Sequence record: LC788710.1
From: Escherichia coli phage Wa28
Strand: one strand, 5' to 3'
DNA length: 64,000 nucleotides
Shown: piece after piece, positions 1 through 64,000 of the stretch
Layout of the letters: every line of letters starts with the position of its first letter
Numbering within the stretch: the stretch's first letter is position 1
The notes under the pieces: generated by a model
Told to the model about the DNA's origin: nothing
Databases searched by the model: none
Seen by the model: the letters and a program-made list of their open reading frames with translations, nothing else
Translations under genes and position numbers: made by a program

Positions 1-25
1 TTTTTTTTTTTTTTTTTTTTTTTTT
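1..25. repeat. poly(dT) homopolymer tract, 25 nt, at window edge
   Basis: 25 consecutive T read directly; followed by stem AGAGG...CCTCT. Confidence 0.9.
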
Positions 26-45
26 GAGAGGGTGCAAAACGAACC

Positions 46-73
46 TCTTGCATTTTGCATTTTGCATTTTGCG
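46..73. repeat. tandem heptamer GCATTTT x3 plus GCGTTTT
   Basis: direct reading of gcattttgcattttgcattttgcgtttt. Confidence 0.8.
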
Positions 74-213
74 TTTTCATATTGTACATAAGAACAGCCT
101 AAGAATCAGCGAACTGTTAACATAGCAGAACACGCGTTGCGTTGCTAGGATAATCAATGTTCAGGCTTGTTTCGCAGCAATATTTTTCAGTGACAGATTG
201 CACTCCACTTATA

Positions 214-2829
214 TTACGGTAGTTCTGTAATTGTTGGAGCATTTCCGTTAAGCATTGATTTTACAAGGTTTTTCAGTTCATATAACTCATTGCGTAATAC
301 GTTAATTTCCTCCTGTTGATTATCAATCTTTGCTTTTTGCTCTTTGAATGCGTTAACAAGAAGTGCGACAACACCATTATAGTTAATGCCTTTGATTGCC
401 TCGCCTTTTGGGTCTAGCTGACCATCGTTATTCAAAGAATGAACCGCTTCCGGCAAAACCCTTTCAACATCTTGTGCGATCAATCCAGCCTCAATACTAT
501 AAACGCTGTTTTCATCTTCAATTAGATTGTTGCGCTTGTAGTAAGTATAACCAGTTAGATAATCAATTTTGTCGGATGCCGTTTCGATCTCTTTTAGATG
601 TGTTTTTAATCTAATGTCAGACCTGCTAACCCAATTTGATGCGCTACCATTTCCAGCACTATCAAAAATAAATTCAGCGCCCTTAACATAAAGATGTGTT
701 TCAGCGCCGCCAGAAGTCCACGGAACAACATCCATGCCAGCTACCCAAACTTTCCCCCAATAAACAGATTTAAATATGGCAACCGCAGAATCAAATCCAG
801 TGTGCTCAACAAGCAATCCAGACGCACGACTACGCCAGTCGGCAAATGAACCACCCTCAACTTGACCAGCAATAAGAGCGTTTGGATCACCGCGCCTAAC
901 TCCATTTACATACATACCCCTTGCGTTATCATCAACATAAGATGATATGACCCTGTAAGTGTTTATTCCTAATGGAGTCCATGCAAATATTCTCGCTGAA
1001 TCAGCAAACGCGCTTATGTGACCATCACGATCCCATTTAAGACCTGAATCATGATCCCCAATTGCTATAGAGTAATCACCAAGAGCCGATTGAGCATCCG
1101 GACTTAATAACATCAATTGCCTATCAGATCTTGCTATCCTGTACCATCCACCCCAAGAGCCAGCACTGCAAATGATACCCCATTTATTACCGTTCATTGC
1201 GGTTGCAACAATATTTCCATACTCAACATGACCGTTTGCATTTTTACCGTGAACATGCAATTCATACATCCACCAACCAGAGGCTTCAGGTGGTTGATAT
1301 GTAACAAGTTCTCCGCTTGAGTAATAACCGCTTTCTGCGTATGTTGACATAAACCCAAGAATGTTTGAATTATTAGGAATAATAATTGCTTGACCACCAA
1401 CAGGAGTATTTAAGTTCTTTCTTGCTCCAACTTCAGTATTAGATCCAGTGCCGCCAGCATCAATTGAAAGAGGAATCCATCTTCCAGTTTCATCAGTCCA
1501 AACACCCCACGCCGCATCAGGTCTAATTGTGATTCGATAAGGTGAGTTACTCCCTGGTGCATACATCATAGTTTCTGTTTCTGTTTGCTTTAAACGATCA
1601 ATGCCAAAGTTTATTTTTGCGCCCTCAACGTTTTCAGCACCAGTACCGCCAGCACCAATAGAAAGCGCAGATGTGCTGTTATTGTCATTACGCGCAACGC
1701 GCCATTCCCCATTGTTAGCGATCCGTAATTCATAAGTCCATGCAGGATTACGAAAAGAATTATAAGCGCCAGCATATTGATCTTTTACAGAATTAACAGC
1801 CTCAACTTTTAGCGCCTCCCTTGCAAGGTCTTTGTTTGCAAGATCATTAAGGTTCTGATCCTTCTTTAACGACGCTTGCATAACCTGTTCTGCTGATGCA
1901 GCCGCTGTCTCCGCTCTATCTGCTGCACTGGTGGCATTAGTAGCTTTCTCTCCTGCTATTGTAGCGCTACCAGCGGCCTCCAGGGCCTTGTCTGTTGCTG
2001 TCGTTGCAGCAGTAGTGGCGGTATTTTTAAATACCTCTGCTTCGTCTCTGTAGCCTTTGGTTGTGGTCATCGCTTGCGTAGCTGTATTCGCACTACCTGA
2101 TGCACTTTGCTGAGCTAGCTTAGCAGCGTCTTCACTAGCTTTTGAGTTAATTTCACTAGTCTTTGTATTAGTTTCTGAGTTTTTTGCTGCTAATGCTGAT
2201 GTGGAGGCTTGTGCAGCGAATGCTTCTGCTTCATCCCTGAATCCTTTGGAGTCAGAAGCAGAGGCAGCGGAATCAGCAGCATTAGTCTCACTAGTTTTTG
2301 CTGCTGCTGCATATGCTGCTGCATTAGTCTCACTAGTTTTTGCATTAGTCTCACTAGTTTTTGCATTAATCTCACTAGTTTTTGCTGCAGCTGATGATTC
2401 TATAGCAGTAGTTTCACTAATTTTTGCTGCAGCTGATGATTCTGCAGCTTTAGTAGCGGATGCAGCAGATTGAGAAGCAGAAATAGCAGACTGAGAAGCA
2501 GAAGCTTCAGAAGCTTCAGCAGAAATAGCAGATTCATTCTCAGAATTCTTAGCATTAAGTTCTGAAGTCTTAGCAGCTATCTCGGAGTCTTTTGCAGTAG
2601 TAGCGTATTCTCCCGCCTCTGTAGCAGAACCAGCAGCAGCAATAGCCTGATTGGTAGACTCAGTAGCAGAAGCAGCAGAGGCCTCAACAGCCCCTGTTAG
2701 TTCACTAGCAGTAATAGAACTAATAGAAGTACCTAAAACTACCGTATACTTAGGGTATTTACTAGCAGTAGTTGTAGTGTCATCTATGTTCAGAATCTGC
2801 TGTACAATAATTTTAGTTTTAAGTGCCAT
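214..2829 (-). CDS. ltf: L-shaped tail fiber protein (pb1-like) with Ala/Ser/Thr-rich repeat shaft and C-terminal intramolecular chaperone (S74-type autoprocessing) domain
   Basis: 871 aa ORF; repeated AKTSETN-like units; C-terminal SDIRLK motif followed by coiled-coil typical of self-cleaving fiber chaperone domains; position at end of tail module. Confidence 0.75.
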   Translation of the reverse strand: MALKTKIIVQQILNIDDTTTTASKYPKYTVVLGTSISSITASELTGAVEASAASATESTNQAIAAAGSATEAGEYATTAKDSEIAAKTSELNAKNSENESAISAEASEASASQSAISASQSAASATKAAESSAAAKISETTAIESSAAAKTSEINAKTSETNAKTSETNAAAYAAAAKTSETNAADSAASASDSKGFRDEAEAFAAQASTSALAAKNSETNTKTSEINSKASEDAAKLAQQSASGSANTATQAMTTTKGYRDEAEVFKNTATTAATTATDKALEAAGSATIAGEKATNATSAADRAETAAASAEQVMQASLKKDQNLNDLANKDLAREALKVEAVNSVKDQYAGAYNSFRNPAWTYELRIANNGEWRVARNDNNSTSALSIGAGGTGAENVEGAKINFGIDRLKQTETETMMYAPGSNSPYRITIRPDAAWGVWTDETGRWIPLSIDAGGTGSNTEVGARKNLNTPVGGQAIIIPNNSNILGFMSTYAESGYYSSGELVTYQPPEASGWWMYELHVHGKNANGHVEYGNIVATAMNGNKWGIICSAGSWGGWYRIARSDRQLMLLSPDAQSALGDYSIAIGDHDSGLKWDRDGHISAFADSARIFAWTPLGINTYRVISSYVDDNARGMYVNGVRRGDPNALIAGQVEGGSFADWRSRASGLLVEHTGFDSAVAIFKSVYWGKVWVAGMDVVPWTSGGAETHLYVKGAEFIFDSAGNGSASNWVSRSDIRLKTHLKEIETASDKIDYLTGYTYYKRNNLIEDENSVYSIEAGLIAQDVERVLPEAVHSLNNDGQLDPKGEAIKGINYNGVVALLVNAFKEQKAKIDNQQEEINVLRNELYELKNLVKSMLNGNAPTITELP
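2270..2440. repeat. tandem ~21-bp DNA repeats (gcattagtctcactagttttt x4 and gctgcagctgatgattct x2) inside tail fiber gene
   Basis: direct reading; units are in frame and encode the repeated ETNAKTS-type peptide. Confidence 0.8.
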
Positions 2830-3251
2830 TATTGAGTTACTCCATCGCTGATGTATACTTTACCTTCCATAATACGGAAAGAATTGACTTCAGAGCCAAT
2901 TACATCACGAGTCATTAGGATATCATAATAACCAGCAAAACGTTGTCTTGGGTTATACTTATCACGTTCTTTAGATGCTTTTTCACCAATATTAGTAGTG
3001 TCTGCAATGGAAAGACTAATTGCAGCAGCACCTTGAGCAGCATCAATAACATGAGTTTTAAAATTAGCTAGAACCTCGGCGTTCTCATCTAAACTAGATT
3101 TAATAGTTCCTCTGAGTGAATACCCTGTCAAGTTAACAGGAAATTCTGTTGGCGGATATACGCTATCATCAACATCCATAAATTGCATGATAAGACTATA
3201 AGGCACTTTCTCATCAACAACAATATCAATAACTCGGTTTTCTGTACTCAT
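2829..3251 (-). CDS. tail fiber-associated collar protein (p132-like)
   Basis: 140 aa ORF; stop overlaps ltf start (TAATG); synteny between pb4-like and ltf. Confidence 0.45.
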
Positions 3252-3256
3252 TATAA

Positions 3257-5314
3257 TTACCTTATATGGATATACCCACTATTTAGGTCTATCTTCATCT
3301 TGTAGTATGCTTCAGGGTTTCCTGATAACGCAGCATTTCTATCGTAGATTATATTAACACCTATTTGTGATAAGAAGGCATTTCCTGCCACAATCTTATC
3401 AGCAGTTACAGTTCCATTAACAATCATGTTGCCATGAAGAACCATTGCAGGGTTAATCCATCCAGCCCCGTTCCATTGACGGGTAAATGCTGTTTGTGGA
3501 GCATTACTGTTAAATTGTGTTAGAACATCGTATTTAACCGGAGGTTTTCCAAAGTTATTTTGAAAGAATGCGTTAGCTTGTCCATCATCCCAACCGCCTA
3601 ATCCAGGAATACCCATGGAGTACATCCCAGGACCACGCTGTCCATCATGTCCTATAGTACCTTCAGTACCACTCCATTGAACTACATCAGACCAGCTAGT
3701 ACCTTCAAGAAGTTTGTTAGTAACTGGATCAAGTGTACCTGTAGTCGCATAGATATTTTGTGTCATATCTGTACGATTAGGTGGAGTTTTTGACCAACCA
3801 GGAGGTGGATAATCTTGTTCTAACGGTTTGGCCGGTAAAGATGTTGCTAACTTATAAACAAATACTGTTTGCTTACCTTGTAAACCAGTTCCAATATCTA
3901 CGTCACCATTTGGTGTTCCAATTACTACACCACTAGAAATACGCAGAGTAGTACCATCATAACGTATCCATTGTGTAGCATTACCAATGTCTAACTTAGC
4001 TTTGGCAGAGGTATTATCCATACCCATCCAAATACCAGAGTTATTATCTCCCCAAGATTTACCTTGAGTATAAATTGCTGGATTATCTTTACCAGATAAG
4101 TTAGTCATGATAAAGTTCGCAGCATTAATATCTCTAGTAATTACTTTACCATCGACGTTAACAACACGATTTATAGGGTCGAAAGAAATAGGTGCTTTTC
4201 CTTCTTCATCTAGCAGACCAATGTTAATAGCACCAGTAGCTGCATCAATTAAGAATGTCTGTCTCCAGATTTCTCCATCTTTCATACTACCCTTAATAAA
4301 GGCATAGTTAACATCAATACCAGTCTCATTGACAAAACTATTATCTAGAGGAGTATCTTCATTCAATATAAATGTTACAGGAGCTGATTCTGTTATATCT
4401 TGCTTATTTGGTCCCCAGGCAATTGATGAAACCTTAAAGGTATGTTCAACTTTCCATGGGAATGATATAATCGTTGCAGCTCTAGCAGCACCCACGTTTA
4501 TCTTTTGAGCTTTAGCCCATCCGGTTTTAGCGTATTCCTCGGAGTTTATATAAGTAACCAAGAACTCACGAACGTTAGCACCAGCACCACGTTCCCATTC
4601 CCACTCAATTCTAACATCATATCGTTCTTTACCATCAGCAATTCGTGCAGCTTTAAAAACAATATCGATAGGTGCAGTAGGTGGAACAAAGTTATAAGCT
4701 ACAGTTAGAATATTAGGAAACTCGTAGTATCCTGAAGAATCAACTGTAACACCATCAGGCATAGTTACTTGACCAGATATTCTGATCTTATAGTCTCCGA
4801 TAGGAACTCCACCAAATTTAATAGTAGAACCTAAAGCCCCAATATAATATTTAGTCCAAGGACTGTCTTCAGTGGCTGTACTTTTTAACTCAATAGTACA
4901 GTAACTTGCTTCACCAGTTGTTTCCACAACAACTATCGGTGCGCCCACCCCAACATCCGCAGGTTCTGACTCAGATCTTGCTGCGACAATTATTGGCTTC
5001 TCTTTTGTTTTAAAGTTAGTTTCATTAGAGAGGTTAATACCAATTTTTGCATTTAAAAGTTCTGAGTCAATAATCGAGTCATAAAAAGCTCCCTGAACCT
5101 GATAGGTAGTTGAGGGAGTTAAATTATTGATCATAACAAAGAAAGTGTCGATTCCAGTGAAATCTCTTCTATCCACTTCTTCGCCAAGTTTAAGCCAGAA
5201 TGATCTACCGATAACATCGTAGTCGGTATAGATAGAATGCTGGATATACGCCATCGTATACCCAGTCATAATACTATTTAAGACCATCTTGGCTGGTGCA
5301 TTATTCGAAATCAT
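3257..5314 (-). CDS. baseplate / tail tip protein (pb4-like)
   Basis: 685 aa ORF; synteny downstream of hub protein. Confidence 0.55.
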
Positions 5315-8164
5315 TTAAATAGATGCCCAATCCACAGATTGCTCGCCATTATCACCTTCTGCTCTTATACGGAAGCGTAACTTCCTATTAATACCCAGAG
5401 CATCCTCATTATGAAGAGCATAGTCTGCCTTATTGTATATCAGTAGATAATCGTAGACATACTGATCTTCAATTCGTACACTTCTTAATAAACGATCTAG
5501 GTTATCGTAGATTTCGAGAGTGTAGAAGATTCCATCAATGATATCTTCTTCTGGAATTCTATCCCAGGCCAATTTAACGTCTGGTCCTACAAACTCCGAA
5601 GCATCTCCTGAAGCTGTATTAGTAACCCTGAAGTTACTAACGACGCTTAAGTTTTTAGCAGAGTTAAGTTCTACCGATAGTGTTACAGGAGAACTTCGTC
5701 TACCATTAATATCTACAGCTCTAATCTCAAAGACTGCTAAACCAGCAGGTTCTCCAATAATTTCTTGGATCATTCGTAGATTTGGATTAGTTTCTAGTTG
5801 CTGTACTATATAAGGATCAGCATGCCCAGAGTGAACGATGGAGTAATAAACAACGTTATTAGTTAAGCTAGGAAGCCAAGATAGCTCACCATTCTTACCA
5901 ATAGATCCTACTTGTCCACCCGGTGTTGGTGTATACATAAAGTCTCTAGGAGGCAGTACGTTATTACTAACATCAGGGATATCGTTACCACTATTATCAA
6001 CCTGCTCGGAGTTAATGAATACATCCTCACCGTACTCTTGCAGTGTAATATTAATCTTACCTTCTCTAGAGTTTTCAACTTCATCAACTAGGAAGTATTT
6101 CTTGTCCCAACCATAACGACCGTATGTAAAAGCAATCGGATCGTTAGGCTCAATGCCTATGAAATGATATGGTAATGAGAATGTGAGAGTTCGTGAGTAA
6201 CGAGACTTTTTCAGTTCTCTATCTGCAAAGCTACGCGCAGTATAGTAGTTAGTGATGTTTGCAAAAGAAAGCTGAAGTTTTTTATCTAACCCTTTATCTT
6301 GCTCCTTAAATATAGAGTTAAAGAATGTAATGGAGTTAGTTTTCCAGCTTAATGCGGGATCTAATATAGAGGCCTGTACTGAGTTAAACTTATTTCTACC
6401 AGTAGTATCTGATAGCTCCAGATCACCATAGGTATCTAAGAAGTCAATCTCCAGTGGAGTATTCGAGAACTTCTCAACAGTTATTCTATACTGACCAGAT
6501 AAGTTGTTGATAGCACCTCCATAAGACTCTATTAATCCCTGCACGTTTTTAAATACTGACTCAGAGGTATCGAGAATAGTATTCATTTGAACTATTTGTC
6601 TATTCTCTCCTACAGCATCAGTCCATCCAACATATCTCCAGTAGGGTTGCCAAGAAACCTGATAGGATTCATCAATGATATCCAGGATAGCTGCTTCTTG
6701 AATAAGTTGCTGGAGAGGGAACTGATCAATAGTAATATTAGCACCGTAGCGGTCAGAGGTTAGGTAGTCCAGAGTTTGCCAGATACCATTTAAGCTAGTC
6801 TTATCAGCAGTTACTCTACCATCTGAATGATAGATCTTAATCTTCTTACCTTGAACTTCAGCGCTAACTTCTGGAATTTCTGTTCTGTTTTCATTAATAG
6901 TAAAGCGAACAATAGCATAAGCAGTATCTAACAGTTTATAACGAGAGTCCCAGTATTCCGGTCCATTCTCATTCATGTTCTGTAGATAGAAACCTTTCTC
7001 TTTTGCAATGTTAACTAGAACATCAGCAGCAGATTGATCAGCCTTACCATGATAAGTCCAGATACGGATATCGCCATTACCATCATTATACTTATATTCC
7101 TGTCCATGAACAGAAGGTTCAGAGCTTGGTTGACCAGAAGCAATACGTTTCATGGTATCACCAGCTACTTTCTTAGTACCAAAGCAAGTACGAGACTTAC
7201 TATCATTAGGATCAATACAGATCATTGGTACATCACCAAAGTAAAAATCTAGGAACCCATCAATCTCACCTTCACAGAAAGCGTATACTATATATACGAT
7301 ATTAGGATTATGCAGTTCAGTATCTGCAAATACTGGGATTCCAGGAATTTTCTGAACTCCATATACTACTGGCAGGAATTTAGCAGCTAAGTTAAAATCA
7401 AGATCTACTTCCTTAGTTACAGTCTCATAATATTTCTTTAGACTATAGCTTCTAGAAAGACCAAATAATTTTTTCTTAGATTGTAACTTATAACGTTCTT
7501 CCTGAACCTGATACTTAGCAAGAATAGAGATACTCTTGTTAGCGTGGAAGAACCCGTAGTCTTCTTGATATTCAGGTCGCTTAGCACCATTAGACGGAAC
7601 TAATTGGCCGGCAACAATCTCAAGCCCTCTATGGTCAGCATCATCTGTGAAACGTCCATTTACTCTATCAAAGTCATAGAATTGGTTTGAACAGTTCCAT
7701 GTAATAACGGATGTACTAACTCCAGAAGTACCAATGTTATCCTTAATACCACCACCAGTAATTTTACCACGGAAGTAAAGTAAAGGACCATTAGTGTCTG
7801 GATCTACAGGAAGAATATTACCTTCTTCATCAATAACCGCTTGATGGATTGAAATAGATCTATCTAGGAAGGATACACCATTTTGGACTAGTTTTAATAC
7901 TTCATCCTCAGCAGTACCTGTGATAGTAAAAGAAAGGCTACCAATGGAAAGTTTTCTATTTTGTTTATGTGTTGTTATAGACTTAACTTTACCGGATGTG
8001 TAAAGAATACCATTATAAATTACATCCCTAAAATAGTCTGTAAGATAAATGTACGCAGAACTTGATCCGGTAGAGCTTGGCAATTCAAGAGTAATAAGGC
8101 ATGCAGTTTTTATTTTATTATTGGTTCTTAAATACTCTCTTGCACTGTCAAGAATTTTCTTCAT
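5315..8164 (-). CDS. baseplate hub protein (pb3-like)
   Basis: 949 aa ORF immediately after distal tail protein; size and position as recalled for T5 pb3. Confidence 0.6.
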   Translation of the reverse strand: MKKILDSAREYLRTNNKIKTACLITLELPSSTGSSSAYIYLTDYFRDVIYNGILYTSGKVKSITTHKQNRKLSIGSLSFTITGTAEDEVLKLVQNGVSFLDRSISIHQAVIDEEGNILPVDPDTNGPLLYFRGKITGGGIKDNIGTSGVSTSVITWNCSNQFYDFDRVNGRFTDDADHRGLEIVAGQLVPSNGAKRPEYQEDYGFFHANKSISILAKYQVQEERYKLQSKKKLFGLSRSYSLKKYYETVTKEVDLDFNLAAKFLPVVYGVQKIPGIPVFADTELHNPNIVYIVYAFCEGEIDGFLDFYFGDVPMICIDPNDSKSRTCFGTKKVAGDTMKRIASGQPSSEPSVHGQEYKYNDGNGDIRIWTYHGKADQSAADVLVNIAKEKGFYLQNMNENGPEYWDSRYKLLDTAYAIVRFTINENRTEIPEVSAEVQGKKIKIYHSDGRVTADKTSLNGIWQTLDYLTSDRYGANITIDQFPLQQLIQEAAILDIIDESYQVSWQPYWRYVGWTDAVGENRQIVQMNTILDTSESVFKNVQGLIESYGGAINNLSGQYRITVEKFSNTPLEIDFLDTYGDLELSDTTGRNKFNSVQASILDPALSWKTNSITFFNSIFKEQDKGLDKKLQLSFANITNYYTARSFADRELKKSRYSRTLTFSLPYHFIGIEPNDPIAFTYGRYGWDKKYFLVDEVENSREGKINITLQEYGEDVFINSEQVDNSGNDIPDVSNNVLPPRDFMYTPTPGGQVGSIGKNGELSWLPSLTNNVVYYSIVHSGHADPYIVQQLETNPNLRMIQEIIGEPAGLAVFEIRAVDINGRRSSPVTLSVELNSAKNLSVVSNFRVTNTASGDASEFVGPDVKLAWDRIPEEDIIDGIFYTLEIYDNLDRLLRSVRIEDQYVYDYLLIYNKADYALHNEDALGINRKLRFRIRAEGDNGEQSVDWASI

Positions 8165-8775
8165 AGACTTTCCCTCAAGGAAAGTGAAATACCAGTATAT
8201 GTACCATTACTATTTAACGTAGAGCCAAAACTGTCTCCGTTCATTAATTTAGTTCTAAACAGAATACCATTAAATACCGGTTTCTCACTACCCGTAGTAG
8301 TAATGAATAGATCAGGATAAACACTTATATTCCAAGTATTTCCTGCTGTGTTGATAGAAGTGATTTTGTACACTTTTGGATGGTTGGACAATTTAAATAA
8401 ATCGCCTGGTTTAGGCAGTCCACGAAGTGTACCTTTAGTGTCCATAATAACTATTGAACCTTTTTGTCCGGCAGGAATATTTACAGCACTAGTATCACCA
8501 CGAACTCGGAAAGCCTCATATTGTGGTAATAACACATCAATATAGCTACCTGTTCTTTTATAATCTAGAATGAATGAGTCTAATTTAGCAAATTCATCTG
8601 GGAATAATTCTGGATAAGAGATATTAATACCCCAATATTGAGCAGACACCTTAACCTCCCTAACTTTACCATTAGGTAATTCATCACGAATCATAGGGTC
8701 ATTGTCTACTAAGTTAACGCTTTCAAAACCTAACCCTGATAGCTCTGGGTTCGTGTATGGGTCTGGTAGTCTCAT
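8161..8775 (-). CDS. distal tail protein (pb9-like)
   Basis: 204 aa ORF directly downstream of tape measure gene. Confidence 0.55.
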   Translation of the reverse strand: MRLPDPYTNPELSGLGFESVNLVDNDPMIRDELPNGKVREVKVSAQYWGINISYPELFPDEFAKLDSFILDYKRTGSYIDVLLPQYEAFRVRGDTSAVNIPAGQKGSIVIMDTKGTLRGLPKPGDLFKLSNHPKVYKITSINTAGNTWNISVYPDLFITTTGSEKPVFNGILFRTKLMNGDSFGSTLNSNGTYTGISLSLRESL

Positions 8776-8883
8776 AGTTAATTTCTCCTCTTAATAACAA
8801 TATTATAATAGGATTGGAAAATTTTATCAAGAAATTTTTATTTTTCCATAAAGAAAAGGAGGACATAAAGTCCTCCTCCAGTA

Positions 8884-11800
8884 TTAAGAATTACCAAGTG
8901 ATTTCAGGGTGGTTCCATTCTCATTAAGAGCCTGTTCTACGGCATCCCTGAAAGCAGCACTGTTGCTCGAAGCAAAGTCTCGGAAGCTAGCCGCATCCAT
9001 CGTACTGATGTTCAGCACAATAGGTCTACCCGATGTACCCTTTGAAGATCCTTTGAGTTCATCAGTAGGAGTAGCCTTCATCGGAACCATAGGAGTGATT
9101 ACTTCGGTACCATGCTCACCCATCTGGTAACTAACTCCAGGATACATATTACCACCTTCTGCACGAGGTACGAAAGAGTTAGCATTACCAATCCCTTGAT
9201 CCCCTCGAATATAAGAAAGTTCTCCTGCGTTAGCCGACATAGAAACGTCTACGTTCTTCTGGCGCTCTCCAAGAGTTAAGTAACCAGCTGTCTCAGCACC
9301 AGAGTCCCCAATAGAAGACATACCAGATGCAGAGGATGCTTGAGCAAGAGCCATAGCACCTGCTAAACCAGCCGCAACCATCAGAGGAATAGAAAATGGG
9401 TATGGAACAGCTGTTGCTGCTTGCATCACCGCTACTGCCGTCTGGATAATGATTTGCTTCTTAGCTGCATCTTGCTGGATCTTGAGCTTTTCAGCCTCTA
9501 ACTTCTTGATCTTAGCTTTGGATTGCTCAGATTTACCATCACGTTTCTGTTCTGCTGCAATAGCTGCATCAATAGCACTTACCTGTTGACCAACACTATA
9601 CTGAATCATTGAAGACACAGTTTGCATACCAGCAGCAACTAAAGATGTAGTATCCAGAGATCCCTGAGAGAACTGAATCATAGCATTAGTTAGGTTACCC
9701 ATACTTTGTGCCACTGCAGTTGCTTCAGAGTTCAGCTCGGATAGTTTAGAGATAGCCTGGTCATAGGATGCCATTCTATTCTGCATATCCGCGAAAGCTT
9801 TGTCATCTCCAGATAGTCCAGTTGTAGGTGTATATGTAGCTCCTACAGATGAACCTACTTGTTGTTGCATTTGAGCATTTCTTTGGGCTGCTAATGCGGA
9901 CATTTGTGCTTGAGTTTTTGATATCTCAGAATTCCATCGCATCTGTTCATCCGCATTACCTTTAGTAAACTCTTTCATTTGTTTATAGAATTCTAACTGC
10001 ATTTCCATCTTTTGCATTTCCCCTGCTAGAGGGTACATGCCAGTTAATGTATTCTCAAATGCTTCCTGTCTTTTTGCTGCAACTCTGGATATATTATCTA
10101 ACCTAGCTTTCCAGATTTCACGCTCAATCTGTGCCTGAGCACGTCTTGATTGTTCAGCTTCCTTCTGCTTATCAATCTGCTTGGAGTACCACACATACTT
10201 CTCTTTCTCGATAGTCAGTTCAAGGTTCAACTGAGCTAAACGATATTGAGTATCTGTCATAGTACGGTTATTCAGGAGAGCTATTTCACGATCAACACCA
10301 AGAATCTTATCCGTATAGTCCTTAACTTTCTTCTGAGCTTCCATGTCCTGGTTAGTAATTTTTATACGTTCTAACTGAACCTTAGCTATTTCATTCTCAA
10401 TTGCCTTGTTACCCTTGTTAGTTTCTAGGACACGCTTAAGAGCTGCTTCCTGTTCTTCTAACTGTTGGATTTCTAGACGTCTACCCGCTTCCTGTGCTTT
10501 CTCTTTATCCTTGGTCTGGTTGTACACTTCGGCAATCTTCTGCTGAACTTCTAACTGATTCTTAGTCTCATTACCAGTTAATTTTACGTAACCAGCAAGA
10601 GCTTGTGAAGCAGTCTTCATCTCACTAAGAGTATTATACCCTAAGTTCAGGCTCTTAACATACTCATCAGCATTTTTACCAGTACCCGCAGAAAGAGACT
10701 CAATAGTCTTAATCGTATCTGATAGGGATGCACTAGTTTTAGCCGCAGTATTAGTATTCTGAGCGATGTTCTGGATATCGTTAGCTAAGTCACTGGCAGT
10801 TTTCTTAGCTTGGTCATACGCTTTCTGCTGTTCTGTCAATCCTTTCAGAGTTGCAGAGTTAAAGTCATAAACCGCATCCGGGTCATTTGCATCTTTCTGT
10901 AGGTTAATTTGCTTCTGGAATGCTGTATTAGATTTGGCTGCGGCAGCACCAGCAGCTTGGTATGCCGATTTCCATGCATTAAGATTGCCAGTTGAATCCT
11001 CTACTTCCTTATCAAGACGCTCTACCTGGAGAGCTAATGCAGCAGTATCTGCAATGAATTTCTGGTTTTCTTCAGAAGATCCTATGCGAACTCCTCCTAC
11101 TTCAAAACCTCCTGCAGCTAACCCTACCGGTGCACCTTGAGCAACTAAACGAATAGCCCCTGCTGTAGATGCATCTGCTTGCTGCATACGCTTGTCTAGA
11201 TCAGCTTTTAACTTATTACGCTTTTCTAGAGATTCTTTGTACATATCAAGAGCTTTATTATATCCTTCCTCAGAAGCGGAAAGACTTAAAGCTACAGCAC
11301 CAACGTTAGCTGGGTCAATCTGGCGGTTAGTTTCTTCCTGTGCTCTAGCAGCAGAGGCCGAGATAGATGCTTGAGAAGTATAGAACACTGCGTTGATAGA
11401 ATCAATTACTGGCCCTAAATACTTAGCAGCAGCCTGTTGAACCTTTCTCAGTGCAGCATCAGCATTAGCAGCAAACTGTTCCCAGGGGGTTGCACGAAGT
11501 ACATCATCAAGATAGCCGAAACGTTTAGTAGATTCAGCGATAACTGCGTTAGCATATGCTTGTTGCTTCTGGAAAGTAGAGAGACTATTAACGTTATATG
11601 TAATACCTGTGTTAGCAGCATTTAACTGTTTAACGTAGTCTGCGTAAGCATCGTTAAGACGAATAGTAACACCAAGTTCGTCCAGAAGTTCGATTTCTTG
11701 TTTAGATACACCCTTGATTACACGGTTAAGTGCATCAGTCATATCAACACCAAGAACAGCAGCAGCACGACGAGCTACTAGACCAAATTTATTAAGTTGT

Positions 11801-12594
11801 TCAGCATCGAATCCATATGCAGAAGCAGAGGATGCCTGTCTCATTGCTTCTTCGAAGGAGATTGCATAACCAGCAGCCTCTTGTAGAGATCTAGCTAGAG
11901 TTTGTACAGGAGTACCTGTTTGAGTACCAACAATAGTACCAAACTTCTCAAGACGGTTTAACTGGTCACCCATCTTAAGCTGTTCGAATGCAGATTGTAG
12001 AACGAACACGTTAGACGCGATAGCAGCATACATAAGAGGTAAACTACCACCCACTTTAGCCATTGCTGCGAAGTCACGAGTAGCACCACGTGCTGAACCA
12101 GAAGTATTACCAATTGCACGACTAGCACGTCCTGCGGAGGTAGTTGTATCGTTAAAGCCTCTAGCAGTATTGCCTAGTGCTCGGTTAGTATCATATAATC
12201 TATCTTGAACTTTTTCGGTTGCAGCAGCTACATCATTACCCATAGCCTTAACAGATTTACCCACATGTGTAAATCCAGACTCTAGCTTCTCAGATACTTC
12301 GATCATAGCAAGGGCAAGATCATCTAGCTTATCACCAATACCTTCAATGGATTTAGTGATACCAGCCATACCTCTACTAGCCTGCATTTTAGTTAGACTT
12401 TTAGCTGCTCTATCCGCCGCCCTCTCAATGGAGTAAAGAGTTTTGGGCATTTTTCCTAACTGCTCATTAGTCAGTTCGGAAGCGGCAGCAGCATTTTCTA
12501 ACGCATCGGAAACGTTCTCAATAGATTTTGCAGTACGGGTTGCCCCTTTCTGCTTTACATCTATAAGTAGTTCTCGTATTAGCTTATCAGTCAT
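8884..12594 (-). CDS. tail tape measure protein (pb2-like)
   Basis: 1236 aa, long coiled-coil-rich Ala/Gln/Glu/Lys central region, hydrophobic C-terminal segment; largest ORF in tail module. Confidence 0.85.
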   Translation of the reverse strand: MTDKLIRELLIDVKQKGATRTAKSIENVSDALENAAAASELTNEQLGKMPKTLYSIERAADRAAKSLTKMQASRGMAGITKSIEGIGDKLDDLALAMIEVSEKLESGFTHVGKSVKAMGNDVAAATEKVQDRLYDTNRALGNTARGFNDTTTSAGRASRAIGNTSGSARGATRDFAAMAKVGGSLPLMYAAIASNVFVLQSAFEQLKMGDQLNRLEKFGTIVGTQTGTPVQTLARSLQEAAGYAISFEEAMRQASSASAYGFDAEQLNKFGLVARRAAAVLGVDMTDALNRVIKGVSKQEIELLDELGVTIRLNDAYADYVKQLNAANTGITYNVNSLSTFQKQQAYANAVIAESTKRFGYLDDVLRATPWEQFAANADAALRKVQQAAAKYLGPVIDSINAVFYTSQASISASAARAQEETNRQIDPANVGAVALSLSASEEGYNKALDMYKESLEKRNKLKADLDKRMQQADASTAGAIRLVAQGAPVGLAAGGFEVGGVRIGSSEENQKFIADTAALALQVERLDKEVEDSTGNLNAWKSAYQAAGAAAAKSNTAFQKQINLQKDANDPDAVYDFNSATLKGLTEQQKAYDQAKKTASDLANDIQNIAQNTNTAAKTSASLSDTIKTIESLSAGTGKNADEYVKSLNLGYNTLSEMKTASQALAGYVKLTGNETKNQLEVQQKIAEVYNQTKDKEKAQEAGRRLEIQQLEEQEAALKRVLETNKGNKAIENEIAKVQLERIKITNQDMEAQKKVKDYTDKILGVDREIALLNNRTMTDTQYRLAQLNLELTIEKEKYVWYSKQIDKQKEAEQSRRAQAQIEREIWKARLDNISRVAAKRQEAFENTLTGMYPLAGEMQKMEMQLEFYKQMKEFTKGNADEQMRWNSEISKTQAQMSALAAQRNAQMQQQVGSSVGATYTPTTGLSGDDKAFADMQNRMASYDQAISKLSELNSEATAVAQSMGNLTNAMIQFSQGSLDTTSLVAAGMQTVSSMIQYSVGQQVSAIDAAIAAEQKRDGKSEQSKAKIKKLEAEKLKIQQDAAKKQIIIQTAVAVMQAATAVPYPFSIPLMVAAGLAGAMALAQASSASGMSSIGDSGAETAGYLTLGERQKNVDVSMSANAGELSYIRGDQGIGNANSFVPRAEGGNMYPGVSYQMGEHGTEVITPMVPMKATPTDELKGSSKGTSGRPIVLNISTMDAASFRDFASSNSAAFRDAVEQALNENGTTLKSLGNS

Positions 12595-12608
12595 TTATTT
12601 TTCCCAAT

Positions 12609-12639
12609 AAAAAAGGCTCTGGGCAAATCACCCAGAGCC
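12609..12639 (-). terminator. rho-independent terminator/attenuator just upstream of tape measure start
   Basis: hairpin GGCTCTGGG-caaatca-CCCAGAGCC followed on minus strand by U6; shares TTTTTTATTGGGAAAAATAAATG leader with the site at 17629. Confidence 0.6.
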
Positions 12640-12674
12640 AAGCCTCATCGTGGAACGCCCATTGGAGGAAACTT

Positions 12675-13043
12675 TTACTGAGCTCGAGATCTAGCATGCG
12701 GTTTAATGTTCGGAGTACGACCATTAGGTTTACTATGCTTCTCGGCTCTCTTACGAGCTGCATCTACAGCTTTCGAATCAAATATATTGATGATGTGTAG
12801 AACAAACTCTTTCTCTATAGGATCAGTAATCCCATAGATATCAAATAAAACACCTAGTGCACTTTTGTCTTTTCCTATAAAGATAGGAAAGTCACCTGGT
12901 ATGAAACAGTCAATAAGACTGTTATAAATATTCATACTAGTAGATACAATAGGTGGAAAATCTTCGAGTTCAACAGGCATTGCCTTAGGATCAGGTTCAA
13001 TACCTAGTGACTCACAAAGCATTAAATATTGTTGTTTTGTCAT
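12675..13043 (-). CDS. putative tail assembly chaperone
   Basis: 122 aa ORF immediately upstream of tape measure gene; position only. Confidence 0.35.
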   Translation of the reverse strand: MTKQQYLMLCESLGIEPDPKAMPVELEDFPPIVSTSMNIYNSLIDCFIPGDFPIFIGKDKSALGVLFDIYGITDPIEKEFVLHIINIFDSKAVDAARKRAEKHSKPNGRTPNIKPHARSRAQ

Positions 13044-13104
13044 TTTAGATGCTGAGGATTTAATGCATTTATCTGCAAAATCGGCAACAGCATCTAGTAA
13101 CTGC

Positions 13105-13509
13105 TTACGCTTTTGAGCTACGAAAAGTGTCTAAGTGGAACACTGTCTGGTTGATCCAAGAATCAAACGCAGCAGAGTTCTGCATAAGCATGATAGCATT
13201 ATCGCGGCTAAATGGAACTTCAGTAGTAGGATCAGCTTCAGTTTCGATAAGCATCAGCTTCTCAACATCTCCAATCGTCAAGCCAGTCCAGCCAGCAATT
13301 GCAGTATCAACGAAAGCTTCAATAAACTTATCATCATCCTGAACCTGAATCATAGTACCGTTAACCCACTCATCACGCTTAGCGGAAGAGATAACACGCT
13401 TAGATGCAGCACGAGACATGTAGTTCAGTTGCAGCTTGAAGTTAGGCATACCTGGATAAGCCAGCTCAATAGTACGAGTTTCAAGGGTAATATCTTTTAA
13501 ATTGATCAT
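13105..13509 (-). CDS. putative tail assembly chaperone
   Basis: 134 aa ORF upstream of tape measure gene; position only. Confidence 0.35.
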   Translation of the reverse strand: MINLKDITLETRTIELAYPGMPNFKLQLNYMSRAASKRVISSAKRDEWVNGTMIQVQDDDKFIEAFVDTAIAGWTGLTIGDVEKLMLIETEADPTTEVPFSRDNAIMLMQNSAAFDSWINQTVFHLDTFRSSKA

Positions 13510-14405
13510 TTCTTTATTTCTCCAAAGAAGTCGATTCTTACCGGATCAGAGTCTGCAGTAGGGATTACATCCCATTCAACTCTGTATATATCCGAGAATT
13601 GTAGGCGTTTTGTTATACGTGCTGAAGGAAAGTCAATCGAAATATGTTCATTTCGGATGGTTAATGGTATGTCAGTTTCGGGTTCAATATTATAAAACAT
13701 ATCACCAGCAAATCGCTTAGTGTAGTAAAATGCAATTGTTGCCGAAGCATTCATCTCATTAACATAAGCTCTCTTATTATTATATATTTTGTTTATGTCA
13801 AATACGCTTTTATCTTCTCTCCAAGAACATTGTTGCTGGAATGACATAGAAGCGGATAAAAGAGCCGGTAAAACGTTACTGTTAGTAGATACTCTAGGAG
13901 GACTATATGACATAACTTCACCCTGAACAATAGAACCAGCAGGAGTAAAAGTAGACACCTCAGAGAACTTACCAGATTCAATTCCTACGTTTAGAATAGG
14001 AACGCTTTTATCTAGAGAAAAGTCTACAGTAGATACATAGCAATTCTCAAAATACACACAGTTATTATCTTTATTAACTATGTATATATTAAACATTGTT
14101 GGCTCAATATTTGTACTATAAAGTGGTAGTAGGAATGTGTTACCCTCTCGGTCAAAGCCCATCCATTCAAAGAAGTTAGCTTCAGTAAGGGTATTACTAA
14201 AATTTATAGCCAGCGATATTGAAGATGGAGTTTGTGCATTAATAATAGAGTCAGCATAGTTGGTTCTACGATGGATAGTCCTACGAAGAGTTTTAAATTC
14301 CTCATAGGACGTATTGATATCGTAATTTGACAGGGCATCAAAATGATAAGCCCTGCCATCATACTCAACTATAACTTTTGACTCCCTCATTAGAGAGTAG
14401 TACAT
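13506..14405 (-). CDS. tail protein of unknown function
   Basis: 299 aa ORF between tail tube and chaperone genes. Confidence 0.4.
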   Translation of the reverse strand: MYYSLMRESKVIVEYDGRAYHFDALSNYDINTSYEEFKTLRRTIHRRTNYADSIINAQTPSSISLAINFSNTLTEANFFEWMGFDREGNTFLLPLYSTNIEPTMFNIYIVNKDNNCVYFENCYVSTVDFSLDKSVPILNVGIESGKFSEVSTFTPAGSIVQGEVMSYSPPRVSTNSNVLPALLSASMSFQQQCSWREDKSVFDINKIYNNKRAYVNEMNASATIAFYYTKRFAGDMFYNIEPETDIPLTIRNEHISIDFPSARITKRLQFSDIYRVEWDVIPTADSDPVRIDFFGEIKK

Positions 14406-14409
14406 TTAA

Positions 14410-15819
14410 TTAGCCACCAGAAGCAGTAACTGTAATGCTCTTAGTACCTTCTACACCAGAACCATCTTTAGCTACGGCTTTCACAGTAACTGCACCAGTC
14501 TTAGAAGCATCAGCGGTCAGTAAACCAGAAGTTGCATCAATAGTAGCAGCAGTACCGGAGGAAATAGACCAAGTTACTTCCTTATTAGTAGCTTCAGCAG
14601 GCAAAATATCTACAGTCATCTGAAGAGTTGCACTATTATCAACGGAAGCTGCATCACCAGCGGATTTAACAGTAATACCTGTTACCTTAACCGGAGCTGC
14701 TTTACCACCGTCACCAGTTGCAATCAGATTTGCAATAGTAGTTTTGGTGTACTTATTAGAGAAACCAAGATAACCTTCATCACCAGTATCCAGATCAGTA
14801 GGAATTGCTTTGAACTCTACAGAAGTACCAAGTACATCGTCAGTCTCAATAGTTGGGATGTTTACGTGAGCTTGCTTAGCAACCAGAACAGCAGCAGGGC
14901 GCTCATCGTCATATTCACCACCAAGTACTAGAGCGATTTCGAAACGGTTAACTACTTTCAGGGTCTTAATTAGATCTTTGTACAGATCCATAGAACCTAG
15001 AGCTTTATCGTTAAGATAAGCAGTTAGAGAACCAGTTAATTCGAATGCACCAGTAAATGAACCGATTGGGATGTTAACACGGGACATGACGTTCGGAGTC
15101 AGATAGGTGATGTTGTTGTTGATTGTAAAGCTACCACCAGTGATCGGAATGTCATACGCCTTACCAGTATCCATATCCTTAATTTTGAGGATAGTCAGTT
15201 TGTTCTTGATGTAAGAACCCTGGATAGTCATGTAAGTTTCATCATCAATACCTACAGTATCAGGATCAAATGGGGCAGCATCCAGAGGGATTAGCTGGTT
15301 ACCATTACCTGACCAAGTTACACGACCGATATCTTCGATATCAACGTTTACTTCAGCCTGGTTGATCTGACAGGAATCGATATAACTCCATGCTTTATCA
15401 GTAAGGATGTAAATGTGCAGCATTGCCAGTTCGTGGTATGCGTTATCCTTAAAGTTAACCATGAAGTTAGTTTCGTTAGTGTGAGCACCTGTATCGCCAT
15501 CTAGGTTGATAGGCTTACCACTAGAAAGAGCATGCCACAGCATGTAGTCCGGAACGATCTGCTTACTAGTAGTCTTATCTAAGTAAGGCAGGATGTAAGT
15601 AGAGAAACTCCACTCAGCTGCGTTCAGGGAGTCGTTGAAACGTTTTGAACCACGAGTTGGACGCGGACCAGCTTCGTTAACAGTAATATCGGTTGAGTTA
15701 CTGTCCTGACCCCAAGAAATATCATCTTGAACTAGAATCTCTTGCGTGTTGGTCTTATCGTGACCAGTCTTAACCGTAGACACGAAGATTCGAGTATTAC
15801 GTAATAGTTGTAAAGACAT
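14410..15819 (-). CDS. major tail tube protein (pb6-like) with C-terminal Ig-like domain
   Basis: 469 aa; C-terminal ~90 aa has Big_2-like Ig repeat features (VTGITV...TVKAVAKDGSG...TVTASGG); synteny. Confidence 0.75.
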   Translation of the reverse strand: MSLQLLRNTRIFVSTVKTGHDKTNTQEILVQDDISWGQDSNSTDITVNEAGPRPTRGSKRFNDSLNAAEWSFSTYILPYLDKTTSKQIVPDYMLWHALSSGKPINLDGDTGAHTNETNFMVNFKDNAYHELAMLHIYILTDKAWSYIDSCQINQAEVNVDIEDIGRVTWSGNGNQLIPLDAAPFDPDTVGIDDETYMTIQGSYIKNKLTILKIKDMDTGKAYDIPITGGSFTINNNITYLTPNVMSRVNIPIGSFTGAFELTGSLTAYLNDKALGSMDLYKDLIKTLKVVNRFEIALVLGGEYDDERPAAVLVAKQAHVNIPTIETDDVLGTSVEFKAIPTDLDTGDEGYLGFSNKYTKTTIANLIATGDGGKAAPVKVTGITVKSAGDAASVDNSATLQMTVDILPAEATNKEVTWSISSGTAATIDATSGLLTADASKTGAVTVKAVAKDGSGVEGTKSITVTASGG

Positions 15820-15845
15820 TTATTTATATTCTCCTAATCTGTAAC

Positions 15846-16331
15846 TTATCTGCGAAGTGCCCTACGAGGTGGCTGATACCTCACTGTTACATTTATTTCC
15901 GCTAAACCATATGGGGCCAGTAGACCCTCATCTGTAGCTACTGAGGTGATGCTCATATCAGTTGCCTCACATGGGAAGGTCGATCCATTAGGTTTACTAA
16001 CAGTATATTCTAAATTTCCACCTGTGTCAATGACGGTTTTTATGTCAGCTACGAGTTTTTCAAGTTGCTCTTGAATATCTGTTTTCTCTTTGTCATACAC
16101 GAGGATTGGAAGTTCTAAAAACATCCACTGTTGGCCTGAGGGAAGATACTGCCCAGTTTCAGTTCCGATATGGACTGCCACATAAGGAAATTCTCGGATT
16201 TCCTCGAATTTATAAGTTTGACGAGAAACGTTTCCATAAAGGTTATTGAAATACTCGTCAGGTTGTGAACCATCCATTTGTGTGGCGATTCGGTCAACCA
16301 CTGCTTGTGCAATACTTGTTCTGTGATCCAT
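15846..16331 (-). CDS. putative tail terminator / tail completion protein
   Basis: 161 aa ORF immediately upstream of tail tube gene. Confidence 0.4.
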   Translation of the reverse strand: MDHRTSIAQAVVDRIATQMDGSQPDEYFNNLYGNVSRQTYKFEEIREFPYVAVHIGTETGQYLPSGQQWMFLELPILVYDKEKTDIQEQLEKLVADIKTVIDTGGNLEYTVSKPNGSTFPCEATDMSITSVATDEGLLAPYGLAEINVTVRYQPPRRALRR

Positions 16332-16334
16332 TTA

Positions 16335-17102
16335 CTAGGTTCCTTGATTAACCTTGATTTTATATCTAGAGTGAATCAGGTCTCTTGCAGCTTTTGCGAT
16401 TGCTTCCCCAATAAGTTTTTGAGGGTTTCGAGCGCCAGGGTAAGGTCGTAGAGAAAGTCTTCGATATGTAGAAACTGCGGGGTTGAACACAGAGTAAGGA
16501 CGAACCATATAGTTATACGTCACATTCAGCTCTGGAGCACCTTTACTAGTTTCTGCATCACGTAGCATAACGTCTTTAATCTTTAAGGAGTTAGCAAAGC
16601 GACCAGTTCTGAACTTCAATGGTGCCCCTGCTTTTTTCATATCCTTGATTAAGTATTCCTTAGCTACTATCTCAAGAATAGCACGCATGTTACTATTCGA
16701 TACGAAACGACCGGAAGTACCTGTTACTGCACCAGAATAGCCATCTTCAGTATCTCTAGGATCTCCAAAGTTTACCTGAACTCTACCGGTAGAACGTTTT
16801 TTACCAACGGCGGAACGTTTACCTGCGGTTGCTTGAATTAGATTCTCTAGAGCACCTAAATCACCAGAAAGATCTAAGTTAGAAGAAACAGCCTTCAGTA
16901 TAGATGCTGTCCTAACATTTAATAAGTCTTGTGATACTGGTTTCGAGAATTTGAAAGATACCTGTGCAACTGTACCATCTCTTGTAGGATCTTTCAAACC
17001 TGTCTCAACTGTATACACAACAGTATTCTTATTATTCTCAGATCGTCCTGCAGTATCTAGCTGCTCTTTAATAATTTGTCTAGCTAGGTCAGAAAGAGCC
17101 AT
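16335..17102 (-). CDS. putative head-tail connector / head completion protein
   Basis: 255 aa ORF between capsid and tail genes. Confidence 0.35.
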   Translation of the reverse strand: MALSDLARQIIKEQLDTAGRSENNKNTVVYTVETGLKDPTRDGTVAQVSFKFSKPVSQDLLNVRTASILKAVSSNLDLSGDLGALENLIQATAGKRSAVGKKRSTGRVQVNFGDPRDTEDGYSGAVTGTSGRFVSNSNMRAILEIVAKEYLIKDMKKAGAPLKFRTGRFANSLKIKDVMLRDAETSKGAPELNVTYNYMVRPYSVFNPAVSTYRRLSLRPYPGARNPQKLIGEAIAKAARDLIHSRYKIKVNQGT

Positions 17103-17614
17103 TATACTCTCCTGTAGACTTCGATGATTGTACGAATATGCTCTGGAATACCAGACTTAGTATTGTTAAACGTAACTGTCTCACCACCAATAGTCTTGGC
17201 TTGACGATAATCTTGCTTATGCCAGTGATCTACTAACAGACATGCTGCCAGTTTAAGATCTTCAGGCATTGGATTGAAACCACCTTGAGTATACTCTACA
17301 TCCATATATCCTTCAGGAGGATTAAACTTAAGGAGAATAACACCATCAGGATACAGTTTAAACTGTTCCGGGTCTATTTCATTCTCGTTAATAGTCATCT
17401 TTGTAATAGATGTGGCTGAGGGAGAACTCAGGAAATATTTCCTACGGCTAGGTTTTGTAGTGATTAATTGATCTACCGCATCTGCATCATCCATACCTAG
17501 AAGGCTTGTAATCAGCGTATTGGCAGCTTTAATCATCATCTCAACCTGAGTTTCCATATCAGGTCGCTTTGCATTAGCATATAGTCTGTAGTCTTCAACA
17601 GTGATGATTTGCAT
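17102..17614 (-). CDS. putative head completion / adaptor protein
   Basis: 170 aa ORF downstream of major capsid gene. Confidence 0.35.
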   Translation of the reverse strand: MQIITVEDYRLYANAKRPDMETQVEMMIKAANTLITSLLGMDDADAVDQLITTKPSRRKYFLSSPSATSITKMTINENEIDPEQFKLYPDGVILLKFNPPEGYMDVEYTQGGFNPMPEDLKLAACLLVDHWHKQDYRQAKTIGGETVTFNNTKSGIPEHIRTIIEVYRRV

Positions 17615-17628
17615 TTATTTTTCCCAAT

Positions 17629-17652
17629 AAAAAAGGAGAGCCGAAGCTCTCC
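17629..17652 (-). terminator. rho-independent terminator after major capsid gene
   Basis: hairpin GGAGAGC-cgaa-GCTCTCC (UUCG tetraloop on the transcript) followed by U6 on minus strand. Confidence 0.65.
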
Positions 17653-17673
17653 TTATCGGCTGAAAAGCCTGTA

Positions 17674-19050
17674 TTAAGATGCAGCGTAAGCACCAGATAC
17701 AACGCCGTTTTCGAAGTAACGTTGCAGGTTAACACGCTGGGTAACGTAGTATGCGTCACGCTGTTTGCCAGCTTGGCGCTCACGTTCAACAGTAACGGCA
17801 CGCTGACGCGGCATTACGAAGTTATCTTTATAAACAATAACTGCGAATTCAGCGGAAGCAGCTTTAGCTGGGAAGTACTCAGAAACTACAACCGGCAGAC
17901 CGTAAATACGACCAACCTGACCCTGCAGTTTAACAGCATCGTTACCAACCTGGGCAACATCCTGCCATTCTTCATCTTCCAGCAGATCGTAGTAAGCATC
18001 CATAGATACGATCAGTACCAGTTTGCTCAGTTTCAGACCGTGACGGCCCAGTTTACGACGCAGCTTGGAGATAGTCTTAGCAGTTACCAGAACAGAACCG
18101 TCAGCTTTAGCTTCGGTAACAACCTTAGCACCATCATCAGCAGCCAGTTTCAGCAGACCCTTAGGCTGACCAGTACCATTACCGGACATGAAAGCTTCTT
18201 CGATAGAAACAGCGTGTGCTTCGATCAGACGCTTACGCAGCAGAGGCAGTAGGGAGAAGATTGCATCTTCTTCAGTTTCATCAGTGATGAAGGACTTAGC
18301 AGCCAGCTTGTAAGTTTTGAAGCTGATTTCAGTCAGTTGACCTTTAACTTCGTCACCAACAGTTTCGTCAGTACCGAATTTGGAAGCATCTACCCAAGTA
18401 GCACGACCAGCTTCTGGTTCAACGAGCATAGTAAGGATTTTGCTGGACATTGGCAGTTCATCGAACAGTGCACCAACTACCAGTTCCTTCTGCAGGTCAC
18501 GGATAATACGGGTAGAGAAGATAGTTTCGTATGCTTCGCTAGACATGGAAACGGAAGAAGAACCGTTAACAGCTTTAACGTGAGCCTTACCATGTTCAGT
18601 TTCGAATACGTCTTTCTCCATCATATAAGACAGAAGAACCAGTTTCTCAACTTCATCTTCGAAAGCATCCTGAGTGCCATAAAGAGCTTTAGCTACGCTA
18701 TCACCAACGAAGGAACGACCTTCACGAGCTGCCAACAGAGACTTGATTTCGTCCTGAAGACCAACGATGGTTTCCTGTTGCTTTTCTACAGTCTGTGCAA
18801 ACAGTTCTGCGCTCTTCTTAGACTTCTCATCCAGGTTCTTAACCAGATCCAGAGCTTCTTCCAGACGCTTACGGTCTTCACCAACAGCTTTAGATACTAG
18901 GTCGTTCATACGAGCCAGTTCTTTTTCTTCCTGCTCTTCACGCAGACGCTTAGCTTCCGCAGCTTTCTGAGCAGCAGTCAGACCTTCCAGAGATTTAGCC
19001 AGATCACCCAGACCAAGTTCTTCCTTCAGCTTATTAATATCAATAGTCAT
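17674..19050 (-). CDS. major capsid protein precursor (pb8-like, HK97 fold) with N-terminal scaffolding delta domain
   Basis: 458 aa; N-terminal ~150 aa charged coiled coil then capsid-like body; higher GC and codon bias typical of a highly expressed gene; terminator follows. Confidence 0.8.
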   Translation of the reverse strand: MTIDINKLKEELGLGDLAKSLEGLTAAQKAAEAKRLREEQEEKELARMNDLVSKAVGEDRKRLEEALDLVKNLDEKSKKSAELFAQTVEKQQETIVGLQDEIKSLLAAREGRSFVGDSVAKALYGTQDAFEDEVEKLVLLSYMMEKDVFETEHGKAHVKAVNGSSSVSMSSEAYETIFSTRIIRDLQKELVVGALFDELPMSSKILTMLVEPEAGRATWVDASKFGTDETVGDEVKGQLTEISFKTYKLAAKSFITDETEEDAIFSLLPLLRKRLIEAHAVSIEEAFMSGNGTGQPKGLLKLAADDGAKVVTEAKADGSVLVTAKTISKLRRKLGRHGLKLSKLVLIVSMDAYYDLLEDEEWQDVAQVGNDAVKLQGQVGRIYGLPVVVSEYFPAKAASAEFAVIVYKDNFVMPRQRAVTVERERQAGKQRDAYYVTQRVNLQRYFENGVVSGAYAAS

Positions 19051-19067
19051 TTTTAAATAATTCTCCG

Positions 19068-19700
19068 TTATTCTTTAACGTAGCCTAAAGCTATCGCAAG
19101 TTTTTCTAGTTCAGAAAGATTACGTTCTTGAGCTGGGACAGCCTTAGAACTTGTTGCAGTAAAAGATTTGCGCCATTCAGTGTAATCGTGGCCATTCATA
19201 CTCTTAGCGAGGTTGAACGTTGAGTCCTGATTACAGGGTACAGAAACTACCGAAACTTCGTATAGTTCTAAATCTTTAATAATAAATATGTCAGTAGCTT
19301 CATCCCATTCTGCGTCTAGGCAGCGGAATCCGATACTGAAGGTTTTCAGTACACCGTTTTTAATTAGTGAGAAGATAGCTGGATCAGAACTTTCATAAAT
19401 CTCGCATTCAATTTCGAGACCCATTTCAGTAGGGTTAAGATCAATACACTTGCCGATTGGACGACGATGGTCGTGGCCGAAAAGAATAATCGGGTTTTTC
19501 ATGTAGTTAGCAAGTGCATTAGACGTTTTCCATGCCGAAGCAGGAATTACGTCACCAGCGCGATCTTTACTAATTGTATTAGCGAATCCACGGATTTTTA
19601 CAACACCCTCTTTGGATTCGCTATCAATAGACTTAATGTAAGCGTCTAAATGAACCGGTGCTGATTTTAACTTGTTATAGTCAATAGCAGCATTTGTCAT
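19068..19700 (-). CDS. prohead maturation protease
   Basis: 210 aa ORF directly upstream of capsid gene; synteny. Confidence 0.6.
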   Translation of the reverse strand: MTNAAIDYNKLKSAPVHLDAYIKSIDSESKEGVVKIRGFANTISKDRAGDVIPASAWKTSNALANYMKNPIILFGHDHRRPIGKCIDLNPTEMGLEIECEIYESSDPAIFSLIKNGVLKTFSIGFRCLDAEWDEATDIFIIKDLELYEVSVVSVPCNQDSTFNLAKSMNGHDYTEWRKSFTATSSKAVPAQERNLSELEKLAIALGYVKE

Positions 19701-19703
19701 TTA

Positions 19704-20186
19704 TTAAGCCTCCGGCGCAGGGTTGATAGTTGTTACACACTCATTAGAAGTAATGGAAGTAGATTTACTATCCGTTACAACAACTTTGTAAGTACCAGCA
19801 TCTTCTGCAGCAGCTGTAGCTTTGTTGAAGTTAGGGCCAGTAACACCACTAAGTGGAGAACCGTCTTTAGTCCAAGCATAAGTATATGGTGCAGTACCAC
19901 CAGTAACTGTTACGCCCAGATTAATTGCTGCACCAGTATCAACAGCTAGAGTTTTAGCCAGATTCTTCGTGAAAGCTAGAGCCGGAACAACCGGAGCAGT
20001 AACTTCGTATTCTTCTTTGAACTTATTCCAAACCTTGCGGTTGGTATGTGCAGTGGTCATTCCAAACTCTTTACGTAGAGTAGCGTAGTTTGGAACGAAC
20101 TTGTGTGCTGCAACCGTAGCAAAGAAGATATGAGATTCTGGCAGCTTTTCACCAAAAATGGCCTTTAGACCATCATAATCAATCAT
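19704..20186 (-). CDS. Ig-like domain capsid decoration protein (pb10-like)
   Basis: 160 aa; C-terminal Ig-like motif TVTGGTAPYTYAWTKDGSPL...AGTYKVVVTD. Confidence 0.55.
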   Translation of the reverse strand: MIDYDGLKAIFGEKLPESHIFFATVAAHKFVPNYATLRKEFGMTTAHTNRKVWNKFKEEYEVTAPVVPALAFTKNLAKTLAVDTGAAINLGVTVTGGTAPYTYAWTKDGSPLSGVTGPNFNKATAAAEDAGTYKVVVTDSKSTSITSNECVTTINPAPEA

Positions 20187-21400
20187 TCTTTATCCCCATC
20201 GGCAGTGCCTTGCGGTCTACCACCTTCTTGACCAGATACACCTGTTGCAGAACCAGCAACGTTAGCAGGAATACGAATCTTATTCATCTGCTCATCATCT
20301 AAAGGTTCAAGGTTAAGCTCTTCACGAGCCTCGTTACCAGTCATGATACCGTTATTAACCAAAGAGGTTAAATGTTTAGCCTCAGCTTCTTTATCTGGCG
20401 TCAGTGCAGCTACTTCCTTAGTATTAGGAGTAACCTTGTAGCCAAAGAAGAAAGTAAGAGAACTAGTCAGCTTGTTCAGCATAGGAATGATAGTCATGTA
20501 ATAGAACAATTCGATGTTTGGTCGAATGTTAGCATTATTACCGCCATCAAGTAACACTTGCGGAACACCAAAGGCAAGACAGATGGATTTATTAAATCCT
20601 TCGATATCTTCCTTGAAGTCTAGATCTTTAAAAGAGGATATTTGGGAGTACGGTTTTGCTTTCATACCACCATCTAGAATCAGGACAGTAGACTGACCTG
20701 TACTAGGATTATAATCGAGTTGTAATTCTTCTTGTTTACGCTCACGCAATTTCTTGTTCAGGATTTCATCCGTCTCAAGAATAAGACCAATCACAGTGCC
20801 GTTATCGAGGAACTTCTCTTTAAAGTTAAGCATTTTAGAACGCTTCTCAAGAGAGTCAATAACTGTAGCAACACGAGATTGTCCAGAAATTTGGGAGTTT
20901 GTGCCACACACGTAACTGTTATCCTTTATAAAGATAATCTCATCTACGCGATAGTCTATCTGGTTATTAAATATGAATTTTTTGATAAACTTATTGGCAT
21001 CTGCCTCTACTTGCATTAGTGCAGCAGGGACATGGTAAAGTGCTGTGCCATCCCAATAGATGTATGCACAACCCTCAAAAAGTAGGTCAGTGACTACAAG
21101 TCTACGGAATGTGCTTATATCCATGAATGGATTAGGTCGTACATTTAAGAGAGTGTCTAGAGTCTTTGCCTTGACGCCATTAGCGTACGTGACAATATTA
21201 TATTTATCTCCGACAGTATAAGAACACTCCGCCGCACTATCGATAACCATGTTAGCAGTTCGGTTGAGAATCTCAATCTTACTGTAGGCTTGTCCAGTGG
21301 TAAATGGCTTACGGTTAGTGCGATGACTAACTGGTTCCATGTCTCTTATAATACGTTGACCCGGATTTAGCTTTTCAGTAATCCAGCTTTTTAAACCCAT
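20183..21400 (-). CDS. portal protein
   Basis: 405 aa ORF between terminase/HNH and protease; synteny and size. Confidence 0.7.
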   Translation of the reverse strand: MGLKSWITEKLNPGQRIIRDMEPVSHRTNRKPFTTGQAYSKIEILNRTANMVIDSAAECSYTVGDKYNIVTYANGVKAKTLDTLLNVRPNPFMDISTFRRLVVTDLLFEGCAYIYWDGTALYHVPAALMQVEADANKFIKKFIFNNQIDYRVDEIIFIKDNSYVCGTNSQISGQSRVATVIDSLEKRSKMLNFKEKFLDNGTVIGLILETDEILNKKLRERKQEELQLDYNPSTGQSTVLILDGGMKAKPYSQISSFKDLDFKEDIEGFNKSICLAFGVPQVLLDGGNNANIRPNIELFYYMTIIPMLNKLTSSLTFFFGYKVTPNTKEVAALTPDKEAEAKHLTSLVNNGIMTGNEAREELNLEPLDDEQMNKIRIPANVAGSATGVSGQEGGRPQGTADGDKE

Positions 21401-21924
21401 TATAAGAACCTTGCGAATCCTGATTTAGTTTCAGTCTTGACTTGTGTCTTTTCTTGAGGATTCTGTAGCTTTTCCTTTTGTTTAAGAACCCATGCCTTCT
21501 GCTTATTAGCAGAGAAAAGGGGAGGTTCCTTAGTGTACACCTTATGTAATAGTTGGTGATGGTGGACACAAAGGGTAACAGTGTCATCTACTAGCTCATG
21601 CCTATATCTTTCATAGAATGCCGTCCTATTTGAGAGGACTGTTTCTTCGTCAGTGAAATCCAATTGGAGTTCTTTAGCAAATTTTTTAACTAGTAGAGAC
21701 ACTGTATGGTAATGATGAAGCTCTAATTCTTCACCACAACCACAGATTTCGCAGCGATCGGCTTTTTTATATTGACTTTTTATACCGTCTCGCATGAGTG
21801 ATATAGCATCACGTTTATATTTTACATTTCCTGCCACAGTATTCTCCTCAACTGTATGAATATAGTATACATAATCATGTCGAATTTGTAAAGGGGATTT
21901 TAAAATGCAGGAATGGGATACCAA
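21400..21924 (-). CDS. HNH endonuclease
   Basis: 174 aa; CEICGC...ELHHYH...CVHHHQLLH zinc-binding HNH-type motifs; next to terminase. Confidence 0.65.
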   Translation of the reverse strand: MVSHSCILKSPLQIRHDYVYYIHTVEENTVAGNVKYKRDAISLMRDGIKSQYKKADRCEICGCGEELELHHYHTVSLLVKKFAKELQLDFTDEETVLSNRTAFYERYRHELVDDTVTLCVHHHQLLHKVYTKEPPLFSANKQKAWVLKQKEKLQNPQEKTQVKTETKSGFARFL

Positions 21925-21951
21925 CTGAGTAGTATCCCATCCTATACTTAT

Positions 21952-23268
21952 TTATTTCCCACGGGAAATTGAGTAAATTCCATAACGCAGTGCGTCACAA
22001 AGGTGAGAGTTCGCATCATGACGTGGTTTTTCACGTGATAATTTCTCTTCGCCCTCCTGGAAGTCCCACTTGTAGTTCGCTAGGGCGTGGATCAATGAGG
22101 TACATGAAGCATCTACGATGATCTTACCTTGCTGGAACAGTGCTTGTAGGCATGCCAGACCATCTAGGACAGATTTCTTAGCAGGAGCAGAAGCGATTTC
22201 ATGTTCATATGCTAAGTCCTGACGGAACTGAGCAGCAGCGGAGTCTACAAATATACGATCAACATTATAACGATCTATGCAGTGTTGGATATAAGCAGCG
22301 TGTTGAGCTGTAGTCTTTTCAGCTTGCTGATATTCTTCCAGTACGTAATAAACATCAGTATCATAGTGATACTTGATAGTAAGAACTGCTGTAGGGTCAC
22401 GATAACCAACGTCGATACCAAGTAATGTTTCGAAAGCCTCATCATCTTTAAAGAAGTGGCGCATACCTTTGAGGTCTTTAACATGTTCGATAGCATTGAA
22501 GGTGTCAAAGATCTGACCTTCGAATACAGAGAAGTCAGCCTCATATTCTTGACGGAAGTAGTTTTTACTAACAGTACGACGCGCTTCTTCGATATCGTTC
22601 AGATCAGCACGTGGGTTATCACGATATGTACCATGAATAGATACCCAGTTAGGTAGAGTTTCGTTAAATCCTTTCTCATAGAACTCTTTAAACCAGTTAC
22701 CACCACGAGGTGTGGAAATAAACAGAGCTTTAGAGTTTGGCTTATCTAGAGTAGGACGTAACTGAATATCGAAAGCTGCACCACCAACGTCGGAAATCGC
22801 TGCTTCGTCAAAAATGATGAAGTCATATGAACGACCAACCGCGGAGTCAGCCTGCGCCGCAGAAGCCAGCTTAAAGAGAGAACCATTCGCTAGTTCAATC
22901 TCTTTATCTTTTGCGTTCTCACGTTCAGTCTGTAATCCATACTTCTTAATAAGACCACGAATCTGTGACCAACCTATGTTAGCCAGTGAGTAGTTAGGTG
23001 CAACTACCAGCACCTTCACATTGGGTTCCAGAAGTTTTAGGAACCCAAGTGTATATGCGATGAATGACTTACCTACACGACGTGATACACATGCAGTCAC
23101 GAAGCGGTGTCTTGGGTCTTCCAGCGCATTAATGATTGCAATCTGAGGGGCATTAGGTGTAATTCCCTCTTGAGCTAGAATGCTAGAGACTGGCAGACGG
23201 AAGAATCGTTTGTCAATACCAAAGTCAATAACATCTGTGGTGTTAATATAGTCTCTAGAGACTTTCAT
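21952..23268 (-). CDS. terminase large subunit
   Basis: 438 aa; Walker A-like VSRRVGKS, Walker B IIFDEAA, C-terminal nuclease-like acidic motifs. Confidence 0.8.
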   Translation of the reverse strand: MKVSRDYINTTDVIDFGIDKRFFRLPVSSILAQEGITPNAPQIAIINALEDPRHRFVTACVSRRVGKSFIAYTLGFLKLLEPNVKVLVVAPNYSLANIGWSQIRGLIKKYGLQTERENAKDKEIELANGSLFKLASAAQADSAVGRSYDFIIFDEAAISDVGGAAFDIQLRPTLDKPNSKALFISTPRGGNWFKEFYEKGFNETLPNWVSIHGTYRDNPRADLNDIEEARRTVSKNYFRQEYEADFSVFEGQIFDTFNAIEHVKDLKGMRHFFKDDEAFETLLGIDVGYRDPTAVLTIKYHYDTDVYYVLEEYQQAEKTTAQHAAYIQHCIDRYNVDRIFVDSAAAQFRQDLAYEHEIASAPAKKSVLDGLACLQALFQQGKIIVDASCTSLIHALANYKWDFQEGEEKLSREKPRHDANSHLCDALRYGIYSISRGK

Positions 23269-23750
23269 TATCTCTTACCTCCTCCTGCTAGAGCGGTAAT
23301 AAGATTCATATAGTTTTCGTCACCACTTCCAGCAATAATATTATTCTGAATATTAGTCTGGTTAGCCGGAGTACGGGCTGCTGCCTTCACTTTCTCCAGT
23401 TCTACCATCATTTTCATTTCTTCCATCTTCATCTTGTGCGCCTTCCAGAGAATATCCATGATATCCTGGTCAGAACCCATGCCAGTTTCTTCGAGTTCTT
23501 CCAACTTGCGCTTGATAACTTCATCAAGAACTCCGAATAAGCGGTCACGATTACGGAAGCCGCTTTCCATAAAGATATCGTTAAGATAGTTTTTAACTTC
23601 CCCACGATTCATTATATCACGGAATGCAATCTCGGACATTCCAAGACTACGAGCGGCGGCAGGAACATCACTACCGCACTGTAAATAGGCTTCAATAACA
23701 TCCATGCCTTCGGGAGACATGAGATCGGGAACTAATACATCATTTGCCAT
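23268..23750 (-). CDS. putative DNA-binding protein / small terminase candidate
   Basis: 160 aa; N-terminal HTH-like segment; adjacent to large terminase. Confidence 0.4.
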
Positions 23751-23760
23751 ATATCCTCCT

Positions 23761-25542
23761 TTAGGTTAGGCGTTGAACTGTTACACGTAGTCTTGGCAAG
23801 AAAACAGCTGCCGCTTCTGCAGCGTGAATGATAACACCCAACTCAACGTTGCCATTACCAAGGTTTTTAATAGTATAAATATATCCGTTCCTACGGAAAG
23901 CAAACTCATCAGGCCTACTAGCCCAAGTTTGTGTATAACTATAGGAAGTTGTACTGTGATAAGGTACTAGATATCCAGGTGGCAGAGTAAGAATCTGGTG
24001 GAATACACCATCACCAGCTGTATAACTTTGTTGACGTCTACCCTGTACCTGCCAAGCGCTACCGCCGTAAGTACGTACAGGCATTCCAGCAGTATTAAGA
24101 TTACCCATAATAACTTCAGTAGTTAATATAACAGTAGAGTGAGCATTTGGTAATCCCAACCAAACTGTGGCCAAAGGTGTGTAGAAGTCACCAGCACCAG
24201 GGTAGGATGGAGTTATATCGTCCCCTACATAAGTACTTGCAACGTTGCCTGGGAATAACCTGAGGGGTACAGTACTAGGACTCCACACAGGTCCATGTTC
24301 ATTACCAATGGAGTTGGTATTAGTATCTACATACCATTGTTTACCTACACCAAATTTATATAAGCTAATTTGAGAAGCTGCACCACCATAGTTAACAGGA
24401 GACCACAACCCGCCATTACTAGAGCCGATAAATTCACATCGTGCAGTATTATCACCAAAAACTCCGGTATACGCAGCGTTATTACCAACATACTCCATAT
24501 CAGGGCGATAGCCTAAGTTTCCGAAAGCATTCTGGTTAATAAATTTATAGCCTGTATTTGGTAGGCTAACACCTTTAATAGTAAAATTAGACGGAGATAT
24601 TAGGATATCTGAACCGGTAAATGGATTACCAGAAACTCCCATACTACCATTAGAATAGCGCAGATTTAGCACATACCAAATAACCTTAGTTGGCGTAACG
24701 TTATACCAGTCCTGTACATATACCTTTCTAGCAGACTGAGCAGCCATATTAGAAGTAGAACCTCTACAAACATATATTTTTTCTGGGTATGCAGGAGATT
24801 GGTAAAGAACGTTTACGTTATCTGGTAGTACGCCTTTTTTACCTGCGAAGCCACGAATATTAGAACTACAAACATAAAACCAATCATGGCCTCTACCAGC
24901 AGAACCAATAGGCGCCTGCCAGTTAGGTTCCCAATAATCTGCGTTACCACCATCTAAAGGAACAGTAGAGACACCAGTTGGAAAACCCATAAGACTCCAG
25001 GCTCTGGCAATGGCTTCACCAGCAGAAACACCACCAGGTCTAAAGATCTGGAAACCAGAGGACTGTAGTAAACTGCCTCCAGAACCTTGCCTAGCAATAG
25101 ATTCCTCATGACCAAGACCACCATTATAGATATAAGTACCATGAGCTAAACTATCACCGATCGCAAAAGCAGATGTTACAGATAATTCAGCACCAGCACG
25201 TGGTGGGTCTTCAAAGAATGATAAGAACTGGCCAACCTGAGATTGAGTACCATTCAGAAATCCACGATGAGTACCGTTTATCTCAATAGCAGTTAATATA
25301 ACTCTACCCGGATCATTGGATTTAATATTTATAATATCCCAAGGCATCTGAGTAACAAAGTATCCATTACCTGCATTACCTAGGGCTGCTTCATAAGTCC
25401 CATCAACTAGGACAAATGGCATATCTGAGTGGAAGATACTATTAGTATTTGGAGAGTAGTGCTGATTTATATCACCACCATTAGCAGCGTTTAGAGATAA
25501 TACAGTTTTACCATCACTAAATTTTCCTGCGAAAAAACTCAT
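23761..25542 (-). CDS. receptor-binding protein (pb5/Oad-like)
   Basis: 593 aa Gly/Asn/Ser-rich ORF located between terminase and a divergent llp-like lipoprotein gene. Confidence 0.55.
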
Positions 25543-25625
25543 ACAATCTCCTTCTTTAAAAATGTATTTGCTTAGATCCCTCTATTTTGCTATAATATAT
25601 TTATAAATTAAACAGAGGAACGATT

Positions 25626-25892
25626 ATGAAAAAGTTACTAGCCATCGTAGTTGCAGCAGTAGTGTTGACGGGTTGTGTGCCAGCTCCCGAGCCATTTTGT
25701 AAGGCATATGTGAAGTCTTATGGTCATGTTGGTGAAGAACACTACGCTTTAGATATTCGAGAAGCACGTACTGTGGGCTACCGATTCCCTAAAACTCAGT
25801 TACGCACTAAGTTTGGGTGGTGGGATTTGTCACAGTTTGATCTCAAATATGGTGATTGCAAATTTAAACTAGAACAATCTGGTCACTTGTAA
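25626..25892 (+). CDS. llp: Llp-like lytic-conversion lipoprotein (receptor-blocking superinfection exclusion)
   Basis: 88 aa; signal peptide with lipobox LTGC; divergent and adjacent to the RBP gene. Confidence 0.6.
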   Translation: MKKLLAIVVAAVVLTGCVPAPEPFCKAYVKSYGHVGEEHYALDIREARTVGYRFPKTQLRTKFGWWDLSQFDLKYGDCKFKLEQSGHL

Positions 25893-26170
25893 TTAGTATA
25901 AAGTAAAAAGATCTCGAAGTAAACAAAAATTTTTATTTCTGGGATGAGGTACAGGTAGCAAACACAATGCAAGATGAAGAAAAGTCCTTTCAGGAACCTG
26001 TTAACTTTGAAATAAATCCCAGGAATAAAAAGCAATACATGATGCAATTGATGAAATCATTCAAGACGTCATAGAAGATACAATAGAAGACGTGATGGGA
26101 ACATCCTTCTTACTAGAAGAATCCGGCTTCGACGAAGTAATGGATCTAATCGGGACAGTCGTAATGGTTC

Positions 26171-26356
26171 GTGCAATTGCTAGGGTATTCCAAATACCAA
26201 GACTATAGGAGAAGCAAAGAGATGTCAGACGACAACAGAAGAAAGAACAGACGCGGGGAAGTGTACGAAAGTTGGATAAATAGTTTCGGATTCGGGACTG
26301 TGTTATTCTTTATCTTTGTACTCTTTTGGTTAGCAGCTATGGCGGGGTGGTTATAA
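26171..26356 (+). CDS. small membrane protein
   Basis: 61 aa; C-terminal hydrophobic helix VLFFIFVLFWLAAMAGWL. Confidence 0.3.
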   Translation: MQLLGYSKYQDYRRSKEMSDDNRRKNRRGEVYESWINSFGFGTVLFFIFVLFWLAAMAGWL

Positions 26357-26459
26357 TGGAAGTAGTAATTATTACTTTACTAGTTGTGGTAATTATAGGG
26401 CAGTGTATTTTAGATAACCACTTAGCTCGTATTGAACGTAAGCTGCGGGGAGATAAATA

Positions 26460-26654
26460 ATGGATTGGTTAGGACTTATTACACTTGTAGTATGGATTGT
26501 CTGGATTGTTGGATACATGACGTCACATCGTAATCGTATACAGAAGCTAGAGGATAAAGTCACCCAACTAAACATTAATATGGATAAGTTACTGGACTCC
26601 CAACGTAATGATCGGGCGCGTATTCACCAACTTGAGAGGGAATTAGATGTTTAG
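26460..26654 (+). CDS. small membrane protein
   Basis: 64 aa; N-terminal TM helix then charged tail. Confidence 0.3.
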   Translation: MDWLGLITLVVWIVWIVGYMTSHRNRIQKLEDKVTQLNINMDKLLDSQRNDRARIHQLERELDV

Positions 26655-26892
26655 CTTTGTAGCTATCTTCATTATCGGAGTGCTTGCGGGGATCTTCGGA
26701 ACACTCGGGGCGATTAACAAGCATCGTGAATACGTTGCGGGAATATCGCGGGAGCTTTCGGAAAGGGAGCGGAGGTTTGCGGAGAAACGTGCGGAGTTTG
26801 AGCGGGAGTGGTCGGATGGATCTCGGGCGTCGCGGAGGAGATTTCGTATGTCAGAATCAGGAGACAAGCCGGTAGACCGGTGTTCCTCCTAA
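26647..26892 (+). CDS. small membrane-anchored Arg/Glu-rich protein (GC-rich ORF)
   Basis: 81 aa; N-terminal TM helix; DNA has GCGGAG hexamer repeats and locally elevated GC. Confidence 0.35.
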   Translation: MFSFVAIFIIGVLAGIFGTLGAINKHREYVAGISRELSERERRFAEKRAEFEREWSDGSRASRRRFRMSESGDKPVDRCSS

Positions 26893-27055
26893 GTTAGCGC
26901 TAATTACCAATTCTCGAAATCTCATAAGATTACACATGAAGGTGTGCCCAGAGGTTACCTAGATGAGAATGAGTCTCATTACCGCCCCGGTACTTAGCAA
27001 GCTAATAGTCACACTATGTGATGATAACATAGTGTGACTATTTTATTTTTAATTG

Positions 27056-27790
27056 TTAGGCGACTTTTAATTTATCAATGAATTGTTGCGGGCTGCAACT
27101 ATATTCTGCGCGTTCTTCCTCGGTCATACCTTCCCAACACATTTTTAAACGGTCGGCTAGGAATTGATAATCATTATCATCATCTAATGATTCATCAATA
27201 AAGGTTTCACCGATCAATGTTACGCCGATTGATAGGATATCATTAACGGCTTGAGCGTCCAGCGTTTTAAATCCAGCACTTGCCGCCGCCGATAATACGC
27301 CTTTATGATCATCAATCATCGTAAAATCAGCGTTCGGATATAACTGTTTAAACAGTTCAAAGTAATAGCTTTTGTATACAGCGTCTTTACTATGATATAT
27401 TTCGCTAACCTTATCCGCTTCAAAGTATTTGTGTAATGTATCGCGAGAGAATACGCGGATATTGCTATTTCCGCGCCCTCGCAAGCCTTGTTTACGCAAA
27501 TAAAAGTAATCGCTTTTAGACATAAGGCGCGCGGTACAAATAATATTTAAAGTATTTGCATCATTCATACATTGGCGCATATATTCAACCAATGGCAATA
27601 AAGAATCCTGCATAATTAAATCATGTTTACAGGCTTCGCGTGAATACTTATTTAAATTTAAATTCCCGTTATCATCAAAGCAAGGCGCTACACGGTGGAA
27701 AGAATTAATGATAGTTCCGTCTAAGTCCCAAATCATAACGCGGGAAATATGCGGGAAAGCGCGGGCAATATTCAAGGTTACTTGATTCAT
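27056..27790 (-). CDS. dmp: 5-prime deoxyribonucleotidase (Dmp-like, HAD superfamily)
   Basis: 244 aa; HAD motif I DLDGT near N-terminus; first gene of a pre-early-like block. Confidence 0.65.
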   Translation of the reverse strand: MNQVTLNIARAFPHISRVMIWDLDGTIINSFHRVAPCFDDNGNLNLNKYSREACKHDLIMQDSLLPLVEYMRQCMNDANTLNIICTARLMSKSDYFYLRKQGLRGRGNSNIRVFSRDTLHKYFEADKVSEIYHSKDAVYKSYYFELFKQLYPNADFTMIDDHKGVLSAAASAGFKTLDAQAVNDILSIGVTLIGETFIDESLDDDNDYQFLADRLKMCWEGMTEEERAEYSCSPQQFIDKLKVA

Positions 27791-27877
27791 TTGTTACATT
27801 CTCCATTTAAGGGATTTAGGTTAATTCAATCTTGCCAGCTAATTATATTGGATTAGCTGGCAATGTTCAATTAACTA

Positions 27878-28270
27878 TTAATTAGTGAGGCCATACGCTA
27901 GCGCGTCACCAATAAAGCTAATATCCTCACCATGTACGCTAGAACGAATCCCCGCGCAAGTGTAAACCATCGCGCTAGCTTCTGGATTGCAGACCGGACA
28001 CGGCTTAACAACTGCAAACGCTAGACCGGATTTAAGCGCATCAATAATAATTGTTTGCACTGTCAAAGTATCAGCGTAAACGCCTTTTGCTTTCGTATGG
28101 CTTGCCACTTTGCCGGTATCATAAGCAAAGGTAGTAACCTGCAAAGCGTCGTTATAATTCAGCAAATCAAAATTAACTTGCCCCGCCTCGACGTGATAAC
28201 GTTCACCATTAGAATAAACTAGAACGATGGAAGAAGTAGCACGATCAAAAGGAATGTTTTGGTTTTTCAT
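27878..28270 (-). CDS. hypothetical protein
   Basis: 130 aa ORF. Confidence 0.4.
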   Translation of the reverse strand: MKNQNIPFDRATSSIVLVYSNGERYHVEAGQVNFDLLNYNDALQVTTFAYDTGKVASHTKAKGVYADTLTVQTIIIDALKSGLAFAVVKPCPVCNPEASAMVYTCAGIRSSVHGEDISFIGDALAYGLTN

Positions 28271-28302
28271 GTTTATGACTCCAGATTATTTAATTACGGG
28301 AT

Positions 28303-28581
28303 TTATTGAAAAAATACATTTAAAGATAAATCAGTTTTACGAAAATATGTTTCGTCGCCGTCTTTCCTTTCTTGATTAAGGTAATCGCCTGTCATTACCT
28401 GAATATGATCTTTTTCGAAAAAGATCATATTTTCGCCAATATTACTATCCCATACGGCATACATTCCCGCGTACATTCCACGGGTAACTAAATAAACGCA
28501 ACTATCAAAAGACATTTCAGACCATGCAATATCTTCTAAACAATTGCTATCAGGGATAGATATATTAATTTTACTAGCCAT
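28303..28581 (-). CDS. hypothetical protein
   Basis: 92 aa ORF. Confidence 0.4.
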   Translation of the reverse strand: MASKINISIPDSNCLEDIAWSEMSFDSCVYLVTRGMYAGMYAVWDSNIGENMIFFEKDHIQVMTGDYLNQERKDGDETYFRKTDLSLNVFFQ

Positions 28582-28633
28582 TTAATAAACCTTTTATTAA
28601 TGGCGGTATATTTCAACCGCCGATTAAATTTAA

Positions 28634-30298
28634 TTATGCAAAGAATTTACCGTTTTTGAAATCAATCAAAGTACGTTGCCCGTTTGCATAGGTAATTAAA
28701 TGCGTTTGCGTCCAGCTTGACGCGCCCACGTTGTAGCCCATATCAAGGGAACCAGCAACGCCAGCGGTATAAACGCCGCCGTAAATGCTAGCCGTGTGAG
28801 TGTGACCAGTGTTAAGGCGTCCCAACTTTTTAAACTGCTTAGGATTGCCCCGACTGCCGTTAATGCCATTGTGACCATGTACGCCGCATTCAATGCCAGC
28901 GATTTTAAAGGACTGGTCAGTAGTCAAAAAAATGGCGTTAAATTCGCATCCTGCAACGTTTCTAAGCGCATAATCTAACACGTTAAAGGTATCATCCTTT
29001 TCAGCAATAGCGGCGTAAATCGCAGCGTTTAGACGGTGATACAGTTCCGCGTTTGCGGGATCATCTTTAATGTTTGCGTTACGATCATCTAACCAGCGGG
29101 ATAATGCTAAATCATGGTTAGATTCCACAATGATTGTTTGACTAAAATCACGTTCCATAGATTCTAATACGCGTCCAGTATCGATAAGATCATCAATAAC
29201 TTTATCACGTCCGGCGGCGTATTGTTTCGCAAGGAATACACCACTAGCGCGGTTATGATGGTTACGCGATGTAAAATCATGCACGTCATGAATAAATTGA
29301 TATTTCGGTTTAAGAATATCAAGCAAGCTGTTTTCACTAGCCCATGAAGCGACGGCGCAATCATCATCTAATTTTTCGGCGTGAATATCGCCATATTGCA
29401 AGCCTAGAACATGATCGGACGTTTCAAAACATCCGGTAGGCATAGCGCAAACATTCAAATCATAGAACATTCCGCTTTCATCCATTGTTTCAATCTGGCG
29501 AGCATAAAATTCGCCGTCGTCGTCGAACTCTACCAGCAAAGCGCCATAATTATGTAAAGCCTCAGCTTTTTGACCTGCTTTCTGCTGAATGTAGTTTTTA
29601 AGCGTAGCCGTTCCGGTTGAATACATACGGCACACTACTTCACCTTTTAACGCTGGCACACTTTCAGCGGTAATTTTAGCGTGACCAATTGCCAGACCTT
29701 CAATATTTAAAGCCGTGGCGGTTTCTGCGAATCCTGAAAGCGGGTAATCTGCCGTTGGTAAAACGTTAATTTCAGCCATGAAAGCAAAGCGGCGGTTATT
29801 TAAAAATACGTTTTTATCACAAACATATTTATCAAATGCGGGATCGTATTTAATACCGTTTGCCCCTTCCCCGTTCTGAAATCCGTTTTTGTTGTAAATG
29901 AATTTGCTAACAAGTAATTCAGCGCCGCAATATTCAGCGAATTTTTCCAGACTTGCTAAAAAGTTTTTATGCGGGAAAGTATTATTTTGAATCGACGTTA
30001 GAATAAAACGGCGACCGGACTTAACTTCCCATTGCTCAACGGTGCTAGAAACAATTCCCGCCGCCTCTGGGCGATCATCGTTTTTAATCGCCTTTTCGGC
30101 TTTTGCCGCTTTCGGTTTCGCTGGTTTATTTGCTTCCAGCCAGTCACAAATTGCGGTCGAATGTTTCGGCGTACCATAAACAGCTTTTGAAATATCGTCG
30201 CAAACTTCCAATTTAGTAGCGCGTAAACGCTTACCGTAGAAGTTAAAATCTGCGGCCATTTTCAAAATTTGAGCTTGTTTTTCTGCGGAAATATTCAT
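28634..30298 (-). CDS. A1: A1-like pre-early protein with metallophosphoesterase motifs
   Basis: 554 aa; GDIH and GHTH metallophosphatase-like motifs; synteny with dmp and A2-like gene. Confidence 0.6.
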   Translation of the reverse strand: MNISAEKQAQILKMAADFNFYGKRLRATKLEVCDDISKAVYGTPKHSTAICDWLEANKPAKPKAAKAEKAIKNDDRPEAAGIVSSTVEQWEVKSGRRFILTSIQNNTFPHKNFLASLEKFAEYCGAELLVSKFIYNKNGFQNGEGANGIKYDPAFDKYVCDKNVFLNNRRFAFMAEINVLPTADYPLSGFAETATALNIEGLAIGHAKITAESVPALKGEVVCRMYSTGTATLKNYIQQKAGQKAEALHNYGALLVEFDDDGEFYARQIETMDESGMFYDLNVCAMPTGCFETSDHVLGLQYGDIHAEKLDDDCAVASWASENSLLDILKPKYQFIHDVHDFTSRNHHNRASGVFLAKQYAAGRDKVIDDLIDTGRVLESMERDFSQTIIVESNHDLALSRWLDDRNANIKDDPANAELYHRLNAAIYAAIAEKDDTFNVLDYALRNVAGCEFNAIFLTTDQSFKIAGIECGVHGHNGINGSRGNPKQFKKLGRLNTGHTHTASIYGGVYTAGVAGSLDMGYNVGASSWTQTHLITYANGQRTLIDFKNGKFFA

Positions 30299-30406
30299 AA
30301 CTAAATCAACTCCTATAAAGGGATAAATATTAATACTGGCAATATTGCCAAATATAACGCCTTGCCTGAAGTGAGGACAATTTAAAAGGCGTTATAATTT
30401 GCAATA

Positions 30407-30652
30407 TTATTCTAGAATTGGCATAAGACTAGAACTAAAACCGCAACTAATAGCCAGCGTTAAAAATATAATCGCTAGATATTTTTGTTTATTAGCTTGA
30501 CGTTTAAACATATCAGCGGCATAAGCTGAATTAATGCCGATAATAGAGATTATATATTTGCCGTAATTAAATATAAATATAGCGGCAACTATAAATAAAC
30601 CTAAAATAAACGCTTCACTAGGGAAGAAAATCATTTTAATAACTCCGGTCAA
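30407..30652 (-). CDS. small integral membrane protein
   Basis: 81 aa, three hydrophobic segments. Confidence 0.4.
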   Translation of the reverse strand: MTGVIKMIFFPSEAFILGLFIVAAIFIFNYGKYIISIIGINSAYAADMFKRQANKQKYLAIIFLTLAISCGFSSSLMPILE

Positions 30653-30664
30653 AGGGAAATTATA

Positions 30665-30682
30665 GCGGGGAATATTCCCCGC
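30665..30682. terminator. perfect 18-bp palindrome GCGGGGAATATTCCCCGC, likely bidirectional terminator
   Basis: read directly, just downstream of A2-like stop. Confidence 0.5.
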
Positions 30683-30692
30683 TAATTAGAAT

Positions 30693-31109
30693 TTATTCAC
30701 CTGCGGCCTGTTTTACTTCCTCCGCTACGCCTAACAATTGCGCTACGGCGTCCAGCGTTTCCAGTTTAGCACTTTCAAGGCTTGCCAGATCGTCGGCATC
30801 TTTTACGATACCTGAATCAATGGCGTGTTTAGCGATGACGCGCACATAGTGAGCTTTACGAATTGAGCTACCGCCGCCAACTTTACGCGGTTTATCGCTT
30901 TTCTGGTATGCTTTTGCGCTTGTCAGTTTAGAACGTACAGAAACAGGACTTGCAGCGCCAACGGCGGCGGCAATTTCTTTCAGGCCGTCACTGTTAGCAA
31001 ATTCAATTCCGCTTTTAGCGACCATTTCAGAATACATAGAAACAGCTTTTTCGGTGTTTTCTTCGTTCCAAGAGAATTTTGCTGTTTTTTCGGTTTTAAC
31101 GTTAGACAT
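30693..31109 (-). CDS. A2: A2-like pre-early DNA-binding protein
   Basis: 138 aa; position upstream of A1-like gene. Confidence 0.45.
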   Translation of the reverse strand: MSNVKTEKTAKFSWNEENTEKAVSMYSEMVAKSGIEFANSDGLKEIAAAVGAASPVSVRSKLTSAKAYQKSDKPRKVGGGSSIRKAHYVRVIAKHAIDSGIVKDADDLASLESAKLETLDAVAQLLGVAEEVKQAAGE

Positions 31110-32099
31110 AATTTAATACTCCATTCAATTATTAATTAAGGGATTATGATTAACTAATGTTAATCCATATATTCCCCATATTTCAGGGGAATATAAAGTT
31201 AGCACTAATTAGCTAATAGCTTGCCATTTATCATCTTTCTGAATGATCTTTACAACGTCGCCGGATTTAACGCGAACATTATAAATTGGCTTGCCGTGGT
31301 TACTGCGTTCCGTTTCCGCAAAGACCGCTTCAATTTTATCGAAAGGATCTAGCGCCGCACCTTTAATACGTTCGGCTTTTCCAGTTAATTCATCCGTTTT
31401 AGTAACGAAAGGAATAAATACAGATTGACCTACTTTCGGCGCGGTAAACTTCCCCGCCGTTGTAGTCTGGCCTTTCGTTTCCGTCTTGCCGTCCTACGAG
31501 ATAAATAATAGGTTATTCCCGAAAATGGCGCAAGCGTATTTTTGTAAAGAAACGTAAAGACAAACGCCACCGCACCACGTCCAGCGGCGCACTAAATTTA
31601 ATGAAACGGGCGCGCGAATAACACCAAAACAACCATTTTAGCAAGTAATTTTTTCATTTATATCTGCTCTAGGGTACTTGACAAAATCTAAAATCCTCGT
31701 GGTGAGGTTTTCTCGGTGTACCCCTTATGATTGCCTATCTTTTCCTTTGAGGCGCTTAGAATCGCTTACAGAGCGTTTTAGACCCTGTTAATAACTTATA
31801 CAAAAAGCAAAAATGAAATTTAATGAGTTATCCACTTGATTTTTCAAAAAAGTATTTTCTGCTGTTATTTTTCATTGACAAATAAGTTTAGACGTGCATT
31901 GATTGGTTAGCAGACTAACAATCGCTAGGATGATAATCACGCTGGTGGATTGTAGCAGCCGAAACAGTTAGCAGACTATTAATCATGGAAAATCTCATTA
32001 GCCAACTAACTATTTCATATTATATAATATACTTATAAATTAAAGAGAAATAATAACTATAAGAAACTATCGGCTAAGTGAGAACCACTATCATTTAAC

Positions 32100-32220
32100 T
32101 TATGCACAAAGTTATCCACAGCACTTTTTGACTTGACACAATAAGCAACATTTTGGCGACTTATCCACAGACTTATATACAGGTTATCCTACTGTATAAA
32201 TATACAGGGTAGAATGGTAG
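32100..32220. repeat. left copy of ~110-bp imperfect inverted repeat with DnaA boxes and LexA-box-like palindrome
   Basis: TTATCCACA at ~32111 and ~32161; CTGTATAAATATACAG at ~32200; reverse complement matches 36180-36320. Confidence 0.7.
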
Positions 32221-32456
32221 CAGTAACAACCGCAATCAAATTTAAGCGGTCTAAAACGCGCTACACGGCGTTTTCTCACTGCTGCCCTTATTATAATAAA
32301 GCCTTGTGTACGCTTACAGAGAGCTAGAAATAGAAAACGCGCGGTTATCATAAAAACAGGCAGTAAGCAAGAAATAAAAAACCTTTTCTTTTTTCTTGCC
32401 CCTAGCGAACAATTATATATATCATTCACTCACCGATTAACGAGGGAGACAAAGAA

Positions 32457-33458
32457 ATGTCTACTGTAAGAATTGCAGTACCAGCAAACGCCACTATTAT
32501 TAATGGTAGTTTGCGCAACCTGCTAGATGGTAGTAGTGCGGCAAGCGTACAACATACCGCTACTATTGTAGAAAAGATTCACGATGAAATTTTAGACAAT
32601 AATGATACTCATTATTCAGTTGATGATTTCACGCTATTACTAGACCAGACAAGGGCGCTAGTAATTTTCAACCGTGATTATCACATTTTCCGTAATAGTC
32701 GGGGAACTGATATTGATTTTATCATTGTTGGTTATAGTGAGTCTCATAGTGGTTACATTGCGCGATTATATAACGTGCAAGAAAAAGAGCAGGTAACAGC
32801 AACAAAAGTAAATAATATCAGACTGGATAGTGTCGGATCGTTATTAAATAGTATCTGGCGTGAATTATCATCCAGTTATAAAGGTGCTGATAGTGACGCA
32901 ATCGAAACAACTGGCGTATTGTGTTTTGAACGCGCTACGGGTAACATGTTGATTCCTAATGATTATTTAGAGTATGGGAATGAATCAAACGTTGCAAACG
33001 CTGGATTTACACTTCTCCCGCTTGACAATGTAGCAAAACAGGCTGTACAATCTCAAACTTCAAGCGCAAATGCGCAAACTACTGAAAATAAAGGAAATAT
33101 TATGTCTAAAGTATCTTCTATCGTTGCCGCTAATAAATCCGCCGTTATTAACGCTGCTAAACTGGAAGCGGGTAAAATTGCACTGACTCAAATCACAAAA
33201 GTAGCGGCGAAAAAAGCGCCGTTTATGATTAAAGGGTATATTGATACGCCGATTGGTCGTGTAGTGATCGCTAACCTGCTGAGTGTAGCGGTTGACCAGT
33301 ACGCCCCGACTAACCAGAAAGCGAAAGCGGTAGCAGGCGCGGCAATGGAAGCGGCAATGTTGGAAATGGTACAGAGTTTCAATATTGCTGAAATGATCGA
33401 TGAAATGGTAAAAGGCATTGACATTTCTACCTTTACCCAAAACACCGAAACAGAATAA
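32457..33458 (+). CDS. hypothetical protein (first gene of opposite-strand block)
   Basis: 333 aa ORF with Shine-Dalgarno GAGGGAG upstream. Confidence 0.5.
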   Translation: MSTVRIAVPANATIINGSLRNLLDGSSAASVQHTATIVEKIHDEILDNNDTHYSVDDFTLLLDQTRALVIFNRDYHIFRNSRGTDIDFIIVGYSESHSGYIARLYNVQEKEQVTATKVNNIRLDSVGSLLNSIWRELSSSYKGADSDAIETTGVLCFERATGNMLIPNDYLEYGNESNVANAGFTLLPLDNVAKQAVQSQTSSANAQTTENKGNIMSKVSSIVAANKSAVINAAKLEAGKIALTQITKVAAKKAPFMIKGYIDTPIGRVVIANLLSVAVDQYAPTNQKAKAVAGAAMEAAMLEMVQSFNIAEMIDEMVKGIDISTFTQNTETE

Positions 33459-33467
33459 TAATTACTA

Positions 33468-33497
33468 GCGGGGATTATTCCCCGCTTTACTATTTCC
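33468..33497 (+). terminator. rho-independent terminator
   Basis: palindrome GCGGGGATTATTCCCCGC followed by T-rich tract. Confidence 0.55.
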
Positions 33498-33524
33498 CTG
33501 TTAATTGTTAGGAGACTAATTATT

Positions 33525-33836
33525 ATGCAACTGAACCAAACCATGTTGGCGCAATTAGCCGAAAAAATGCCGAATAGCCCACACGTTAATTATTCAGATG
33601 ATAAAAGCAATATTCCTGTATGGGAAAAGCAAGGGCGTCCCTTTTTATGGGAACATGTAGAAAGCGCTAATAATTATCATGCTTTCTTTGATCGTGGTTA
33701 TGGCTGGCTATGTATTTTTGTAGGTGAAACTTTGCTGGATTATGGAATGGATGAAATAGTCCGTGATGACGTAATTTTCTTGAATAAAGGATTTTACGAT
33801 GTAGCAAATTCTCTTTATTTCCCTGTTAATTGTTAG
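33525..33836 (+). CDS. hypothetical protein
   Basis: 103 aa; preceded by conserved leader TTTCCCTGTTAATTGTTAGGAGACTAATTA. Confidence 0.45.
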   Translation: MQLNQTMLAQLAEKMPNSPHVNYSDDKSNIPVWEKQGRPFLWEHVESANNYHAFFDRGYGWLCIFVGETLLDYGMDEIVRDDVIFLNKGFYDVANSLYFPVNC

Positions 33837-33846
33837 GAGACTAATT

Positions 33847-34341
33847 ATGTCAGAAGAAAAATATGGCTTTTCGCTAGAAAGTGTGAATGAAGCTAAACAC
33901 GATATGATCGTTTTAGTTGATTGTCATACTGGCTATTGCGGGGAGGGCTGGACGGAGGAACATTTTGTTCCCGCTGGCTGTGATCTGGACGCTTTCGCAA
34001 ACGAACACGCATATGATAATGCTTCTCGTTTCGGTAGCGATGGGGAAGAAGATGAAGAAACAGGGGAATGGATTGAAAATGATAATGTTTATGCGAGTAT
34101 TTATCATTATCAATTGAGTAAATCCGGTATTTATGTAAATGGCGGCGATCCTATTAATACCGTTATGAAACTAATTATTAAACACGGTGGCGCGGAAATA
34201 ATTGGTAACAAGGCGTTATTATATGCAAATCGATTAAAACAGCTTGTTTATATTCCTGATAATTCCCGTTGGGATGAATATGCCGTTTTACAGAAAGAAC
34301 TAAAACGCTGTTTCGGTGTGGAAGCATTAGAAATAGTCTAA
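33847..34341 (+). CDS. hypothetical acidic protein
   Basis: 164 aa; same conserved leader/RBS as previous gene. Confidence 0.5.
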   Translation: MSEEKYGFSLESVNEAKHDMIVLVDCHTGYCGEGWTEEHFVPAGCDLDAFANEHAYDNASRFGSDGEEDEETGEWIENDNVYASIYHYQLSKSGIYVNGGDPINTVMKLIIKHGGAEIIGNKALLYANRLKQLVYIPDNSRWDEYAVLQKELKRCFGVEALEIV

Positions 34342-34355
34342 TGTAAAGTTTTGTA

Positions 34356-34383
34356 AAGGTCGCCTATTATGGCGACCTTTTTT
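34356..34383 (+). terminator. rho-independent terminator
   Basis: 10-bp stem AAAGGTCGCC/GGCGACCTTT then T-run. Confidence 0.7.
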
Positions 34384-34448
34384 GTTATAATGCCTTTACA
34401 CCGAAACGGTGGGTTGAAAATTTTCCCTGATTTCTAGGAGGCGTTAAA

Positions 34449-34676
34449 ATGGTACATTCATCATCTTCTGCAATTTTTAACGGTATGGAATGGGTATCCG
34501 TTCCCGCTATTGTCAGCGTTATGGTTTCTGAGTTCGGCATAGGTAAAACTTATGTTACCATTCAGGGGCTTTACGACAATGACAAGATTGACCAGCAAAC
34601 CGCCGGATTTTTGCTGGATGAATTGAAAGCTAACCATTGCACTAAAAAGCAAGCGGCAAAAATTGTTTTAATGTAA
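34449..34676 (+). CDS. hypothetical protein
   Basis: 75 aa; RBS TCTAGGAGG. Confidence 0.4.
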   Translation: MVHSSSSAIFNGMEWVSVPAIVSVMVSEFGIGKTYVTIQGLYDNDKIDQQTAGFLLDELKANHCTKKQAAKIVLM

Positions 34677-34874
34677 TTATTAAAGGGGGTATATTATCCC
34701 CTAATTTCTAGGAGCTAATAAAATGGTTATTTTTCGATCTATTCTGGCTAGTATCTTGGGCGCTATTTTATCGCTGTTTGTAATAGCTTTCGGCGTTCAC
34801 GTGGTTATTATTGGAGCAGGTATCGCGGGGTTTTCTTACTTGTTAGGCTGTATGACTGGTAAAGGGGAATAAAA

Positions 34875-35087
34875 ATGTTAAAGAATGTTTCCCTTGCCCG
34901 TTCCAAAGGTTTTAAGCTGGTGGATGTTAACACGTTCGAGCGTCCAGATTGTAAAATTGAATATGTAGCACGCAACAAAAATGCTTTCCGTGTTACAGAA
35001 AAGAAGTTTGACAAGCGCGGCAATTTGGTAGCCGAAACGATTAAACACTTTGCCACCTTTTACGCTGCATTTCGTGGGGTATTATAA
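34875..35087 (+). CDS. hypothetical protein
   Basis: 70 aa ORF. Confidence 0.4.
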   Translation: MLKNVSLARSKGFKLVDVNTFERPDCKIEYVARNKNAFRVTEKKFDKRGNLVAETIKHFATFYAAFRGVL

Positions 35088-35193
35088 TGGAAAGGGCAAT
35101 TGTTAAAATGTTAACTTTTGTTTGTGGCGTGTCTAGTGCTGCAATGTTGATCACGCTAGTGATTATGATTATCCGTGACGCGAGGATCTTTTA

Positions 35194-35538
35194 ATGGTAA
35201 TTTATGAGGGCAATCGCTTTATTACTAATTGCCGTCCGGCATTATTAGCAAACTATTTAAATCAGCTTTCACCAGTTTATAAAGGCGTAGTTAATATCTA
35301 TGAGGGCAAAGCACATTATAAAATTTCTGCCGTTGTCGCCCGTGAACTAGCGTTTCAATTTTTAACTTTTGGGTCTTGTGACGTTCAGGTTATGGGGGAA
35401 GCGTTAATAGCGGAAAATGAAAATGAATTTATTGACATTTTCCGCAAAGTATGTACGGAGCGCCTGATTATGAAAGGCGCATATATTCAATCAACCGCTG
35501 AAAGTATTGAAACAGCGTTTCGAAAGGTGGCGCAATGA
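35194..35538 (+). CDS. hypothetical protein
   Basis: 114 aa ORF. Confidence 0.45.
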   Translation: MVIYEGNRFITNCRPALLANYLNQLSPVYKGVVNIYEGKAHYKISAVVARELAFQFLTFGSCDVQVMGEALIAENENEFIDIFRKVCTERLIMKGAYIQSTAESIETAFRKVAQ

Positions 35539-35735
35539 CTAAAGATGAAGCACTAGAAAAAATGAAACAAGGTTTCAAAGTTAGTAATCAATATTTTACT
35601 AGCGATGAATTTTTGTACATGAAAGAAAACGGCGTGATCATGTCAGAAGATGGTTACAATTTTAATGATTGGTTTTTCAATATTCGCAAGGGGGAGGAAT
35701 GGAAGCTAGACGGTTGGAGCGTTTACCGTGAATAG
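35535..35735 (+). CDS. hypothetical protein
   Basis: 66 aa; start overlaps previous stop (ATGA). Confidence 0.4.
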   Translation: MTKDEALEKMKQGFKVSNQYFTSDEFLYMKENGVIMSEDGYNFNDWFFNIRKGEEWKLDGWSVYRE

Positions 35736-35861
35736 CTGGTGGCGAAAAACACAAAGCCATAAATCTAATAATACCGCTGGGAAACATTCCCAGCGTTTAC
35801 GATTTGGTAATGGCTTTACAATGATATTGATAATCATTCTCATTCTAGGAGCGATGGCGTT

Positions 35862-36056
35862 ATGAGTGATAAAATTGTTGTAACTAAAACTACTGTTACC
35901 GTTGATACTTTCTTTGTGCCTGATACGCTGGAAAATCGGCAAGCGGTGGAGCGTGGCGATTATGATAAAGTGATTTATGATAACGATGGTTACTACCAAC
36001 ATTTGGTAGACTCCTACGGCGAAAGCGAAAAGATCACACATCGACTACCAGACTAA
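35862..36056 (+). CDS. hypothetical protein
   Basis: 64 aa; RBS TCTAGGAGCG. Confidence 0.4.
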   Translation: MSDKIVVTKTTVTVDTFFVPDTLENRQAVERGDYDKVIYDNDGYYQHLVDSYGESEKITHRLPD

Positions 36057-36179
36057 TAATAACGGGGCGCAACTATCTGCCCCCTTTTCTGGCCTCCTCC
36101 AATTTTGCCCTTATTAAAATACCTCCTCCAAAAATAAACGCGTTAGAATGCGTTACAGAGCGTTTAAAGGCTATATTAG

Positions 36180-36320
36180 ATTATTCTCCTACTGGAATAT
36201 ACTGTATATTTATACAGTAGAATAACCTGTTAATAAGTCTGTTGATAACGCCTCAAAATCGCTAGGATTTTGTCAAGTCAAATCATGCTGTTAATAAACC
36301 TGTGGATAACTTAAATAGCA
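36180..36320. repeat. right copy of inverted repeat with near-consensus LexA-box-like palindrome and DnaA boxes
   Basis: TACTGTATATTTATACAGTA at ~36196; TGTGGATAA at ~36301; reverse complement aligns to 32100-32220. Confidence 0.7.
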
Positions 36321-36480
36321 GTGTTTCTCACTTCCCTTTCTAAATGCGAATCATTATCATTATGCAACTCATTCGCATTCAATTCTGTAAATGATAACCA
36401 TTCTCATTCCACTTTCTAAACGCGAATCATTATCATTCGCATTCAACTTTTTAAATGAGAATCAATCTCATTATCATTCG
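36300..36480. repeat. AT-rich imperfect palindrome repeats (GCGAATCATTATCATTCGC family, about 4 copies)
   Basis: direct reading. Confidence 0.7.
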
Positions 36481-36521
36481 CATTTCGGCAGGCAGGGCAT
36501 TTTCATTTTGCCCTGCGCTTT

Positions 36522-37123
36522 TGTGCAAATCCGACATTGCTCCACGGGTGTTACGTGCGGGCGTGTATGTGCGAATCCGACAATTTTTGGTAGTGTGCAA
36601 ATCCGATGGGAAATATTTTTATAGTGTGCGAATCCGACAATGAATTTTCCTAAAAACTCCAGCAATCCGCAACTGCGATGCAATCCAGCTGGATTTACTA
36701 GAGTATGTGCAAATCCGACAAGTGTTAAGGTGTGCGAATCCGATAAGATTTTTGTGATTTCGATTGGAGGGTGTGTGATTGTGTGGGTTTGGGGAGAAGT
36801 TGAGAGAGTGAGAGAAAATAAGGGTAGAAACTGGAGTGGGCAGCATGGGTGGCGTGAAACGCCTGGTTTGCTGCGTTTTTGGGGATAATGCGGGATGTTT
36901 TGGCTAGAATTGAGATTAGGGGAGATAAAGCGAAATTTTATTAGCAAAATGGGGCAAAATCGCTTGACAAGTGAAAATTCCTGTGGCTCTAAAAAACTCA
37001 GGCAAATATGGGCCTTCGGCCCGAAATAATGCTGCTATTTTCAGTGTTCCTAAAAACTTTGGAGACTCCTATCAATGTGCAAATCCGACCATAAATTTCT
37101 AGAAACACAGTGTGCAAATCCGA
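36522..37123. repeat. direct repeat array of 14-15-mer GTGCRAATCCGAYA (about 9 copies, irregular 30-45 bp spacing); candidate injection-stop-signal-like region
   Basis: copies near 36522, 36568, 36595, 36626, 36706, 36731, 37077, 37110 plus a degenerate one near 36666. Confidence 0.75.
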
Positions 37124-37285
37124 TAGCAATTTCCAGAAATGTGTTTTGGAAAAATGTCTCCTAGAAATAACCGCCCTCCCTATAACCGCCCTGTATTAAA
37201 CCGCCTATTGCTGGAGTTTCTAGGAACATGAAAACCGCCTGAGTTGGCGAGAGTTTTCCTAGAAACTTAGGAGTCTACTAGAAAG
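37085..37285. repeat. palindromic TTYCTAGRAA motif, about 6 copies
   Basis: direct reading (tttctagaaac, ttccagaaatg, ctcctagaaat, tttctaggaac, ttcctagaaac, tactagaaag). Confidence 0.6.
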
Positions 37286-37587
37286 TGTTGTGCTATCCTA
37301 GCAGATGAGCGGCAACAGGTGTATCATCTTGAACATTAATTTATCTATTCAACAGTATTAGTTTTTATATAAGTATAAGATCCCCAGGGGATTGTGAGAG
37401 ATGCTCCACCCCTGGGATACGAATTGCGTGAGATGGTACAAAACTTCTGAAGATTTCCCTAGCCCTCCGACAAGCTACGGGGAAATAGAAGTTTCCCATC
37501 CACCATCCGTATCCGGGTGGATCTCTTTATTCTATGTTATTTCATAGAGTTATTATAACATGCAGAAATCATAACGTCAAGTAGAGT

Positions 37588-38478
37588 TTATTCATCGAAC
37601 ATGAGATTTCCTTTCATCCCCATCTCCGCATACTCCATGAGTTCTCCTAGGGATCTCACAGGGTAATCTACTTTACTGAAGTTATCATAGATCTTACATG
37701 AACTCTCGTACAACTCGTTAGGTATCTGCAATTTGTTATCAGTTAGCTTCTCATAACGTGTAGAAGATTTTGTACCTTCAAACAGAACTGCAATAACTGC
37801 GGCGATTTGTTTGGTAAGATCATCTGCTCCTAGAATTATTCTATTAATAGCAATCGTTACTTCATGCTTAGGTTTCACAGGTGGAAGGATAGGCTTGAGA
37901 TCCTTAGGTAAAGGTTCTGTTCCTAGGAATCCTTCTTTTGTGCGGAACCAATAATTATCTAGATCAGATATTGTCTTAGACTTATTCCATATAGTGAAGC
38001 AAGGTTTATTTCCTTCACGATCTCTGTATTCACGAACTGGAAGATAATGATCAGGGAATGAGTTGAGTGCATCATGCATTGGTGAGCCTGTCTTTTTAAA
38101 TGACAAACCGTACAACTCATTATAATTCATAACTTCATCTTCATAAACATGGAAATCTTTATATGCTGGAAGATTAAACCATTCCTGAAGTGAATGAACT
38201 GCAAAACGTTGTGCCCAAGCATGCATCACAAGAACTCTGTACTCTTTTACTTCATCTTTTGGAGAAGTACCTCTAACTGTTCTAGCTGACCGAATACAGA
38301 ACATCTCAACAACACGTCTCTCGTTTAAAGAAAGCTCAGAGTAACAACGTTCATGGCAACCTTCTAGCATTTCTAGAAGTTCACGTAGTTTCTCTACATC
38401 GACCGGTGGAAAAGGTCTCTCTTCCACCGCGAATTTACCAACTACACCTTTCGGCTTTCTATTACTATAAAATCCCAT
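37588..38478 (-). CDS. hypothetical protein
   Basis: 296 aa ORF. Confidence 0.45.
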   Translation of the reverse strand: MGFYSNRKPKGVVGKFAVEERPFPPVDVEKLRELLEMLEGCHERCYSELSLNERRVVEMFCIRSARTVRGTSPKDEVKEYRVLVMHAWAQRFAVHSLQEWFNLPAYKDFHVYEDEVMNYNELYGLSFKKTGSPMHDALNSFPDHYLPVREYRDREGNKPCFTIWNKSKTISDLDNYWFRTKEGFLGTEPLPKDLKPILPPVKPKHEVTIAINRIILGADDLTKQIAAVIAVLFEGTKSSTRYEKLTDNKLQIPNELYESSCKIYDNFSKVDYPVRSLGELMEYAEMGMKGNLMFDE

Positions 38479-39089
38479 TAACGACCTCTAGCCTTATCTG
38501 CATCAATAGCTTCGAATACTTTCGTTAACATTTCTTCAAGCTCACCTTCTTTGCTAGGATTGCTCAAACGAATAGTATATGAGTTCCTAGAAACTCCTGA
38601 GTCTTCTTGTGCTCCGCGATCTTTTGCAAAGCCCATCATTGCAACGCCAGCTTTATTCCACTCGTCTACGCTAGATGCTTCCCCAAATTTATATGATTGC
38701 GTATTGCTTACCACGCCACCACAAGGAACATTGTGCATATCCGACATTAATCTTTTATCGGAATTATTCAGCATTGCGATTGGTCCCGACTGCCACGGAT
38801 CTCGAATAGTCACTGGAGTACTCGGGCGGTTCACTTCAGTCTTCACGAGTTTGTATCCAGCATCGATTAGTGCATTAATCAGATTATCAGCCGGGATACG
38901 AGCCGTGCCAAAGATAGCACGAGCATTCATAAGCTTAGCCTGAAATTCCTTGCAACCTTGAAGATCAGTGTGCAAAAACGACAGTTGCATAGATTTAAAC
39001 TGTACTGTAGCAGTCAGATCTTTAAAGCTGTAATCCCATGTGTCGAGTTCATGATCTGCAACTACTTTAATGGTTTGTTGTGTAAACAT
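38478..39089 (-). CDS. hypothetical protein
   Basis: 203 aa ORF. Confidence 0.45.
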   Translation of the reverse strand: MFTQQTIKVVADHELDTWDYSFKDLTATVQFKSMQLSFLHTDLQGCKEFQAKLMNARAIFGTARIPADNLINALIDAGYKLVKTEVNRPSTPVTIRDPWQSGPIAMLNNSDKRLMSDMHNVPCGGVVSNTQSYKFGEASSVDEWNKAGVAMMGFAKDRGAQEDSGVSRNSYTIRLSNPSKEGELEEMLTKVFEAIDADKARGR

Positions 39090-39273
39090 TATTTATTCTC
39101 CAGTTTATCTAACAGCTTACGAGCTGCGATATTGTGTTGTTTAATTTCTCTGTTAAGAATCTCGTTCTCACAGTTTAACTCTAGATTCTTAGTATTAAGA
39201 CGACTGCAAATCAGTATCAAGCCTAGAATAGTTAAGAGTGAACCGCCCAGTAATATAAGAAGTAATGTTTCCA

Positions 39274-39507
39274 TTATTTGATTCCCATGTAACGTTTAAG
39301 ATAAACAATGAAGTCTTCCGGTGCATGCTCTAGGCTACCTTGAGCCACGAATAACTTCAGAGCTTCACGTTGTAGTTTAAGAGTCGCCACCTCGCCACGT
39401 AACTTTGTTAGATCCTCTGCTAATTCTCTGGCTCTACGCATAATAACGAAAGATACAAGTATTACTATGAATAACATAACTACTAAGACGCTTGCTACAA
39501 TTTCCAT
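39274..39507 (-). CDS. small membrane protein
   Basis: 77 aa; N-terminal TM helix then coiled coil. Confidence 0.35.
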   Translation of the reverse strand: MEIVASVLVVMLFIVILVSFVIMRRARELAEDLTKLRGEVATLKLQREALKLFVAQGSLEHAPEDFIVYLKRYMGIK

Positions 39508-39717
39508 TAGTTACCCCAAATTAACATCCAACTCTTATCAAAGTTAGATACTCTATTAATTAATTCGCCCATAGAAATGTTATTGTTGTCTATGGCTTCT
39601 TGTACAAACTCTTTACCGAAATCATCTACTAGGTATTCTGTACCATTTATAATAATCTTGTAGAGAGCTGGGACTAAAGGATGTTGATGATTAAGAGGAC
39701 TCTCGTTAACAATTATC

Positions 39718-40260
39718 TCATTCTTTCCCCACGTCGTCTTGAACAGTTTGTGAGAGAGTAGAGCTAAGGGGTTTGACCAGACTACGTACTCCATCTTTCT
39801 TTAACTCCTGTTTTAACTTTTGATCTTTATTATACCAAATTATGTGCTCACCGTCAACTACAAATTTGTGGAAAGGTGCTGGTACGGTGTACACTCCATA
39901 TTCTGTTAAGCGTGTCACAACTTTATGTGCACATAATCGGCAACCATGTCCTTCTAAGTGAGACCGTGCAGTTTGCAAGAAGTAACCATCATGATCTGGA
40001 CAATAGATCTCAACTTGCTGTTGCATAGTTCTATACTTAACTCTCTCGTATCCAAAGAACTTACCATGTGCTTCTACAGCTCTCCTGATAAAGATTAGAT
40101 TAAGTGCATCTTGCTGGAAGTCTGGATGAAGTTGTTTGAGTTTAATTCTATTAATAGATCCATCTGATTTAGTGAATCTATTTATGGGAAACTGTAATGC
40201 TTCCTCATAAAGTAATTCGTTTATTTTATCTCTCATAGTATACACGAAAGGCCAGAACAA
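39718..40260 (-). CDS. hypothetical protein
   Basis: 180 aa ORF. Confidence 0.4.
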   Translation of the reverse strand: MFWPFVYTMRDKINELLYEEALQFPINRFTKSDGSINRIKLKQLHPDFQQDALNLIFIRRAVEAHGKFFGYERVKYRTMQQQVEIYCPDHDGYFLQTARSHLEGHGCRLCAHKVVTRLTEYGVYTVPAPFHKFVVDGEHIIWYNKDQKLKQELKKDGVRSLVKPLSSTLSQTVQDDVGKE

Positions 40261-40281
40261 TTAAGTCCTGGCCTCTAGAAA

Positions 40282-40734
40282 TTAGGTAGCGTCAATGCTC
40301 ACTAAATCCGTTATAAATTCACCTGATTCCATAGGGATAGAGATCGCAGGGTCACATTCACAGGAGGTTATCCATTCGTCCCATTTACTATCAAGTAAAG
40401 AGATAAAGCTATCAGGACTTCCTCTTTCTTTATACCTAGCTAAATATTCTTCTTTTAGCTCTCGTTCTGGATAAAGCAAAATAAAATCTATTCCAGCAGC
40501 ATGAAGAGCATCTCGTACTTCTTTATGGCTAGAAACTAAGATCAGTTTACCTTCTTCTATAGCTTGTGAAATGTGCTCAATATAGTTTGCTGGAAAGTTA
40601 TCCTTCGGGAACTTAGAAGAATCCGAATCTAGTACACGTGGAAAACACTTAGTGAAGTAAGTCTTACCGCACCCTGGAAAAGCAGATATAACATTAAATT
40701 GCATAATTATTTCCTTAATGAAGTTGCTTGCCAT
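40282..40734 (-). CDS. P-loop NTPase-like protein
   Basis: 150 aa; Walker A-like AFPGCGKT. Confidence 0.4.
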   Translation of the reverse strand: MASNFIKEIIMQFNVISAFPGCGKTYFTKCFPRVLDSDSSKFPKDNFPANYIEHISQAIEEGKLILVSSHKEVRDALHAAGIDFILLYPERELKEEYLARYKERGSPDSFISLLDSKWDEWITSCECDPAISIPMESGEFITDLVSIDAT

Positions 40735-41164
40735 TTAAGGCCATATCAGCGGTTTCCAGAAGAGATTCAGTAATCTCACGAGAAACTAGATATTCATCAA
40801 TTGAGTGGCGGCGTTTGCAGGCATAAGCATTAACAATCAGATCTAGAGCACCAAGAACATCATGAATAGTTACTTCTTCATCCTTGTCTAACTCTTCTTT
40901 GGTAATCTCAATTAACTGGCCAACTGCCATTAAAAGCCCAAGAATATCTGCTGTTTCGCCTGCCACCAGCGGATTAGCACATCCTACTGTAAGATCGAAA
41001 GCATGATTGACAATTGACTGCCCATCAACGCTTCCTTCCTCAATCTGCTTCTCCAACTGCTTCATCTGCTCTAGCACTGGATTTTTCTTTTGTGTCATGG
41101 TAAAGATTTCCTGTATCAGTTGGAAGGAATGCCGATTGTGCCTTCGGCGGATGTTGTTTAGCAA
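40715..41164 (-). CDS. hypothetical protein
   Basis: 149 aa ORF; true start may be internal Met. Confidence 0.35.
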   Translation of the reverse strand: MLNNIRRRHNRHSFQLIQEIFTMTQKKNPVLEQMKQLEKQIEEGSVDGQSIVNHAFDLTVGCANPLVAGETADILGLLMAVGQLIEITKEELDKDEEVTIHDVLGALDLIVNAYACKRRHSIDEYLVSREITESLLETADMALNGKQLH

Positions 41165-41507
41165 TCCAGTTGAGGATCAGTACACGGCTAGGAACGATAT
41201 CGGTATTATACCAGAAATCATGAACCCAATGTCGTGCATTTTCAAACTTACCGAACTTATACGCTTTCTTGAACAGCTCAAAACCAAAACAGTCAGGTGC
41301 AAAATCTACATCACGATAAGGAATTACCTTAGATCCGGTGAGATCTTGAATCGCTGCGTTAATCTCTGTATGCGAGAACTTCGTTTCATGGAAAGTATTA
41401 AAGAAGCGGTAATTAAAACGTCCGTTCGTTTCGACAAACAACTGGATGAATAAATCATTAAATTGGCCATCAAACCAGTAATTCTGTAATCTTTGCAGTG
41501 CTGTCAT
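41040..41507 (-). CDS. hypothetical protein
   Basis: 155 aa ORF. Confidence 0.35.
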   Translation of the reverse strand: MTALQRLQNYWFDGQFNDLFIQLFVETNGRFNYRFFNTFHETKFSHTEINAAIQDLTGSKVIPYRDVDFAPDCFGFELFKKAYKFGKFENARHWVHDFWYNTDIVPSRVLILNWIAKQHPPKAQSAFLPTDTGNLYHDTKEKSSARADEAVGEAD

Positions 41508-41804
41508 TTACGAACCCCATTTATTGCTGCGATAACGCCTTCATACATGAAAGGAAGAACTTGTGAAATGTGGAAATCTTGGACTGTCCAACCAGCTTCT
41601 TGATACATAATGTTAATGATTGCACAACTTAACATAAAAGCTGGTAGAATTATAAAGTAATCCCACGTTGCTTTCTGCAAGTTAGGGTTATAAAAATTAA
41701 TCATCTGTTTTTAAGTCTCCGTATTACTTTGGCCTGCTCAACGATTATGAAAGCGGCAACCACTAAACCGAAGATTAGGATTGCCGTAACAGTTGTTAAA
41801 TCAA

Positions 41805-42137
41805 TCAAGGCAGACGCCAAATATAATGGGCTGTCCAAAGTGTTTCTGGTTCATCGTCATGATGCATCACTAGGGACTCTGGAGAATAACTATTAGCCAG
41901 TTCTTTACGAACCATCTCACGTTCTTCGCCAGTTTCAATATTTTTAACAATCACTTTCATATTAAGAGGAGTTAGCTCAGAAAGTGGTCGCCATAAGTCT
42001 TCCAGATCTGTTTTAGTTTTATTCTGGATGGATTGCAAGACTTCTAGTGTCTGAGGATCTACATTAATAAACCCACGTTCAGTAACAAAACCTAGAAACT
42101 CGTCCAGCAGGGTTAATTCACTAAAATTAAGCTTCAT
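41805..42137 (-). CDS. hypothetical protein
   Basis: 110 aa ORF. Confidence 0.4.
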   Translation of the reverse strand: MKLNFSELTLLDEFLGFVTERGFINVDPQTLEVLQSIQNKTKTDLEDLWRPLSELTPLNMKVIVKNIETGEEREMVRKELANSYSPESLVMHHDDEPETLWTAHYIWRLP

Positions 42138-42372
42138 CTTTCAGAATATCCTCGATCATGTCAGAAGATTGCTGTAGTTCGTCTACAATGCGTTTAACGT
42201 CAGTTTTTGTCACTTTACAGGCCAACATCGTGAACAGCATTGCAACGATGATGATAGGAACTGGCAGAACAAACAGTGCTACTTTAGCAACGTTCTTCGG
42301 GGTCCAGGTATGATACTTAGTAACCAGAACACCAACAATAACCAGATAAAAAGCTAAGATAATTAACATCAT
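42127..42372 (-). CDS. small membrane protein
   Basis: 81 aa, two TM helices. Confidence 0.35.
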   Translation of the reverse strand: MMLIILAFYLVIVGVLVTKYHTWTPKNVAKVALFVLPVPIIIVAMLFTMLACKVTKTDVKRIVDELQQSSDMIEDILKDEA

Positions 42373-42650
42373 TTCTTAATCTCCGTGATTACCTGAGCGC
42401 GCAGGACTTTAATAGGAAGTTTAGTGTTACCAACAAGAGTTTCAATATTCGTTAGCTTTTCTTTAAGAAGATCTGAGCGTCTTTGTGCTAATTCGATATC
42501 TTCTTCCTGTTCAACGAGACGTTTAACTAGCCCATCATTGGTGAGGCGCATCCTATCCATATTTTTATTAGCATTAATAATGCCAATGATTCCACCAATT
42601 GCTGCTAAAGTCGTGAGAACCAGTAATCCAATTAAAATTTCTGTTATCAT
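42369..42650 (-). CDS. small membrane protein with coiled coil
   Basis: 93 aa; N-terminal TM helix. Confidence 0.35.
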   Translation of the reverse strand: MITEILIGLLVLTTLAAIGGIIGIINANKNMDRMRLTNDGLVKRLVEQEEDIELAQRRSDLLKEKLTNIETLVGNTKLPIKVLRAQVITEIKK

Positions 42651-43054
42651 TTAAATACTCCATTAGCACACCACATGGATGGTGGGACTTCTTCTACATT
42701 TCCATAAAATTTGATCTTAAATAAGACACTACCTTTATTTTGGCAGAAAATCTTTCCTTCCTCTACCATAATTTTTGCTTGATTTGTGTCACCAGATCTT
42801 AAAACATCTATTACTGTAACCCCTGTAAATCTGGAGAATTGTTCATCAGCATATTCACCTTGTTGACGGTGTCTCTGCTCCATTTCCATGGCTGCTTTCT
42901 TTGCCTCTTCCCATTTATCCTTATGCTGGGTTGGGGCTTCCTTAACTTCTACTTTATCACGCTGGTTAAGCATGAAATCGGTAACACCGAGTGTGATAGC
43001 TAGAGAGACTAGGGCATTCAGCCCTAGTACAAGTAAGAATTTTCCATTAGTCAT
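42647..43054 (-). CDS. membrane-anchored protein
   Basis: 135 aa; N-terminal TM helix. Confidence 0.4.
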   Translation of the reverse strand: MTNGKFLLVLGLNALVSLAITLGVTDFMLNQRDKVEVKEAPTQHKDKWEEAKKAAMEMEQRHRQQGEYADEQFSRFTGVTVIDVLRSGDTNQAKIMVEEGKIFCQNKGSVLFKIKFYGNVEEVPPSMWCANGVFK

Positions 43055-43305
43055 TATTTCTTACCTTTCAGTTGCTTAACTTCACGCTCAAAAGATGCTG
43101 CACGACGTTCGGCAGTTGCCTGATGCTCTTTCGCAAAACGTGCTTCTTGTTTCGCAAGGTTGAATGCCATAGCATTCTTGTTCAGAGAATCATACATCTT
43201 TTTCATTGCCGGAATAGACATCTTCATGAGCTGACCTTCAAACCCTTGCATGTCCAACAGGATAGCCAATACGTTTGCCATTTCAGTTTTAGTCATGTTT
43301 TCCAT
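43054..43305 (-). CDS. hypothetical protein (start moved to Met7, downstream of promoter and RBS)
   Basis: the track ORF start at 43323 overlaps the -10 box; AGAGAGGAAG RBS precedes the ATG at 43305. Confidence 0.4.
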   Translation of the reverse strand: MENMTKTEMANVLAILLDMQGFEGQLMKMSIPAMKKMYDSLNKNAMAFNLAKQEARFAKEHQATAERRAASFEREVKQLKGKK

Positions 43306-43337
43306 TTGAACTTCCTCTCTCATTAATTTATAAATAT

Positions 43338-43366
43338 ATTATATAAGATTTCTGGACATTTAGCAA
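43338..43366 (-). promoter_or_regulatory. T5-type sigma70 promoter (TTGCTA-17-TATAAT)
   Basis: reverse complement reads TTGCTA, 17-bp spacer, TATAAT, with AT-rich upstream tract. Confidence 0.6.
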
Positions 43367-43371
43367 GTAAA

Positions 43372-43902
43372 TTATTTATTTAATTCTTCTAATGCTGGAA
43401 GCAACCCGCGAAAGACTTCCTTAACTGCTAGCTCTCCGTGAAGCTCTTCCCTTAGTATATTAGCTGCTTCAACAGCTAAATTTAGATCTTGGTATCTAAA
43501 GTAGCCACCATGTACTGGAGTACTTTCAGAATTTCTGGCTTGGACTCTCCATTGCTGGAGATCTTTCTTCCAGCTAACCCCTAGATATCCAGAATTAGAT
43601 TGTGCGACTTTATTACGATTATTTTCCTGAGATGTGGCATCCTTTAGATTACACCATCTGTTATCTTTTCTTATATTATTTAAGTGATGAACTAAACCTG
43701 GGATATAACCCTCCATATACAGGAAAGCTAATCTATGGGCTGCATATCTTTTTCTGTTTATCCCGATAAATATATAACCATCTTTATCGGGACTGCCAGC
43801 GATAGCTCCAGCTTTAGCTCTACCCTTACTGACTTTCCTTATAAAGTCTCCTGTATCGGGATTATATTCAAATAGTTCTTTTAGTAGTTCTTGTGTTATC
43901 AT
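43372..43902 (-). CDS. HNH homing endonuclease
   Basis: 176 aa; AHRLAF...VHHLNNIRKDNRWCNL HNH motif. Confidence 0.6.
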   Translation of the reverse strand: MITQELLKELFEYNPDTGDFIRKVSKGRAKAGAIAGSPDKDGYIFIGINRKRYAAHRLAFLYMEGYIPGLVHHLNNIRKDNRWCNLKDATSQENNRNKVAQSNSGYLGVSWKKDLQQWRVQARNSESTPVHGGYFRYQDLNLAVEAANILREELHGELAVKEVFRGLLPALEELNK

Positions 43903-44334
43903 TTACCAATCGTTAACGAAACCTGAGAACTCAGAAGCAAAGACTAACTCAAATTTCTCAGCAATTTCAGGATGATCTTTACAGATCAGTTCAATGCACT
44001 TCTCAGGTTCCATACCATCTTCTTCAGGATCACCGTAATACTTGTCCCAAAGATCATCAGGAATAACTTGCTCAGCTAGATCTTGGAAGTTCACTAACTG
44101 ATAGCGTGGAGTATCCTCATTAATAAAGATCTCATGCAATTCCTCAGATACTTCTCCCTTATAATCGGAAATTAGCAGAGCATTGCAAGCAAAACATTCC
44201 CACATCATCAAACGCTCAGAAATCGGGTTCGATTTGTCTTGAACATAGGACTGAAAGACTGCCTTAAAAGTAGCTTTAACTTGCTCAAACTTATCTGCTG
44301 TTGCGATTAAAAGTGCTTTATCAATCTTTTGCAT
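43903..44334 (-). CDS. hypothetical protein
   Basis: 143 aa; promoter and RBS directly upstream. Confidence 0.45.
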   Translation of the reverse strand: MQKIDKALLIATADKFEQVKATFKAVFQSYVQDKSNPISERLMMWECFACNALLISDYKGEVSEELHEIFINEDTPRYQLVNFQDLAEQVIPDDLWDKYYGDPEEDGMEPEKCIELICKDHPEIAEKFELVFASEFSGFVNDW

Positions 44335-44363
44335 TTTGATTCCTTCTCATCAATTTATAAAGT

Positions 44364-44392
44364 AATTATACAGAAAACTAAGCATTTTAGCA
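44364..44392 (-). promoter_or_regulatory. T5-type sigma70 promoter (TTGCTA-17-TATAAT)
   Basis: same conserved architecture, followed by ATAAATTGATGAG leader. Confidence 0.6.
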
Positions 44393-44495
44393 AATGAAGT
44401 TTTAAAATAAAAGGCCTAAGCCTAGGCCCGTAAAGAAAGAGATAAGAACTACTATCCCTATTGCTATAAATATCTCACGAGCCATGCCATCAAAA

Positions 44496-45086
44496 TCAAA
44501 CATTGATATCTCCCCTCAATACCGCTGCCACATCTTCATCGATTTGGAGTATTTCACCAGTAGTGCAGTTAACCACTTTATCATAGCTTGTGAACTTGCC
44601 AGACACAATATCCTCTAGAGGAATAGGAGTCTTGCTCATCTCAAAAGAGACGTTGATATAACGTGGGTCACGCACAGAATTGGTGTGCACATGTCCGTGA
44701 ATGTTTAGCTTACCACGAAGTTCTGCTTCGTGCAATGGACAATGTGACAGCCAAAACTTCTTGCCACCACCTGTTTGCTTACCTAGAGCCTGAATATCAT
44801 CATAAACGTCTACAAGATCTTTAATACGCAGACCCTGACGTTCAGCATCGTGGTTGCCCATGATTAATTGGTTAGGCACATTGTAGATAACCGACTTCAA
44901 TTTAGCCAACCCTTCACGCCCCACGGCAATATCTCCTAGCAATACAAGTTTTGTACGCTTGCCAATGTGCTTGGACAAAGTATCTAGGATATATTCATCG
45001 TGCTCTTTCCTGTTCTTAAACCACGGACGGAAGCGAAGAGTTCCAGGATGGTCTAGGTGCAAATCCGACCAGAATTTAACTTTCAT
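44496..45086 (-). CDS. calcineurin-like metallophosphoesterase
   Basis: 196 aa; DLHLDH, GDIAVGREG, GNHD motifs. Confidence 0.55.
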   Translation of the reverse strand: MKVKFWSDLHLDHPGTLRFRPWFKNRKEHDEYILDTLSKHIGKRTKLVLLGDIAVGREGLAKLKSVIYNVPNQLIMGNHDAERQGLRIKDLVDVYDDIQALGKQTGGGKKFWLSHCPLHEAELRGKLNIHGHVHTNSVRDPRYINVSFEMSKTPIPLEDIVSGKFTSYDKVVNCTTGEILQIDEDVAAVLRGDINV

Positions 45087-45292
45087 TACTTATTCCTTAC
45101 ACAAGTTGAGGTAATAGTATAACTATCGTAGAATATACCTTTTGTGAGTCCAATTTGGATGCTGGAATTATCCAGCTTACCTCCAGCTACGTCACACAAG
45201 TGTCTAGTATCTTCTGCGGTGAATCTCATACTATTATCATAAGGATCACATCCAGCTAGTATTAGTACTGATACTAGTAGTAATCTCTTCAT
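45086..45292 (-). CDS. putative lipoprotein
   Basis: 68 aa; signal peptide with lipobox LAGC. Confidence 0.4.
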   Translation of the reverse strand: MKRLLLVSVLILAGCDPYDNSMRFTAEDTRHLCDVAGGKLDNSSIQIGLTKGIFYDSYTITSTCVRNK

Positions 45293-45660
45293 TACAGAAC
45301 TTCCTCCGCATATTTATTCCAACCCTGACAATAACTACTAATACCACGAAGTTTGAATATTTCATCATAAACCTCATGGTGCTCTTTTGCTTCTTGATAT
45401 CCTTTGTCAAGTTCTTCTTGTCGTGCTTGCTCAAAATCAACACGATTCTCTAGCATTTTCCAGACTTTTTCATACTCTGGCCAGTCATGCTCTACCACAA
45501 CGGTTTTGAGATCCTCTTTTCCACGTTGTGCTCGACTATACCACAGTTTGGATAAGATATGTTCCAAAGTGGTAAAGTTGCTTTGAGTGATATGCCCTAA
45601 TTCTAGGGCTTTCTCAATATCAGACAACTTTATAACTACATAACGTTCTTCACGTTCCAT
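45292..45660 (-). CDS. hypothetical protein
   Basis: 122 aa ORF. Confidence 0.4.
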   Translation of the reverse strand: MEREERYVVIKLSDIEKALELGHITQSNFTTLEHILSKLWYSRAQRGKEDLKTVVVEHDWPEYEKVWKMLENRVDFEQARQEELDKGYQEAKEHHEVYDEIFKLRGISSYCQGWNKYAEEVL

Positions 45661-46523
45661 TATAGAATCCTCTGTACACCACAGCTATCATTTTTATCTG
45701 TGGTAAATGTCAAGATCTTACCAGCTTCATCATTAACTTGCGCAACCGTCAACTGCCCGTTGAAAACACCGCCAGTATCGAGATAAACACGGTTCTTGTA
45801 CAGAATTGGGTAAGGAACACCAGTGTGGCCATGGAATACGAAATCTACACTTTCAACTTCTGGCACTTCCACAGTCAGTTCATCTTTAAATCCTGCATAA
45901 CGCTGGAAATAGGGGTGCTCTGCACCTTGCTTAGACAGATGAAAACCAATTTCCTGAATTACATCACGATCCCATAGATATGGCTCAATGTAATAACTAG
46001 GATGATCATTAGGATCATTTTCACTTGCAGCGATATGATCAATAATATCATCCCAATTAGGTGTATGTACATCGAATCCCGCATCTTTATACTGGAATGG
46101 TATTCCACCATGAACAACACCATATTTCTTGCCACGATGGAGTACAGTCATGAATACTGGCATTTTAACTGCCATATCTTCTGCGATACCTTTAATTGTA
46201 TCGGTATCTAGATCATTCATTGCCCACATTCCACCATTATACATCCAGTTGGCGTAGTCACCAGCAATCATAAACTGATCATGGTTGCCACGAACGCTGC
46301 GGAAGCGTGGGTTATATAAGAATTTGGCTAGAACCTGTAAGTTCTGCGGGCCACGGTCAATTAAGTCGCCAACACAGACAACATAGTCACGCTTCTCTTT
46401 ATATCCTGCTAGTTTAAGAGCATCTTCCAGCATATCATTACAGCCGTGAATATCTCCTACGAAGAACAGGTTAACATCGTCTGGTACTACTAACATTTCA
46501 TGCAGGTTAAATTCTTTTTTCAT
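45660..46523 (-). CDS. Ser/Thr protein phosphatase (PPP family)
   Basis: 287 aa; GDIHG, GDLIDRG, GNHD motifs in canonical order. Confidence 0.7.
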   Translation of the reverse strand: MKKEFNLHEMLVVPDDVNLFFVGDIHGCNDMLEDALKLAGYKEKRDYVVCVGDLIDRGPQNLQVLAKFLYNPRFRSVRGNHDQFMIAGDYANWMYNGGMWAMNDLDTDTIKGIAEDMAVKMPVFMTVLHRGKKYGVVHGGIPFQYKDAGFDVHTPNWDDIIDHIAASENDPNDHPSYYIEPYLWDRDVIQEIGFHLSKQGAEHPYFQRYAGFKDELTVEVPEVESVDFVFHGHTGVPYPILYKNRVYLDTGGVFNGQLTVAQVNDEAGKILTFTTDKNDSCGVQRIL

Positions 46524-46554
46524 TATCTGGTTCCTTTCTCAAGTTTATAGGTAT

Positions 46555-46583
46555 ATTATATCAAAATTTTAAGCGTTTAGCAA
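46555..46583 (-). promoter_or_regulatory. T5-type sigma70 promoter (TTGCTA-17-TATAAT)
   Basis: conserved architecture upstream of the phosphatase gene. Confidence 0.6.
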
Positions 46584-46625
46584 ATAAAGAAAAACCCAGA
46601 TCAGCTAAGATCTGGGTTGGATTTA

Positions 46626-46916
46626 TTAATCTTCTGGATTATCTTCCAGGAAGTTTTTGATTGCATCGTGCATAGTTTCCTTACGAAGCTGACGACCAAT
46701 CAGAATGTGGTTGGCTTCCACACGACCATTCGGTAGACGATCTGCTAGAACTACTACAGGAACTTGTCTAACACCGAACTTCTGCATAAGTTCTGTATTA
46801 TCAGTCTCTTTATGAACTTCTAGACTGTAGCCCTGTACTACTTTATCGAATACAGGCTCGAAAAGTTTACATGGGTTGCAAGTGGAACCTTTTAATAGAT
46901 ATATTAATTTACTCAT
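46626..46916 (-). CDS. thioredoxin/glutaredoxin-like protein
   Basis: 96 aa; CNPC redox motif near N-terminus. Confidence 0.5.
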   Translation of the reverse strand: MSKLIYLLKGSTCNPCKLFEPVFDKVVQGYSLEVHKETDNTELMQKFGVRQVPVVVLADRLPNGRVEANHILIGRQLRKETMHDAIKNFLEDNPED

Positions 46917-47319
46917 GTTTATTAATGGCCTCCAAAAAGCCTTTCATTACCTTGACAGTTGCAGTGCTAAGATCTAAGGTAGCACCTAAGCACTCGGATA
47001 CAGCAGCTTGATAAGGGGCTTTTAGCCTGCCTTCCGGTACTTGTACTTTCTTATAGGTTTTCTTCTTGACTTTATCCAGCATCGTTTCAAGAACATTGAG
47101 AGGCAACTTCTGACCTTCAATATTCACGCCAAGCTCTTCCATTAGCATGGTATTTAAGTCAATACGAGTAAGTTTCTTGCCCTTGCTAGACATACGAATT
47201 CCCGCCTTTTTCTCAAGTTTTGCACGCTCTGGTGAATCGAGGTCACGTAATGCGATGTTCAATTCATACGGAGCCATATTGTAATGGTTAGCCATCTGAG
47301 TATAGTAACGATCTGACAT
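46909..47319 (-). CDS. hypothetical protein
   Basis: 136 aa; GAGGAG RBS. Confidence 0.4.
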   Translation of the reverse strand: MSDRYYTQMANHYNMAPYELNIALRDLDSPERAKLEKKAGIRMSSKGKKLTRIDLNTMLMEELGVNIEGQKLPLNVLETMLDKVKKKTYKKVQVPEGRLKAPYQAAVSECLGATLDLSTATVKVMKGFLEAINKHE

Positions 47320-47352
47320 TTGTGAAACTCCTCTGATTCAATTTATATAAAT

Positions 47353-47381
47353 ATTATATAAAAATTTCAGCGGAAAGTCAA
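47353..47381 (-). promoter_or_regulatory. T5-type sigma70 promoter (TTGACT-17-TATAAT)
   Basis: conserved architecture. Confidence 0.6.
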
Positions 47382-47394
47382 CTACTTTTTTATA

Positions 47395-47811
47395 TTAGTG
47401 TGCTTGATGTGGGAATCTCTTCCTAACTAAGTACATAGTTATTGGATATATTGAATACATAAGTATAGGGGAGAAAAGGGTGAAATAAGCCGTGACTCCC
47501 CCAGCTAACATTAGTGGTATCAATGCTAGAGTAAGGGCCATAAGAATCATACCGAATGAGACAGCCAGGGCTACTGTGATGCAGTTCTCTAACTCCATCC
47601 AAAGCCAACAATATTTCGTATTCCTCTGGCAGTTGCATTTGCAAACGCCGAATGTGCCCATAATTATATACTCTAGCCCATGAACGACTTTCTTTAATGT
47701 ATCATTTTGGGTAACTAGTGCGACAACAGTGAGAATTATCATTAAGATGAAAATTACTAGGCTTATTTTCCATATTCCTAGTAATATCATGGTGAATAGT
47801 TCTGCAAACAT
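47395..47811 (-). CDS. integral membrane protein
   Basis: 138 aa, multiple TM helices. Confidence 0.4.
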   Translation of the reverse strand: MFAELFTMILLGIWKISLVIFILMIILTVVALVTQNDTLKKVVHGLEYIIMGTFGVCKCNCQRNTKYCWLWMELENCITVALAVSFGMILMALTLALIPLMLAGGVTAYFTLFSPILMYSIYPITMYLVRKRFPHQAH

Positions 47812-47886
47812 GGCTTTCTCCTATCATTAAGTTTTTAAAGCCCCCTTTGCTTTAAAAGGCGGGAATTACCCCGCCTTGATTTATTA

Positions 47887-48300
47887 TCAGACTAATTCTA
47901 CGTGACCACCGTCGTAAGTACCACGATCGATCTCATCATGATAATCACCAGAACTATTCCAGTCGGCACCAAAACGAAGTTTGACACCAAGTTCCTTACC
48001 GGCTTGTTCAAAAGCCTTCTTAACAGCCCAAAATGCTTCCAGATCTTTCCAATCAATCTTTCCATTAATATATGGTGCAAAATCGATAGCGTCTCCAGTT
48101 ACATGCTTACTCTTGCTAGGGTCTTTCAAAAATGAAGTACCATTAGCAATGTTTTGGGCACTTTGTGCTACTGTACGAATACCCTGTACGATTGTGAAAT
48201 CATATGGAGATAATTCTAAAGCCCTACGAGCTACCTTTTGTAGCTCGGGCTTAACAGTTGCTAATTGTTTTTCGCTATTTTTACCAAATTTAAAACTCAT
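47887..48300 (-). CDS. lys: endolysin, L-alanyl-D-glutamate peptidase (M15-like)
   Basis: 137 aa; H...D...H metal-binding pattern (SKHVTGDAIDF ... DGGHVEL); adjacent to holin-like gene. Confidence 0.7.
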   Translation of the reverse strand: MSFKFGKNSEKQLATVKPELQKVARRALELSPYDFTIVQGIRTVAQSAQNIANGTSFLKDPSKSKHVTGDAIDFAPYINGKIDWKDLEAFWAVKKAFEQAGKELGVKLRFGADWNSSGDYHDEIDRGTYDGGHVELV

Positions 48301-48953
48301 ATAGATCTACCTAATGATCTCCGTTGTGGGGAACAGAGCTTTGCTAAGTACTCATTAAATTGTTCCGAATCAGCTGTATCTACGGGTTTATCCTTCCATG
48401 CAATACCTATGTATCCAGCATAGATATTATTTAGGTTGAAATATGGACAAGTGTAGACGTAATTAAAAGTAATGTTCTTAAATGCTGGTATATTTGACCC
48501 TGTATATTTATTTACTTTTACACTTAAATCCGCAGCGTAGTTAAAGCCTTCCAGGTGACGTCTATAAAGTTCAGACGTCTTATTTACTGCTTTATCGGCC
48601 AAGTCAGCCCTATCCAATTGCGCATTGCTTTCCCATGCAATAATGTTTGAATAATCATTTATAGCATCTGGTTTATACTTTACTACAAAAACGGCATCCG
48701 CACCAGTCTGGGAGAAAAGAACCATACTCTTTTCTCGTGCTACATTAGGAAAGTTATCTATCCTTTGGGTTTGAACATCCTGTAAAACCGAAGACGTGGA
48801 GAAAGTCTTTAAAAATGACATCACCTCGCTAGTGTTACTTACAAACAAGAAAATAATGACAGCAACTAAGATAGTTAGCAGACGTTTTAGTAGTGAAGCT
48901 GGATCTTTCGCTTCTTGTAGCAGTATCGTTAATAGTTGTATAAACTTTTCCAC
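48297..48953 (-). CDS. putative holin
   Basis: 218 aa; N-terminal TM helix; immediately upstream of and overlapping endolysin start. Confidence 0.5.
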   Translation of the reverse strand: MEKFIQLLTILLQEAKDPASLLKRLLTILVAVIIFLFVSNTSEVMSFLKTFSTSSVLQDVQTQRIDNFPNVAREKSMVLFSQTGADAVFVVKYKPDAINDYSNIIAWESNAQLDRADLADKAVNKTSELYRRHLEGFNYAADLSVKVNKYTGSNIPAFKNITFNYVYTCPYFNLNNIYAGYIGIAWKDKPVDTADSEQFNEYLAKLCSPQRRSLGRSI

Positions 48954-49063
48954 TTGTAACCTCCTCTAACCACTACCATTATACTAATTCTAGAGTAAAA
49001 TTACAATGTGTTTTTTAAGATCACTTCTGGAGCACAATTTTTTGTCGTTGTCAAGAAGAATTT

Positions 49064-49099
49064 TAGGCAAAAGAAAAGCCAGAGTCGTTAAACTCTGGC
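49064..49099 (-). terminator. rho-independent (bidirectional) terminator
   Basis: 9-bp stem AGCCAGAGT/ACTCTGGCT flanked by A/T runs on both sides. Confidence 0.6.
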
Positions 49100-49109
49100 T
49101 TAAAACTAC

Positions 49110-49709
49110 TTACACTTCTCCATGTTCTTCTGGATGCGGGGCTTGAGCTTTACTACACTGCTCTTTACGATAATTCGCCAAAATTTCAATACGCTTATTG
49201 ATTTCTTTGCTGTTGAGATAGATATTCTTATTCTCTTTTACCATGTCCTCGATTTCGTCGACAGAGAAGAACGGAAAGTAAATATCTAGCATCATATCTT
49301 CTACAAACTGGTTGTAGGATTCATATGCTTTCTTGATTTCTTGACCTTTCTCGCAGAATCCGCCAGAGAACGTATGTCCCATAAGCGTAGCATGTGGATG
49401 TACAACCCAACCGTGGCAAGATAGGAAGATTGTGCAGTAAGCAGAAGCACTAGGACCGAGTAGGTGTCCAATAACAGTTCCACGACAGTTAGCGATTAGG
49501 TTAGATAGTTGTGCAGCAGTATCAACGTAACCACCCGGCCCATTAATCATCAGATTAATTTCATCATCTTCACCAGCCTGCATCAGTATCATGGATAGGT
49601 CACGATACTCATCCGGTGAGCCTAATTCTTCATCAAAGAAAAAGGTATATTCGTTAGATTGGCGAACAGTGTGAAACAGGTTAGTCTTTTCTTCTTTCTT
49701 GTTAGTCAT
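49110..49709 (-). CDS. ClpP-like serine protease
   Basis: 199 aa; INGPGGYV and catalytic-region-like segments. Confidence 0.5.
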   Translation of the reverse strand: MTNKKEEKTNLFHTVRQSNEYTFFFDEELGSPDEYRDLSMILMQAGEDDEINLMINGPGGYVDTAAQLSNLIANCRGTVIGHLLGPSASAYCTIFLSCHGWVVHPHATLMGHTFSGGFCEKGQEIKKAYESYNQFVEDMMLDIYFPFFSVDEIEDMVKENKNIYLNSKEINKRIEILANYRKEQCSKAQAPHPEEHGEV

Positions 49710-49721
49710 AGTGATCCTTAA

Positions 49722-50474
49722 TTATCCAACTAGTGGTTCTAGCTCTAAGTCACAGAAGTGGTACACATCGGTACGAAGTGCATCAAGTCCGTTGAAGGTA
49801 TTCTCAAATTTATGAGAAATATATTTTTCAGGAATACCGCTTTCAGACGGATGATCTGTCTCGATGCGATACTTATTAGTAATACCAGATTCAACCTTAA
49901 TAAGCATGGAATCCATATCTAGAGTATTGGTTTCCATGATTAGTTCTCCCTCATTGGGGAAACGCACATCGGTAACGATTGCGACGTCTGGGTCGTCTTT
50001 ATCGATGGATTGCTCCAGAATTATGAGCCAAATGCGTTCATGCACCAGCTGCCTTCCTAACTCAGTACCTACAAGCTGTAGCATTTTTCTTGGGGAGATA
50101 AATACGCTATACAGCGCATCATCAGCTTGCCCAATTAACTGCTGAGGATCAAGGTATTTTCCTTCAAATATCGGCCAAACGTACGAGAAGTCCTCAAACT
50201 TATCGATACCATACTTAAACCATACGTCTCTAGCTCGCTCCAATTGAGATTGTGTGACTGTAAACCATTGGTCAATCTCTTTTCCCCTGCGCTCTCCCAG
50301 AAACTCTGGAGTTACCCCGAGGATTACGGATGCAAGTTCGTAAACGGGTTTAGCAAAACTGTAACGACGGGATAAACACGTTGGGAACGTGTCATTACAC
50401 CAGTCAATCATTAATTCTGCAACGGTATCTTTTCCCGCACCAGCCTCACCATGTAAACCGACTAATACTGACAT
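49722..50474 (-). CDS. dnk: deoxynucleoside monophosphate kinase
   Basis: 250 aa; P-loop GEAGAGKDT at N-terminus. Confidence 0.6.
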   Translation of the reverse strand: MSVLVGLHGEAGAGKDTVAELMIDWCNDTFPTCLSRRYSFAKPVYELASVILGVTPEFLGERRGKEIDQWFTVTQSQLERARDVWFKYGIDKFEDFSYVWPIFEGKYLDPQQLIGQADDALYSVFISPRKMLQLVGTELGRQLVHERIWLIILEQSIDKDDPDVAIVTDVRFPNEGELIMETNTLDMDSMLIKVESGITNKYRIETDHPSESGIPEKYISHKFENTFNGLDALRTDVYHFCDLELEPLVG

Positions 50475-50827
50475 TAATCTTTCCTATTTGTAATGGGTGG
50501 ATAGTAAACTAAGCAACGTTTTTCTTGTAAATCTTGACGATAGAAGCAAACCATACCAGTCAGTCGTGAAATGTAAGAGTAAACTGCTTCCTCGCATTTT
50601 GCTTTTGCATTCCAATCTTTGTAAGGTACAACAACTACTACGCCATCTTCGCCATTCGTAGCTAATTTCTTTTCGAATTTGAAATCAAAGCTACACGGCT
50701 GAAGTCCTTTAGGCCAGTCAACATGGGCTTGCTTTAACTCATGTGAAGGCTCTGGTTTTATTTCTTCTGCACAGCCTGTGATTGTGATTGCGGCTGCGAG
50801 CAGTACTCCAAGTTTCCAGTTAAGCAT
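50474..50827 (-). CDS. lipoprotein (o-spanin candidate)
   Basis: 117 aa; lipobox ITGC; start embedded in 3-prime end of the upstream TM/coiled-coil ORF. Confidence 0.35.
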   Translation of the reverse strand: MLNWKLGVLLAAAITITGCAEEIKPEPSHELKQAHVDWPKGLQPCSFDFKFEKKLATNGEDGVVVVVPYKDWNAKAKCEEAVYSYISRLTGMVCFYRQDLQEKRCLVYYPPITNRKD

Positions 50828-51207
50828 GCTAATCTTTCCTCGAACTCCTTACTCTGCTTTTTAGCAATTAATGTAACCAATCCAGGCTTTGCAGCTATAA
50901 TGTCTTGACGACTAAGTGCTTTATCAAGCTGACTAATTTTCTTGTCTAGATCTGCTTGGGAAACATTATTCATTGTGAAATACTGATTCATACGAGTTTC
51001 ACGAAGTTCACTTTCAGCTTTCACATTATTAAGGGAAGTCTCTAGGGACGTAATCTTTTTAGTAGCTACTGCAAGATCACCTGCTAGAGTCTCAACCTTA
51101 TTTACTAAGTGATAAGCACCGAATCCGATACCTATCGCAAGACCAGCTCCCAGGATATACCACTTACCTTGCCATATTCCTGAAAGAAGTTTTTGTATCA
51201 AATCCAT
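50758..51207 (-). CDS. membrane-anchored coiled-coil protein (i-spanin candidate)
   Basis: 149 aa; N-terminal TM helix then coiled coil; 70-nt overlap with downstream lipoprotein ORF. Confidence 0.35.
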   Translation of the reverse strand: MDLIQKLLSGIWQGKWYILGAGLAIGIGFGAYHLVNKVETLAGDLAVATKKITSLETSLNNVKAESELRETRMNQYFTMNNVSQADLDKKISQLDKALSRQDIIAAKPGLVTLIAKKQSKEFEERLACLTGNLEYCSQPQSQSQAVQKK

Positions 51208-51862
51208 GTGCTGCTAACCTGTCTTTATCTGATACGGTAATCATATCAGGCTCACCAGTTCCTAGTACACCGAAGATATACTGTTCGAGAACTTGGTGTA
51301 AACGGTATAAGTTACTTTCAATTTCCTGCCACGGAATACCTGACTGGTGGAAACGAATGTTTGTCTGAATTACGAAGTTACGAACATCATCGTTATCGTT
51401 CTTCTTAATACCTTTCACATATGCAATTGGTACGCGCAGTTCAGATAAGATACGTTCTGCTTTAGGTTTTGCTTCAACCAACATATCTCGCATGGTTTCA
51501 CGAACATCACCACGATTCTTGTCTAGTAAGTAAGAACGGGCATGTAATCCCATTTCTTCCATTTTATCAAATACAGCATCGATGTTGAACGTTTTGAAAC
51601 TGAATGCCGGATGCCAGCAGGACAGCTCATGTAACCAGTAAACTTCACCTGCAATAAACAGCGGATTTACTGAGTATTCGAAATCACCACGGAAGGATAA
51701 GGAACCTTCACGAAACACCTGACGATTATGAACAATATTCTTTTCTACATCGTCGGTTACTTTTACTCGCAGCTCTTCAGTTTTACGCTCCCAGACACGA
51801 TCTGGATCAAATAAACTATTCTGCAAATCGTATACATCATTGAACTTTGAAATGATTCTCAT
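51164..51862 (-). CDS. hypothetical protein
   Basis: 232 aa; promoter upstream. Confidence 0.45.
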   Translation of the reverse strand: MRIISKFNDVYDLQNSLFDPDRVWERKTEELRVKVTDDVEKNIVHNRQVFREGSLSFRGDFEYSVNPLFIAGEVYWLHELSCWHPAFSFKTFNIDAVFDKMEEMGLHARSYLLDKNRGDVRETMRDMLVEAKPKAERILSELRVPIAYVKGIKKNDNDDVRNFVIQTNIRFHQSGIPWQEIESNLYRLHQVLEQYIFGVLGTGEPDMITVSDKDRLAAHGFDTKTSFRNMAR

Positions 51863-51893
51863 AAATTATCCTTTTGCCTCAATCTATAAACAT

Positions 51894-51922
51894 ATTATAC
51901 AATACTTGTGGCATCTGAGCAA
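51894..51922 (-). promoter_or_regulatory. T5-type sigma70 promoter (TTGCTC-17-TATAAT)
   Basis: conserved architecture. Confidence 0.55.
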
Positions 51923-52007
51923 CTGAAATTTTATTACAAAAATAGCCCAGTCGCAAAATTGCAGGCTGGGCTTTGTCATTATTATTCTTGCTAGGAGGTG
52001 ATTATCA

Positions 52008-52397
52008 TCACTCTTGTTTACTTAATTCTCTAGCACGACGTAGCGATCCAGCGGTTCTCCATAGTTTAATGTCGTCAACAACTTCTTTGTAGGGAGCAAT
52101 AGTAAGACCTAGCGGCCCCGCTACCAACAGTCCAAAGAAACCAATTACACGCATGTAAAGCAAGCATTCTTTGGGAGTCATTGACTGGACAGCCTGTCTT
52201 TCCTCAGCACTGTCGAACTCGTGTTCTCGATCGTCTAAACGTAGGTACTTAATAAACCATTCAGCAGAATATTCATCCAGATGACGAATAACTGCAATAG
52301 CATAGCCTAAACCAATAATAAACCATGCTGCTACAATGAATAAAATAAAGCTCATGATATCTCCAGTTAAAGTTGAGGTCAGCGACCAACTCACCAC
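52008..52397 (-). CDS. membrane protein
   Basis: 129 aa, two TM helices. Confidence 0.4.
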   Translation of the reverse strand: MVSWSLTSTLTGDIMSFILFIVAAWFIIGLGYAIAVIRHLDEYSAEWFIKYLRLDDREHEFDSAEERQAVQSMTPKECLLYMRVIGFFGLLVAGPLGLTIAPYKEVVDDIKLWRTAGSLRRARELSKQE

Positions 52398-52472
52398 TTA
52401 CCGCACTAAAGGGGCACGACTCCCTTATCCGTAACAGTTGCAGGTGACGCAACTCGGTCCTACGCGAGTTCT

Positions 52473-52757
52473 TTACTTGCTCTGCATTTCAGCGCGAAAC
52501 TTTTTCATCTTACGAGTTTTACGGAAGAAGAAGTAAGTAGCTACTGGCCCGAACAAGGTGTCCATGATAAGCATACCTGACATAATGAATTTGAACATCT
52601 TTTCATCGTCAAATTCTGCTAATTCTGGTGGACGATATTTGTTTATAACATAAAGAATAACATCTTTATTTTTAGAGATATACAGATCATCAATCAGGCT
52701 GTAAATCGCGACAACTGCACCAATAACAAACCACAAAGCAAATGGAGAGATAATCAT
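52473..52757 (-). CDS. membrane protein
   Basis: 94 aa. Confidence 0.35.
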   Translation of the reverse strand: MIISPFALWFVIGAVVAIYSLIDDLYISKNKDVILYVINKYRPPELAEFDDEKMFKFIMSGMLIMDTLFGPVATYFFFRKTRKMKKFRAEMQSK

Positions 52758-53047
52758 TTAAGATCCTTTTCATCAATTAGAATAGTAACAAACAATGGTA
52801 CACAACCTGGGCACAAATCTTTACCAAACTTTTCCATCACATCCCAAAGTGGTAAAGTAATCACACCATTCTTAACTCTAGAATCTGTATACTCAGCTAT
52901 TCGTTTATTTGCAAAATCAGTAGCTAAATCTGAGTTATGCTCGTAGCTATAATCAGTCCAGAATTTAACATGATCCTTTCTAAGATATTCTAGCACAGCA
53001 TCAGTTGCTGGAATCTGTACTAGACTGTTGAGATTTAGCTCTTTCAC
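52754..53047 (-). CDS. hypothetical protein
   Basis: 97 aa. Confidence 0.35.
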   Translation of the reverse strand: MKELNLNSLVQIPATDAVLEYLRKDHVKFWTDYSYEHNSDLATDFANKRIAEYTDSRVKNGVITLPLWDVMEKFGKDLCPGCVPLFVTILIDEKDLK

Positions 53048-53498
53048 GTTCTTCTCTCCGACGTTTGCGTTCTTTCATCATGTAAGCTGCTACAACTTCA
53101 TGGTAGTAGTCGTTAATGTTACCTTCAGGCAAGAAATGCTTAATCGTTTCTAGCTGGCAGACAACACGGTAAAGATGTTTATTTGGTAAACATAATTTCA
53201 TGCCCATAACAAATCCAGAGAAGCCTGGAACACTGAACATGGGTTGGGCTTCTACGTTGCCCTCTGGATTGATACTAAGTTCAATCGAGATGCCCATTTT
53301 CATGCTATAAAGCTGACAGCCTTCACCATTGCCAAATCTTGACCAAACAGTGAAGTCCTCATCTATCTGATCTTGGATTTCTTCGACTGCATGTTTAATT
53401 CTAGGGTCTAAATTACTCATCTTCACCTTCAAAGCCGCAGTCATAACGGCAAGTAAAAGAATCAGAACTATTAGTACGTTGAGTAGTGATTTCACCAC
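53001..53498 (-). CDS. hypothetical protein
   Basis: 165 aa. Confidence 0.35.
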   Translation of the reverse strand: MVKSLLNVLIVLILLLAVMTAALKVKMSNLDPRIKHAVEEIQDQIDEDFTVWSRFGNGEGCQLYSMKMGISIELSINPEGNVEAQPMFSVPGFSGFVMGMKLCLPNKHLYRVVCQLETIKHFLPEGNINDYYHEVVAAYMMKERKRRREERERAKSQQSSTDSSN

Positions 53499-53823
53499 GT
53501 TTACTAACAGTAATAGCCGGAGTAGAGAAGTTTTTATTAGTATAGATTTCTACTTTGCCATTACGTTCTTTAACATCACGTACTTTACCATATTCGGTGG
53601 TAATGCCGTTCTGCTGAACTTTAACATTACCATTTTTCATAGAAACTTTGGTAGATGCCAGAGAACCGAAACTAACTGCTGAAATTACCAGAGCAATAAT
53701 AAACTTATTCATCAGGATCTTCCTCATTACAGTCACGGCATACATCATAATCGTTGTAAGAATGTTCGTGCGCTTCACACCACCAGCCACATTCGTCACA
53801 CAGAAAGATTTCGGTCTTTTCAA
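53413..53823 (-). CDS. secreted/periplasmic protein
   Basis: 136 aa; internal signal-peptide-like segment, so true start is probably downstream. Confidence 0.3.
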   Translation of the reverse strand: MKRPKSFCVTNVAGGVKRTNILTTIMMYAVTVMRKILMNKFIIALVISAVSFGSLASTKVSMKNGNVKVQQNGITTEYGKVRDVKERNGKVEIYTNKNFSTPAITVSKRGEITTQRTNSSDSFTCRYDCGFEGEDE

Positions 53824-53986
53824 TGGCTTGGCCTAGTAATTCGTAGGCTTCATCATGTGTAATCTTCAGGCTACAAACATCAGCTACTTGTTGAACAATC
53901 AGACTCCCTACTTTGTGGTAGGACATGCAGGTTCCTTGTGCATCATGCTCAAGGACGTGGATAGCACAGTCTAAGCGATTTTTCAT
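53705..53986 (-). CDS. Cys-rich zinc-ribbon protein
   Basis: 93 aa; CDECGWWC...CRDC. Confidence 0.35.
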   Translation of the reverse strand: MKNRLDCAIHVLEHDAQGTCMSYHKVGSLIVQQVADVCSLKITHDEAYELLGQAIEKTEIFLCDECGWWCEAHEHSYNDYDVCRDCNEEDPDE

Positions 53987-54016
53987 TTCAAAGCCCTCTC
54001 ATCAATTTATATAAAT

Positions 54017-54045
54017 ATTATATCAAAAGGAGAGGGTTTTAGCAA
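54017..54045 (-). promoter_or_regulatory. T5-type sigma70 promoter (TTGCTA-17-TATAAT)
   Basis: conserved architecture. Confidence 0.6.
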
Positions 54046-54062
54046 ATGAATTATTTACGAAA

Positions 54063-54458
54063 TTAGTCGTAAACCCACCATAACCCACGCTTACGCAGGT
54101 CATGATCACGGTTATAGTCATAATTTTCTGGATCTTTCAGTACACGGTGAAGTTCGCGACGGCTTCCCTGACGAACCATTTTGTTAGAATGCCACTTAAC
54201 ACTTCTGCTAATAGAATCCCACCAGTGTCCATCTTTCTTCTCGTTACGGATGATATTTTCCTGAATCTCCTTCTCAATTTCATCCCAAGTTTTAGCCCAT
54301 GCTTCATTGGAGCGAACTTGATAATATTTCCACTGCTTACCATCCCTATCCGTGTAGATATACGGAATACGGATATTAGTGCTATGAAAATTATAAGTAG
54401 AACGATGTGCAGCACGCCAGTGACGATCACCAGATTGTTTACGGTATGTACGGCTCAT
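54063..54458 (-). CDS. hypothetical basic protein
   Basis: 131 aa. Confidence 0.4.
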   Translation of the reverse strand: MSRTYRKQSGDRHWRAAHRSTYNFHSTNIRIPYIYTDRDGKQWKYYQVRSNEAWAKTWDEIEKEIQENIIRNEKKDGHWWDSISRSVKWHSNKMVRQGSRRELHRVLKDPENYDYNRDHDLRKRGLWWVYD

Positions 54459-54766
54459 ATTACCTCCATTAAGTCTTTTAAATTAACTTAATGTGGGCGA
54501 ACTTCAAAATATAACATCAGTAATCTCCGTTGTCGTTGTATACTACCCCACTGCTGGGGAGTTCTTCTACTGTCACATTTTCGAATTCTATAGAACTTCT
54601 ATGGTTTCTAGCCAGTTCGATTGCTTCTTCCGCAGTTTCTGCAACGACAATAGCTGTACCACCTAACCACAGACCTCTATAGCTCACTTTAAAAATTTTC
54701 ATTTCGAAAATCCTATATACAAGAAAACCCCAGACTACTTATTCAATAGCTGGGGTTTGTTATTAA

Positions 54767-55066
54767 TTAGATAATTTCTACAATATCCTGAGTTACAAAA
54801 CCGTCGAATTCATCAGAGATACCACCTGTAAAGGTGATGCCCATAATCATTGCATCCATCTTTTTAATCTCCGAGATTTTCATGCCTGCTTTACTATTCT
54901 TATAGTATTTGCGAGGATTCCCACACATCCAACAAGAACAGATGCAAGGAGTGGTAGTGATAATGCCTAACCGCTTAGGACTTTCTTCATGTGGGAAGAC
55001 TGTCCAATACTTTTTGCGATTGTTTTTCACACGTTGCCGGTGATGGCGTCTTAATGCTCGATCCAC
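54767..55066 (-). CDS. Cys-rich protein
   Basis: 99 aa; CICSCWMC. Confidence 0.35.
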   Translation of the reverse strand: MDRALRRHHRQRVKNNRKKYWTVFPHEESPKRLGIITTTPCICSCWMCGNPRKYYKNSKAGMKISEIKKMDAMIMGITFTGGISDEFDGFVTQDIVEII

Positions 55067-55147
55067 ACATTTCTCCTAAAACTTGGGAGATAAATGGAGT
55101 TTGCTCGACTACCTTGCGTAGTTGGTAGAAATCGTACCCAAACCCCA

Positions 55148-55516
55148 TTACATCGCCTGAGTAAATGTACGACTAATAACGTCGTTCTGTTGTTCACGCG
55201 TCAATGCGTTAAATCGAACAGCATAGCCAGAGACACGGATGGTCAACTGAGGATATTTTTCAGGATGTTTCTGTGCATCCAAAAGCTGATCACGGCTTAA
55301 CACATTGACATTTAGGTGCTGACCACCCTCGACTTGAGGAACCACTTCCACATCTACAATGCGAAAGGCCTCAGGGTCAAAGTGAGGTGTGATACCTTCT
55401 AGATCTTCGACTAGAACTTTCTGTTTAAGTTCACCATCTTTAGAATATAGTTGAATGATCTGATTGTTATGAACAATGTTAATTACGCCAGACTTAAGAC
55501 TTTGATATGCTTTCAT
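55148..55516 (-). CDS. autonomous glycyl radical cofactor (GrcA/YfiD-like)
   Basis: 122 aa; C-terminal glycyl-radical fingerprint [17 protein letters not shown]. Confidence 0.65.
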
Positions 55517-55881
55517 TAGATCTCCCTGATGTTAGAATTTGGCTCAGCTTTTTGTTAACCCAGAAGCAAGATAAAAACTGGAAGGCAGGCTTGCTTATTA
55601 AGTGAATACCCGATAATCGCTCGTAGTCCGGCTTGTGGATTGATAGTCCCATTCAGTTTAATAAGCACAGGAGCTTTGATTTTAACGTTGCGATCTTCCA
55701 GGTCTGTTGCAACTACGTGATTGCTCACGCTAAGACAATGGCTATCTAAAGTCTTAGCTTCTACATTTATACTCCTGGATAGCATGGAGTTGCAGTCTAC
55801 TTCCTGCTGTCACGCCCGGCCATTTATAGAATGTGGACTCTCTTCTCAGCAGGATCTGGTACAATGACCTGATCCTCTGTT

Positions 55882-55957
55882 TGGTAGTTAGTAGTGGATT
55901 TGAACCACTGTAGTCGCTCCGTATGAAGGAGGTGCATAACCACTCTGCCAACTAACT
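55882..55957 (-). tRNA. tRNA-Met/Ile2 (anticodon CAT)
   Basis: hand-folded cloverleaf; T-loop TTCAAAT; anticodon loop TTCATAC; CCA encoded. Confidence 0.6.
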
Positions 55958-55963
55958 ATAATT

Positions 55964-56039
55964 TGGTACTCCGACTTGGGATCGAACCAAGATTTGACGA
56001 TTATCGGTCGCCTGTTCTAACCGTTTGAACTATCGGAGC
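55964..56039 (-). tRNA. tRNA-Ile (anticodon GAT)
   Basis: cloverleaf; anticodon loop CCGATAA (C at position 33). Confidence 0.55.
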
Positions 56040-56040
56040 A

Positions 56041-56334
56041 TTACATCATTTCGTCTAAGTAAGAAGTATACTGGTATTTAGCTTCTCCAGTTTTATCTAC
56101 TTCGACTTCTGTTCTAGGTACTTTTCGTACCAGACCGTGAATCATCTTGTACTGAATAGACTTAGATGGTTCGTGATCTTTTGGAAATACTTGTTTAACC
56201 GTTACTACTTTGAAGCCTTCACGAGGTGTTAGCACAACAACTTGATCACCTTCTTTTATTTTCCAAGACTCAGGAAATTCGTAAGTGTAGCGTTGACCAC
56301 CCGTTTGGAACACGACAGAAAGATAACGTTTCAT
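56041..56334 (-). CDS. hypothetical protein
   Basis: 97 aa; promoter upstream. Confidence 0.4.
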   Translation of the reverse strand: MKRYLSVVFQTGGQRYTYEFPESWKIKEGDQVVVLTPREGFKVVTVKQVFPKDHEPSKSIQYKMIHGLVRKVPRTEVEVDKTGEAKYQYTSYLDEMM

Positions 56335-56363
56335 TTGGTTTCCCTCTCATTAATTTATGTAAA

Positions 56364-56392
56364 TATTATAACAAGAAATAAGAGAGAAGGCA
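56364..56392 (-). promoter_or_regulatory. T5-type sigma70 promoter (TTGCCT-17-TATAAT)
   Basis: conserved architecture. Confidence 0.55.
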
Positions 56393-56408
56393 AATGAATT
56401 TTTAAATT

Positions 56409-56483
56409 TGGTGCTCCCACCAGGAATCGAACCCGGTTCAGATGCTTACAAGGCAACTGCATCGCCAGCAATGCTTTAGGAGC
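56409..56483 (-). tRNA. tRNA-Thr (anticodon TGT)
   Basis: cloverleaf; anticodon loop CTTGTAA. Confidence 0.6.
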
Positions 56484-56650
56484 AATAAACCCGTTATTTC
56501 AACGGAATTTCTTTTTCAAATACAGGAGACTTATCAGACATTACTGTCATAGCCAACTGCTGTAGAAATTCGAATGAGAGTTTTAAACGTTCTTCACCCA
56601 ACTCAACCTCAACACACTTCATTTGCTTATCAACCTTTAGCTTTAGATTA

Positions 56651-56872
56651 TCAGCCCTCTTCGGGTTCTCTTTGCTCAGCTATTGCTAGCCAGTCTGGTA
56701 AAAGAAACTTAGTACGAAATTCTTCATATGTTTCTTCTGGATGAAAGCTATAGCCTTGCTTTTCATCATTTAATAAAACCGAACCGTCTTCCTGTTCATA
56801 AGCTCGGTATGTTTCACCAATAATTAAAACTCGTCTATTGGGGTTTTTATTACGAAACTCAAAAACGTCCAT
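56651..56872 (-). CDS. hypothetical protein
   Basis: 73 aa. Confidence 0.35.
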   Translation of the reverse strand: MDVFEFRNKNPNRRVLIIGETYRAYEQEDGSVLLNDEKQGYSFHPEETYEEFRTKFLLPDWLAIAEQREPEEG

Positions 56873-56887
56873 AACGTTTCCTTAAGT

Positions 56888-56962
56888 TGGTGCGGGATAC
56901 GAGAGTCGAACTCGTGTCTACTGGTTGGAAGCCAGTTATTCTAGCCACTGAACTAATCACGC
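56888..56962 (-). tRNA. tRNA-Gly (anticodon TCC)
   Basis: cloverleaf; anticodon loop CTTCCAA. Confidence 0.55.
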
Positions 56963-56968
56963 ATAAAT

Positions 56969-57044
56969 TGGCTGGAGAAGGAGGAATCGAACCTACCATT
57001 AACGGAGTCAAAGGCCGTTGTGCTAACCGTTACACTACTCTCCA
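56969..57044 (-). tRNA. tRNA-Gln (anticodon TTG)
   Basis: cloverleaf; anticodon loop CTTTGAC. Confidence 0.55.
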
Positions 57045-57050
57045 AGTATT

Positions 57051-57126
57051 TGGCTGGGATGCCACGGATCGAACGTGGAACCTTCGGAGTCAGAGGCCGA
57101 CGATCTGCCAATTGATCTACATCCCA
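57051..57126 (-). tRNA. tRNA-Gln (anticodon CTG)
   Basis: cloverleaf with perfect acceptor stem; anticodon loop CTCTGAC. Confidence 0.6.
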
Positions 57127-57133
57127 ATAATTT

Positions 57134-57334
57134 TTATTCTACAGGAACCGTGGCAATTGGATCTGGTTCTTCTAGACGTTTACCATTATGGTCAACACGA
57201 ATAATACCACAACCTTCACAGATTACAACAGCACCATAGCCTTCTTTAACTTCGGCTTCTGTAATCAGACCAGAAAGATCACCAGTATCTTTGCCCCACA
57301 TATCGATAGAGCATTCTTTGCAGAAATCAGCCAT
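57134..57334 (-). CDS. zinc-ribbon protein
   Basis: 66 aa; CKEC...CEGC. Confidence 0.35.
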   Translation of the reverse strand: MADFCKECSIDMWGKDTGDLSGLITEAEVKEGYGAVVICEGCGIIRVDHNGKRLEEPDPIATVPVE

Positions 57335-57358
57335 ATTTTAGTTCCTGTATAAGTTAAT

Positions 57359-57433
57359 TGGTGCATCCTCAGGGAATCGAACCCCGATCGTAAAGTTCGT
57401 AGCTTTACATTCTTTCCGTTGAAATAAGGACGC
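57359..57433 (-). tRNA. tRNA-Arg (anticodon ACG)
   Basis: cloverleaf; anticodon loop CTACGAA. Confidence 0.55.
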
Positions 57434-57438
57434 ATATT

Positions 57439-57515
57439 TGGGGTGGCTAGTGGAATTCGAATCCACATAGGCCTGATTCACAATCAGGATCATTAACCAA
57501 TTATGATATAGCCAC
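57439..57515 (-). tRNA. tRNA-His (anticodon GTG)
   Basis: cloverleaf; anticodon loop TTGTGAA; perfect acceptor. Confidence 0.65.
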
Positions 57516-57896
57516 AATTGAATACTATTAGGGGATGATCAGTCCTCCATTTGGCCGTCTAAGGTACCAAAGTTAGTCATTCTGCGCACAGGTTTTTCTC
57601 CTGATTCTTTATTGCGAATGCTCTCTAATAATACTCAATTGTGGCGGCTCTCCGAAACTCTTCTACTCTAGCCTTAGCAGCTTACTCCCGAACGCATGTC
57701 GGGAAAGTCTTACTAAGAACATCAAATAGCACCGTTACACTTTGAGCCATTAATGTATCAAGAAGCAGAAGGACTTGAACCTTCACGAGATAGACCATTT
57801 ATCTCAGCCTCGTTTTCGGGTATCTTATGAGGAGTGGATGTTCCCCTTACGCCCTTTAGGAAGCCCCGTCTACCGATTCCGGCATACTTCAAGATT

Positions 57897-57986
57897 TGGC
57901 AGAAGATAATGGAGTCGAACCATCACCGTATCACTACAGCGGGCCGGTTTTCAAGACCGGTTACGTACCACTACGTCCTATCTTCT
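57897..57986 (-). tRNA. tRNA-Ser (anticodon TGA), class II
   Basis: 90 nt; anticodon arm CCGGT-CTTGAAA-ACCGG; long variable arm. Confidence 0.6.
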
Positions 57987-58213
57987 AGTATTTGTTCTAC
58001 TTCTTTTCGAAGATCTTCTGGATTATCATGATAGGTTGTTTGCCATACATAAATAACTCCAGTATCACATGCTTTATCAAATATTTCTCGCTCAGGAAGT
58101 TTCATGCCCATTGCGTACTTGATATGAAACTCTAAAGCTTGCTTACTAGGGAATGTATGACGCAAGAAAAACTTATCATTAACTAAATCCAACATCATAA
58201 TCTTGACTTTCAT
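57971..58213 (-). CDS. hypothetical protein
   Basis: 80 aa; 3-prime end overlaps tRNA-Ser. Confidence 0.35.
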   Translation of the reverse strand: MKVKIMMLDLVNDKFFLRHTFPSKQALEFHIKYAMGMKLPEREIFDKACDTGVIYVWQTTYHDNPEDLRKEVEQILEDRT

Positions 58214-58233
58214 TTATATTCCCTATTAGTTGT

Positions 58234-58326
58234 TTGGCGGAAGAAGAGAGATTCGAACTCTCAAGCCTGCTTTAACAAGTCAGCCACTTTCCAAGCGGTT
58301 TTCGTCACCTAATCGATTTGCTCTTC
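58234..58326 (-). tRNA. tRNA-Ser (anticodon GGA), class II
   Basis: 93 nt; T-arm GAGAG-TTCGAAT-CTCTC; anticodon loop TTGGAAA; fold less certain. Confidence 0.45.
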
Positions 58327-58501
58327 CGTAGATCTCAGGATTAAATCATAAACTTCATTAGCAGATACTGGAAGTATGAGATTATACATCTTTTGGTCAT
58401 ACCTCTGACCATACTCTATAAACACATACTCTTTAGTTAATGTATTAACAGCTAACCAGATATCAGTTATAGGAGTTTTCATCATGAGTTAATCCAATGT
58501 T

Positions 58502-58582
58502 TGGTAGGGATGGAGGGACTCGAACCCACACCCGAAGACTAGAACCTAAATCTAGCGCGTCTGCCAATTTCGCCACATCCCC
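58502..58582 (-). tRNA. tRNA-Leu (anticodon TAG), class II
   Basis: 81 nt; anticodon arm CTAGA-TTTAGGT-TCTAG. Confidence 0.55.
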
Positions 58583-58589
58583 ATTTTAT

Positions 58590-58808
58590 TTAGTTAGAAA
58601 TAAATAGTAACCCTGCAACAATGGAACCTATGCCACTGAATACCATTATCAGCATAGCTTCTAAGCTGATAAAGCGGACGTTATATGGAGCGCCCCAAGA
58701 ATAATCAGTAAAGAAAGTTTTCTTTTCTTTAGCTAAATCTTTAATAGTTCTAAAATAGATAGCTAGTGCTAAAGCTACAAGAACTACAGAGGCTGCTAAG
58801 AATACCAT
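58590..58808 (-). CDS. small membrane protein
   Basis: 72 aa, two TM helices. Confidence 0.35.
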   Translation of the reverse strand: MVFLAASVVLVALALAIYFRTIKDLAKEKKTFFTDYSWGAPYNVRFISLEAMLIMVFSGIGSIVAGLLFISN

Positions 58809-58827
58809 ATTATTTCCTTAATTTGTT

Positions 58828-58903
58828 TGGTGGAGTCACTCAGAATTGAACTGAGTTCCACTGCTTGCAAGGCAGTAAGTTTAACCAAATAACCTATGAC
58901 CCC
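58828..58903 (-). tRNA. tRNA-Ala (anticodon TGC)
   Basis: cloverleaf; G3:U70 wobble; anticodon loop CTTGCAA. Confidence 0.65.
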
Positions 58904-58908
58904 GAATT

Positions 58909-58987
58909 TGGTGGAGAATAAGAGATTCGAACTCTTCTGATATCCTCGGTGCAAGCGAGGTGTCCACTCCAAGCAGACCCATTCCCC
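58909..58987 (-). tRNA. tRNA-Ala-like (anticodon TGC), atypical
   Basis: 79 nt; G3:U70; anticodon loop CTTGCAC; G8G9 and 7-nt variable loop are non-canonical. Confidence 0.45.
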
Positions 58988-58996
58988 AAAATCTTT

Positions 58997-59225
58997 AAGT
59001 TTACTAAGGCTATTAGCTCGGTGTGCGTATTACCCTCAGACATTAGCCAGTAGAGGATAACCGCTCTTCACAAACCCGATACACTATTCAGTTGCCGCTG
59101 AATCTAGTGGACTAATCTAGAACTTATTGCAAAGTATCCCCCGCCATTAAGGGTCTACTTGCAATTGTGCTTTTTGGCAGCCAGTCCTAGGTCGAGCTAA
59201 TACCTTAGTGAACTTTGATGAGGAT
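58997..59225 (-). ncRNA. candidate structured RNA (~230 nt) closed by a ~24-bp terminal helix
   Basis: 58997-59022 pairs with 59200-59225 (2 mismatches); no ORF; promoter at 59250-59278 fires into it; leader hairpin GATGAGGA-gaaa-TCCTCATC. Confidence 0.35.
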
Positions 59226-59249
59226 TTCTCCTCATCAATTTATATAAAT

Positions 59250-59278
59250 ATTATAACAAGAAATTAAGCATCAAGCAA
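59250..59278 (-). promoter_or_regulatory. T5-type sigma70 promoter (TTGCTT-17-TATAAT) driving structured RNA and downstream tRNAs
   Basis: conserved architecture; -35 overlaps stop of upstream ORF. Confidence 0.6.
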
Positions 59279-59630
59279 GTACATTTTTAGCGATTTCTTG
59301 TATTTCCTTAACGTCACTAACGAAAAGGTAATCAGAGCTTCCAGAGTGCATACTCTGCATAACCACACCATCCTCTGGTGCATCTTCTTTCAAAGTAATA
59401 CCTAACCAGAACTCGGCAAAACTAGGTGTTACCTCACCTTGACTTGCCTTGAATACATCGGCTTCTGTGATCTCCTGACCAGTAGAGAGTCCCATGTACG
59501 GTACGTTCAGATCAATATCTTTGTAAAACTCAGCTAGATCTTGTTCGAAGTCCCAACCTTTAGAGATAGCGAACTCCATTGTTACATGACCGAAATAGCC
59601 TTGAACCTTGCTTGATAATTGCATTTGCAA
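59271..59630 (-). CDS. hypothetical acidic protein
   Basis: 119 aa. Confidence 0.4.
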   Translation of the reverse strand: MQMQLSSKVQGYFGHVTMEFAISKGWDFEQDLAEFYKDIDLNVPYMGLSTGQEITEADVFKASQGEVTPSFAEFWLGITLKEDAPEDGVVMQSMHSGSSDYLFVSDVKEIQEIAKNVLA

Positions 59631-59648
59631 TTCCTTATTTTGAGTTAA

Positions 59649-59722
59649 TTGGTACTCGGTGATAGAATCGAACTATCGCAACCGCCGTGTAAAGACGGGG
59701 TTCTCCCATTAAACTAACCGAG
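59649..59722 (-). tRNA. tRNA-Val (anticodon TAC)
   Basis: cloverleaf; anticodon loop TTTACAC. Confidence 0.55.
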
Positions 59723-59726
59723 CAAT

Positions 59727-59804
59727 TTGGTGGATTGCCTGGGATTCGAACCCAGAACTGACGGATTAAAGGTCCGCTACTCTTATCCGGTTGAGCTAGC
59801 AATC
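59727..59804 (-). tRNA. tRNA-Lys (anticodon TTT), C33 variant
   Basis: cloverleaf with perfect acceptor; anticodon loop CCTTTAA. Confidence 0.5.
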
Positions 59805-60269
59805 CAATTTTTCTACTAATAATTTAAAAGCATCTAGTACAGGTACTTCAAACCATTCCCCGGATACTCTGTAGTCTTTGAGAAGATTATGTAACTCTTT
59901 CTCCGTACGTCTTTTATCTGACGAAAATCTGAAATGGTGTAGCTTGTAGTCTCTATTAGGTGAATAGGTTTGATAACTTGCTAACCTCTCATTTACATCT
60001 ATAGTCATACCTATTTTATACATGCCTGGCCATGCGGGATTACCGATTACATATACAAAACCTTCCGTTATAGGTATTTTATGTTCTCTTTTGTATTTTA
60101 AGAGATTTAAAGCTGCCATTCGATAACAGAATTTAAATTCTGAAGTTTTTAACTTACCCTCTTTACCAGAAATTTCATTATATTTGCTCATATAAGCTCT
60201 TATAAGCTTATCATCTATAATAAAATTATCAGGAAGGTTTAAGGCAGCTAAAACTTTATTAATTAGCAT
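59796..60269 (-). CDS. T5orf172-domain (GIY-YIG-like) putative homing endonuclease
   Basis: 157 aa; VYVIGNPAWPGMYKIGMT...YQTYSP motif; paralog of 63369-63860. Confidence 0.55.
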   Translation of the reverse strand: MLINKVLAALNLPDNFIIDDKLIRAYMSKYNEISGKEGKLKTSEFKFCYRMAALNLLKYKREHKIPITEGFVYVIGNPAWPGMYKIGMTIDVNERLASYQTYSPNRDYKLHHFRFSSDKRRTEKELHNLLKDYRVSGEWFEVPVLDAFKLLVEKLDC

Positions 60270-60444
60270 AAACTTCCTTAATAGAGTAGACTTTCAAGTA
60301 AGGATGATTAATACCAAATTCCGCCATTACTTCATTTTCATCTTTACCATAATGGGCTAGTGGATACTTCTTACGATCTTTACTAGAACGTAAATCACTT
60401 ACTTTTAAACGAAATAATTTCATTTCGAAATCCTTCTATTAAAT

Positions 60445-60522
60445 TGGAAGCGGGTGCAGGAATCGAACCTACCTCTTTCTAGCTTATGAGACTAGCGATC
60501 TCTACCAGAGATCTAACCCGCA
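60445..60522 (-). tRNA. tRNA with CAT anticodon (Met/fMet/Ile2), 1:72 mismatch
   Basis: cloverleaf; anticodon loop CTCATAA; unpaired first acceptor pair. Confidence 0.5.
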
Positions 60523-60528
60523 ATTGTT

Positions 60529-60606
60529 TGGTCTCCGTGGGAGGATTTGAACCCCCGACCCTATCGCCCCAAACGAAACGCTCTAGCCAAACTGAGCTAC
60601 ACGGAG
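60529..60606 (-). tRNA. tRNA-Pro (anticodon TGG)
   Basis: cloverleaf; perfect acceptor; anticodon loop TTTGGGG (G37). Confidence 0.6.
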
Positions 60607-60638
60607 AATATTCTTTGTTAACTCACTTTATAAAATAT

Positions 60639-60667
60639 ATTATACAGAGAATTAAGCTAAATAGCAA
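60639..60667 (-). promoter_or_regulatory. T5-type sigma70 promoter (TTGCTA-17-TATAAT) upstream of tRNA-Pro
   Basis: conserved architecture. Confidence 0.6.
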
Positions 60668-60921
60668 CTACATTTTTTAATAAATTTACTTATTGCGTAG
60701 GCCACCTGGAGGGTTCAAGCCCCACGGCTGACAAAGAAGTTTGCGAGACTTCTCTTAAACGCCAGAATAGACCCGCCGATCTATCGGAACCTACTCAATA
60801 AGTAAACTTTCGTTTACCTACACCTACCTGGTCGGGAGGATTTTCAGCGACTAGAACCGGCCGGAAACTCATCGCCTTGTTTATCTAGGAGTCCGTTCTC
60901 TAGGAAGCAGAAACCTAAATT

Positions 60922-60995
60922 TGGTGCGGTCGGAGGGAATCGAACCCTCAACTTCTGGTTGGCAACCAAAAATTATACCTTTTAACTACGAACGC
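60922..60995 (-). tRNA. tRNA-Gly (anticodon GCC)
   Basis: cloverleaf; anticodon loop TTGCCAA. Confidence 0.55.
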
Positions 60996-61005
60996 ATAAT
61001 AAGTC

Positions 61006-61126
61006 AATCTAGGCAGGACTTGAACCTGCTATCACTTGTGCGGATTTACGAGAACCATTCTTTCACTCGAATCGAACGAGCTTCTACCCTCGGCAAGCTG
61101 GTGTCCCCTCTCCACCACGCTAGAAT
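61006..61126 (-). other. tRNA-like element (~121 nt) with perfect T-arm but no standard cloverleaf
   Basis: T-arm GCAGG-TTCAAGT-CCTGC at 61013-61029; acceptor-like pairing only to 61120-61126. Confidence 0.25.
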
Positions 61127-61208
61127 GATAATTAGTGCCTGCTCCTTTGAATCAAGAAGTCCACCCCGGACTTTGGGTCTTTGCAGTACATCACGCTGCT
61201 CTGATGTT

Positions 61209-61285
61209 TGGTACACCCACTAGGACTTGAACCTAGAACCTACCGCTTAAGAGGCGGTAGCTCTAACCAATTGAGCTATGGATGT
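61209..61285 (-). tRNA. tRNA-Lys (anticodon CTT)
   Basis: cloverleaf; D-arm GCTCAATTGGTTAGAGC; anticodon arm ACCGC-CTCTTAA-GCGGT. Confidence 0.65.
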
Positions 61286-61291
61286 ATAATT

Positions 61292-61366
61292 TGGCGGTAC
61301 TAAGGGTAATCGAAACCCTACCTCTCCCGTGACAGGGGAGTATCCTAACCGTTAGACTATAGTACC
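61292..61366 (-). tRNA. tRNA-Asp (anticodon GTC)
   Basis: cloverleaf; anticodon arm CTCCC-CTGTCAC-GGGAG; perfect acceptor. Confidence 0.65.
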
Positions 61367-61938
61367 TTTAACTTTTTAAGTTCTTTAGGATTGCCTCCTA
61401 AAGAAGTGTATCTTTTACGCAACCCATTATCTGAATAACTTAACTTTCTCCCTGCACCTGACCAGCCTAGCTCTCTTACTGTAACCTCGATTATTTCTTT
61501 AGTTATAGAGATATCTTTTGGTTTATGTGAAGAGCACTCCTGACATTTTTCAGCTTTTAAAGAAATAGCTTTACCACAATCCTTACAACAATTATCATGG
61601 TTTAGTTTACTAAATCCTTTATCTTTTAAAGTCTTTTCTAGATGCTGCTCTTTTGTGAGCACTTGTAAGTTATTAAGACCCCAATAAGTAATGTCTGTGT
61701 TAATATGGTCAACTTCTAGTTCAGAGTCTAGACTTGGTAATTTCTTAAATGCACATGCTAAAATCCTATGTACACCGGTATTTCTCTGTTGACCATTTTT
61801 ATGGAGACGTATAGATAAGTATCCGTAATTACTGGTTATTTGGGTTAGTATTTTGTTTGATTTGATACTAAATACTAACCCATCCAAACTTACTAAGTAC
61901 TCCTCAAACCCTGGAATGGGTAAGGATATTCCGTGCAT
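61357..61938 (-). CDS. HNH homing endonuclease
   Basis: 193 aa; GVHRILA...EVDHIN...NNLQVLTKEQH HNH motif plus C-terminal Cys cluster. Confidence 0.6.
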   Translation of the reverse strand: MHGISLPIPGFEEYLVSLDGLVFSIKSNKILTQITSNYGYLSIRLHKNGQQRNTGVHRILACAFKKLPSLDSELEVDHINTDITYWGLNNLQVLTKEQHLEKTLKDKGFSKLNHDNCCKDCGKAISLKAEKCQECSSHKPKDISITKEIIEVTVRELGWSGAGRKLSYSDNGLRKRYTSLGGNPKELKKLKVL

Positions 61939-61941
61939 AAT

Positions 61942-62127
61942 TTACTCAGTTTTGAGTTTTTCGATAGCTTCCTCAACCTCTTTTAGAGCTTCACGACGCT
62001 CTACTTGACCTTGAAGTTCTTCAAGAAGTTCAGCTTTCAGAGCCTTAATAATATTACCACGAACCTTAATATTATTAATCAGATTATCACGATCAGCTTC
62101 TAGTCGAGCAATTGCACGAGTTGTCAT
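61942..62127 (-). CDS. small coiled-coil protein
   Basis: 61 aa. Confidence 0.3.
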   Translation of the reverse strand: MTTRAIARLEADRDNLINNIKVRGNIIKALKAELLEELQGQVERREALKEVEEAIEKLKTE

Positions 62128-62230
62128 ATCTATTTCCTCAGTTGTTAATGAAAAATGGTATCTGTGACTGAATTCGATATCAGCAATGATAGCTGGTTGG
62201 CTACCGGTTTACTTAACTCTACACAGAATA

Positions 62231-62313
62231 TGGCGGGCCGTGTAGGATTCGAACCTACGTTGTCTTTCGACATGGATTAACAGTCCACCGCCAAACCGCT
62301 TGGCTAACGACCC
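62231..62313 (-). tRNA. tRNA-Asn (anticodon GTT) with unusually long 13-nt variable arm
   Basis: 83 nt; anticodon arm GGACTGTTAATCC; extra arm GTC-gaaa-GAC. Confidence 0.55.
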
Positions 62314-62320
62314 TAAAATT

Positions 62321-62396
62321 TGGACGACCGCATGAGATTCGAACTCACATAAGGAGGTTTTGCAGGCCTCCGCCTAAGCCATTCAGCCAACGGTCG
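62321..62396 (-). tRNA. tRNA-Cys (anticodon GCA)
   Basis: cloverleaf; anticodon loop CTGCAAA. Confidence 0.6.
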
Positions 62397-62574
62397 ATTT
62401 ATCTTGCTTTTCGAGATTAGTAAACTCTAGATCTTTAGAATGTCCTATAGATCTAGCATAATAGCCATCTCCAGCATCGTAGCCTGATTTACCGCACTCA
62501 CACATCTTAAACTCTCTATAATGAGTGAAAATATGTTCAGAACCACAACACTTAAATTTAACTAACATTTTCAT
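62383..62574 (-). CDS. small zinc-ribbon protein
   Basis: 63 aa; CCGSEH...CECGKS. Confidence 0.3.
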   Translation of the reverse strand: MKMLVKFKCCGSEHIFTHYREFKMCECGKSGYDAGDGYYARSIGHSKDLEFTNLEKQDKSTVG

Positions 62575-62813
62575 TTAACACGCTCCGGTAAATCTTCGAG
62601 TTTATATTGAGTAGCCACATTAGCAGCATCTAGTAACAAACCCATATGTTTAAGAATCCTAGTGATAGCCTCGCCTTCTGCTTCTTCTACAAAAGTGCGT
62701 AGTTGAATGAAGTCAATACCCCCATCCATACCAGAGAAAATGTTTAGTAAGCGAAGCATTACCAGCTTACGTTCTTTCAATTCTTGTTCTGTCATGTTGC
62801 TTCTCCAGTTCAA
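62571..62813 (-). CDS. hypothetical protein
   Basis: 80 aa; promoter upstream. Confidence 0.35.
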   Translation of the reverse strand: MNWRSNMTEQELKERKLVMLRLLNIFSGMDGGIDFIQLRTFVEEAEGEAITRILKHMGLLLDAANVATQYKLEDLPERVK

Positions 62814-62824
62814 TTTATGTAATA

Positions 62825-62853
62825 ATTATACAGAACTTTAAGCGGTTAAGCAA
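62825..62853 (-). promoter_or_regulatory. T5-type sigma70 promoter (TTGCTT-17-TATAAT)
   Basis: conserved architecture. Confidence 0.6.
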
Positions 62854-63124
62854 CTACATTTTTTAAGAATTTGATGCCTTTCTTTTTCTTCTTATATTTC
62901 CACGTTAACGGGTTCTGTCGATTATGAACGCTTGAGATCTTTGTCTCGTCAAAGTTCTTCAAAACCATGTAATCACAGGCCAACTGTTCTAGTGGGATGT
63001 GATCTCCATCAAAAGCATAAACATAAGGCTGTTGACTAGCACGATAATGATAGACTTTGTTAATTCTGCGTTTCAGTGACTTATCCGCACAGTAAATAAA
63101 GAAGTTTTCAGGATGCATCAGCAT
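62846..63124 (-). CDS. hypothetical protein
   Basis: 92 aa. Confidence 0.35.
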   Translation of the reverse strand: MLMHPENFFIYCADKSLKRRINKVYHYRASQQPYVYAFDGDHIPLEQLACDYMVLKNFDETKISSVHNRQNPLTWKYKKKKKGIKFLKNVVA

Positions 63125-63135
63125 CTCCTTAAAAT

Positions 63136-63210
63136 TGGTGCACCCTGTTCGTATCGAACGAACCTCTCAAGCTCTTCAGGCAAGCGCTAATCCATCTCAG
63201 CTAAAGGTGC
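63136..63210 (-). tRNA. tRNA-Phe (anticodon GAA), weak anticodon stem
   Basis: cloverleaf; anticodon loop CTGAAGA; two U-U mismatches in anticodon stem. Confidence 0.45.
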
Positions 63211-63216
63211 AAATAT

Positions 63217-63293
63217 TGGCAAACCTACTAGGACTCGAACCTAGACCGTACGGTTTTGGAGACCGACATGCTGTCCAGTAACACTCTAGGAAT
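63217..63293 (-). tRNA. tRNA-Trp (anticodon CCA), mismatched acceptor
   Basis: anticodon loop CTCCAAA and T-loop TTCGAGT as in enterobacterial tRNA-Trp; two U-U mismatches in acceptor. Confidence 0.45.
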
Positions 63294-63301
63294 GCAGAAA
63301 T

Positions 63302-63378
63302 TGGCGTCCTGTGCGGGGATCGAACCCGCAAACCCCACCTTGAAAGGGTGGTGACTTTACCAGTTTGTCTAACAGGAC
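63302..63378 (-). tRNA. tRNA-Glu (anticodon TTC)
   Basis: perfect acceptor; anticodon arm CCACC-CTTTCAA-GGTGG. Confidence 0.65.
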
Positions 63379-63860
63379 TTAAATTGTTTATTGGATAGAT
63401 TGTTAAACTCGGAAAGTATGTCGTCTACACTTCTGTCTAACACTACCCATTCATTAAGCCGTTCAGGAAAGCTATTATGAAGCATTTTCTCCGCTTCTCT
63501 AGCATTAAACCAAAATGACCAATGTATTAACTTATAATCACGTAAGGGAGAATAAGTTTGGTAATTTCCTAATCTTGTTTTAGGATCAGAAGACATACCA
63601 ATTTTTACATAGTTATCCCACGCTGGGTTAGTTATTGCATAAATAAAACCACAGCTGGATTTTTCTCCAATACTTTTGTTATACTTGATAAAAGATAGGG
63701 CAGATAACTTCAAGCTATATCGACGATTACTATCGCGACCAAAGTTAGCTGTACCAAATGTGAGGCTTTCTAATATTAGATCTTTGTTTATATCGGCGGG
63801 TGAACCCAACTGTATAATACCTCTATTTGCAGCTTCTTGAATTATCCGATCAATATACAT
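63369..63860 (-). CDS. T5orf172-domain (GIY-YIG-like) putative homing endonuclease
   Basis: 163 aa; FIYAITNPAWDNYVKIGMS...YQTYSP motif; paralog of 59796-60269. Confidence 0.55.
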   Translation of the reverse strand: MYIDRIIQEAANRGIIQLGSPADINKDLILESLTFGTANFGRDSNRRYSLKLSALSFIKYNKSIGEKSSCGFIYAITNPAWDNYVKIGMSSDPKTRLGNYQTYSPLRDYKLIHWSFWFNAREAEKMLHNSFPERLNEWVVLDRSVDDILSEFNNLSNKQFKSC

Positions 63861-63877
63861 ATCCTTTACCTTTAATT

Positions 63878-63965
63878 TGGTGGGCGTTAATGGAGTCGAA
63901 CCACTCGAGTCGCAATGACCAGGGATTTACAATCCCCTCCGCTACCACTTACGGAATAAACGCCC
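63878..63965 (-). tRNA. tRNA-Tyr (anticodon GTA), class II
   Basis: 88 nt; perfect acceptor; anticodon loop TTGTAAA. Confidence 0.6.
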
Positions 63966-64000
63966 ATATTTAGAAGTATTCAAATACTTGTTTAAACACT

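What the first reader, a model, noticed from the sequence alone, without database searches (positions are those of the whole stretch)
58997..59278. Promoter-driven ~230-nt structured RNA candidate embedded in the tRNA cluster
There is no ORF on either strand here, yet a consensus T5-type promoter (59250-59278) fires into it. The transcript would begin with a perfect hairpin GATGAGGA-gaaa-TCCTCATC (GNRA tetraloop). The segment 58997-59022 (aagtttactaaggctattagctcgg) is reverse-complementary to 59200-59225 (gtcgagctaataccttagtgaactt), closing a ~24-bp terminal helix around ~180 nt with internal palindromes (ctag-N9-ctag, ttgc...gcaa). This is not a tRNA. It could be a 6S-like RNA polymerase decoy, a stable phage RNA like the unexplained T4 species 1/2 RNAs, or a processing scaffold for the downstream tRNAs.
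Basis: seen in the sequence. Interest (0 to 1): 0.75.

Follow-up and report, generated by a model that had tools for sequence, protein, structure and literature searches.

The report
Conserved pseudoknotted stable RNA of T5-like phages
The flagged segment is a real, promoter-driven, highly structured non-coding RNA gene, the counterpart of phage T5's long-annotated but functionally unexplained "RNA2H" stable RNA, and comparison across five phage lineages shows a conserved double-pseudoknot fold not found in any RNA family library.

Summary
On the minus strand a T5-type promoter (-35 59278-59273, -10 59255-59250) is followed by a 10-bp GAAA hairpin (59238-59215). A 23-bp terminal helix (59214-59193 with 59020-58999) encloses about 170 nt and ends 9-11 nt before a tRNA.

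It is not new as a gene. The window is a T5-like Epseptimavirus, and the T5 record AY543070 annotates the orthologue (79% identity) as "rna2H, stable RNA with unknown functions" behind "promoter P13b".

What I add is a structure. Homologues exist in five Demerecviridae lineages: T5/Eps7-like, Klebsiella Sugarlandvirus, phage Eos, an Enterobacter/metagenome lineage and Aeromonas Shenzhenvirus. They support P1 with an invariant AAGG/CCUU plus purine-bulge island, hairpins P2-P5, and two pseudoknots joining the 5' strand to the P3 and P4 loops. In the curated alignment 95.9% of cells pair and 33 of 44 pairs show double-sided changes, against 3-6 in slid controls.

No Rfam family matches. It is not a tRNA, tmRNA, 6S-like RNA or a relative of T4 species 1/2.

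Function remains unknown. It is most likely a stable RNA released from the 5' end of an early transcript that acts as a protein-binding or decoy RNA. T5 mutants deleted for the locus are viable.

The parts
59250..59278 (-). Sigma-70 early promoter of T5 type: -35 TTGCTT (59278-59273), 17-nt spacer, -10 TATAAT (59255-59250). The inferred start is near A59243.
   Evidence: Sequence. 90.8% identical to the feature annotated 'promoter P13b' in T5 AY543070. An equivalent TTGC(T/C)N-17-TATAAT promoter directly precedes the RNA in the lineages whose upstream sequence is held; the metagenome contig L041 shows only the -10. The start site is inferred, not mapped.
59215..59238 (-). Leader hairpin at the 5' end of the transcript: a 10-bp stem with a GAAA loop, abutting P1 with no spacer.
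   Evidence: (I7). The stem is kept with different sequence in the Enterobacter/metagenome lineage (GAUGGUAA.../...UUUACCAUC). It is absent in the Klebsiella, Eos and Aeromonas lineages, where P1 starts a few nt after the promoter. Some relatives carry a ~100-nt insert in its loop.
59193..59214 (-). P1 5' strand: P1a AGUUCACUAAGG (59214-59203) and P1b UAUUAGCUCG (59202-59193). AAGG (59206-59203) is invariant in all five lineages.
   Evidence: 13 of 21 P1 pairs show changes on both sides across lineages.
59183..59187 (-). 5' strand of pseudoknot PK1 (GGACU). It pairs with AGUCC in the P3 loop (59113-59109).
   Evidence: Partner sequences by lineage: GGACU:AGUCC (window/T5), GAGCC:GGCUC, GAGUC:GGCUC and GAGUC:GACUC (Klebsiella), GAACC:GGUUC (Eos, Enterobacter), GACG:CGUC (Aeromonas). 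All 5 pairs covary and 97% of cells pair; 100% pair in the MAFFT-only alignment.
59175..59179 (-). 5' strand of pseudoknot PK2 (UGCC, then A). It pairs with GGCA in the P4 loop (59096-59093).
   Evidence: Partner sequences by lineage: UGCC:GGCA, ACCA:UGGU, AAUCA:UGAUU, UGCCA:UGGCG. 3 of 5 pairs have changes on both sides.
59167..59174 (-). Conserved A-rich junction AAAAGCAC between PK2 and P2.
   Evidence: Invariant A and AC positions in the five-lineage alignment.
59126..59165 (-). P2, a variable hairpin of 40 nt here, 18 nt in T5 and 13 nt in Eos.
   Evidence: All 4 closing pairs covary.
59103..59121 (-). P3 hairpin UCUAG-AUUAGUCCA-CUAGA. Its loop carries the PK1 partner.
59087..59102 (-). 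P4 hairpin UUCAG-CGGCAA-CUGAA. Its loop carries the PK2 partner.
   Evidence: All 5 stem pairs covary across lineages.
59065..59086 (-). Conserved junction J5, UAGUGUAUCGGGUUUGUGAAGA. The AGU.UA..G positions are invariant.
   Evidence: A competing helix with the P4 3' half is possible in some lineages only.
59025..59064 (-). P5, a variable hairpin of 'Eps7 type' with a conserved CUGGCUAAUG loop. T5 and Eos carry a different hairpin module at this position.
   Evidence: helix 7: 96% of cells paired, with many G.U pairs that would be mismatches on the other strand.
58997..59020 (-). P1 3' strand: CGAGCUAAUA (59020-59011), bulged G (59010), CCUUAGUAAAC (59009-58999), plus UU (58998-58997). CCUU is invariant and the bulge is always a purine.
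   Evidence: The ends annotated for T5 RNA2H correspond to window 59202 (5') and 59008 (3'). That is a staggered cut at this island leaving the bulged G plus a 2-nt 3' overhang.
58988..58996 (-). A/U-rich spacer AAAGAUUUU between P1 and the next tRNA (58987-58909).
   Evidence: That release happens here by RNase P and/or RNase E is inferred from general tRNA-operon processing, not shown.

Best explanation
This is the Epseptimavirus orthologue of the phage T5 gene rna2H. It encodes a non-coding RNA transcribed by host RNA polymerase from a strong early promoter, as the first element of a transcription unit that continues into tRNA genes.

The RNA folds into a compact core. A 23-bp terminal helix (P1) brings the two ends together. 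Four hairpins (P2-P5) branch from it. The single strand following P1 pairs in succession with the loops of P3 and P4, giving two pseudoknots.

Inferred steps. The RNA is separated from the downstream tRNA by host RNases: RNase P or RNase E in the A/U-rich spacer. It may also be cut by RNase III within P1, at the invariant AAGG/CCUU purine-bulge site where T5's annotated ends lie. It then accumulates as a stable RNA with both ends buried in helices. Its most likely mode of action is in trans, as a high-copy structured ligand (decoy or scaffold) for a host or phage protein during early infection. It would be an accessory function rather than an essential one.

Shown here: existence, conservation, fold, promoter linkage and absence of coding potential.

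Taken from annotation or literature: 'stable RNA' and dispensability.

Inferred: the nucleases involved, the exact ends, and trans action on a protein.
For: Identity:
- The segment (58985-59280) is 100% identical to E. coli phage Shin27, and the segment is 79% identical to T5, where it overlaps 'rna2H: stable RNA with unknown functions' and 'promoter P13b'.

Reality and strength of structure:
- Folding z = -6.7.
- MAFFT-only alignment of 25 sequences: 92.1% of cells paired against 28-43% when partners are slid, and 30 pairs with double-sided changes against 2-10.
- Curated five-lineage alignment: 95.9% paired and 33 of 44 pairs with double-sided changes against 3-6.
- Both pseudoknots covary, including the stepwise series C-G, U-G, U-A among the Klebsiella phages.

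Depth of conservation:
- A covariance model built on enterobacterial phages finds the RNA in Aeromonas Shenzhenvirus phages (52 bits, E about 5e-14), again directly behind a promoter and before the first tRNA of the cluster.

Promoter linkage:
- A promoter directly precedes the RNA in every lineage whose upstream sequence is held.

Ends and processing:
- T5's annotated ends fall on the only sequence-invariant island of P1. They give the bulged G plus a 2-nt 3' overhang, the geometry of an RNase III cut.
- RNase III has a reported role in T4 tRNA synthesis (PMC4810235, refs 47-48).

Dispensability:
- T5 mutant T5-123, deleted for 29191-32442, is viable. The deletion covers rna2H at 31808-31979 (PMC11464382).

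Non-coding:
- No ORF. Indels in P2 and P5 are not multiples of three, and substitutions are compensatory.
Against: - No expression or end-mapping data were available here. The experimental basis of the T5 'stable RNA' annotation is unknown to me, and no searchable paper mentions RNA2H.
- The strict promoter-proximal position in every lineage, with downstream partners that vary between tRNA and ORF, fits a cis-acting leader at least as well as a trans-acting RNA.
- In the core helices G.U cells (27) do not outnumber A.C cells (28), so strand choice rests on P5's G.U pairs, promoter orientation and the T5 annotation.
- Only five lineages were found, so independent evolutionary events are few. 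The five-lineage alignment was curated with the structure in mind.
- No protein partner, target or ligand is identified. Neighbouring ORFs are of unknown function and are not conserved with the RNA.
Confidence: 0.6

Rival explanations
1. Cis-acting 5' leader. The structured RNA exists to act on its own transcript. It might protect the 5' end of the early tRNA/ORF transcript, provide an RNase III processing platform (as the stems around rRNAs or the T7 early sites do), or modify the transcribing polymerase (put-like antitermination). Any stable fragment would be a by-product.
For: - It lies directly behind a promoter in every lineage whose upstream sequence is held, with P1 or a leader hairpin starting within a few nucleotides of the inferred start.
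- The downstream gene may be a tRNA or an ORF with its Shine-Dalgarno sequence a few nt after P1.
- The other T5 stable RNAs sit inside operons without promoters of their own.
Against: - A simple hairpin would suffice for 5' protection, yet a ~170-nt double-pseudoknot core with invariant junctions is kept from E. coli phages to Aeromonas phages.
- Only one of the several similar promoters in the window is followed by this RNA.
- P1 is too long to act as a switch, and no terminator or sequestered Shine-Dalgarno sequence follows it.
- T5's record lists it as a stable RNA.
Confidence: 0.25
2. tRNA-end mimic. After cleavage at the P1 island the RNA carries a 10-bp helix with a 3' R-CC overhang. 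The host CCA-adding enzyme completes this to RCCA, so the RNA engages tRNA-handling proteins (RNase P, CCA enzyme, a synthetase, EF-Tu or a tRNA-targeting defence nuclease).
For: - The bulged purine and the following CC are the only invariant residues on the 3' strand of P1, while neighbouring pairs covary.
- T5's annotated 3' end is ...AAUAGCC.
- The locus is embedded in a tRNA cluster.
- The T5 tRNA region is known to counter a tRNA-cleaving defence system (PMC11464382).
Against: - The next base is U, not A, in all lineages.
- The CC is base-paired to an equally invariant GG in the precursor.
- No T-loop or D-loop motif is present, and neither ARAGORN nor the Rfam tRNA/tmRNA models match.
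- The nucleotides flanking the putative 5' cut (G at -1; U, A or C at +1) are not those preferred by RNase P (my own knowledge).
Confidence: 0.1
3. 6S-like decoy of RNA polymerase.
For: Similar size (about 200 nt), high expected abundance, and ends paired in a long helix.
Against: - No match to Rfam 6S models at E up to 10.
- The covariation-supported fold has no large central bubble flanked by long helices. It is a multi-branch core with two pseudoknots.
Confidence: 0.02
4. A DNA-level element rather than an RNA: inverted-repeat mobile element, cruciform or origin.
For: A 23-bp inverted repeat flanks about 170 bp. P2 and P5 look modular, and modules appear exchanged between lineages.
Against: - Covariation extends to loop-strand pseudoknots and small hairpins, which have no meaning for duplex DNA.
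- P5 contains many G.U pairs on the tRNA-sense strand only.
- There is no presence/absence polymorphism with target-site duplications among 421 near-full-length matches.
- The element has a fixed position behind a promoter.
Confidence: 0.02

Closest known systems
Phage T5 rna2H ('RNA2H, stable RNA with unknown functions', AY543070 31808-31979; also annotated in DT57C)
   Same: Orthologous locus. It is 79% identical overall, with 100%-identical core blocks. The same promoter (P13b) lies upstream and a tRNA-Ala-type gene downstream, and it scores highest with the covariance model.
   Different: The window's copy has a longer P2 (40 nt against 18 nt) and a different P5 hairpin module. T5's annotated RNA (172 nt) starts and ends inside P1. 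Whether the window's RNA is cut there is unknown.
Phage T4 species 1 and 2 RNAs (rnaC, rnaD)
   Same: Small stable RNAs of unknown function encoded in a phage tRNA cluster and co-transcribed with tRNAs.
   Different: No detectable homology: the model gives at most 2.8 bits over rnaC/rnaD. The T4 RNAs lie at the distal end of the cluster, not at the promoter-proximal end.
RNase III-flanked stable RNAs (16S and 23S rRNA precursors; T7 early processing sites)
   Same: A long helix formed by sequences flanking the mature RNA. T5's annotated ends give a staggered cut with a 2-nt 3' overhang.
   Different: Cleavage was not tested. The helix carries a conserved bulge that could equally block RNase III.
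Y RNAs / bacterial YrlA
   Same: Ends paired in a long stem carrying a conserved bulged nucleotide, attached to a structured module.
   Different: No Rfam match. The bulge is on the 3' strand. There is no tRNA-like T-arm module. Whether the hosts encode the Rsr partner protein was not examined here.
6S RNA
   Same: Size and paired ends.
   Different: There is no central bubble, there is no Rfam match, and the core is pseudoknotted.

Membership tests
T5 RNA2H family | Sequence homology to the annotated T5 rna2H gene | tested here: met
   79% identity over 99% of the query (H37). The pairwise alignment has identical core blocks. The covariance model scores 212 bits for the window and 224 bits for T5.
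T5 RNA2H family | Same genomic setting: promoter P13b upstream, tRNA downstream, inside the tRNA cluster | tested here: met
T5 RNA2H family | Accumulates as a stable RNA in infected cells | not testable with these tools
   Rests on the wording of the GenBank annotation only. No paper found.
6S RNA | Match to the Rfam 6S covariance models | tested here: not met
   No hit at gathering score or at E up to 10 in the window, T5, Klebsiella or Eos copies.
6S RNA | Rod-like helix with a large central bubble mimicking an open promoter | tested here: not met
   The covariation-supported structure is multi-branched with two pseudoknots.
tRNA / tRNA-like / tmRNA | Cloverleaf or tRNA-like domain detectable by ARAGORN or the Rfam tRNA/tmRNA models | tested here: not met
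   ARAGORN finds 25 tRNAs but nothing in 58988-59243. Rfam gives no tRNA or tmRNA hit there.
tRNA / tRNA-like / tmRNA | 3'-terminal RCCA on an acceptor-like helix | tested here: inconclusive
   A purine followed by CC is invariant after a 10-bp helix, but the next base is U in all lineages and the CC is paired in the precursor.
Y RNA / YrlA | Match to Rfam Y-RNA-type models; Ro/Rsr-binding stem | tested here: not met
   No Rfam hit. The stem-with-bulge resemblance is only general.
T4 species 1/2 RNAs | Homology to T4 rnaC/rnaD | tested here: not met
   Model R1 run with filters off on the T4 region 70000-74500 gives at most 2.8 bits over rnaC/rnaD and a best score anywhere of 11.8 bits on a short hairpin.
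Riboswitch | Known aptamer family plus an expression platform (terminator or sequestered Shine-Dalgarno sequence) overlapping P1 | tested here: not met
   No Rfam match. P1 is 23 bp. No terminator follows on this strand. In Enterobacter phage KKP_3711 the Shine-Dalgarno sequence lies outside P1.
RNase III substrate | Helix of about two turns (20 bp or more) | tested here: met
   13 + 10 bp with one bulge, kept in all lineages.
RNase III substrate | Cleavage leaving 2-nt 3' overhangs in vivo | not testable with these tools
   Only indirect: the ends annotated in T5 have this geometry.

The most novel reading that the evidence does not exclude
RNA2H is the founding member of an undescribed class of complex-fold phage RNA, defined by a double-pseudoknot core closed by a bulged 23-bp helix. 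Its activity would be specific: for example a decoy or inhibitor for a host tRNA- or RNA-directed defence or processing enzyme, a CCA-tailed tRNA-end mimic, or a ribozyme. It would have been conserved across Demerecviridae from enterobacterial phages to Aeromonas phages.
Probability: 0.2. Interest if true: 0.8.

Novelty: already known. Interest (0 to 1): 0.5.

Why it matters
T5 and its relatives encode a set of small stable RNAs whose roles are still listed as unknown in the T5 genome record. This one turns out to be the most elaborate. It has a roughly 200-nt fold with two covarying pseudoknots, and a sequence-invariant site in its terminal helix. It has been kept behind a strong early promoter in phages of Escherichia, Salmonella, Klebsiella, Enterobacter and Aeromonas, yet it is dispensable in the laboratory.

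That combination is typical of RNAs that bind a specific partner and matter only in particular hosts. The T5 tRNA region is already known to carry counter-defence functions.

The structure model gives concrete handles for experiments: pseudoknot and bulge mutants, precise deletion, and pull-down. It could also seed an Rfam family, so that the gene stops being overlooked or overprinted with 'hypothetical protein' calls in hundreds of T5-like phage genomes.

Tried and rejected
- Rfam at gathering and permissive thresholds on the window, T5, Klebsiella and Eos copies returned only tRNAs and noise.
- The extra BLAST 'places' in each genome looked like possible paralogues but are only copies of the promoter.
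- A search of 5,426 E. coli genomes for a host homologue or long complement found nothing.
- Literature: no paper contains 'RNA2H'. Searches on T5 stable RNAs and T5 transcriptomes gave nothing specific.
- A metagenome scan with a P1-based pattern returned 120 stretches. Eight were true, and only one of those (L041) was a new lineage. The same pattern on viral contigs added nothing new.
- The model found no copy in a 40-kb stretch of Pantoea phage AAS21. That stretch holds no tRNA cluster, so this says little.
- Alternative helices. CUAGGACU/AGUUCUAG is confined to the T5/Eps7 lineage. GCAACUG/CGG-GU-UUGY pairs in two lineages but breaks in Eos and is absent in Aeromonas. Both were rejected in favour of P3/PK1 and P4/PK2, which hold in all five lineages.
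- The model-made alignment A3 mis-registered P3 and P4 in some lineages. I therefore built a curated N-padded core alignment.
- Strand asymmetry of G.U against A.C in the core was not decisive.
- Neighbouring ORFs gave no functional clue.

Full report
**What is in the window.** The region lies in a cluster of 25 tRNA genes, all on the minus strand. Reading the minus strand, the elements follow in this order:
- A promoter: -35 TTGCTT at 59278-59273, a 17-nt spacer, and -10 TATAAT at 59255-59250. It overlaps the stop codon of the upstream 119-aa ORF.
- A perfect 10-bp hairpin with a GAAA loop at 59238-59215.
- A long helix formed by 59214-59193 and 59020-58999. It has a bulged G at 59010 and one C.A mismatch, and it encloses about 170 nt.
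- An A/U-rich spacer of 9 nt.
- A tRNA gene at 58987-58909.

No ORF of 20 aa or more lies inside 59054-59263. The transcript folds far better than shuffled sequence (z = -6.7). The generic promoter scan missed the promoter because TTGCTT matches only 3 of 6 positions of the textbook -35 hexamer. The promoter is 90.8% identical to a feature annotated as a promoter in T5.

**Identity.** The segment 58985-59280 is 100% identical to E. coli phage Shin27, an Epseptimavirus of the Demerecviridae. 539 phage records match the segment, and 421 of them match over at least 80% of its length. In the T5 record AY543070 the orthologous stretch (79% identity) is annotated 'promoter P13b', followed by misc_RNA 'rna2H, RNA2H, stable RNA with unknown functions' (172 nt), followed by tRNA-Ala. 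DT57C carries the same annotation (H36). The gene is therefore already on record, although most relatives leave it unannotated or place 'hypothetical protein' calls over it. No paper in the searchable library contains 'RNA2H'. The other BLAST 'places' in each genome are only copies of the promoter, not paralogues of the RNA.

**Relatives.** BLAST, pattern scans and a covariance model (R1) found the RNA in five lineages:
- T5/Eps7-like Markadamsvirinae (many).
- Klebsiella Sugarlandvirus.
- Phage Eos.
- An Enterobacter-phage/metagenome lineage (L041 and KKP_3711).
- Aeromonas Shenzhenvirus, the most distant (52 bits, E about 5e-14).

Between T5 and the window the core blocks are 100% identical, whereas two hairpins (P2 and P5) are replaced outright. 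Eos combines a Klebsiella-like P1 with a T5-like P5, so these hairpins behave as exchangeable modules.

**Structure.** On the plain MAFFT alignment of 25 sequences, my proposed structure consists of P1, P2-P5 and two pseudoknots.
- 92.1% of cells pair, against 28-43% when the 3' partners are slid by 1-3 columns.
- 30 pairs have changes on both sides, against 2-10 in the slid controls.
- The covariation score is 0.33, against at most 0.12.

MAFFT and the model-made alignment mis-register P3 and P4 by one column in some lineages. I therefore parsed each sequence into structural segments and passed an N-padded core alignment of 22 sequences from all five lineages to the same counter.
- 95.9% of cells pair.
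- 33 of 44 pairs have changes on both sides, against 3-6 in the slid controls.
- The covariation score is 0.535, against at most 0.108.

PK1 pairs the strand after P1 with the P3 loop. The partners are GGACU:AGUCC in the window, GAGCC:GGCUC, GAGUC:GGCUC and GAGUC:GACUC in Klebsiella phages, GAACC:GGUUC in Eos and Enterobacter phages, and GACG:CGUC in Aeromonas phages. PK2 pairs the next few nucleotides with the P4 loop: UGCC:GGCA, ACCA:UGGU, AAUCA:UGAUU and UGCCA:UGGCG.

Two competing helices were rejected. One exists only in the T5/Eps7 lineage. The other pairs well in two lineages but breaks in Eos and is absent in Aeromonas.

Caveats on the structure:
- Five lineages mean few independent events.
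- The second alignment was curated with the structure in view.
- In the core, G.U cells (27) do not outnumber A.C cells (28). Strand assignment therefore rests on the many G.U pairs in P5, the promoter orientation and the T5 annotation.

The full dot-bracket structure for 59243-58988 is given.

**Invariant features and ends.** Most of P1 covaries, but AAGG (59206-59203) and CCUU (59009-59006) are invariant. The bulge next to them is always a purine: G in four lineages and A in Aeromonas. Also invariant are GG between the two pseudoknot strands, an A-rich tract ending in AC before P2, and AGU.UA..G in the junction after P4.

T5's annotated RNA begins at the first base of the upper 10-bp part of P1 and ends at ...AAUAGCC. 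Translated to the window, that is 59202 to 59008. It amounts to a staggered cut at the invariant island that leaves the bulged G plus a 2-nt 3' overhang. This is the signature of RNase III on a helix of about two turns. The same end can also be read as a tRNA-like R-CC terminus awaiting an A. I cannot tell whether the annotated ends were measured.

A simpler route needs no RNase III. In the Klebsiella, Eos and Aeromonas lineages P1 starts 2-10 nt after the inferred start site. In the T5/Eps7 and Enterobacter lineages a covarying leader hairpin stacks directly on P1. RNase P cleavage at the downstream tRNA, or RNase E cleavage in the spacer, would then release an RNA with both ends buried in helices.

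**Context.**
- A TTGC(T/C)N-17-TATAAT promoter directly precedes the RNA in the lineages whose upstream sequence is held; the metagenome contig L041 shows only the -10.
- The downstream partner is usually a tRNA. In Aeromonas phages it is the first tRNA of the whole cluster.
- In Enterobacter phage KKP_3711 and in two T5-like contigs an ORF with a Shine-Dalgarno sequence follows within a few nucleotides.
- The neighbouring ORFs in the window are of unknown function or belong to a family whose relatives include homing endonucleases (the orthologue in phage IrmaTschudi is annotated 'putative homing endonuclease'). The upstream ORF is absent at this position in T5.
- The model finds only one copy in the 64-kb window.
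- T5 mutant T5-123, deleted for 29191-32442, grows on E. coli. The deletion spans rna2H, so the RNA is dispensable under laboratory conditions (PMC11464382, with coordinates).

**What it is not.**
- No Rfam family matches any of the copies.
- ARAGORN sees no tRNA or tmRNA.
- The fold has no 6S-type central bubble.
- The model finds nothing in the T4 rnaC/rnaD region.
- No E. coli genome holds a similar or long complementary sequence.
- A DNA-level reading (mobile element, cruciform) does not account for loop-strand covariation or for strand-specific G.U pairs.
- A riboswitch reading is unlikely given a 23-bp P1 and no expression platform.

**Best explanation and rivals.** I am confident (about 0.95) that this is a genuine structured non-coding RNA gene orthologous to T5 rna2H. 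I think it probable (about 0.6) that it is released from the 5' end of the early transcript by host RNases and persists as a stable RNA with its ends sequestered in P1. I think it only plausible (about 0.3) that it acts in trans as a high-copy ligand or decoy for a host or phage protein.

The main rival (0.25) is a cis role at the 5' end of the transcript. The invariable promoter-proximal position favours that rival. The elaborate conserved core and its presence behind only one of many similar promoters count against it. A tRNA-end mimic (0.1) is kept alive by the invariant purine-CC. The 6S-like and DNA-element readings are essentially excluded.

**Novelty and value.** As a gene it is already known, annotated in the T5 type genome. 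The new parts are as follows; they are not in Rfam or in any paper I could search:
- The covariation-supported double-pseudoknot architecture.
- The invariant bulge island that coincides with the annotated ends.
- Conservation out to Aeromonas phages.
- The modular P2 and P5 hairpins.

This makes the unresolved question of what the T5 stable RNAs do directly testable, but it does not answer it.

Noticed in passing
window 62228-62156, 61127-61003, 60794-60694, 57893-57749, 57748-57642 (minus strand): These are orthologues of the other RNAs that the T5 record lists as stable or tRNA-like RNAs of unknown function: RNA3 (97% identical), RNA2 (90%), RNAIV (94%), RNA1 (81%) and RNAI (91%). RNAIII gave no BLAST match, although about 125 nt of unassigned sequence remains before tRNA-His.
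   Followed up: partly
window 58909-58987 (minus strand): ARAGORN calls this gene tRNA-Ala(UGC), but it is 79 nt long and scores only 38 bits against the Rfam tRNA model. It sits next to a canonical tRNA-Ala(UGC) at 58828-58903 (59.6 bits). One related record labels its orthologue 'tRNA-OTHER'. Its true identity and function are unclear.
   Followed up: no
L004:649-757, L011 about 300-365, L006 upstream of 600, L021, L026: In several T5-like phages the GAAA loop of the leader hairpin is replaced by an insert of about 100 nt between GAUG and CAUC. The insert has its own long-range inverted repeat (AGAUAUCAG/CUGAUAUC). It may be another small structured RNA module.
   Followed up: no
L006:803-835: In Salmonella phage KKP_3831 the tRNA-Ala after the RNA is reduced to a ~30-nt remnant (5' start joined to ...CACCA). 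Another T5-type promoter follows it.
   Followed up: no
L177:495-680; L027 and L035 just 3' of the RNA: In Enterobacter phage KKP_3711 the RNA is followed directly by a Shine-Dalgarno sequence and a Cys-rich ORF of about 60 aa instead of a tRNA. Two T5-like contigs also have an ORF there.
   Followed up: partly
window about 56409-56346, 54026-53998, 47391-47338, 44408-44339, 62872-62797, 60687-60623 (minus strand): This is a family of closely similar T5-type early promoters (TTGCTT-17-TATAAT with A/T-rich flanks) spread through the tRNA/early region. Only the one at 59278-59250 is followed by this RNA.
   Followed up: partly
window 59087-59097 with 59069-59077 (alignment A2 columns 121-127 with 138-146): A possible alternative helix forms between the 3' half of P4 and the conserved junction J5 (GCAACUG / CGG-GU-UUGY). 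It is 98% paired in the T5/Eps7 and Klebsiella lineages, but it is broken in Eos and absent in Aeromonas. It could be chance G.U-rich pairing or an alternative conformer.
   Followed up: partly
window 59799-60269 (minus strand): This 157-aa ORF carries a T5orf172/MUG113 domain (weaker matches to phage families annotated as endonuclease or homing endonuclease; orthologue in IrmaTschudi annotated 'putative homing endonuclease'). Its 3' end overlaps the start of tRNA-Lys(UUU).
   Followed up: no
window 59040-59049 (P5 loop) and homologues: The P5 loop CUGGCUAAUG is conserved in the 'Eps7-type' P5 module across three lineages while its stem covaries. T5 and Eos carry an unrelated hairpin at the same place. 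The partner of this loop, if any, was not found.
   Followed up: no

What the first reader, a model, noticed from the sequence alone, without database searches (positions are those of the whole stretch)
59796..63860. Homing endonuclease genes interleaved with tRNA genes: two T5orf172-type paralogs and one HNH
Two paralogous ORFs (59796-60269 and 63369-63860) share the ITNPAW...KIGM...YQTYSP core typical of the T5orf172 (GIY-YIG-like) domain, and an HNH endonuclease (61357-61938) sits between tRNA-Asp and tRNA-Asn. Their 3-prime ends abut or overlap tRNA genes, the arrangement expected for selfish endonucleases. They may drive local mosaicism of the tRNA repertoire.
Basis: partly seen in the sequence, partly recalled or inferred. 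Interest (0 to 1): 0.45.

Follow-up and report, generated by a model that had tools for sequence, protein, structure and literature searches.

The report
Homing endonuclease genes among phage tRNAs
Three small selfish nuclease genes sit between the tRNA genes of a T5-like phage, and comparison with relatives shows them being gained, decaying and being lost while carrying neighbouring tRNA gene versions with them; this kind of element is already known, so the finding is solid but ordinary.

Summary
The window is an Epseptimavirus (T5-like) phage, 99.9% identical to E. coli phage Shin27 here.

ORF-A (59796-60269) and ORF-C (63369-63860) are T5orf172/GIY-YIG-type paralogs. ORF 61357-61938 is an I-HmuI-like NUMOD4+HNH endonuclease. 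Each reads 10 nt into the next tRNA and stops at TAG, formed by tRNA positions 8-10.

Across 31 related loci plus the window, and the 50,697-record phage collection, tRNA order is conserved while these genes occupy discrete slots patchily.
- HNH: 57 records, 49 of them >=99% identical, inside an island of 99-100% identity.
- ORF-C: absent from near-identical Shin27 and bux. In the window it lies in an 840-nt tract 100% identical to more distant BSP22A.
- HNH and ORF-A each travel with a private, divergent allele of the downstream tRNA (Asp, Lys-UUU).
- Decay forms exist: a deletion scar, nonsense and frameshift variants, and dead chimeric tRNA-Asp genes.

No cleavage or homing was tested.

The selfish homing-endonuclease reading, including its effect on tRNA mosaicism, is supported. 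But T5 tRNA-region endonucleases (F-TflI/II/IV), T5orf172 homing genes in T5-like phages and T4 SegB are published, and orthologs are already annotated 'putative homing endonuclease'. Interest is modest.

The parts
59796..60269 (-). ORF-A, 157 aa: N-terminal three-helix domain plus C-terminal T5orf172 (GIY-YIG-type) nuclease domain. Candidate free-standing homing endonuclease in the tRNA-Met | tRNA-Lys(UUU) slot.
59728..59805 (-). tRNA-Lys(UUU), the allele linked to ORF-A. It supplies ORF-A's last 7 coding nt and its TAG stop (tRNA positions 8-10). Its anticodon loop is CCUUUAA, with C at position 33.
   Evidence: The allele is found in 11 of 11 ORF-A+ loci and 0 of 20 ORF-A- loci. In the whole phage collection it occurs in 86 records, against 85 with near-full-length ORF-A. 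Cloverleaf.
60259..60423 (-). Small conserved ORF (phrog_6221). Its last codons mark the upstream boundary of the ORF-A + tRNA-Lys block.
   Evidence: Junction sequences: endonuclease-less genomes end ...gaagtatacatgtatTAAat and then the tRNA, whereas carriers switch at ...ggaagttt|ATG.
61357..61938 (-). 193-aa I-HmuI-like HNH endonuclease: NUMOD4 domain, DH...NN...QH motif, CxxC...CxxC zinc ribbon and a C-terminal helix-turn-helix-like tail. It sits in the tRNA-Asn | tRNA-Asp slot and is 38-43% identical to the two I-HmuI-like T5 HNH enzymes.
   Evidence: Found in 57 phage records, 49 of them >=99% identical. Sits in an island of 99-100% identity in Ace and IrmaTschudi.
61292..61366 (-). tRNA-Asp(GUC), the allele linked to the HNH gene. 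It is 75 nt, 68% identical to the resident 77-nt allele, and shares only the 17-nt anticodon arm with it. It supplies the HNH ORF's TAG stop and has a U53-A61 pair in the T-stem.
   Evidence: (6 of 6 HNH+ loci, 0 of 26 HNH- loci). Collection-wide it occurs in 65 records against 57 with HNH. Exceptions examined.
61942..62127 (-). DUF7337 gene. Its stop codon (TAA, then 'att', then ATG) marks the upstream boundary of the HNH + tRNA-Asp block, and the HNH start is only 3 nt downstream.
63369..63860 (-). ORF-C, 163 aa, a T5orf172 (GIY-YIG-type) paralog of ORF-A. It is a clean 492-nt insertion into the 7-nt AATTTAA spacer between tRNA-Tyr and tRNA-Glu.
   Evidence: Absent in Shin27 and bux (99.6-99.9% backbone identity), 100% identical in BSP22A.
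63302..63378 (-). tRNA-Glu(UUC). It supplies ORF-C's TAG stop. It carries three donor-type (BSP22A-type) substitutions at 63333, 63336 and 63350.
63878..63965 (-). tRNA-Tyr(GUA) 'type I' allele, which came in together with ORF-C. The surrounding 63870-64000 stretch is only 75.6% identical to the corresponding Shin27 sequence, which carries a 'type II' tRNA-Tyr.
63161..64000 (.). Tract 100% identical to BSP22A in a backbone otherwise identical to Shin27. The crossover lies within 63161-63332. The far end lies beyond the window edge.
   Evidence: the last difference from BSP22A is at 63160 and the first difference from Shin27 is at 63333.

Best explanation
These are three free-standing homing endonuclease genes: two GIY-YIG-type (T5orf172) and one I-HmuI-like HNH. 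They are lodged in the tRNA gene cluster of a T5-like phage.

Inferred mechanism:
1. In a cell co-infected by a relative that lacks the gene, the enzyme cuts the rival genome at or near the corresponding tRNA slot. The HNH enzyme may nick rather than cut, as I-HmuI does.
2. Recombinational repair from the carrier genome copies in the endonuclease gene together with adjacent DNA.
3. Because each ORF physically overlaps the next tRNA, and because the neighbouring tRNA alleles are too divergent to recombine within, the unit that moves is 'endonuclease gene plus tRNA allele'.

The three genes appear to be at different stages. ORF-C is a recent arrival in this genome. The HNH gene has spread recently through many Epseptimaviruses. 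ORF-A looks like an old resident that is decaying in some lineages.

The genes are probably co-transcribed with the tRNAs. RNase P cleavage at the tRNA 5' end would remove the stop codon and keep expression low, as proposed for T4 SegB and the T5 F-Tfl enzymes. This step is inferred, not shown.
For: - **Domains and fold:**
- **Conserved tRNA order with patchy occupancy:** T5orf172 genes occupy 5 slots and HNH genes 4 slots in 31 related loci plus the window.
- **Discordant identity:** the HNH gene is >=99% identical in 49 of 57 records and sits in an island of 99-100% identity spanning roughly 61000-62350, while other parts of the same genomes are 74-97% identical.
- **Recombinant footprint in the window:** Shin27-identical up to 63332 and BSP22A-identical over 63161-64000, including ORF-C and a swapped tRNA-Tyr.
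- **Clean junctions:** a 492-nt insertion in a 7-nt spacer, and blocks bounded by a stop codon on one side and a tRNA 3' end on the other.
- **Linkage to private tRNA alleles:**
- **All stages of the homing-gene life cycle are seen:**
  - NR01 keeps the last 11 nt of the HNH ORF as a deletion scar.
  - KKP_3822 keeps only the two ends of the HNH ORF.
  - Ace has a stop at HNH codon 3.
  - bux and Eps7 have indels that shorten ORF-A to 131 aa.
  - Kenya-K38 and smaug carry chimeric tRNA-Asp genes that ARAGORN no longer recognises.

- **Precedents:** T4 SegB (PMC2330249), T5 F-TflI/II/IV (cited in PMC2330249 and PMC10644984), T5orf172 homing genes enriched in T5-like phages (PMC10448857), and T5orf172 nuclease activity dependent on the conserved Glu (PMC10448857, PMC8263062).
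Against: - No cleavage site, nuclease activity or biased inheritance has been shown for any of these three proteins. The target sites are unknown.
- ORF-A is about 94% identical among carriers, like its surroundings, so nothing points to recent movement.
- The second Tyr of the 'YIG' motif is Val in ORF-C.
- HNH_3 is below Pfam's cut-off.
- Deeply divergent tRNA alleles also occur at tRNAs with no adjacent endonuclease gene.
- 4 of 10 endonuclease/slot combinations share their downstream tRNA allele with empty sites.
- The tRNA-Asp allele also exists without the HNH gene in some Tequintaviruses.
- The stop codon inside the tRNA is not specific to endonuclease genes: 2 of 5 other ORFs directly upstream of a tRNA do the same.
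- The loci compared are not phylogenetically independent, and some are duplicates of the same phage.
Confidence: 0.75

Rival explanations
1. Passive cargo. The genes are accessory ORFs shuffled by ordinary homologous recombination between the conserved tRNA flanks of co-infecting T5-like phages. Their nuclease activity, if any, does not drive their own spread.
For: Allele mosaicism is pervasive in this cluster even where no endonuclease gene is adjacent. Small non-nuclease ORFs also vary between relatives. Linkage to the downstream tRNA follows automatically from physical overlap and from the lack of homology inside divergent alleles.
Against: The variable ORFs that recur in many different slots are specifically nuclease families: 5 slots for T5orf172 and 4 for HNH. 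The HNH gene sits in an island of near-identity in otherwise 74-97% identical genomes and is >=99% identical in 49 records. Relatives of both families are experimentally shown nucleases or homing enzymes (PMC2330249, PMC8263062).
Confidence: 0.12
2. Domesticated nucleases with a phage-beneficial role. They could exclude competing phages by cutting a rival's tRNA cluster (marker exclusion), or attack satellites or host DNA, and would be kept by selection rather than by selfish drive.
For: T5orf172 nucleases have been co-opted this way in ICP1 (Odn, PMC8263062), and a related DNA-binding domain was co-opted in PLE (CapR, PMC8096241). T4 Seg enzymes cause marker exclusion (PMC2330249). ORF-A looks long-resident.
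Against: All three genes are dispensable. They are absent from very close relatives and occur as truncated or nonsense variants. That pattern fits the gain-decay-loss cycle of selfish elements better than maintained function.
Confidence: 0.08
3. The T5orf172 ORFs are DNA-binding regulators rather than nucleases.
For: The S114 GenBank record annotates the orthologs with 'DNA-binding domain (IPR018306)'. The proteins are small (157-163 aa). The second motif Tyr is not conserved.
Against: The catalytic-type Tyr, Arg and Glu are invariant across 17 diverse homologs. The fold matches GIY-YIG nucleases. Nuclease activity dependent on the conserved Glu has been shown for a T5orf172 protein (PMC10448857, PMC8263062).
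Confidence: 0.05

Closest known systems
T4 SegB (GIY-YIG free-standing homing endonuclease in the T4 tRNA gene cluster; PMC2330249)
   Same: It is a nuclease gene embedded among phage tRNA genes and is absent from close relatives. It drives inheritance of itself and the surrounding tRNA genes. Its ORF end is tied to 5' processing of the next tRNA, with cleavage between the last sense codon and the stop codon, which was proposed to limit expression.
   Different: It belongs to a different phage family. SegB is 221 aa, as implied by its 666-bp ORF (PMC2330249), against 157-163 aa here. In the T5orf172 proteins the nuclease domain is C-terminal, behind a roughly 65-aa helical domain. SegB's targets (tRNA TpsiC-arm sequence) are known, whereas the targets here are not. 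Sequence homology to SegB was not tested.
Phage T5 F-TflI, F-TflII, F-TflIV (HNH site-specific endonucleases of the T5 tRNA region; Akulenko et al. 2004, cited in PMC2330249 and PMC10644984)
   Same: Same phage group, same tRNA-cluster setting and same overall architecture. The window's HNH is 43% and 38% identical over nearly its full length to the two I-HmuI-like T5 enzymes, and shares their conserved C-terminal tail.
   Different: It is a separate lineage in a different slot: Asn|Asp, against His|Gln(CUG), Leu|Ser(GGA) and the position after Ser(GCU) in T5. T5 itself has no ortholog. Which T5 ORF carries which F-Tfl name rests on GenBank notes only, and the original paper could not be read.
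T5 ORF065 (172 aa), probably the 'T5 ORF172' that names Pfam PF10544, and the T5orf172 homing genes of ICP1 and T5-like phages (PMC10448857)
   Same: Same family. ORF-A is 47% and ORF-C 40% identical to T5 ORF065. All three sit immediately 5' of a tRNA and run into it.
   Different: The slots differ: Met|Lys and Tyr|Glu here, Cys|Asn in T5. The N-terminal roughly 40 residues of ORF-A and ORF-C do not align with each other. There are no Zn-finger (CapR, DUF723 or DUF4397) DNA-binding modules, which 87% of the T5orf172 homing genes surveyed in PMC10448857 carry. The N-terminus here is a cysteine-free three-helix bundle. That ORF065 is the namesake is inferred from its length only.
I-HmuI (SPO1 intron-encoded HNH nicking homing endonuclease, PDB 1U3E)
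   Same: Best solved-structure match of the window's HNH protein, over the NUMOD4 sheet and HNH core (residues 8-102, E = 1e-4).
   Different: I-HmuI is intron-encoded, whereas this gene is free-standing. The window protein has an added CxxC...CxxC zinc ribbon and a different C-terminal DNA-binding tail.

Membership tests
T5orf172 / GIY-YIG superfamily (ORF-A, ORF-C) | Match to Pfam PF10544 (T5orf172) above the gathering score | tested here: met
   56.3 and 34.7 bits against a cut-off of 20. MUG113 also scores 68.2 and 34.6 against 22.3.
T5orf172 / GIY-YIG superfamily (ORF-A, ORF-C) | GIY-YIG alpha/beta fold | tested here: met
T5orf172 / GIY-YIG superfamily (ORF-A, ORF-C) | Catalytic residues: first-motif Tyr, conserved Arg, catalytic Glu | tested here: met
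   Y73, R95 and E123 are invariant in 17 sequences that include both window paralogs. Their assignment to catalytic roles is by analogy with PMC8263062 and PMC10448857.
T5orf172 / GIY-YIG superfamily (ORF-A, ORF-C) | Second-motif Tyr ('YIG') | tested here: inconclusive
   Tyr in ORF-A (YKIG) but Val in ORF-C (VKIG). The column is variable across the family, while K85 and G87 are invariant.
HNH (His-Me finger), I-HmuI-like HNH_3 group | Match to Pfam HNH_3 above the gathering score | tested here: not met
   18.5 bits against a cut-off of 24.8. Membership rests on the other rows.
HNH (His-Me finger), I-HmuI-like HNH_3 group | NUMOD4 module plus similarity to a solved member across the beta-beta-alpha-metal core | tested here: met
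   NUMOD4 scores 24.4 against 23.4. phrog_59 'HNH endonuclease' matches at 8.5e-22. I-HmuI 1U3E matches at E = 1e-4 over residues 8-102, with the DH motif aligned. The sequence shows EVDH...NNL...EQH directly.
Homing endonuclease gene (functional class) | Precise presence/absence polymorphism at a fixed site among close relatives | tested here: met
   All three genes.
Homing endonuclease gene (functional class) | Evidence of lateral spread: the gene and its immediate flanks are more similar between genomes than the backbone, with co-conversion tracts | tested here: met
   Met for the HNH gene and ORF-C. Not met for ORF-A, which is about 94% identical, like its surroundings.
Homing endonuclease gene (functional class) | Site-specific cleavage of the allele that lacks the gene | not testable with these tools
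   Needs purified protein and DNA substrates.
Homing endonuclease gene (functional class) | Nuclease-dependent super-Mendelian inheritance in mixed infection | not testable with these tools
   Needs phage crosses.
T5 F-Tfl endonucleases | Orthology to F-TflI, F-TflII or F-TflIV (same slot, high identity) | tested here: not met
   33-43% identity, a different slot, and no DNA-level match in T5. It is a homolog, not an ortholog. One GenBank record labels the ortholog of the window's HNH 'F-TflII', which this comparison does not support.

The most novel reading that the evidence does not exclude
The endonuclease genes and their downstream tRNA genes may be true two-part cassettes. Under this reading the nuclease targets the resident allele of a tRNA gene and brings along a functional, cleavage-resistant replacement.

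Features consistent with this: the HNH-linked tRNA-Asp lacks the canonical GGTTCRANYCC T-arm and has a U53-A61 pair. The ORF-A-linked tRNA-Lys(UUU) has C33.

Such cassettes would be a main engine of tRNA-allele turnover in T5-like phages. They could also spread tRNA variants that escape host anticodon nucleases. As a side effect they would occasionally destroy a tRNA gene, as in the chimeric tRNA-Asp of smaug and Kenya-K38.
Probability: 0.3. Interest if true: 0.55.

Novelty: new member of a known kind. Interest (0 to 1): 0.3.

Why it matters
For annotation, these three ORFs can be named with confidence as putative homing endonucleases rather than 'hypothetical protein', which is how Shin27, bux and BSP22A list them.

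Biologically, the locus gives an unusually complete natural series for the life cycle of a phage homing gene: fresh insertion, sweep, nonsense and frameshift decay, a deletion scar, and collateral damage to a tRNA gene.

It also yields a concrete, testable idea: in T5-like phages the mobile unit is 'nuclease plus tRNA allele'. That would link selfish DNA to the make-up of phage tRNA sets, which are currently discussed mainly in terms of codon usage and escape from host tRNA-cleaving defences (PMC10264068).

None of this overturns current understanding. T4 SegB already established the principle.

Tried and rejected
1. **Divergent patch in DUF7337.** A patch at about 62013-62087, upstream of the HNH gene, looked like a possible target or immunity site. 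Rejected: HNH-less S114 and L018 carry the same version as the window.
2. **'Perfect' HNH/tRNA-Asp linkage.** The 32-locus sample gave 6/6 vs 0/26. This was softened by the whole collection: 65 records carry the allele against 57 with the HNH gene. Kenya-K18 and NR01 have the allele without the gene.
3. **Stop codon inside the tRNA as an endonuclease-specific device.** Rejected: 2 of 5 other ORFs directly upstream of a tRNA also overlap it.
4. **Endonucleases as the sole cause of tRNA allele dimorphism.** Rejected: dimorphism also occurs at Gln(UUG), Pro, Ser(GCU), Thr and Ile, with no adjacent endonuclease gene of these two families.
5. **Own promoters for the endonuclease genes.** The scan found 12 promoter-like sites against 13.0 expected by chance, and none was specifically placed.
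7. **Original F-Tfl paper.** PubMed 15456135 is not held, so the known cleavage sites of the T5 enzymes could not be compared.
8. **C33 in phage tRNA-Lys.** A search of the phage-tRNA anticodon-loop paper (PMC10264068) found no mention of U33 or position 33.

Full report
**What is there**

The window belongs to a T5-like phage of the genus Epseptimavirus. Its last 5 kb is 99.9% identical to E. coli phage Shin27 and 99.6% identical to Salmonella phage bux over 88% of its length. A run of 25 tRNA genes lies on the minus strand between 55882 and 63965.

ORF-A (59796-60269, 157 aa) and ORF-C (63369-63860, 163 aa) both pass Pfam's curated thresholds for T5orf172 and for the related MUG113 family. 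Both fall in phrog_5032. They share 44% identity over 88 residues, E = 6e-25.

The third ORF (61357-61938, 193 aa) has a NUMOD4 module just above threshold and an HNH_3 match below threshold. It matches PHROG 59 'HNH endonuclease' at 8.5e-22. It aligns to the solved HNH homing endonuclease I-HmuI over residues 8-102, E = 1e-4. No other member of either family occurs in the 64-kb window.

**Nuclease character of the T5orf172 pair**

An alignment of both paralogs with 15 database homologs of 31-86% identity has these invariant residues (ORF-A numbering): G70, Y73, N77, P78, A79, K85, G87, R95, Y99, Q100, T101, P104, E123, E138, W139.
- This fits the GIY...(Y)IG...R...E pattern of GIY-YIG nucleases, plus the family's own 'EW' motif.
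- The second motif Tyr is Val in ORF-C.

An AlphaFold model of ORF-A is confident, with pLDDT 87.6 and pTM 0.77.
- Foldseek and a plain sequence search of the PDB were uninformative.

Published work places T5orf172 in the GIY-YIG superfamily and shows Glu-dependent nuclease activity for one member (PMC8263062, PMC10448857).

ORF-A is 47% and ORF-C 40% identical to T5 ORF065. ORF065 is 172 aa long and is probably the 'T5 ORF172' that gave the domain its name. That last point is inferred from its length.

**Geometry**

Each of the three ORFs reads through the first seven bases of the next tRNA and stops at TAG, formed by tRNA positions 8-10. The sequences are GGATTGC-TAG (Lys), GGTACTA-TAG (Asp) and GTCCTGT-TAG (Glu).

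Across relatives, 10 of 11 independent endonuclease/slot combinations end inside or exactly at the 5' end of the downstream tRNA, with overlaps of 0-24 nt. This is not exclusive to endonuclease genes: 2 of 5 other window ORFs that sit directly upstream of a tRNA also overlap it.

The T4 SegB paper describes the same arrangement. It proposes that tRNA 5' processing separates the ORF from its stop codon and so limits expression, and it says the same was proposed for the T5 F-Tfl enzymes (PMC2330249). No promoter specific to these genes was detected.

**Comparative evidence for mobility**

I compared the window with 8 GenBank loci. I added 23 IMG/VR loci retrieved through a neighbouring conserved gene, so these were not selected for endonuclease content. 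Some loci are duplicates of the same phage, and none are phylogenetically independent.

The order of tRNA genes is conserved, but endonuclease genes occupy discrete slots patchily.
- T5orf172 genes occupy five slots: Tyr|Glu (three different lineages), Cys|Asn, Met|Lys(UUU), Gly(GCC)|Pro and Ala|Leu(UAG).
- HNH genes occupy four: Asn|Asp, Leu|Ser(GGA), His|Gln(CUG) and after Ser(GCU).

About 584 records in the 50,697-record phage collection match the 5-kb region in some part.
- The window's HNH gene occurs in 57 records, 49 of them at >=99% identity.
- ORF-C occurs at >=95% identity in 41 records.
- ORF-A covers >=80% of its length in 85 records, 64 of them at >=90% identity and most of those at 90-95%.

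A 150-nt identity profile shows an island of 99-100% identity spanning roughly 61000-62350, around the HNH gene, in Ace and IrmaTschudi. Other parts of the compared region in the same genomes are 74-97% identical. BSP22A shows a 100% island around ORF-C. ORF-A shows no island.

**A recombination footprint inside the window**

From 62300 to 63332 the window has no difference from Shin27. From 63161 to 64000 it has no difference from BSP22A, which elsewhere differs at about 4% of positions. The crossover therefore lies in 63161-63332.

The imported tract contains three substitutions in tRNA-Glu, the whole of ORF-C, and a different tRNA-Tyr allele. The 63870-64000 stretch that holds this allele is only 75.6% identical to the corresponding Shin27 sequence.

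In Shin27 and many other genomes, tRNA-Tyr and tRNA-Glu are separated by just AATTTAA. ORF-C is a clean 492-nt insertion into that spacer. The far end of the tract lies beyond the window edge.

**Endonuclease-tRNA blocks**

The HNH gene and ORF-A are each bounded upstream by the end of a conserved small gene and downstream by the 3' CCA of the next tRNA. That tRNA is a different allele from the one found in genomes lacking the endonuclease.
- All 6 HNH-carrying loci have a 75-nt tRNA-Asp that shares only its 17-nt anticodon arm with the 77-nt allele of all 26 non-carriers.
- All 11 ORF-A carriers have a tRNA-Lys(UUU) allele found in none of 20 non-carriers.
- T5 ORF172 behaves the same way with tRNA-Asn: 9 of 9 carriers, and no non-carrier has the allele.

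Overall, 6 of 10 endonuclease/slot combinations have a private downstream allele, 65-79% identical to the nearest other allele. The other 4, including ORF-C with tRNA-Glu, share the allele with empty sites.

Counts in the whole collection agree. The tRNA-Lys allele occurs in 86 records against 85 with ORF-A. The tRNA-Asp allele occurs in 65 records against 57 with the HNH gene.

**Decay and collateral damage**

I examined the excess tRNA-Asp records.
- EH7 has an intact but unannotated HNH gene.
- Kenya-K18 has the linked allele with no HNH gene.
- NR01 also lacks the gene, but its spacer 'aaaaagttaaa' is exactly the last 11 nt of the HNH ORF, which reads as a deletion scar.
- KKP_3822 keeps only the first 8 nt and about the last 10 nt of the HNH ORF, around about 230 nt of G-rich sequence. 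An assembly artefact is possible there.
- Kenya-K38 and smaug carry reciprocal chimeras of the two tRNA-Asp alleles, joined in the shared anticodon arm.

Both parental tRNA-Asp alleles fold as cloverleaves, but ARAGORN finds no tRNA in either chimera. Neither record annotates a tRNA-Asp in the fetched stretch.

Other decay forms also appear. Ace has a stop at HNH codon 3 (ATG CAC TGA). In bux and Eps7, indels shorten ORF-A to 131 aa.

**Limits**

A control shows that deep allelic dimorphism (<85% identity) also exists at tRNAs with no adjacent endonuclease gene of these two families, such as Gln(UUG), Pro, Ser(GCU), Thr and Ile. Mosaicism is thus a general property of this cluster, and these genes explain only part of it.

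Linkage of an endonuclease gene to its downstream tRNA is partly automatic. The ORF overlaps the tRNA, and the alleles are too different to recombine within. Activity, target sites and biased inheritance are all untested.

**Comparison with what is known**

[quoted passage not shown] The BF23 genome paper attributes most T5/BF23/Epseptimavirus differences to such homing genes. T5orf172 homing genes are reported as abundant in T5-like phages. T4 SegB is a homing endonuclease in a tRNA cluster that spreads itself and the surrounding tRNA genes. Orthologs of ORF-A, ORF-C and the HNH gene are already annotated 'putative homing endonuclease' in the BASEL phages IrmaTschudi, TrudiRoth and GreteKellenberger.

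The window's HNH gene is a distinct lineage: 33-43% identical to the T5 enzymes and in a different slot. ORF-A and ORF-C are distinct paralogs of T5 ORF172. They also lack the Zn-finger DNA-binding modules reported for most T5orf172 homing genes (PMC10448857).

I file the finding as new members of a known kind.

**Verdict**

Confidence that these are, or recently were, mobile homing endonuclease genes is about 0.75. Interest is 0.3.

The most novel reading not excluded is that nuclease and tRNA form a functional cassette, in which the resident tRNA allele is the target and the linked allele is a resistant replacement. I give that a probability of about 0.3.

Noticed in passing
window 59728-59805 (tRNA-Lys UUU): The ORF-A-linked tRNA-Lys(UUU) has the anticodon loop CCUUUAA, with C at position 33 where U is nearly universal. 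The T5 and BSP22A alleles have the canonical CUUUUAA. tRNA-Lys(UUU) is the target of the PrrC anticodon nuclease (PMC10264068), so this variant might matter for defence evasion.
   Followed up: partly
window 61292-61366 (tRNA-Asp): The HNH-linked tRNA-Asp has a T-stem ending in U53-A61 instead of the near-universal G53-C61. It lacks the canonical GGTTCRANYCC T-arm sequence, which is the motif T4 SegB recognises (PMC2330249). The alternative allele is canonical.
   Followed up: partly
window 62013-62087 (inside the DUF7337 gene 61942-62127): A roughly 60-nt patch in this small coiled-coil gene has two very different versions among otherwise similar genomes (11-15 of 25 bases identical). The versions are not linked to HNH presence.
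   Followed up: yes
That would be an amber-suppressor-type tRNA. All three window endonuclease ORFs end in TAG.
   Followed up: no
L004 (T5, AY587007.1 27000-42000): The tRNA coordinates annotated in this GenBank record are shifted by 68 nt relative to ARAGORN's calls, for example tRNA-Asp annotated at 6432-6508 against 6500-6576. This makes CDS/tRNA overlaps in the record look larger than they are.
   Followed up: partly
window 57971-58213 and 62383-62574: Two small non-nuclease ORFs also run into the next tRNA: 16 nt into tRNA-Ser(UGA) and 14 nt into tRNA-Cys. Sharing of ORF ends with tRNA 5' ends is thus a general feature of the cluster.
   Followed up: partly
L001-L031, many tRNA types: Deeply divergent alleles (<85% identity, as low as 51-60%) occur at the same positional slot for many tRNAs with no adjacent endonuclease gene of the two families, for example Gln(UUG), Pro, Ser(GCU), Thr and Leu(UAG). 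Their origin is unexplained. Possibilities include past homing events or other mobile genes.
   Followed up: partly
L005 (BSP22A) 1662-2122; also L017, L018, L026: Genomes lacking ORF-A carry a different insertion of two small ORFs (144 and 318 nt) between tRNA-Lys(UUU) and tRNA-Val. It was not characterised.
   Followed up: no
MG065692.1 'Campylobacter phage C13' 11981-12055: This record, labelled as a Campylobacter phage, holds a 98.7% identical copy of the HNH-linked tRNA-Asp of Salmonella/E. coli T5-like phages. Mislabelling or contamination is possible.
   Followed up: no
L036 (KKP_3822) about 1377-1716: The interior of the HNH gene is replaced by about 230 nt of G-rich, low-complexity sequence between its retained first 8 nt and about its last 10 nt. 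This could be real decay or an assembly artefact.
   Followed up: partly
L032 (EH7, OR413347.1) 1376-1950: An intact HNH gene, 97.6% identical to the window's, is present but not annotated in the GenBank record. Several other records also list 'none' under this gene.
   Followed up: yes

What the first reader, a model, noticed from the sequence alone, without database searches (positions are those of the whole stretch)
61006..61126. Orphan T-arm hairpins and a 121-nt tRNA-like element without a standard cloverleaf
A perfect T-arm (GCAGG-TTCAAGT-CCTGC, minus-strand sense) at 61013-61029 has acceptor-like complementarity only to a segment ~110 nt away, with an internal second T-arm-like hairpin (GCTCG-TTCGATT-CGAGT). 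A second orphan T-arm (GAAGG-TTCAAGT-CCTTC) lies at 57776-57792 with no partner acceptor strand. These could be decaying tRNA genes, tRNAs with insertions, or tRNA-mimicking structures such as processing signals or decoys.
Basis: seen in the sequence. Interest (0 to 1): 0.5.

Follow-up and report, generated by a model that had tools for sequence, protein, structure and literature searches.

The report
Phage T5 tRNA-like stable RNAs
The "orphan T-arms" belong to two real, conserved non-coding RNAs built on complete tRNA bodies whose anticodon loops are replaced by structured inserts; they are the counterparts of the already annotated phage T5 stable RNAs RNA2 and RNA1, and their function is still unknown.

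Summary
The window is a T5-like phage (Epseptimavirus) with 25 co-oriented tRNA genes. The 121-nt element at 61006-61126 (minus strand) is real. It is the ortholog (89.6% identity) of T5 'rna2', annotated in GenBank AY543070 as 'tRNA-like stable RNA with unknown functions'. The second T-arm lies at 57768-57784, 8 nt from the stated position. It does have an acceptor partner and belongs to the ortholog of T5 'rna1'.

Neither element is a decaying tRNA. RNA2 belongs to a family of at least 77 distinct sequences in phage tRNA arrays: T5-like phages, Acinetobacter T4-like phages and many uncultured large phages. All six helices covary (94% of cells paired against 61% in shuffles). The body is a full tRNA with acceptor, D and T arms, an anticodon stem and a 15-48-like pair.

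The 7-nt anticodon loop is replaced by an invariant core: GGGY paired to RUCC, a GUAA bulge, a G-C-closed helix and an unpaired GCA. This core is capped by a second T-loop hairpin or, in minimal members, by a GAAA loop. RNA1 is a class-II (Leu-like) tRNA body with a different insert and was found only in T5-like phages. Neither encodes CCA, although all 25 tRNAs in the window do.

The most likely reading is tRNA-scaffolded RNAs that act in trans. The partner is unknown. The element itself is already known; the family-wide anatomy may be new.

The parts
61006..61126 (-). RNA2 ortholog, acceptor stem to acceptor stem. Discriminator G is at 61005. The region homologous to the annotated T5 rna2 is 61003-61127.
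   Evidence: blastn to T5 rna2 (AY543070 32959-33083): 89.6% over 125 nt. CM R1 scores 99.5 bits, E 7e-25, while ordinary tRNAs in the window score 41.7 bits or less.
61120..61126 (-). RNA2 acceptor stem, 5' strand AUUCUAG. Pairs with 61006-61012 (CUAGAUU), with a U2-U71 mismatch in this phage.
   Evidence: Sequence. All 7 acceptor pairs have changes on both sides, 91% of cells paired across 77 sequences.
61099..61117 (-). RNA2 D-arm UGGUG-GAGAGGGGA-CACCA, with GG in the loop.
   Evidence: Window UGGUG/CACCA against T5 UGGUU/AACCA is compensatory. D stem 94% paired, all 4 pairs covary. A 15-48-like pair covaries, GC 17 and AU 11.
61094..61098 (-). RNA2 anticodon stem, 5' strand GCUUG. Pairs with CAAGU at 61034-61038.
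   Evidence: Helix 3: 5 pairs, all with changes on both sides, 96.8% paired.
61039..61093 (-). RNA2 insert replacing the 7-nt anticodon loop. Order: J5 CCGA (61090-61093); Pa 5' GGGU (61086-61089); A (61085); Pc G-A (61083-61084); inner T-loop hairpin (61065-61081); GAAAGAAUGGUUC; Pc 3' U-C (61050-61051); GUAA bulge (61046-61049); Pa 3' AUCC (61042-61045); J3 GCA (61039-61041).
   Evidence: Invariant in 77 of 77: GGG, G55, CGUAA, UCC, GCA. Pa fourth pair: UA 33, CG 22, UU 22. Pc second pair is paired in 70 of 77, with AU 27, UA 23, GC 13, CG 4, UG 3.
61065..61081 (-). Inner T-arm-like hairpin GCUCG-UUCGAUU-CGAGU inside the insert.
   Evidence: Helix 5: 4 of 5 pairs with changes on both sides. 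It is replaced by a GAAA-type loop in the minimal members L104 and L130.
61013..61029 (-). RNA2 T-arm GCAGG-UUCAAGU-CCUGC.
   Evidence: Sequence. Helix 6: 97.6% paired.
57761..57891 (-). RNA1 ortholog, acceptor to acceptor. The region homologous to the annotated T5 rna1 is 57749-57893. It is a class-II (Leu-like) tRNA body with an insert of about 47 nt in place of the anticodon loop.
   Evidence: blastn to T5 rna1 (AY543070 30501-30644): 80.7%. Structure on 26 distinct sequences: 95.8% paired, 11 pairs with changes on both sides, slid registers 40-51%.
57768..57784 (-). RNA1 T-arm GAAGG-UUCAAGU-CCUUC.
57812..57859 (-). RNA1 insert: helix GGG/CCC (57851-57854 with 57818-57821) and a hairpin at 57828-57847 whose loop ACAUCCAC (57834-57841) is conserved.
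   Evidence: Hairpin stem pairs 48-65 and 49-64 change on both sides in 12 and 10 sequences. The loop is invariant apart from one A/G position.
57787..57805 (-). RNA1 long variable arm GAGAUA-AAUGGUC-UAUCUC.
   Evidence: 100% paired, one pair AU to UA in 3 sequences.

Best explanation
The element at 61006-61126 is the Epseptimavirus ortholog of phage T5 RNA2. The element around the second T-arm is the ortholog of T5 RNA1. Both are stable non-coding RNAs built on complete tRNA bodies.

Shown here: they lie inside a co-oriented array of tRNA genes with no promoter-like or terminator-like site of their own between the flanking tRNAs. They keep covarying acceptor, D, anticodon and T stems. In RNA2 a 15-48-like tertiary pair also covaries. 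The 7-nt anticodon loop is replaced by a conserved structured insert. Unlike all 25 genuine tRNAs of this genome, they do not encode CCA.

Inferred: they are transcribed with the tRNAs and cut out by the tRNA-processing enzymes (RNase P at the 5' end, 3' trimming). The tRNA body gives folding, processing and stability, like the engineered 'tRNA scaffold' used to express recombinant RNAs. They cannot decode codons.

For RNA2 the working part is the invariant irregular helix that extends the anticodon arm: an internal loop with unpaired GCA, a 4-bp helix GGGY/RUCC with an invariant G-U pair, a GUAA bulge opposite a single A or U, and a G-C-closed helix. It is capped by a second T-loop hairpin plus a GG strand or, in minimal members, by a GAAA loop.

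My best guess is that this arm is presented in trans to a widely conserved host or defence factor that normally reads tRNA anticodon arms. RNA2 would then act as a mimic, decoy or inhibitor rather than as an adaptor. The scaffold reading is well supported. The decoy step is inference, and I put it at about 0.25 on its own.
For: - Identity: 89.6% and 80.7% identity to T5 rna2 and rna1. Both are annotated 'tRNA-like stable RNA with unknown functions' in AY543070 and as misc_RNA in AY692264.
- Conservation: 424 and 492 phage records carry RNA2 and RNA1 homologs. There are 77 distinct RNA2-family sequences from IMG/VR and metagenomes, scoring 47.7-113 bits with model R1, against 47.3 bits or less for ordinary tRNAs.
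- Structure: 94.1% of cells paired against 61.2% in shuffles; covariation score 0.784 against 0.179, reached by 0 of 500 shuffles; slid registers 31-49%. RNAalifold finds the same helices independently. The extra helix Pc is supported by mutual information and pair counts. A Levitt-like 15-48 pair covaries. RNA1: 95.8% paired, 11 compensatory pairs.
- Not decoders: ARAGORN and Rfam give no tRNA call, even at E up to 10. All 25 window tRNAs encode CCA, RNA1 and RNA2 do not, and only 4 of 77 family members have CCA at that position.
- Context: member loci hold 637 same-strand and 0 opposite-strand tRNAs, a median of 5 tRNAs within 2 kb, and 24 members lie within 20 nt of a tRNA. Between tRNA-Lys and tRNA-Gly around RNA2 there is no promoter-like site and no terminator-like site on the strand that encodes it.
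- The core occurs only in tRNA bodies. A core-only pattern search gave coding-sequence chance hits plus two further tRNA-embedded members.
- No conserved neighbouring protein, which points to a host-encoded or unlinked partner.
Against: - No expression data for this phage were available. 'Stable RNA' rests on the GenBank notes for T5; I could not read the primary papers.
- No partner is identified.
- Thermodynamic folding of the single sequence is no better than shuffles (z -0.07 and -0.52).
- The T5 tRNA region is dispensable in laboratory hosts: the T5Mos deletion 30661-38625 spans rna2 (PMC11464382), and the region is a deletion hotspot (PMC12483538). Any function is therefore conditional.
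- The test for specific mimicry of one tRNA's anticodon arm was inconclusive.
Confidence: 0.6

Rival explanations
1. Cis-acting element only. The tRNA-like bodies would serve as RNase P / RNase E punctuation marks or stabilisers for the polycistronic tRNA transcript, and the excised RNA would have no function of its own.
For: They sit 5-10 nt from flanking tRNAs inside one transcription unit. The region is dispensable in the laboratory.
Against: A punctuation mark needs only an acceptor/T-arm minihelix. Here the most constrained part is the insert, with 15 invariant nucleotides across very different phages. The T5 orthologs are annotated as stable RNAs.
Confidence: 0.15
2. A small-molecule-binding or catalytic RNA (aptamer or small ribozyme) carried on a tRNA scaffold. 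The invariant internal loops would form a pocket rather than a protein-binding surface.
For: Invariant unpaired nucleotides (GUAA, GCA, an invariant G-U pair) flanked by covarying helices are typical of ligand pockets and active sites. There is no linked protein partner.
Against: No Rfam ribozyme or riboswitch family matches, even at E up to 10. There is no expression platform. Minimal members have a core of only about 27 nt.
Confidence: 0.12
3. Intron-containing tRNA genes. The insert would be removed and a functional tRNA produced.
For: The insert sits exactly in the anticodon loop of an otherwise complete tRNA. ARAGORN reads one minimal member (L104) as tRNA-Pro(ggg).
Against: - Removing the domain enclosed by helix Pa leaves J5 + GCA, which has C or A at position 33 and C at position 37 instead of U33 and a purine.
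- No group I intron match, and the insert of 27-60 nt is far too small for one.
- The loop geometry (3-4 x 3 and 1 x 4) is not a bulge-helix-bulge, and the enterobacterial hosts have no splicing endonuclease (established knowledge).
- No CCA is encoded, although all 25 real tRNAs encode it.
- T5 annotates the full-length 125-nt species as the stable RNA.
Confidence: 0.04
4. Decaying tRNA pseudogenes or chance hairpins.
For: tRNA finders do not recognise them. This phage's RNA2 has a U-U mismatch in the acceptor stem, and RNA1 has a U1-U72 mismatch.
Against: They are conserved in hundreds of phages, with compensatory changes in every helix and an invariant insert. The T-loop motif count is 19 against 0.33 expected.
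Confidence: 0.02

Closest known systems
Phage T5 RNA2 and RNA1 (misc_RNA rna2, rna1 in GenBank AY543070 and AY692264; 'tRNA-like stable RNA with unknown functions')
   Same: Orthologs. Identity is 89.6% and 80.7% over the full length. The order within the tRNA cluster is the same: RNA2 is followed by the rnaIV homolog, and RNA1 by the rnaI homolog.
   Different: This phage has tRNA-Lys(CUU) upstream of RNA2 and tRNA-Gly(GCC) between RNA2 and the rnaIV homolog. Its RNA2 acceptor stem has a U-U mismatch. No rnaIII homolog was found.
Phage T4 species 1 and species 2 RNAs (rnaC, rnaD; 'small, stable RNA' in NC_000866)
   Same: Stable RNAs of unknown function encoded at the end of a phage tRNA cluster. 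rnaC ends in a T-arm plus an acceptor-like stem.
   Different: Not homologous. Model R1 gives only 19.5 bits on rnaC, from the T-arm alone, and T4 lacks the GGGY...CGUAA.UCCGCA core. A true RNA2 family member does exist in the T4-like Acinetobacter phage 133.
Engineered 'tRNA scaffold' for recombinant RNA expression in E. coli (approach referred to in PMC3753655; details from my own knowledge of Ponchon and Dardel)
   Same: A foreign structured RNA replaces the anticodon loop of a tRNA. The body provides processing by tRNA enzymes and resistance to nucleases.
   Different: That design is man-made. Here the arrangement is natural, ancient and under purifying selection.
Bacterial Y RNA YrlA and the tmRNA tRNA-like domain (own knowledge)
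   Same: Non-decoding RNAs that reuse the tRNA elbow (T-loop/D-loop) and are handled by tRNA enzymes.
   Different: - YrlA has its 5'/3' ends in the Ro-binding stem, not in the acceptor stem.
- tmRNA has a tag reading frame and pseudoknots.
- No Rfam match to either family, and ARAGORN reports no tmRNA.

Membership tests
Canonical tRNA (Rfam RF00005 / ARAGORN) | Acceptor, D and T arms with a T-loop consensus and the tertiary 15-48 pair | tested here: met
   All stems covary. The T-loop is UUCAAGU. A 15-48-like pair covaries in the RNA2 family.
Canonical tRNA (Rfam RF00005 / ARAGORN) | Seven-nucleotide anticodon loop with U33 and a purine at 37; detection above the family threshold | tested here: not met
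   The loop is replaced by a 55-nt (RNA2) or roughly 47-nt (RNA1) insert. There is no RF00005 hit even at E up to 10, and no ARAGORN call.
Canonical tRNA (Rfam RF00005 / ARAGORN) | Encoded 3' CCA, as in every tRNA gene of this genome | tested here: not met
   25 of 25 tRNAs end in CCA. After the discriminator, RNA2 has ACU and RNA1 has GAU. Only 4 of 77 family members have CCA.
T5 stable tRNA-like RNAs RNA2 / RNA1 | Full-length sequence homology to the annotated T5 genes | tested here: met
   89.6% over 125 nt and 80.7% over 145 nt.
T5 stable tRNA-like RNAs RNA2 / RNA1 | Same position in the tRNA gene cluster, same strand as the tRNAs | tested here: met
   The rnaIV and rnaI homologs follow RNA2 and RNA1 respectively, as in T5.
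T5 stable tRNA-like RNAs RNA2 / RNA1 | Accumulation as a discrete stable RNA in infected cells | not testable with these tools
   Rests on the GenBank notes for T5. No transcriptome data were available.
Intron-containing tRNA (group I or bulge-helix-bulge type) | Group I catalytic core, or two 3-nt bulges separated by a 4-bp helix | tested here: not met
   No group I match. The covariation-supported loops are 3-4 x 3 and 1 x 4, not bulges.
Intron-containing tRNA (group I or bulge-helix-bulge type) | Excision leaves a canonical anticodon loop | tested here: not met
   J5 + GCA gives C or A at position 33 and C at position 37.
tmRNA | tRNA-like domain plus a tag reading frame | tested here: not met
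   ARAGORN reports no tmRNA, and there are no Rfam tmRNA hits.
T4 rnaC / rnaD | Sequence or structure homology | tested here: not met
   R1 gives 19.5 bits on rnaC and no hit on rnaD.
tRNA pseudogene | Relaxed constraint: no conservation of the insert and no compensatory changes | tested here: not met

The most novel reading that the evidence does not exclude
The RNA2 family would be a widespread, phage-encoded RNA counter-measure. A tRNA body delivers an invariant anticodon-arm mimic that traps or blocks a factor targeting tRNA anticodon arms, for example an anticodon nuclease of a defence or toxin system. The exposed bulge reads G-U-A-A, which is the tyrosine anticodon plus A37, preceded by C (a YGU context). 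It sits on a GGG/UCC stem like that of the phage's own tRNA-Tyr. This would be a new class of RNA anti-defence element hiding in phage tRNA arrays. It would also give a function to T5 stable RNAs that GenBank still lists as of unknown function.
Probability: 0.15. Interest if true: 0.8.

Novelty: already known. Interest (0 to 1): 0.45.

Why it matters
Large phages carry tRNA arrays, and recent work shows that T5 tRNAs rescue infection from tRNA-cleaving defence systems (PARIS; PMC11464382). RNA2 and RNA1 sit in the same arrays, and the GenBank records for T5 give them no function. This analysis shows that RNA2 is not a T5 curiosity. It is one member of a deeply conserved family of tRNA-scaffolded RNAs with a small invariant core, found in unrelated large phages and absent from Rfam 15. 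That gives a precise set of nucleotides to mutate and a bait for pull-downs. It also warns annotators that such genes are missed, or misread as odd tRNAs, by tRNA finders. If the core proves to be a mimic of a tRNA anticodon arm, it would add an RNA layer to phage counter-defence.

Tried and rejected
- Single-sequence folding. The MFE is no better than shuffles and does not recover the covarying structure, so it is uninformative.
- Rfam at the gathering threshold and at E up to 10. Nothing matches either element.
- Literature search. No paper in the library describes these RNAs. Only the GenBank notes and papers on deletions of the T5 tRNA region were found. The Glukhov 2018 paper is not held.
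- Conserved neighbouring proteins in 57 non-T5 loci. The best cluster occurs in only 6 loci and is a homing endonuclease by eye.
- RNA1 relatives outside T5-like phages. The pattern AACATCCRC...T-arm gave chance hits plus T5-like sequences only.
- Core-only pattern. Nearly all hits were chance matches in coding sequence, and the only two real members were tRNA-embedded.
- BLAST of a minimal arm against E. coli genomes. No match, but this is uninformative at that database size.
- Mimicry of a specific tRNA. GUAA.UCCGC is closest to the 3' half of the tRNA-Tyr anticodon arm (two exact matches among 26 phage tRNA-Tyr). Without the anticodon triplet, however, the flanks are no more Tyr-like than Lys-, Thr- or Trp-like. 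I kept this only as a lead.
- Alternative register for helix Pc. It is worse, 65% against 78% paired.
- Resemblances seen by eye to the 23S rRNA GTPase-associated centre (UAGAAGC, AAAGAA, CGUAAU), the hammerhead ribozyme, the k-turn and the T-box UGGN bulge. I dropped these because the matching letters are not conserved across the family.
- Homology to T4 rnaC. Rejected.

Full report
**What the window is.**
ARAGORN finds 25 tRNA genes, all on the minus strand between 55.9 and 64.0 kb. Rfam confirms 23 of them at gathering threshold. The stretch 60400-62400 is 100% identical to Salmonella phage bux and E. coli phage Shin27. Bux is classified in Demerecviridae, genus Epseptimavirus, so the window comes from a T5-like phage. 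The finding lies in the tRNA cluster of that phage.

**Checking the observation.**
- On the minus strand the first element reads: AUUCUAG CG UGGUG-GAGAGGGGA-CACCA GCUUG [insert] CAAGU GAUA GCAGG-UUCAAGU-CCUGC CUAGAUU G.
- The second T-arm is real but lies at 57784-57768, 8 nt from the stated coordinates.
- The T-loop motif GGTTCRANYCC occurs 19 times in the window against 0.33 expected from shuffles. Apart from tRNAs, the hits are these two elements and one plus-strand match at 60712-60722.
- Neither element is called by ARAGORN or by Rfam, even at E up to 10.

**Identity.**
The 136-nt query around the first element matches 424 phage records, including T5. The T5 record AY543070 annotates the matching stretch (32959-33083) as misc_RNA rna2, 'tRNA-like stable RNA with unknown functions'. 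It annotates 30501-30644 as rna1 with the same note, and AY692264 carries the same features.

Direct comparison places the window counterparts as follows:
- rna2 at 61003-61127, 89.6% identity.
- rna1 at 57749-57893, 80.7% identity.
- rnaIV at 60694-60794.
- rnaI at 57642-57748.
- rna2H (partial) at 59068-59202.
- rna3 at 62156-62228.
- No rnaIII homolog.

Both 'orphan T-arms' therefore belong to orthologs of already annotated T5 stable RNAs.

**RNA2 is one member of a large family.**
Besides T5-like phages, BLAST picked up the T4-like Acinetobacter phage 133, where the match lies unannotated between tRNA-Gly and tRNA-Cys. I searched with a pattern taken from the conserved 3' part, CGTAANTCCGCA followed after 8-14 nt by GGTTYRANNCC. 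The results were:
- 49 IMG/VR loci, including contigs of 164-363 kb.
- About 50 family members among 93 or more metagenome loci.
- Only one member among 24 hits in the bacterial and archaeal genome collection. The other hits were coding sequence or variable arms of tRNA-Ser.

A covariance model built from 34 diverse sequences scores 77 distinct members at 47.7-113 bits; the window element scores 99.5 bits. Ordinary tRNAs in the same loci reach 47.3 bits at most. T4 itself has no member. Among cultured phages the carriers are Demerecviridae and about 14 Acinetobacter phages, including the T4-like phage 133.

**Structure of RNA2.**
- On the 77-sequence alignment the six helices are paired in 94.1% of cells, against 61.2% in shuffles.
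- The covariation score is 0.784 against 0.179, and none of 500 shuffles reaches it. Slid registers give 31-49%.
- Acceptor (7 bp), D stem (4 bp), anticodon stem (5 bp), inner hairpin (5 bp) and T stem all show changes on both sides.
- RNAalifold recovers the same helices on its own.
- A mutual-information scan on 53 sequences below 88% identity added one more pair (columns 56-165: TA 20, GC 11, AT 9, CG 4). It also showed a covarying 15-48-like pair (GC 17, AU 11), a hallmark of the tRNA L-shape.
- Pair counts confirm the extra helix Pc: G55-C166 is invariant, and 56-165 is paired in 70 of 77 sequences. An alternative register does worse.

**The resulting anatomy.**
RNA2 is a complete tRNA body whose anticodon stem is followed, going outward, by five parts:
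1. An internal loop with 3-4 variable nucleotides on the 5' side and invariant GCA on the 3' side.
2. Helix Pa, GGGY/RUCC, with an invariant G-U pair and a Y:R pair that is U-A in 33, C-G in 22 and U-U in 22 sequences.
3. One A or U opposite an invariant GUAA.
4. Helix Pc.
5. A cap.

In most members the cap is a second T-loop hairpin followed by a strand with a conserved (A/U)GG. By analogy with D-loop G18-G19 this may form a second 'elbow'; that is inference. In the minimal members L104 and L130 the cap is just C-GAAA-G or A-GAAA-U. Other members carry larger caps (L087, L107, L138, L020, L157). A search for the core alone found it in no other context. It returned only chance matches in coding sequence and two more tRNA-embedded members.

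**RNA1.**
RNA1 has 492 homologs, all in T5-like phages. A motif search outside them found nothing convincing. On 26 distinct sequences my structure is 95.8% paired, with 11 pairs changed on both sides and slid registers at 40-51%. Its parts are:
- An acceptor stem with a conserved U1-U72 mismatch.
- A 3-bp D stem with the loop GAAUCGGUAGA, typical of class-II (Leu-type) tRNAs.
- A 5-bp anticodon stem: GCUUC/GAGGC here, ACUGC/GCGGU in T5.
- A 6-bp variable arm and the T-arm.
- An insert of about 47 nt in place of the anticodon loop. It contains a short helix and a hairpin whose 8-nt loop ACAUCCAC is conserved.

RNA1 is a second, unrelated insert on the same kind of scaffold.

**Not tRNAs, not pseudogenes, not spliced tRNAs.**
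- All 25 tRNAs of the window encode CCA. RNA2 is followed by G-ACU and RNA1 by U-GAU. Only 4 of 77 family members have CCA at that position.
- If the Pa-enclosed domain were excised, the remaining loop (J5 + GCA) would have C or A at position 33 and C at position 37.
- There is no group I intron signal.
- The loops are not a bulge-helix-bulge.
- The T5 records annotate the full-length 125-nt and 144-nt species as the stable RNAs.
- Decay is excluded by the covariation and by the invariance of the insert.

**Context and biogenesis.**
In the loci of the 77 members ARAGORN finds 637 tRNAs on the same strand and none on the opposite strand. The median is 5 tRNAs within 2 kb, and 24 members lie within 20 nt of a tRNA. 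In the window RNA2 ends 10 nt before tRNA-Gly(GCC), and RNA1 starts 5 nt after the CCA of tRNA-Ser(UGA). The only strong promoter-like site on the minus strand near RNA2 lies downstream of the rnaIV homolog, at 60667-60639, and no minus-strand terminator-like site lies next to RNA2; the one such site in the RNA1 region (57784-57768) is the RNA1 T-arm itself. I infer co-transcription with the tRNAs and release by tRNA-processing enzymes. This is not shown.

**Function.**
- No protein family is shared by the neighbourhoods; the best cluster is present in 6 of 57 non-T5 loci. Any partner is therefore likely a host factor or an unlinked gene.
- The T5 tRNA region is dispensable in laboratory E. 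coli, so the function is conditional. The same is true of the T5 tRNA-Lys that neutralises PARIS (PMC11464382).
- The invariant bulge reads G-U-A-A, which is the tyrosine anticodon followed by A37. Together with the preceding C it can also be read as C-G-U-A-A, which matches positions 34-38 of a tRNA-Thr(CGU) loop.
- Among 933 distinct phage tRNAs, the 3' strand GUAA.UCCGC is closest to tRNA-Tyr, with two exact matches. Once the anticodon triplet is set aside, the flanks are no more Tyr-like than Lys-, Thr- or Trp-like. Specific mimicry remains a lead, not a result.
- My best reading is a tRNA-scaffolded RNA that acts in trans and presents an anticodon-arm-like surface to a conserved tRNA-reading factor, as a decoy or inhibitor.
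- The rivals are a purely cis-acting processing element, and an aptamer or ribozyme.

**Comparison with what is known, and novelty.**
The element itself is already known: its T5 ortholog is annotated, with unknown function. It works like the engineered tRNA scaffold and is analogous, but not homologous, to T4 species 1 RNA. It is not a YrlA, a tmRNA or an intron-bearing tRNA. I found three things nowhere in the searchable literature or in Rfam 15: the family-wide distribution of RNA2, its covariation-supported architecture, and its small invariant core.

**Verdict.**
The feature is real and ordinary in the sense of being an annotated gene class of T5-like phages. It is not a decaying tRNA. Its function is unknown but now sharply testable.

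Noticed in passing
window 62156-62228 (-): A 97% homolog of T5 rna3 ('putative tRNA-like RNA'), lying 3 nt downstream of tRNA-Asn. The T5 sequence is 73 nt and ends in ACCA. Neither ARAGORN nor Rfam calls it.
   Followed up: partly
window 57642-57748, 60694-60794, 59068-59202 (-): Homologs of the other T5 stable RNAs of unknown function: rnaI (90.7%), rnaIV (94%) and part of rna2H (78%). No rnaIII homolog was found. In T5, rnaI, rnaIII and rnaIV all have pairing 5'/3' ends, and rnaI ends in GCCA.
   Followed up: partly
window 60712-60722 (+): A T-loop-like motif GGTTCAAGCCC on the plus strand, antisense to the rnaIV homolog. It is the only one of the 19 motif hits that is not on the tRNA strand.
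   Followed up: no
window 55882-63965 (-): All 25 tRNA genes encode the 3' CCA, and it is always followed by A or T.
   Followed up: yes
L134:5111-5225(+), L012:8798-8910(+), L113:1608-1708(-): Other phage loci hold further tRNA-like genes with large inserts that are not RNA2-type. L134 has an inner T-loop hairpin plus AAUUGGU but lacks the GGGY/CGUAA core. L012 is a 113-nt tRNA-like gene. L113 is a tRNA-Cys-like gene with an AT-rich insert of about 27 nt just after the GCA anticodon, which looks intron-like. Insert-bearing tRNA scaffolds may be a wider phenomenon in phage tRNA arrays.
   Followed up: no
L104:713-805(-), L076:7053-7127(-): ARAGORN reads the minimal RNA2-family member in L104 as 'tRNA-Pro(ggg)', taking the invariant GGG as an anticodon. 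It also calls a 'tRNA-Pyl(cta)' next to the L076 member. Family members can therefore be mis-annotated as unusual tRNAs.
   Followed up: partly
window 58239-58327 (-) and 58909-58987 (-): A weak tRNA-Sec-model hit (23.8 bits, far below threshold) lies where T5 has its second tRNA-Ser(GGA), which BLAST does not find here. The second tRNA-Ala(UGC) copy is 79 nt and scores only 38 bits, against 59.6 bits for its neighbour.
   Followed up: no
L104, L009, L046, L095, L161; L038, L050, L134: Judged by eye only, small ORFs near RNA2-family members include a GatB/YqeY-like protein, a protein with a GGQ motif (like a release factor or ArfB) and an HD-domain protein. These are translation-related genes clustered with phage tRNA arrays. 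They were not checked against profile libraries.
   Followed up: no
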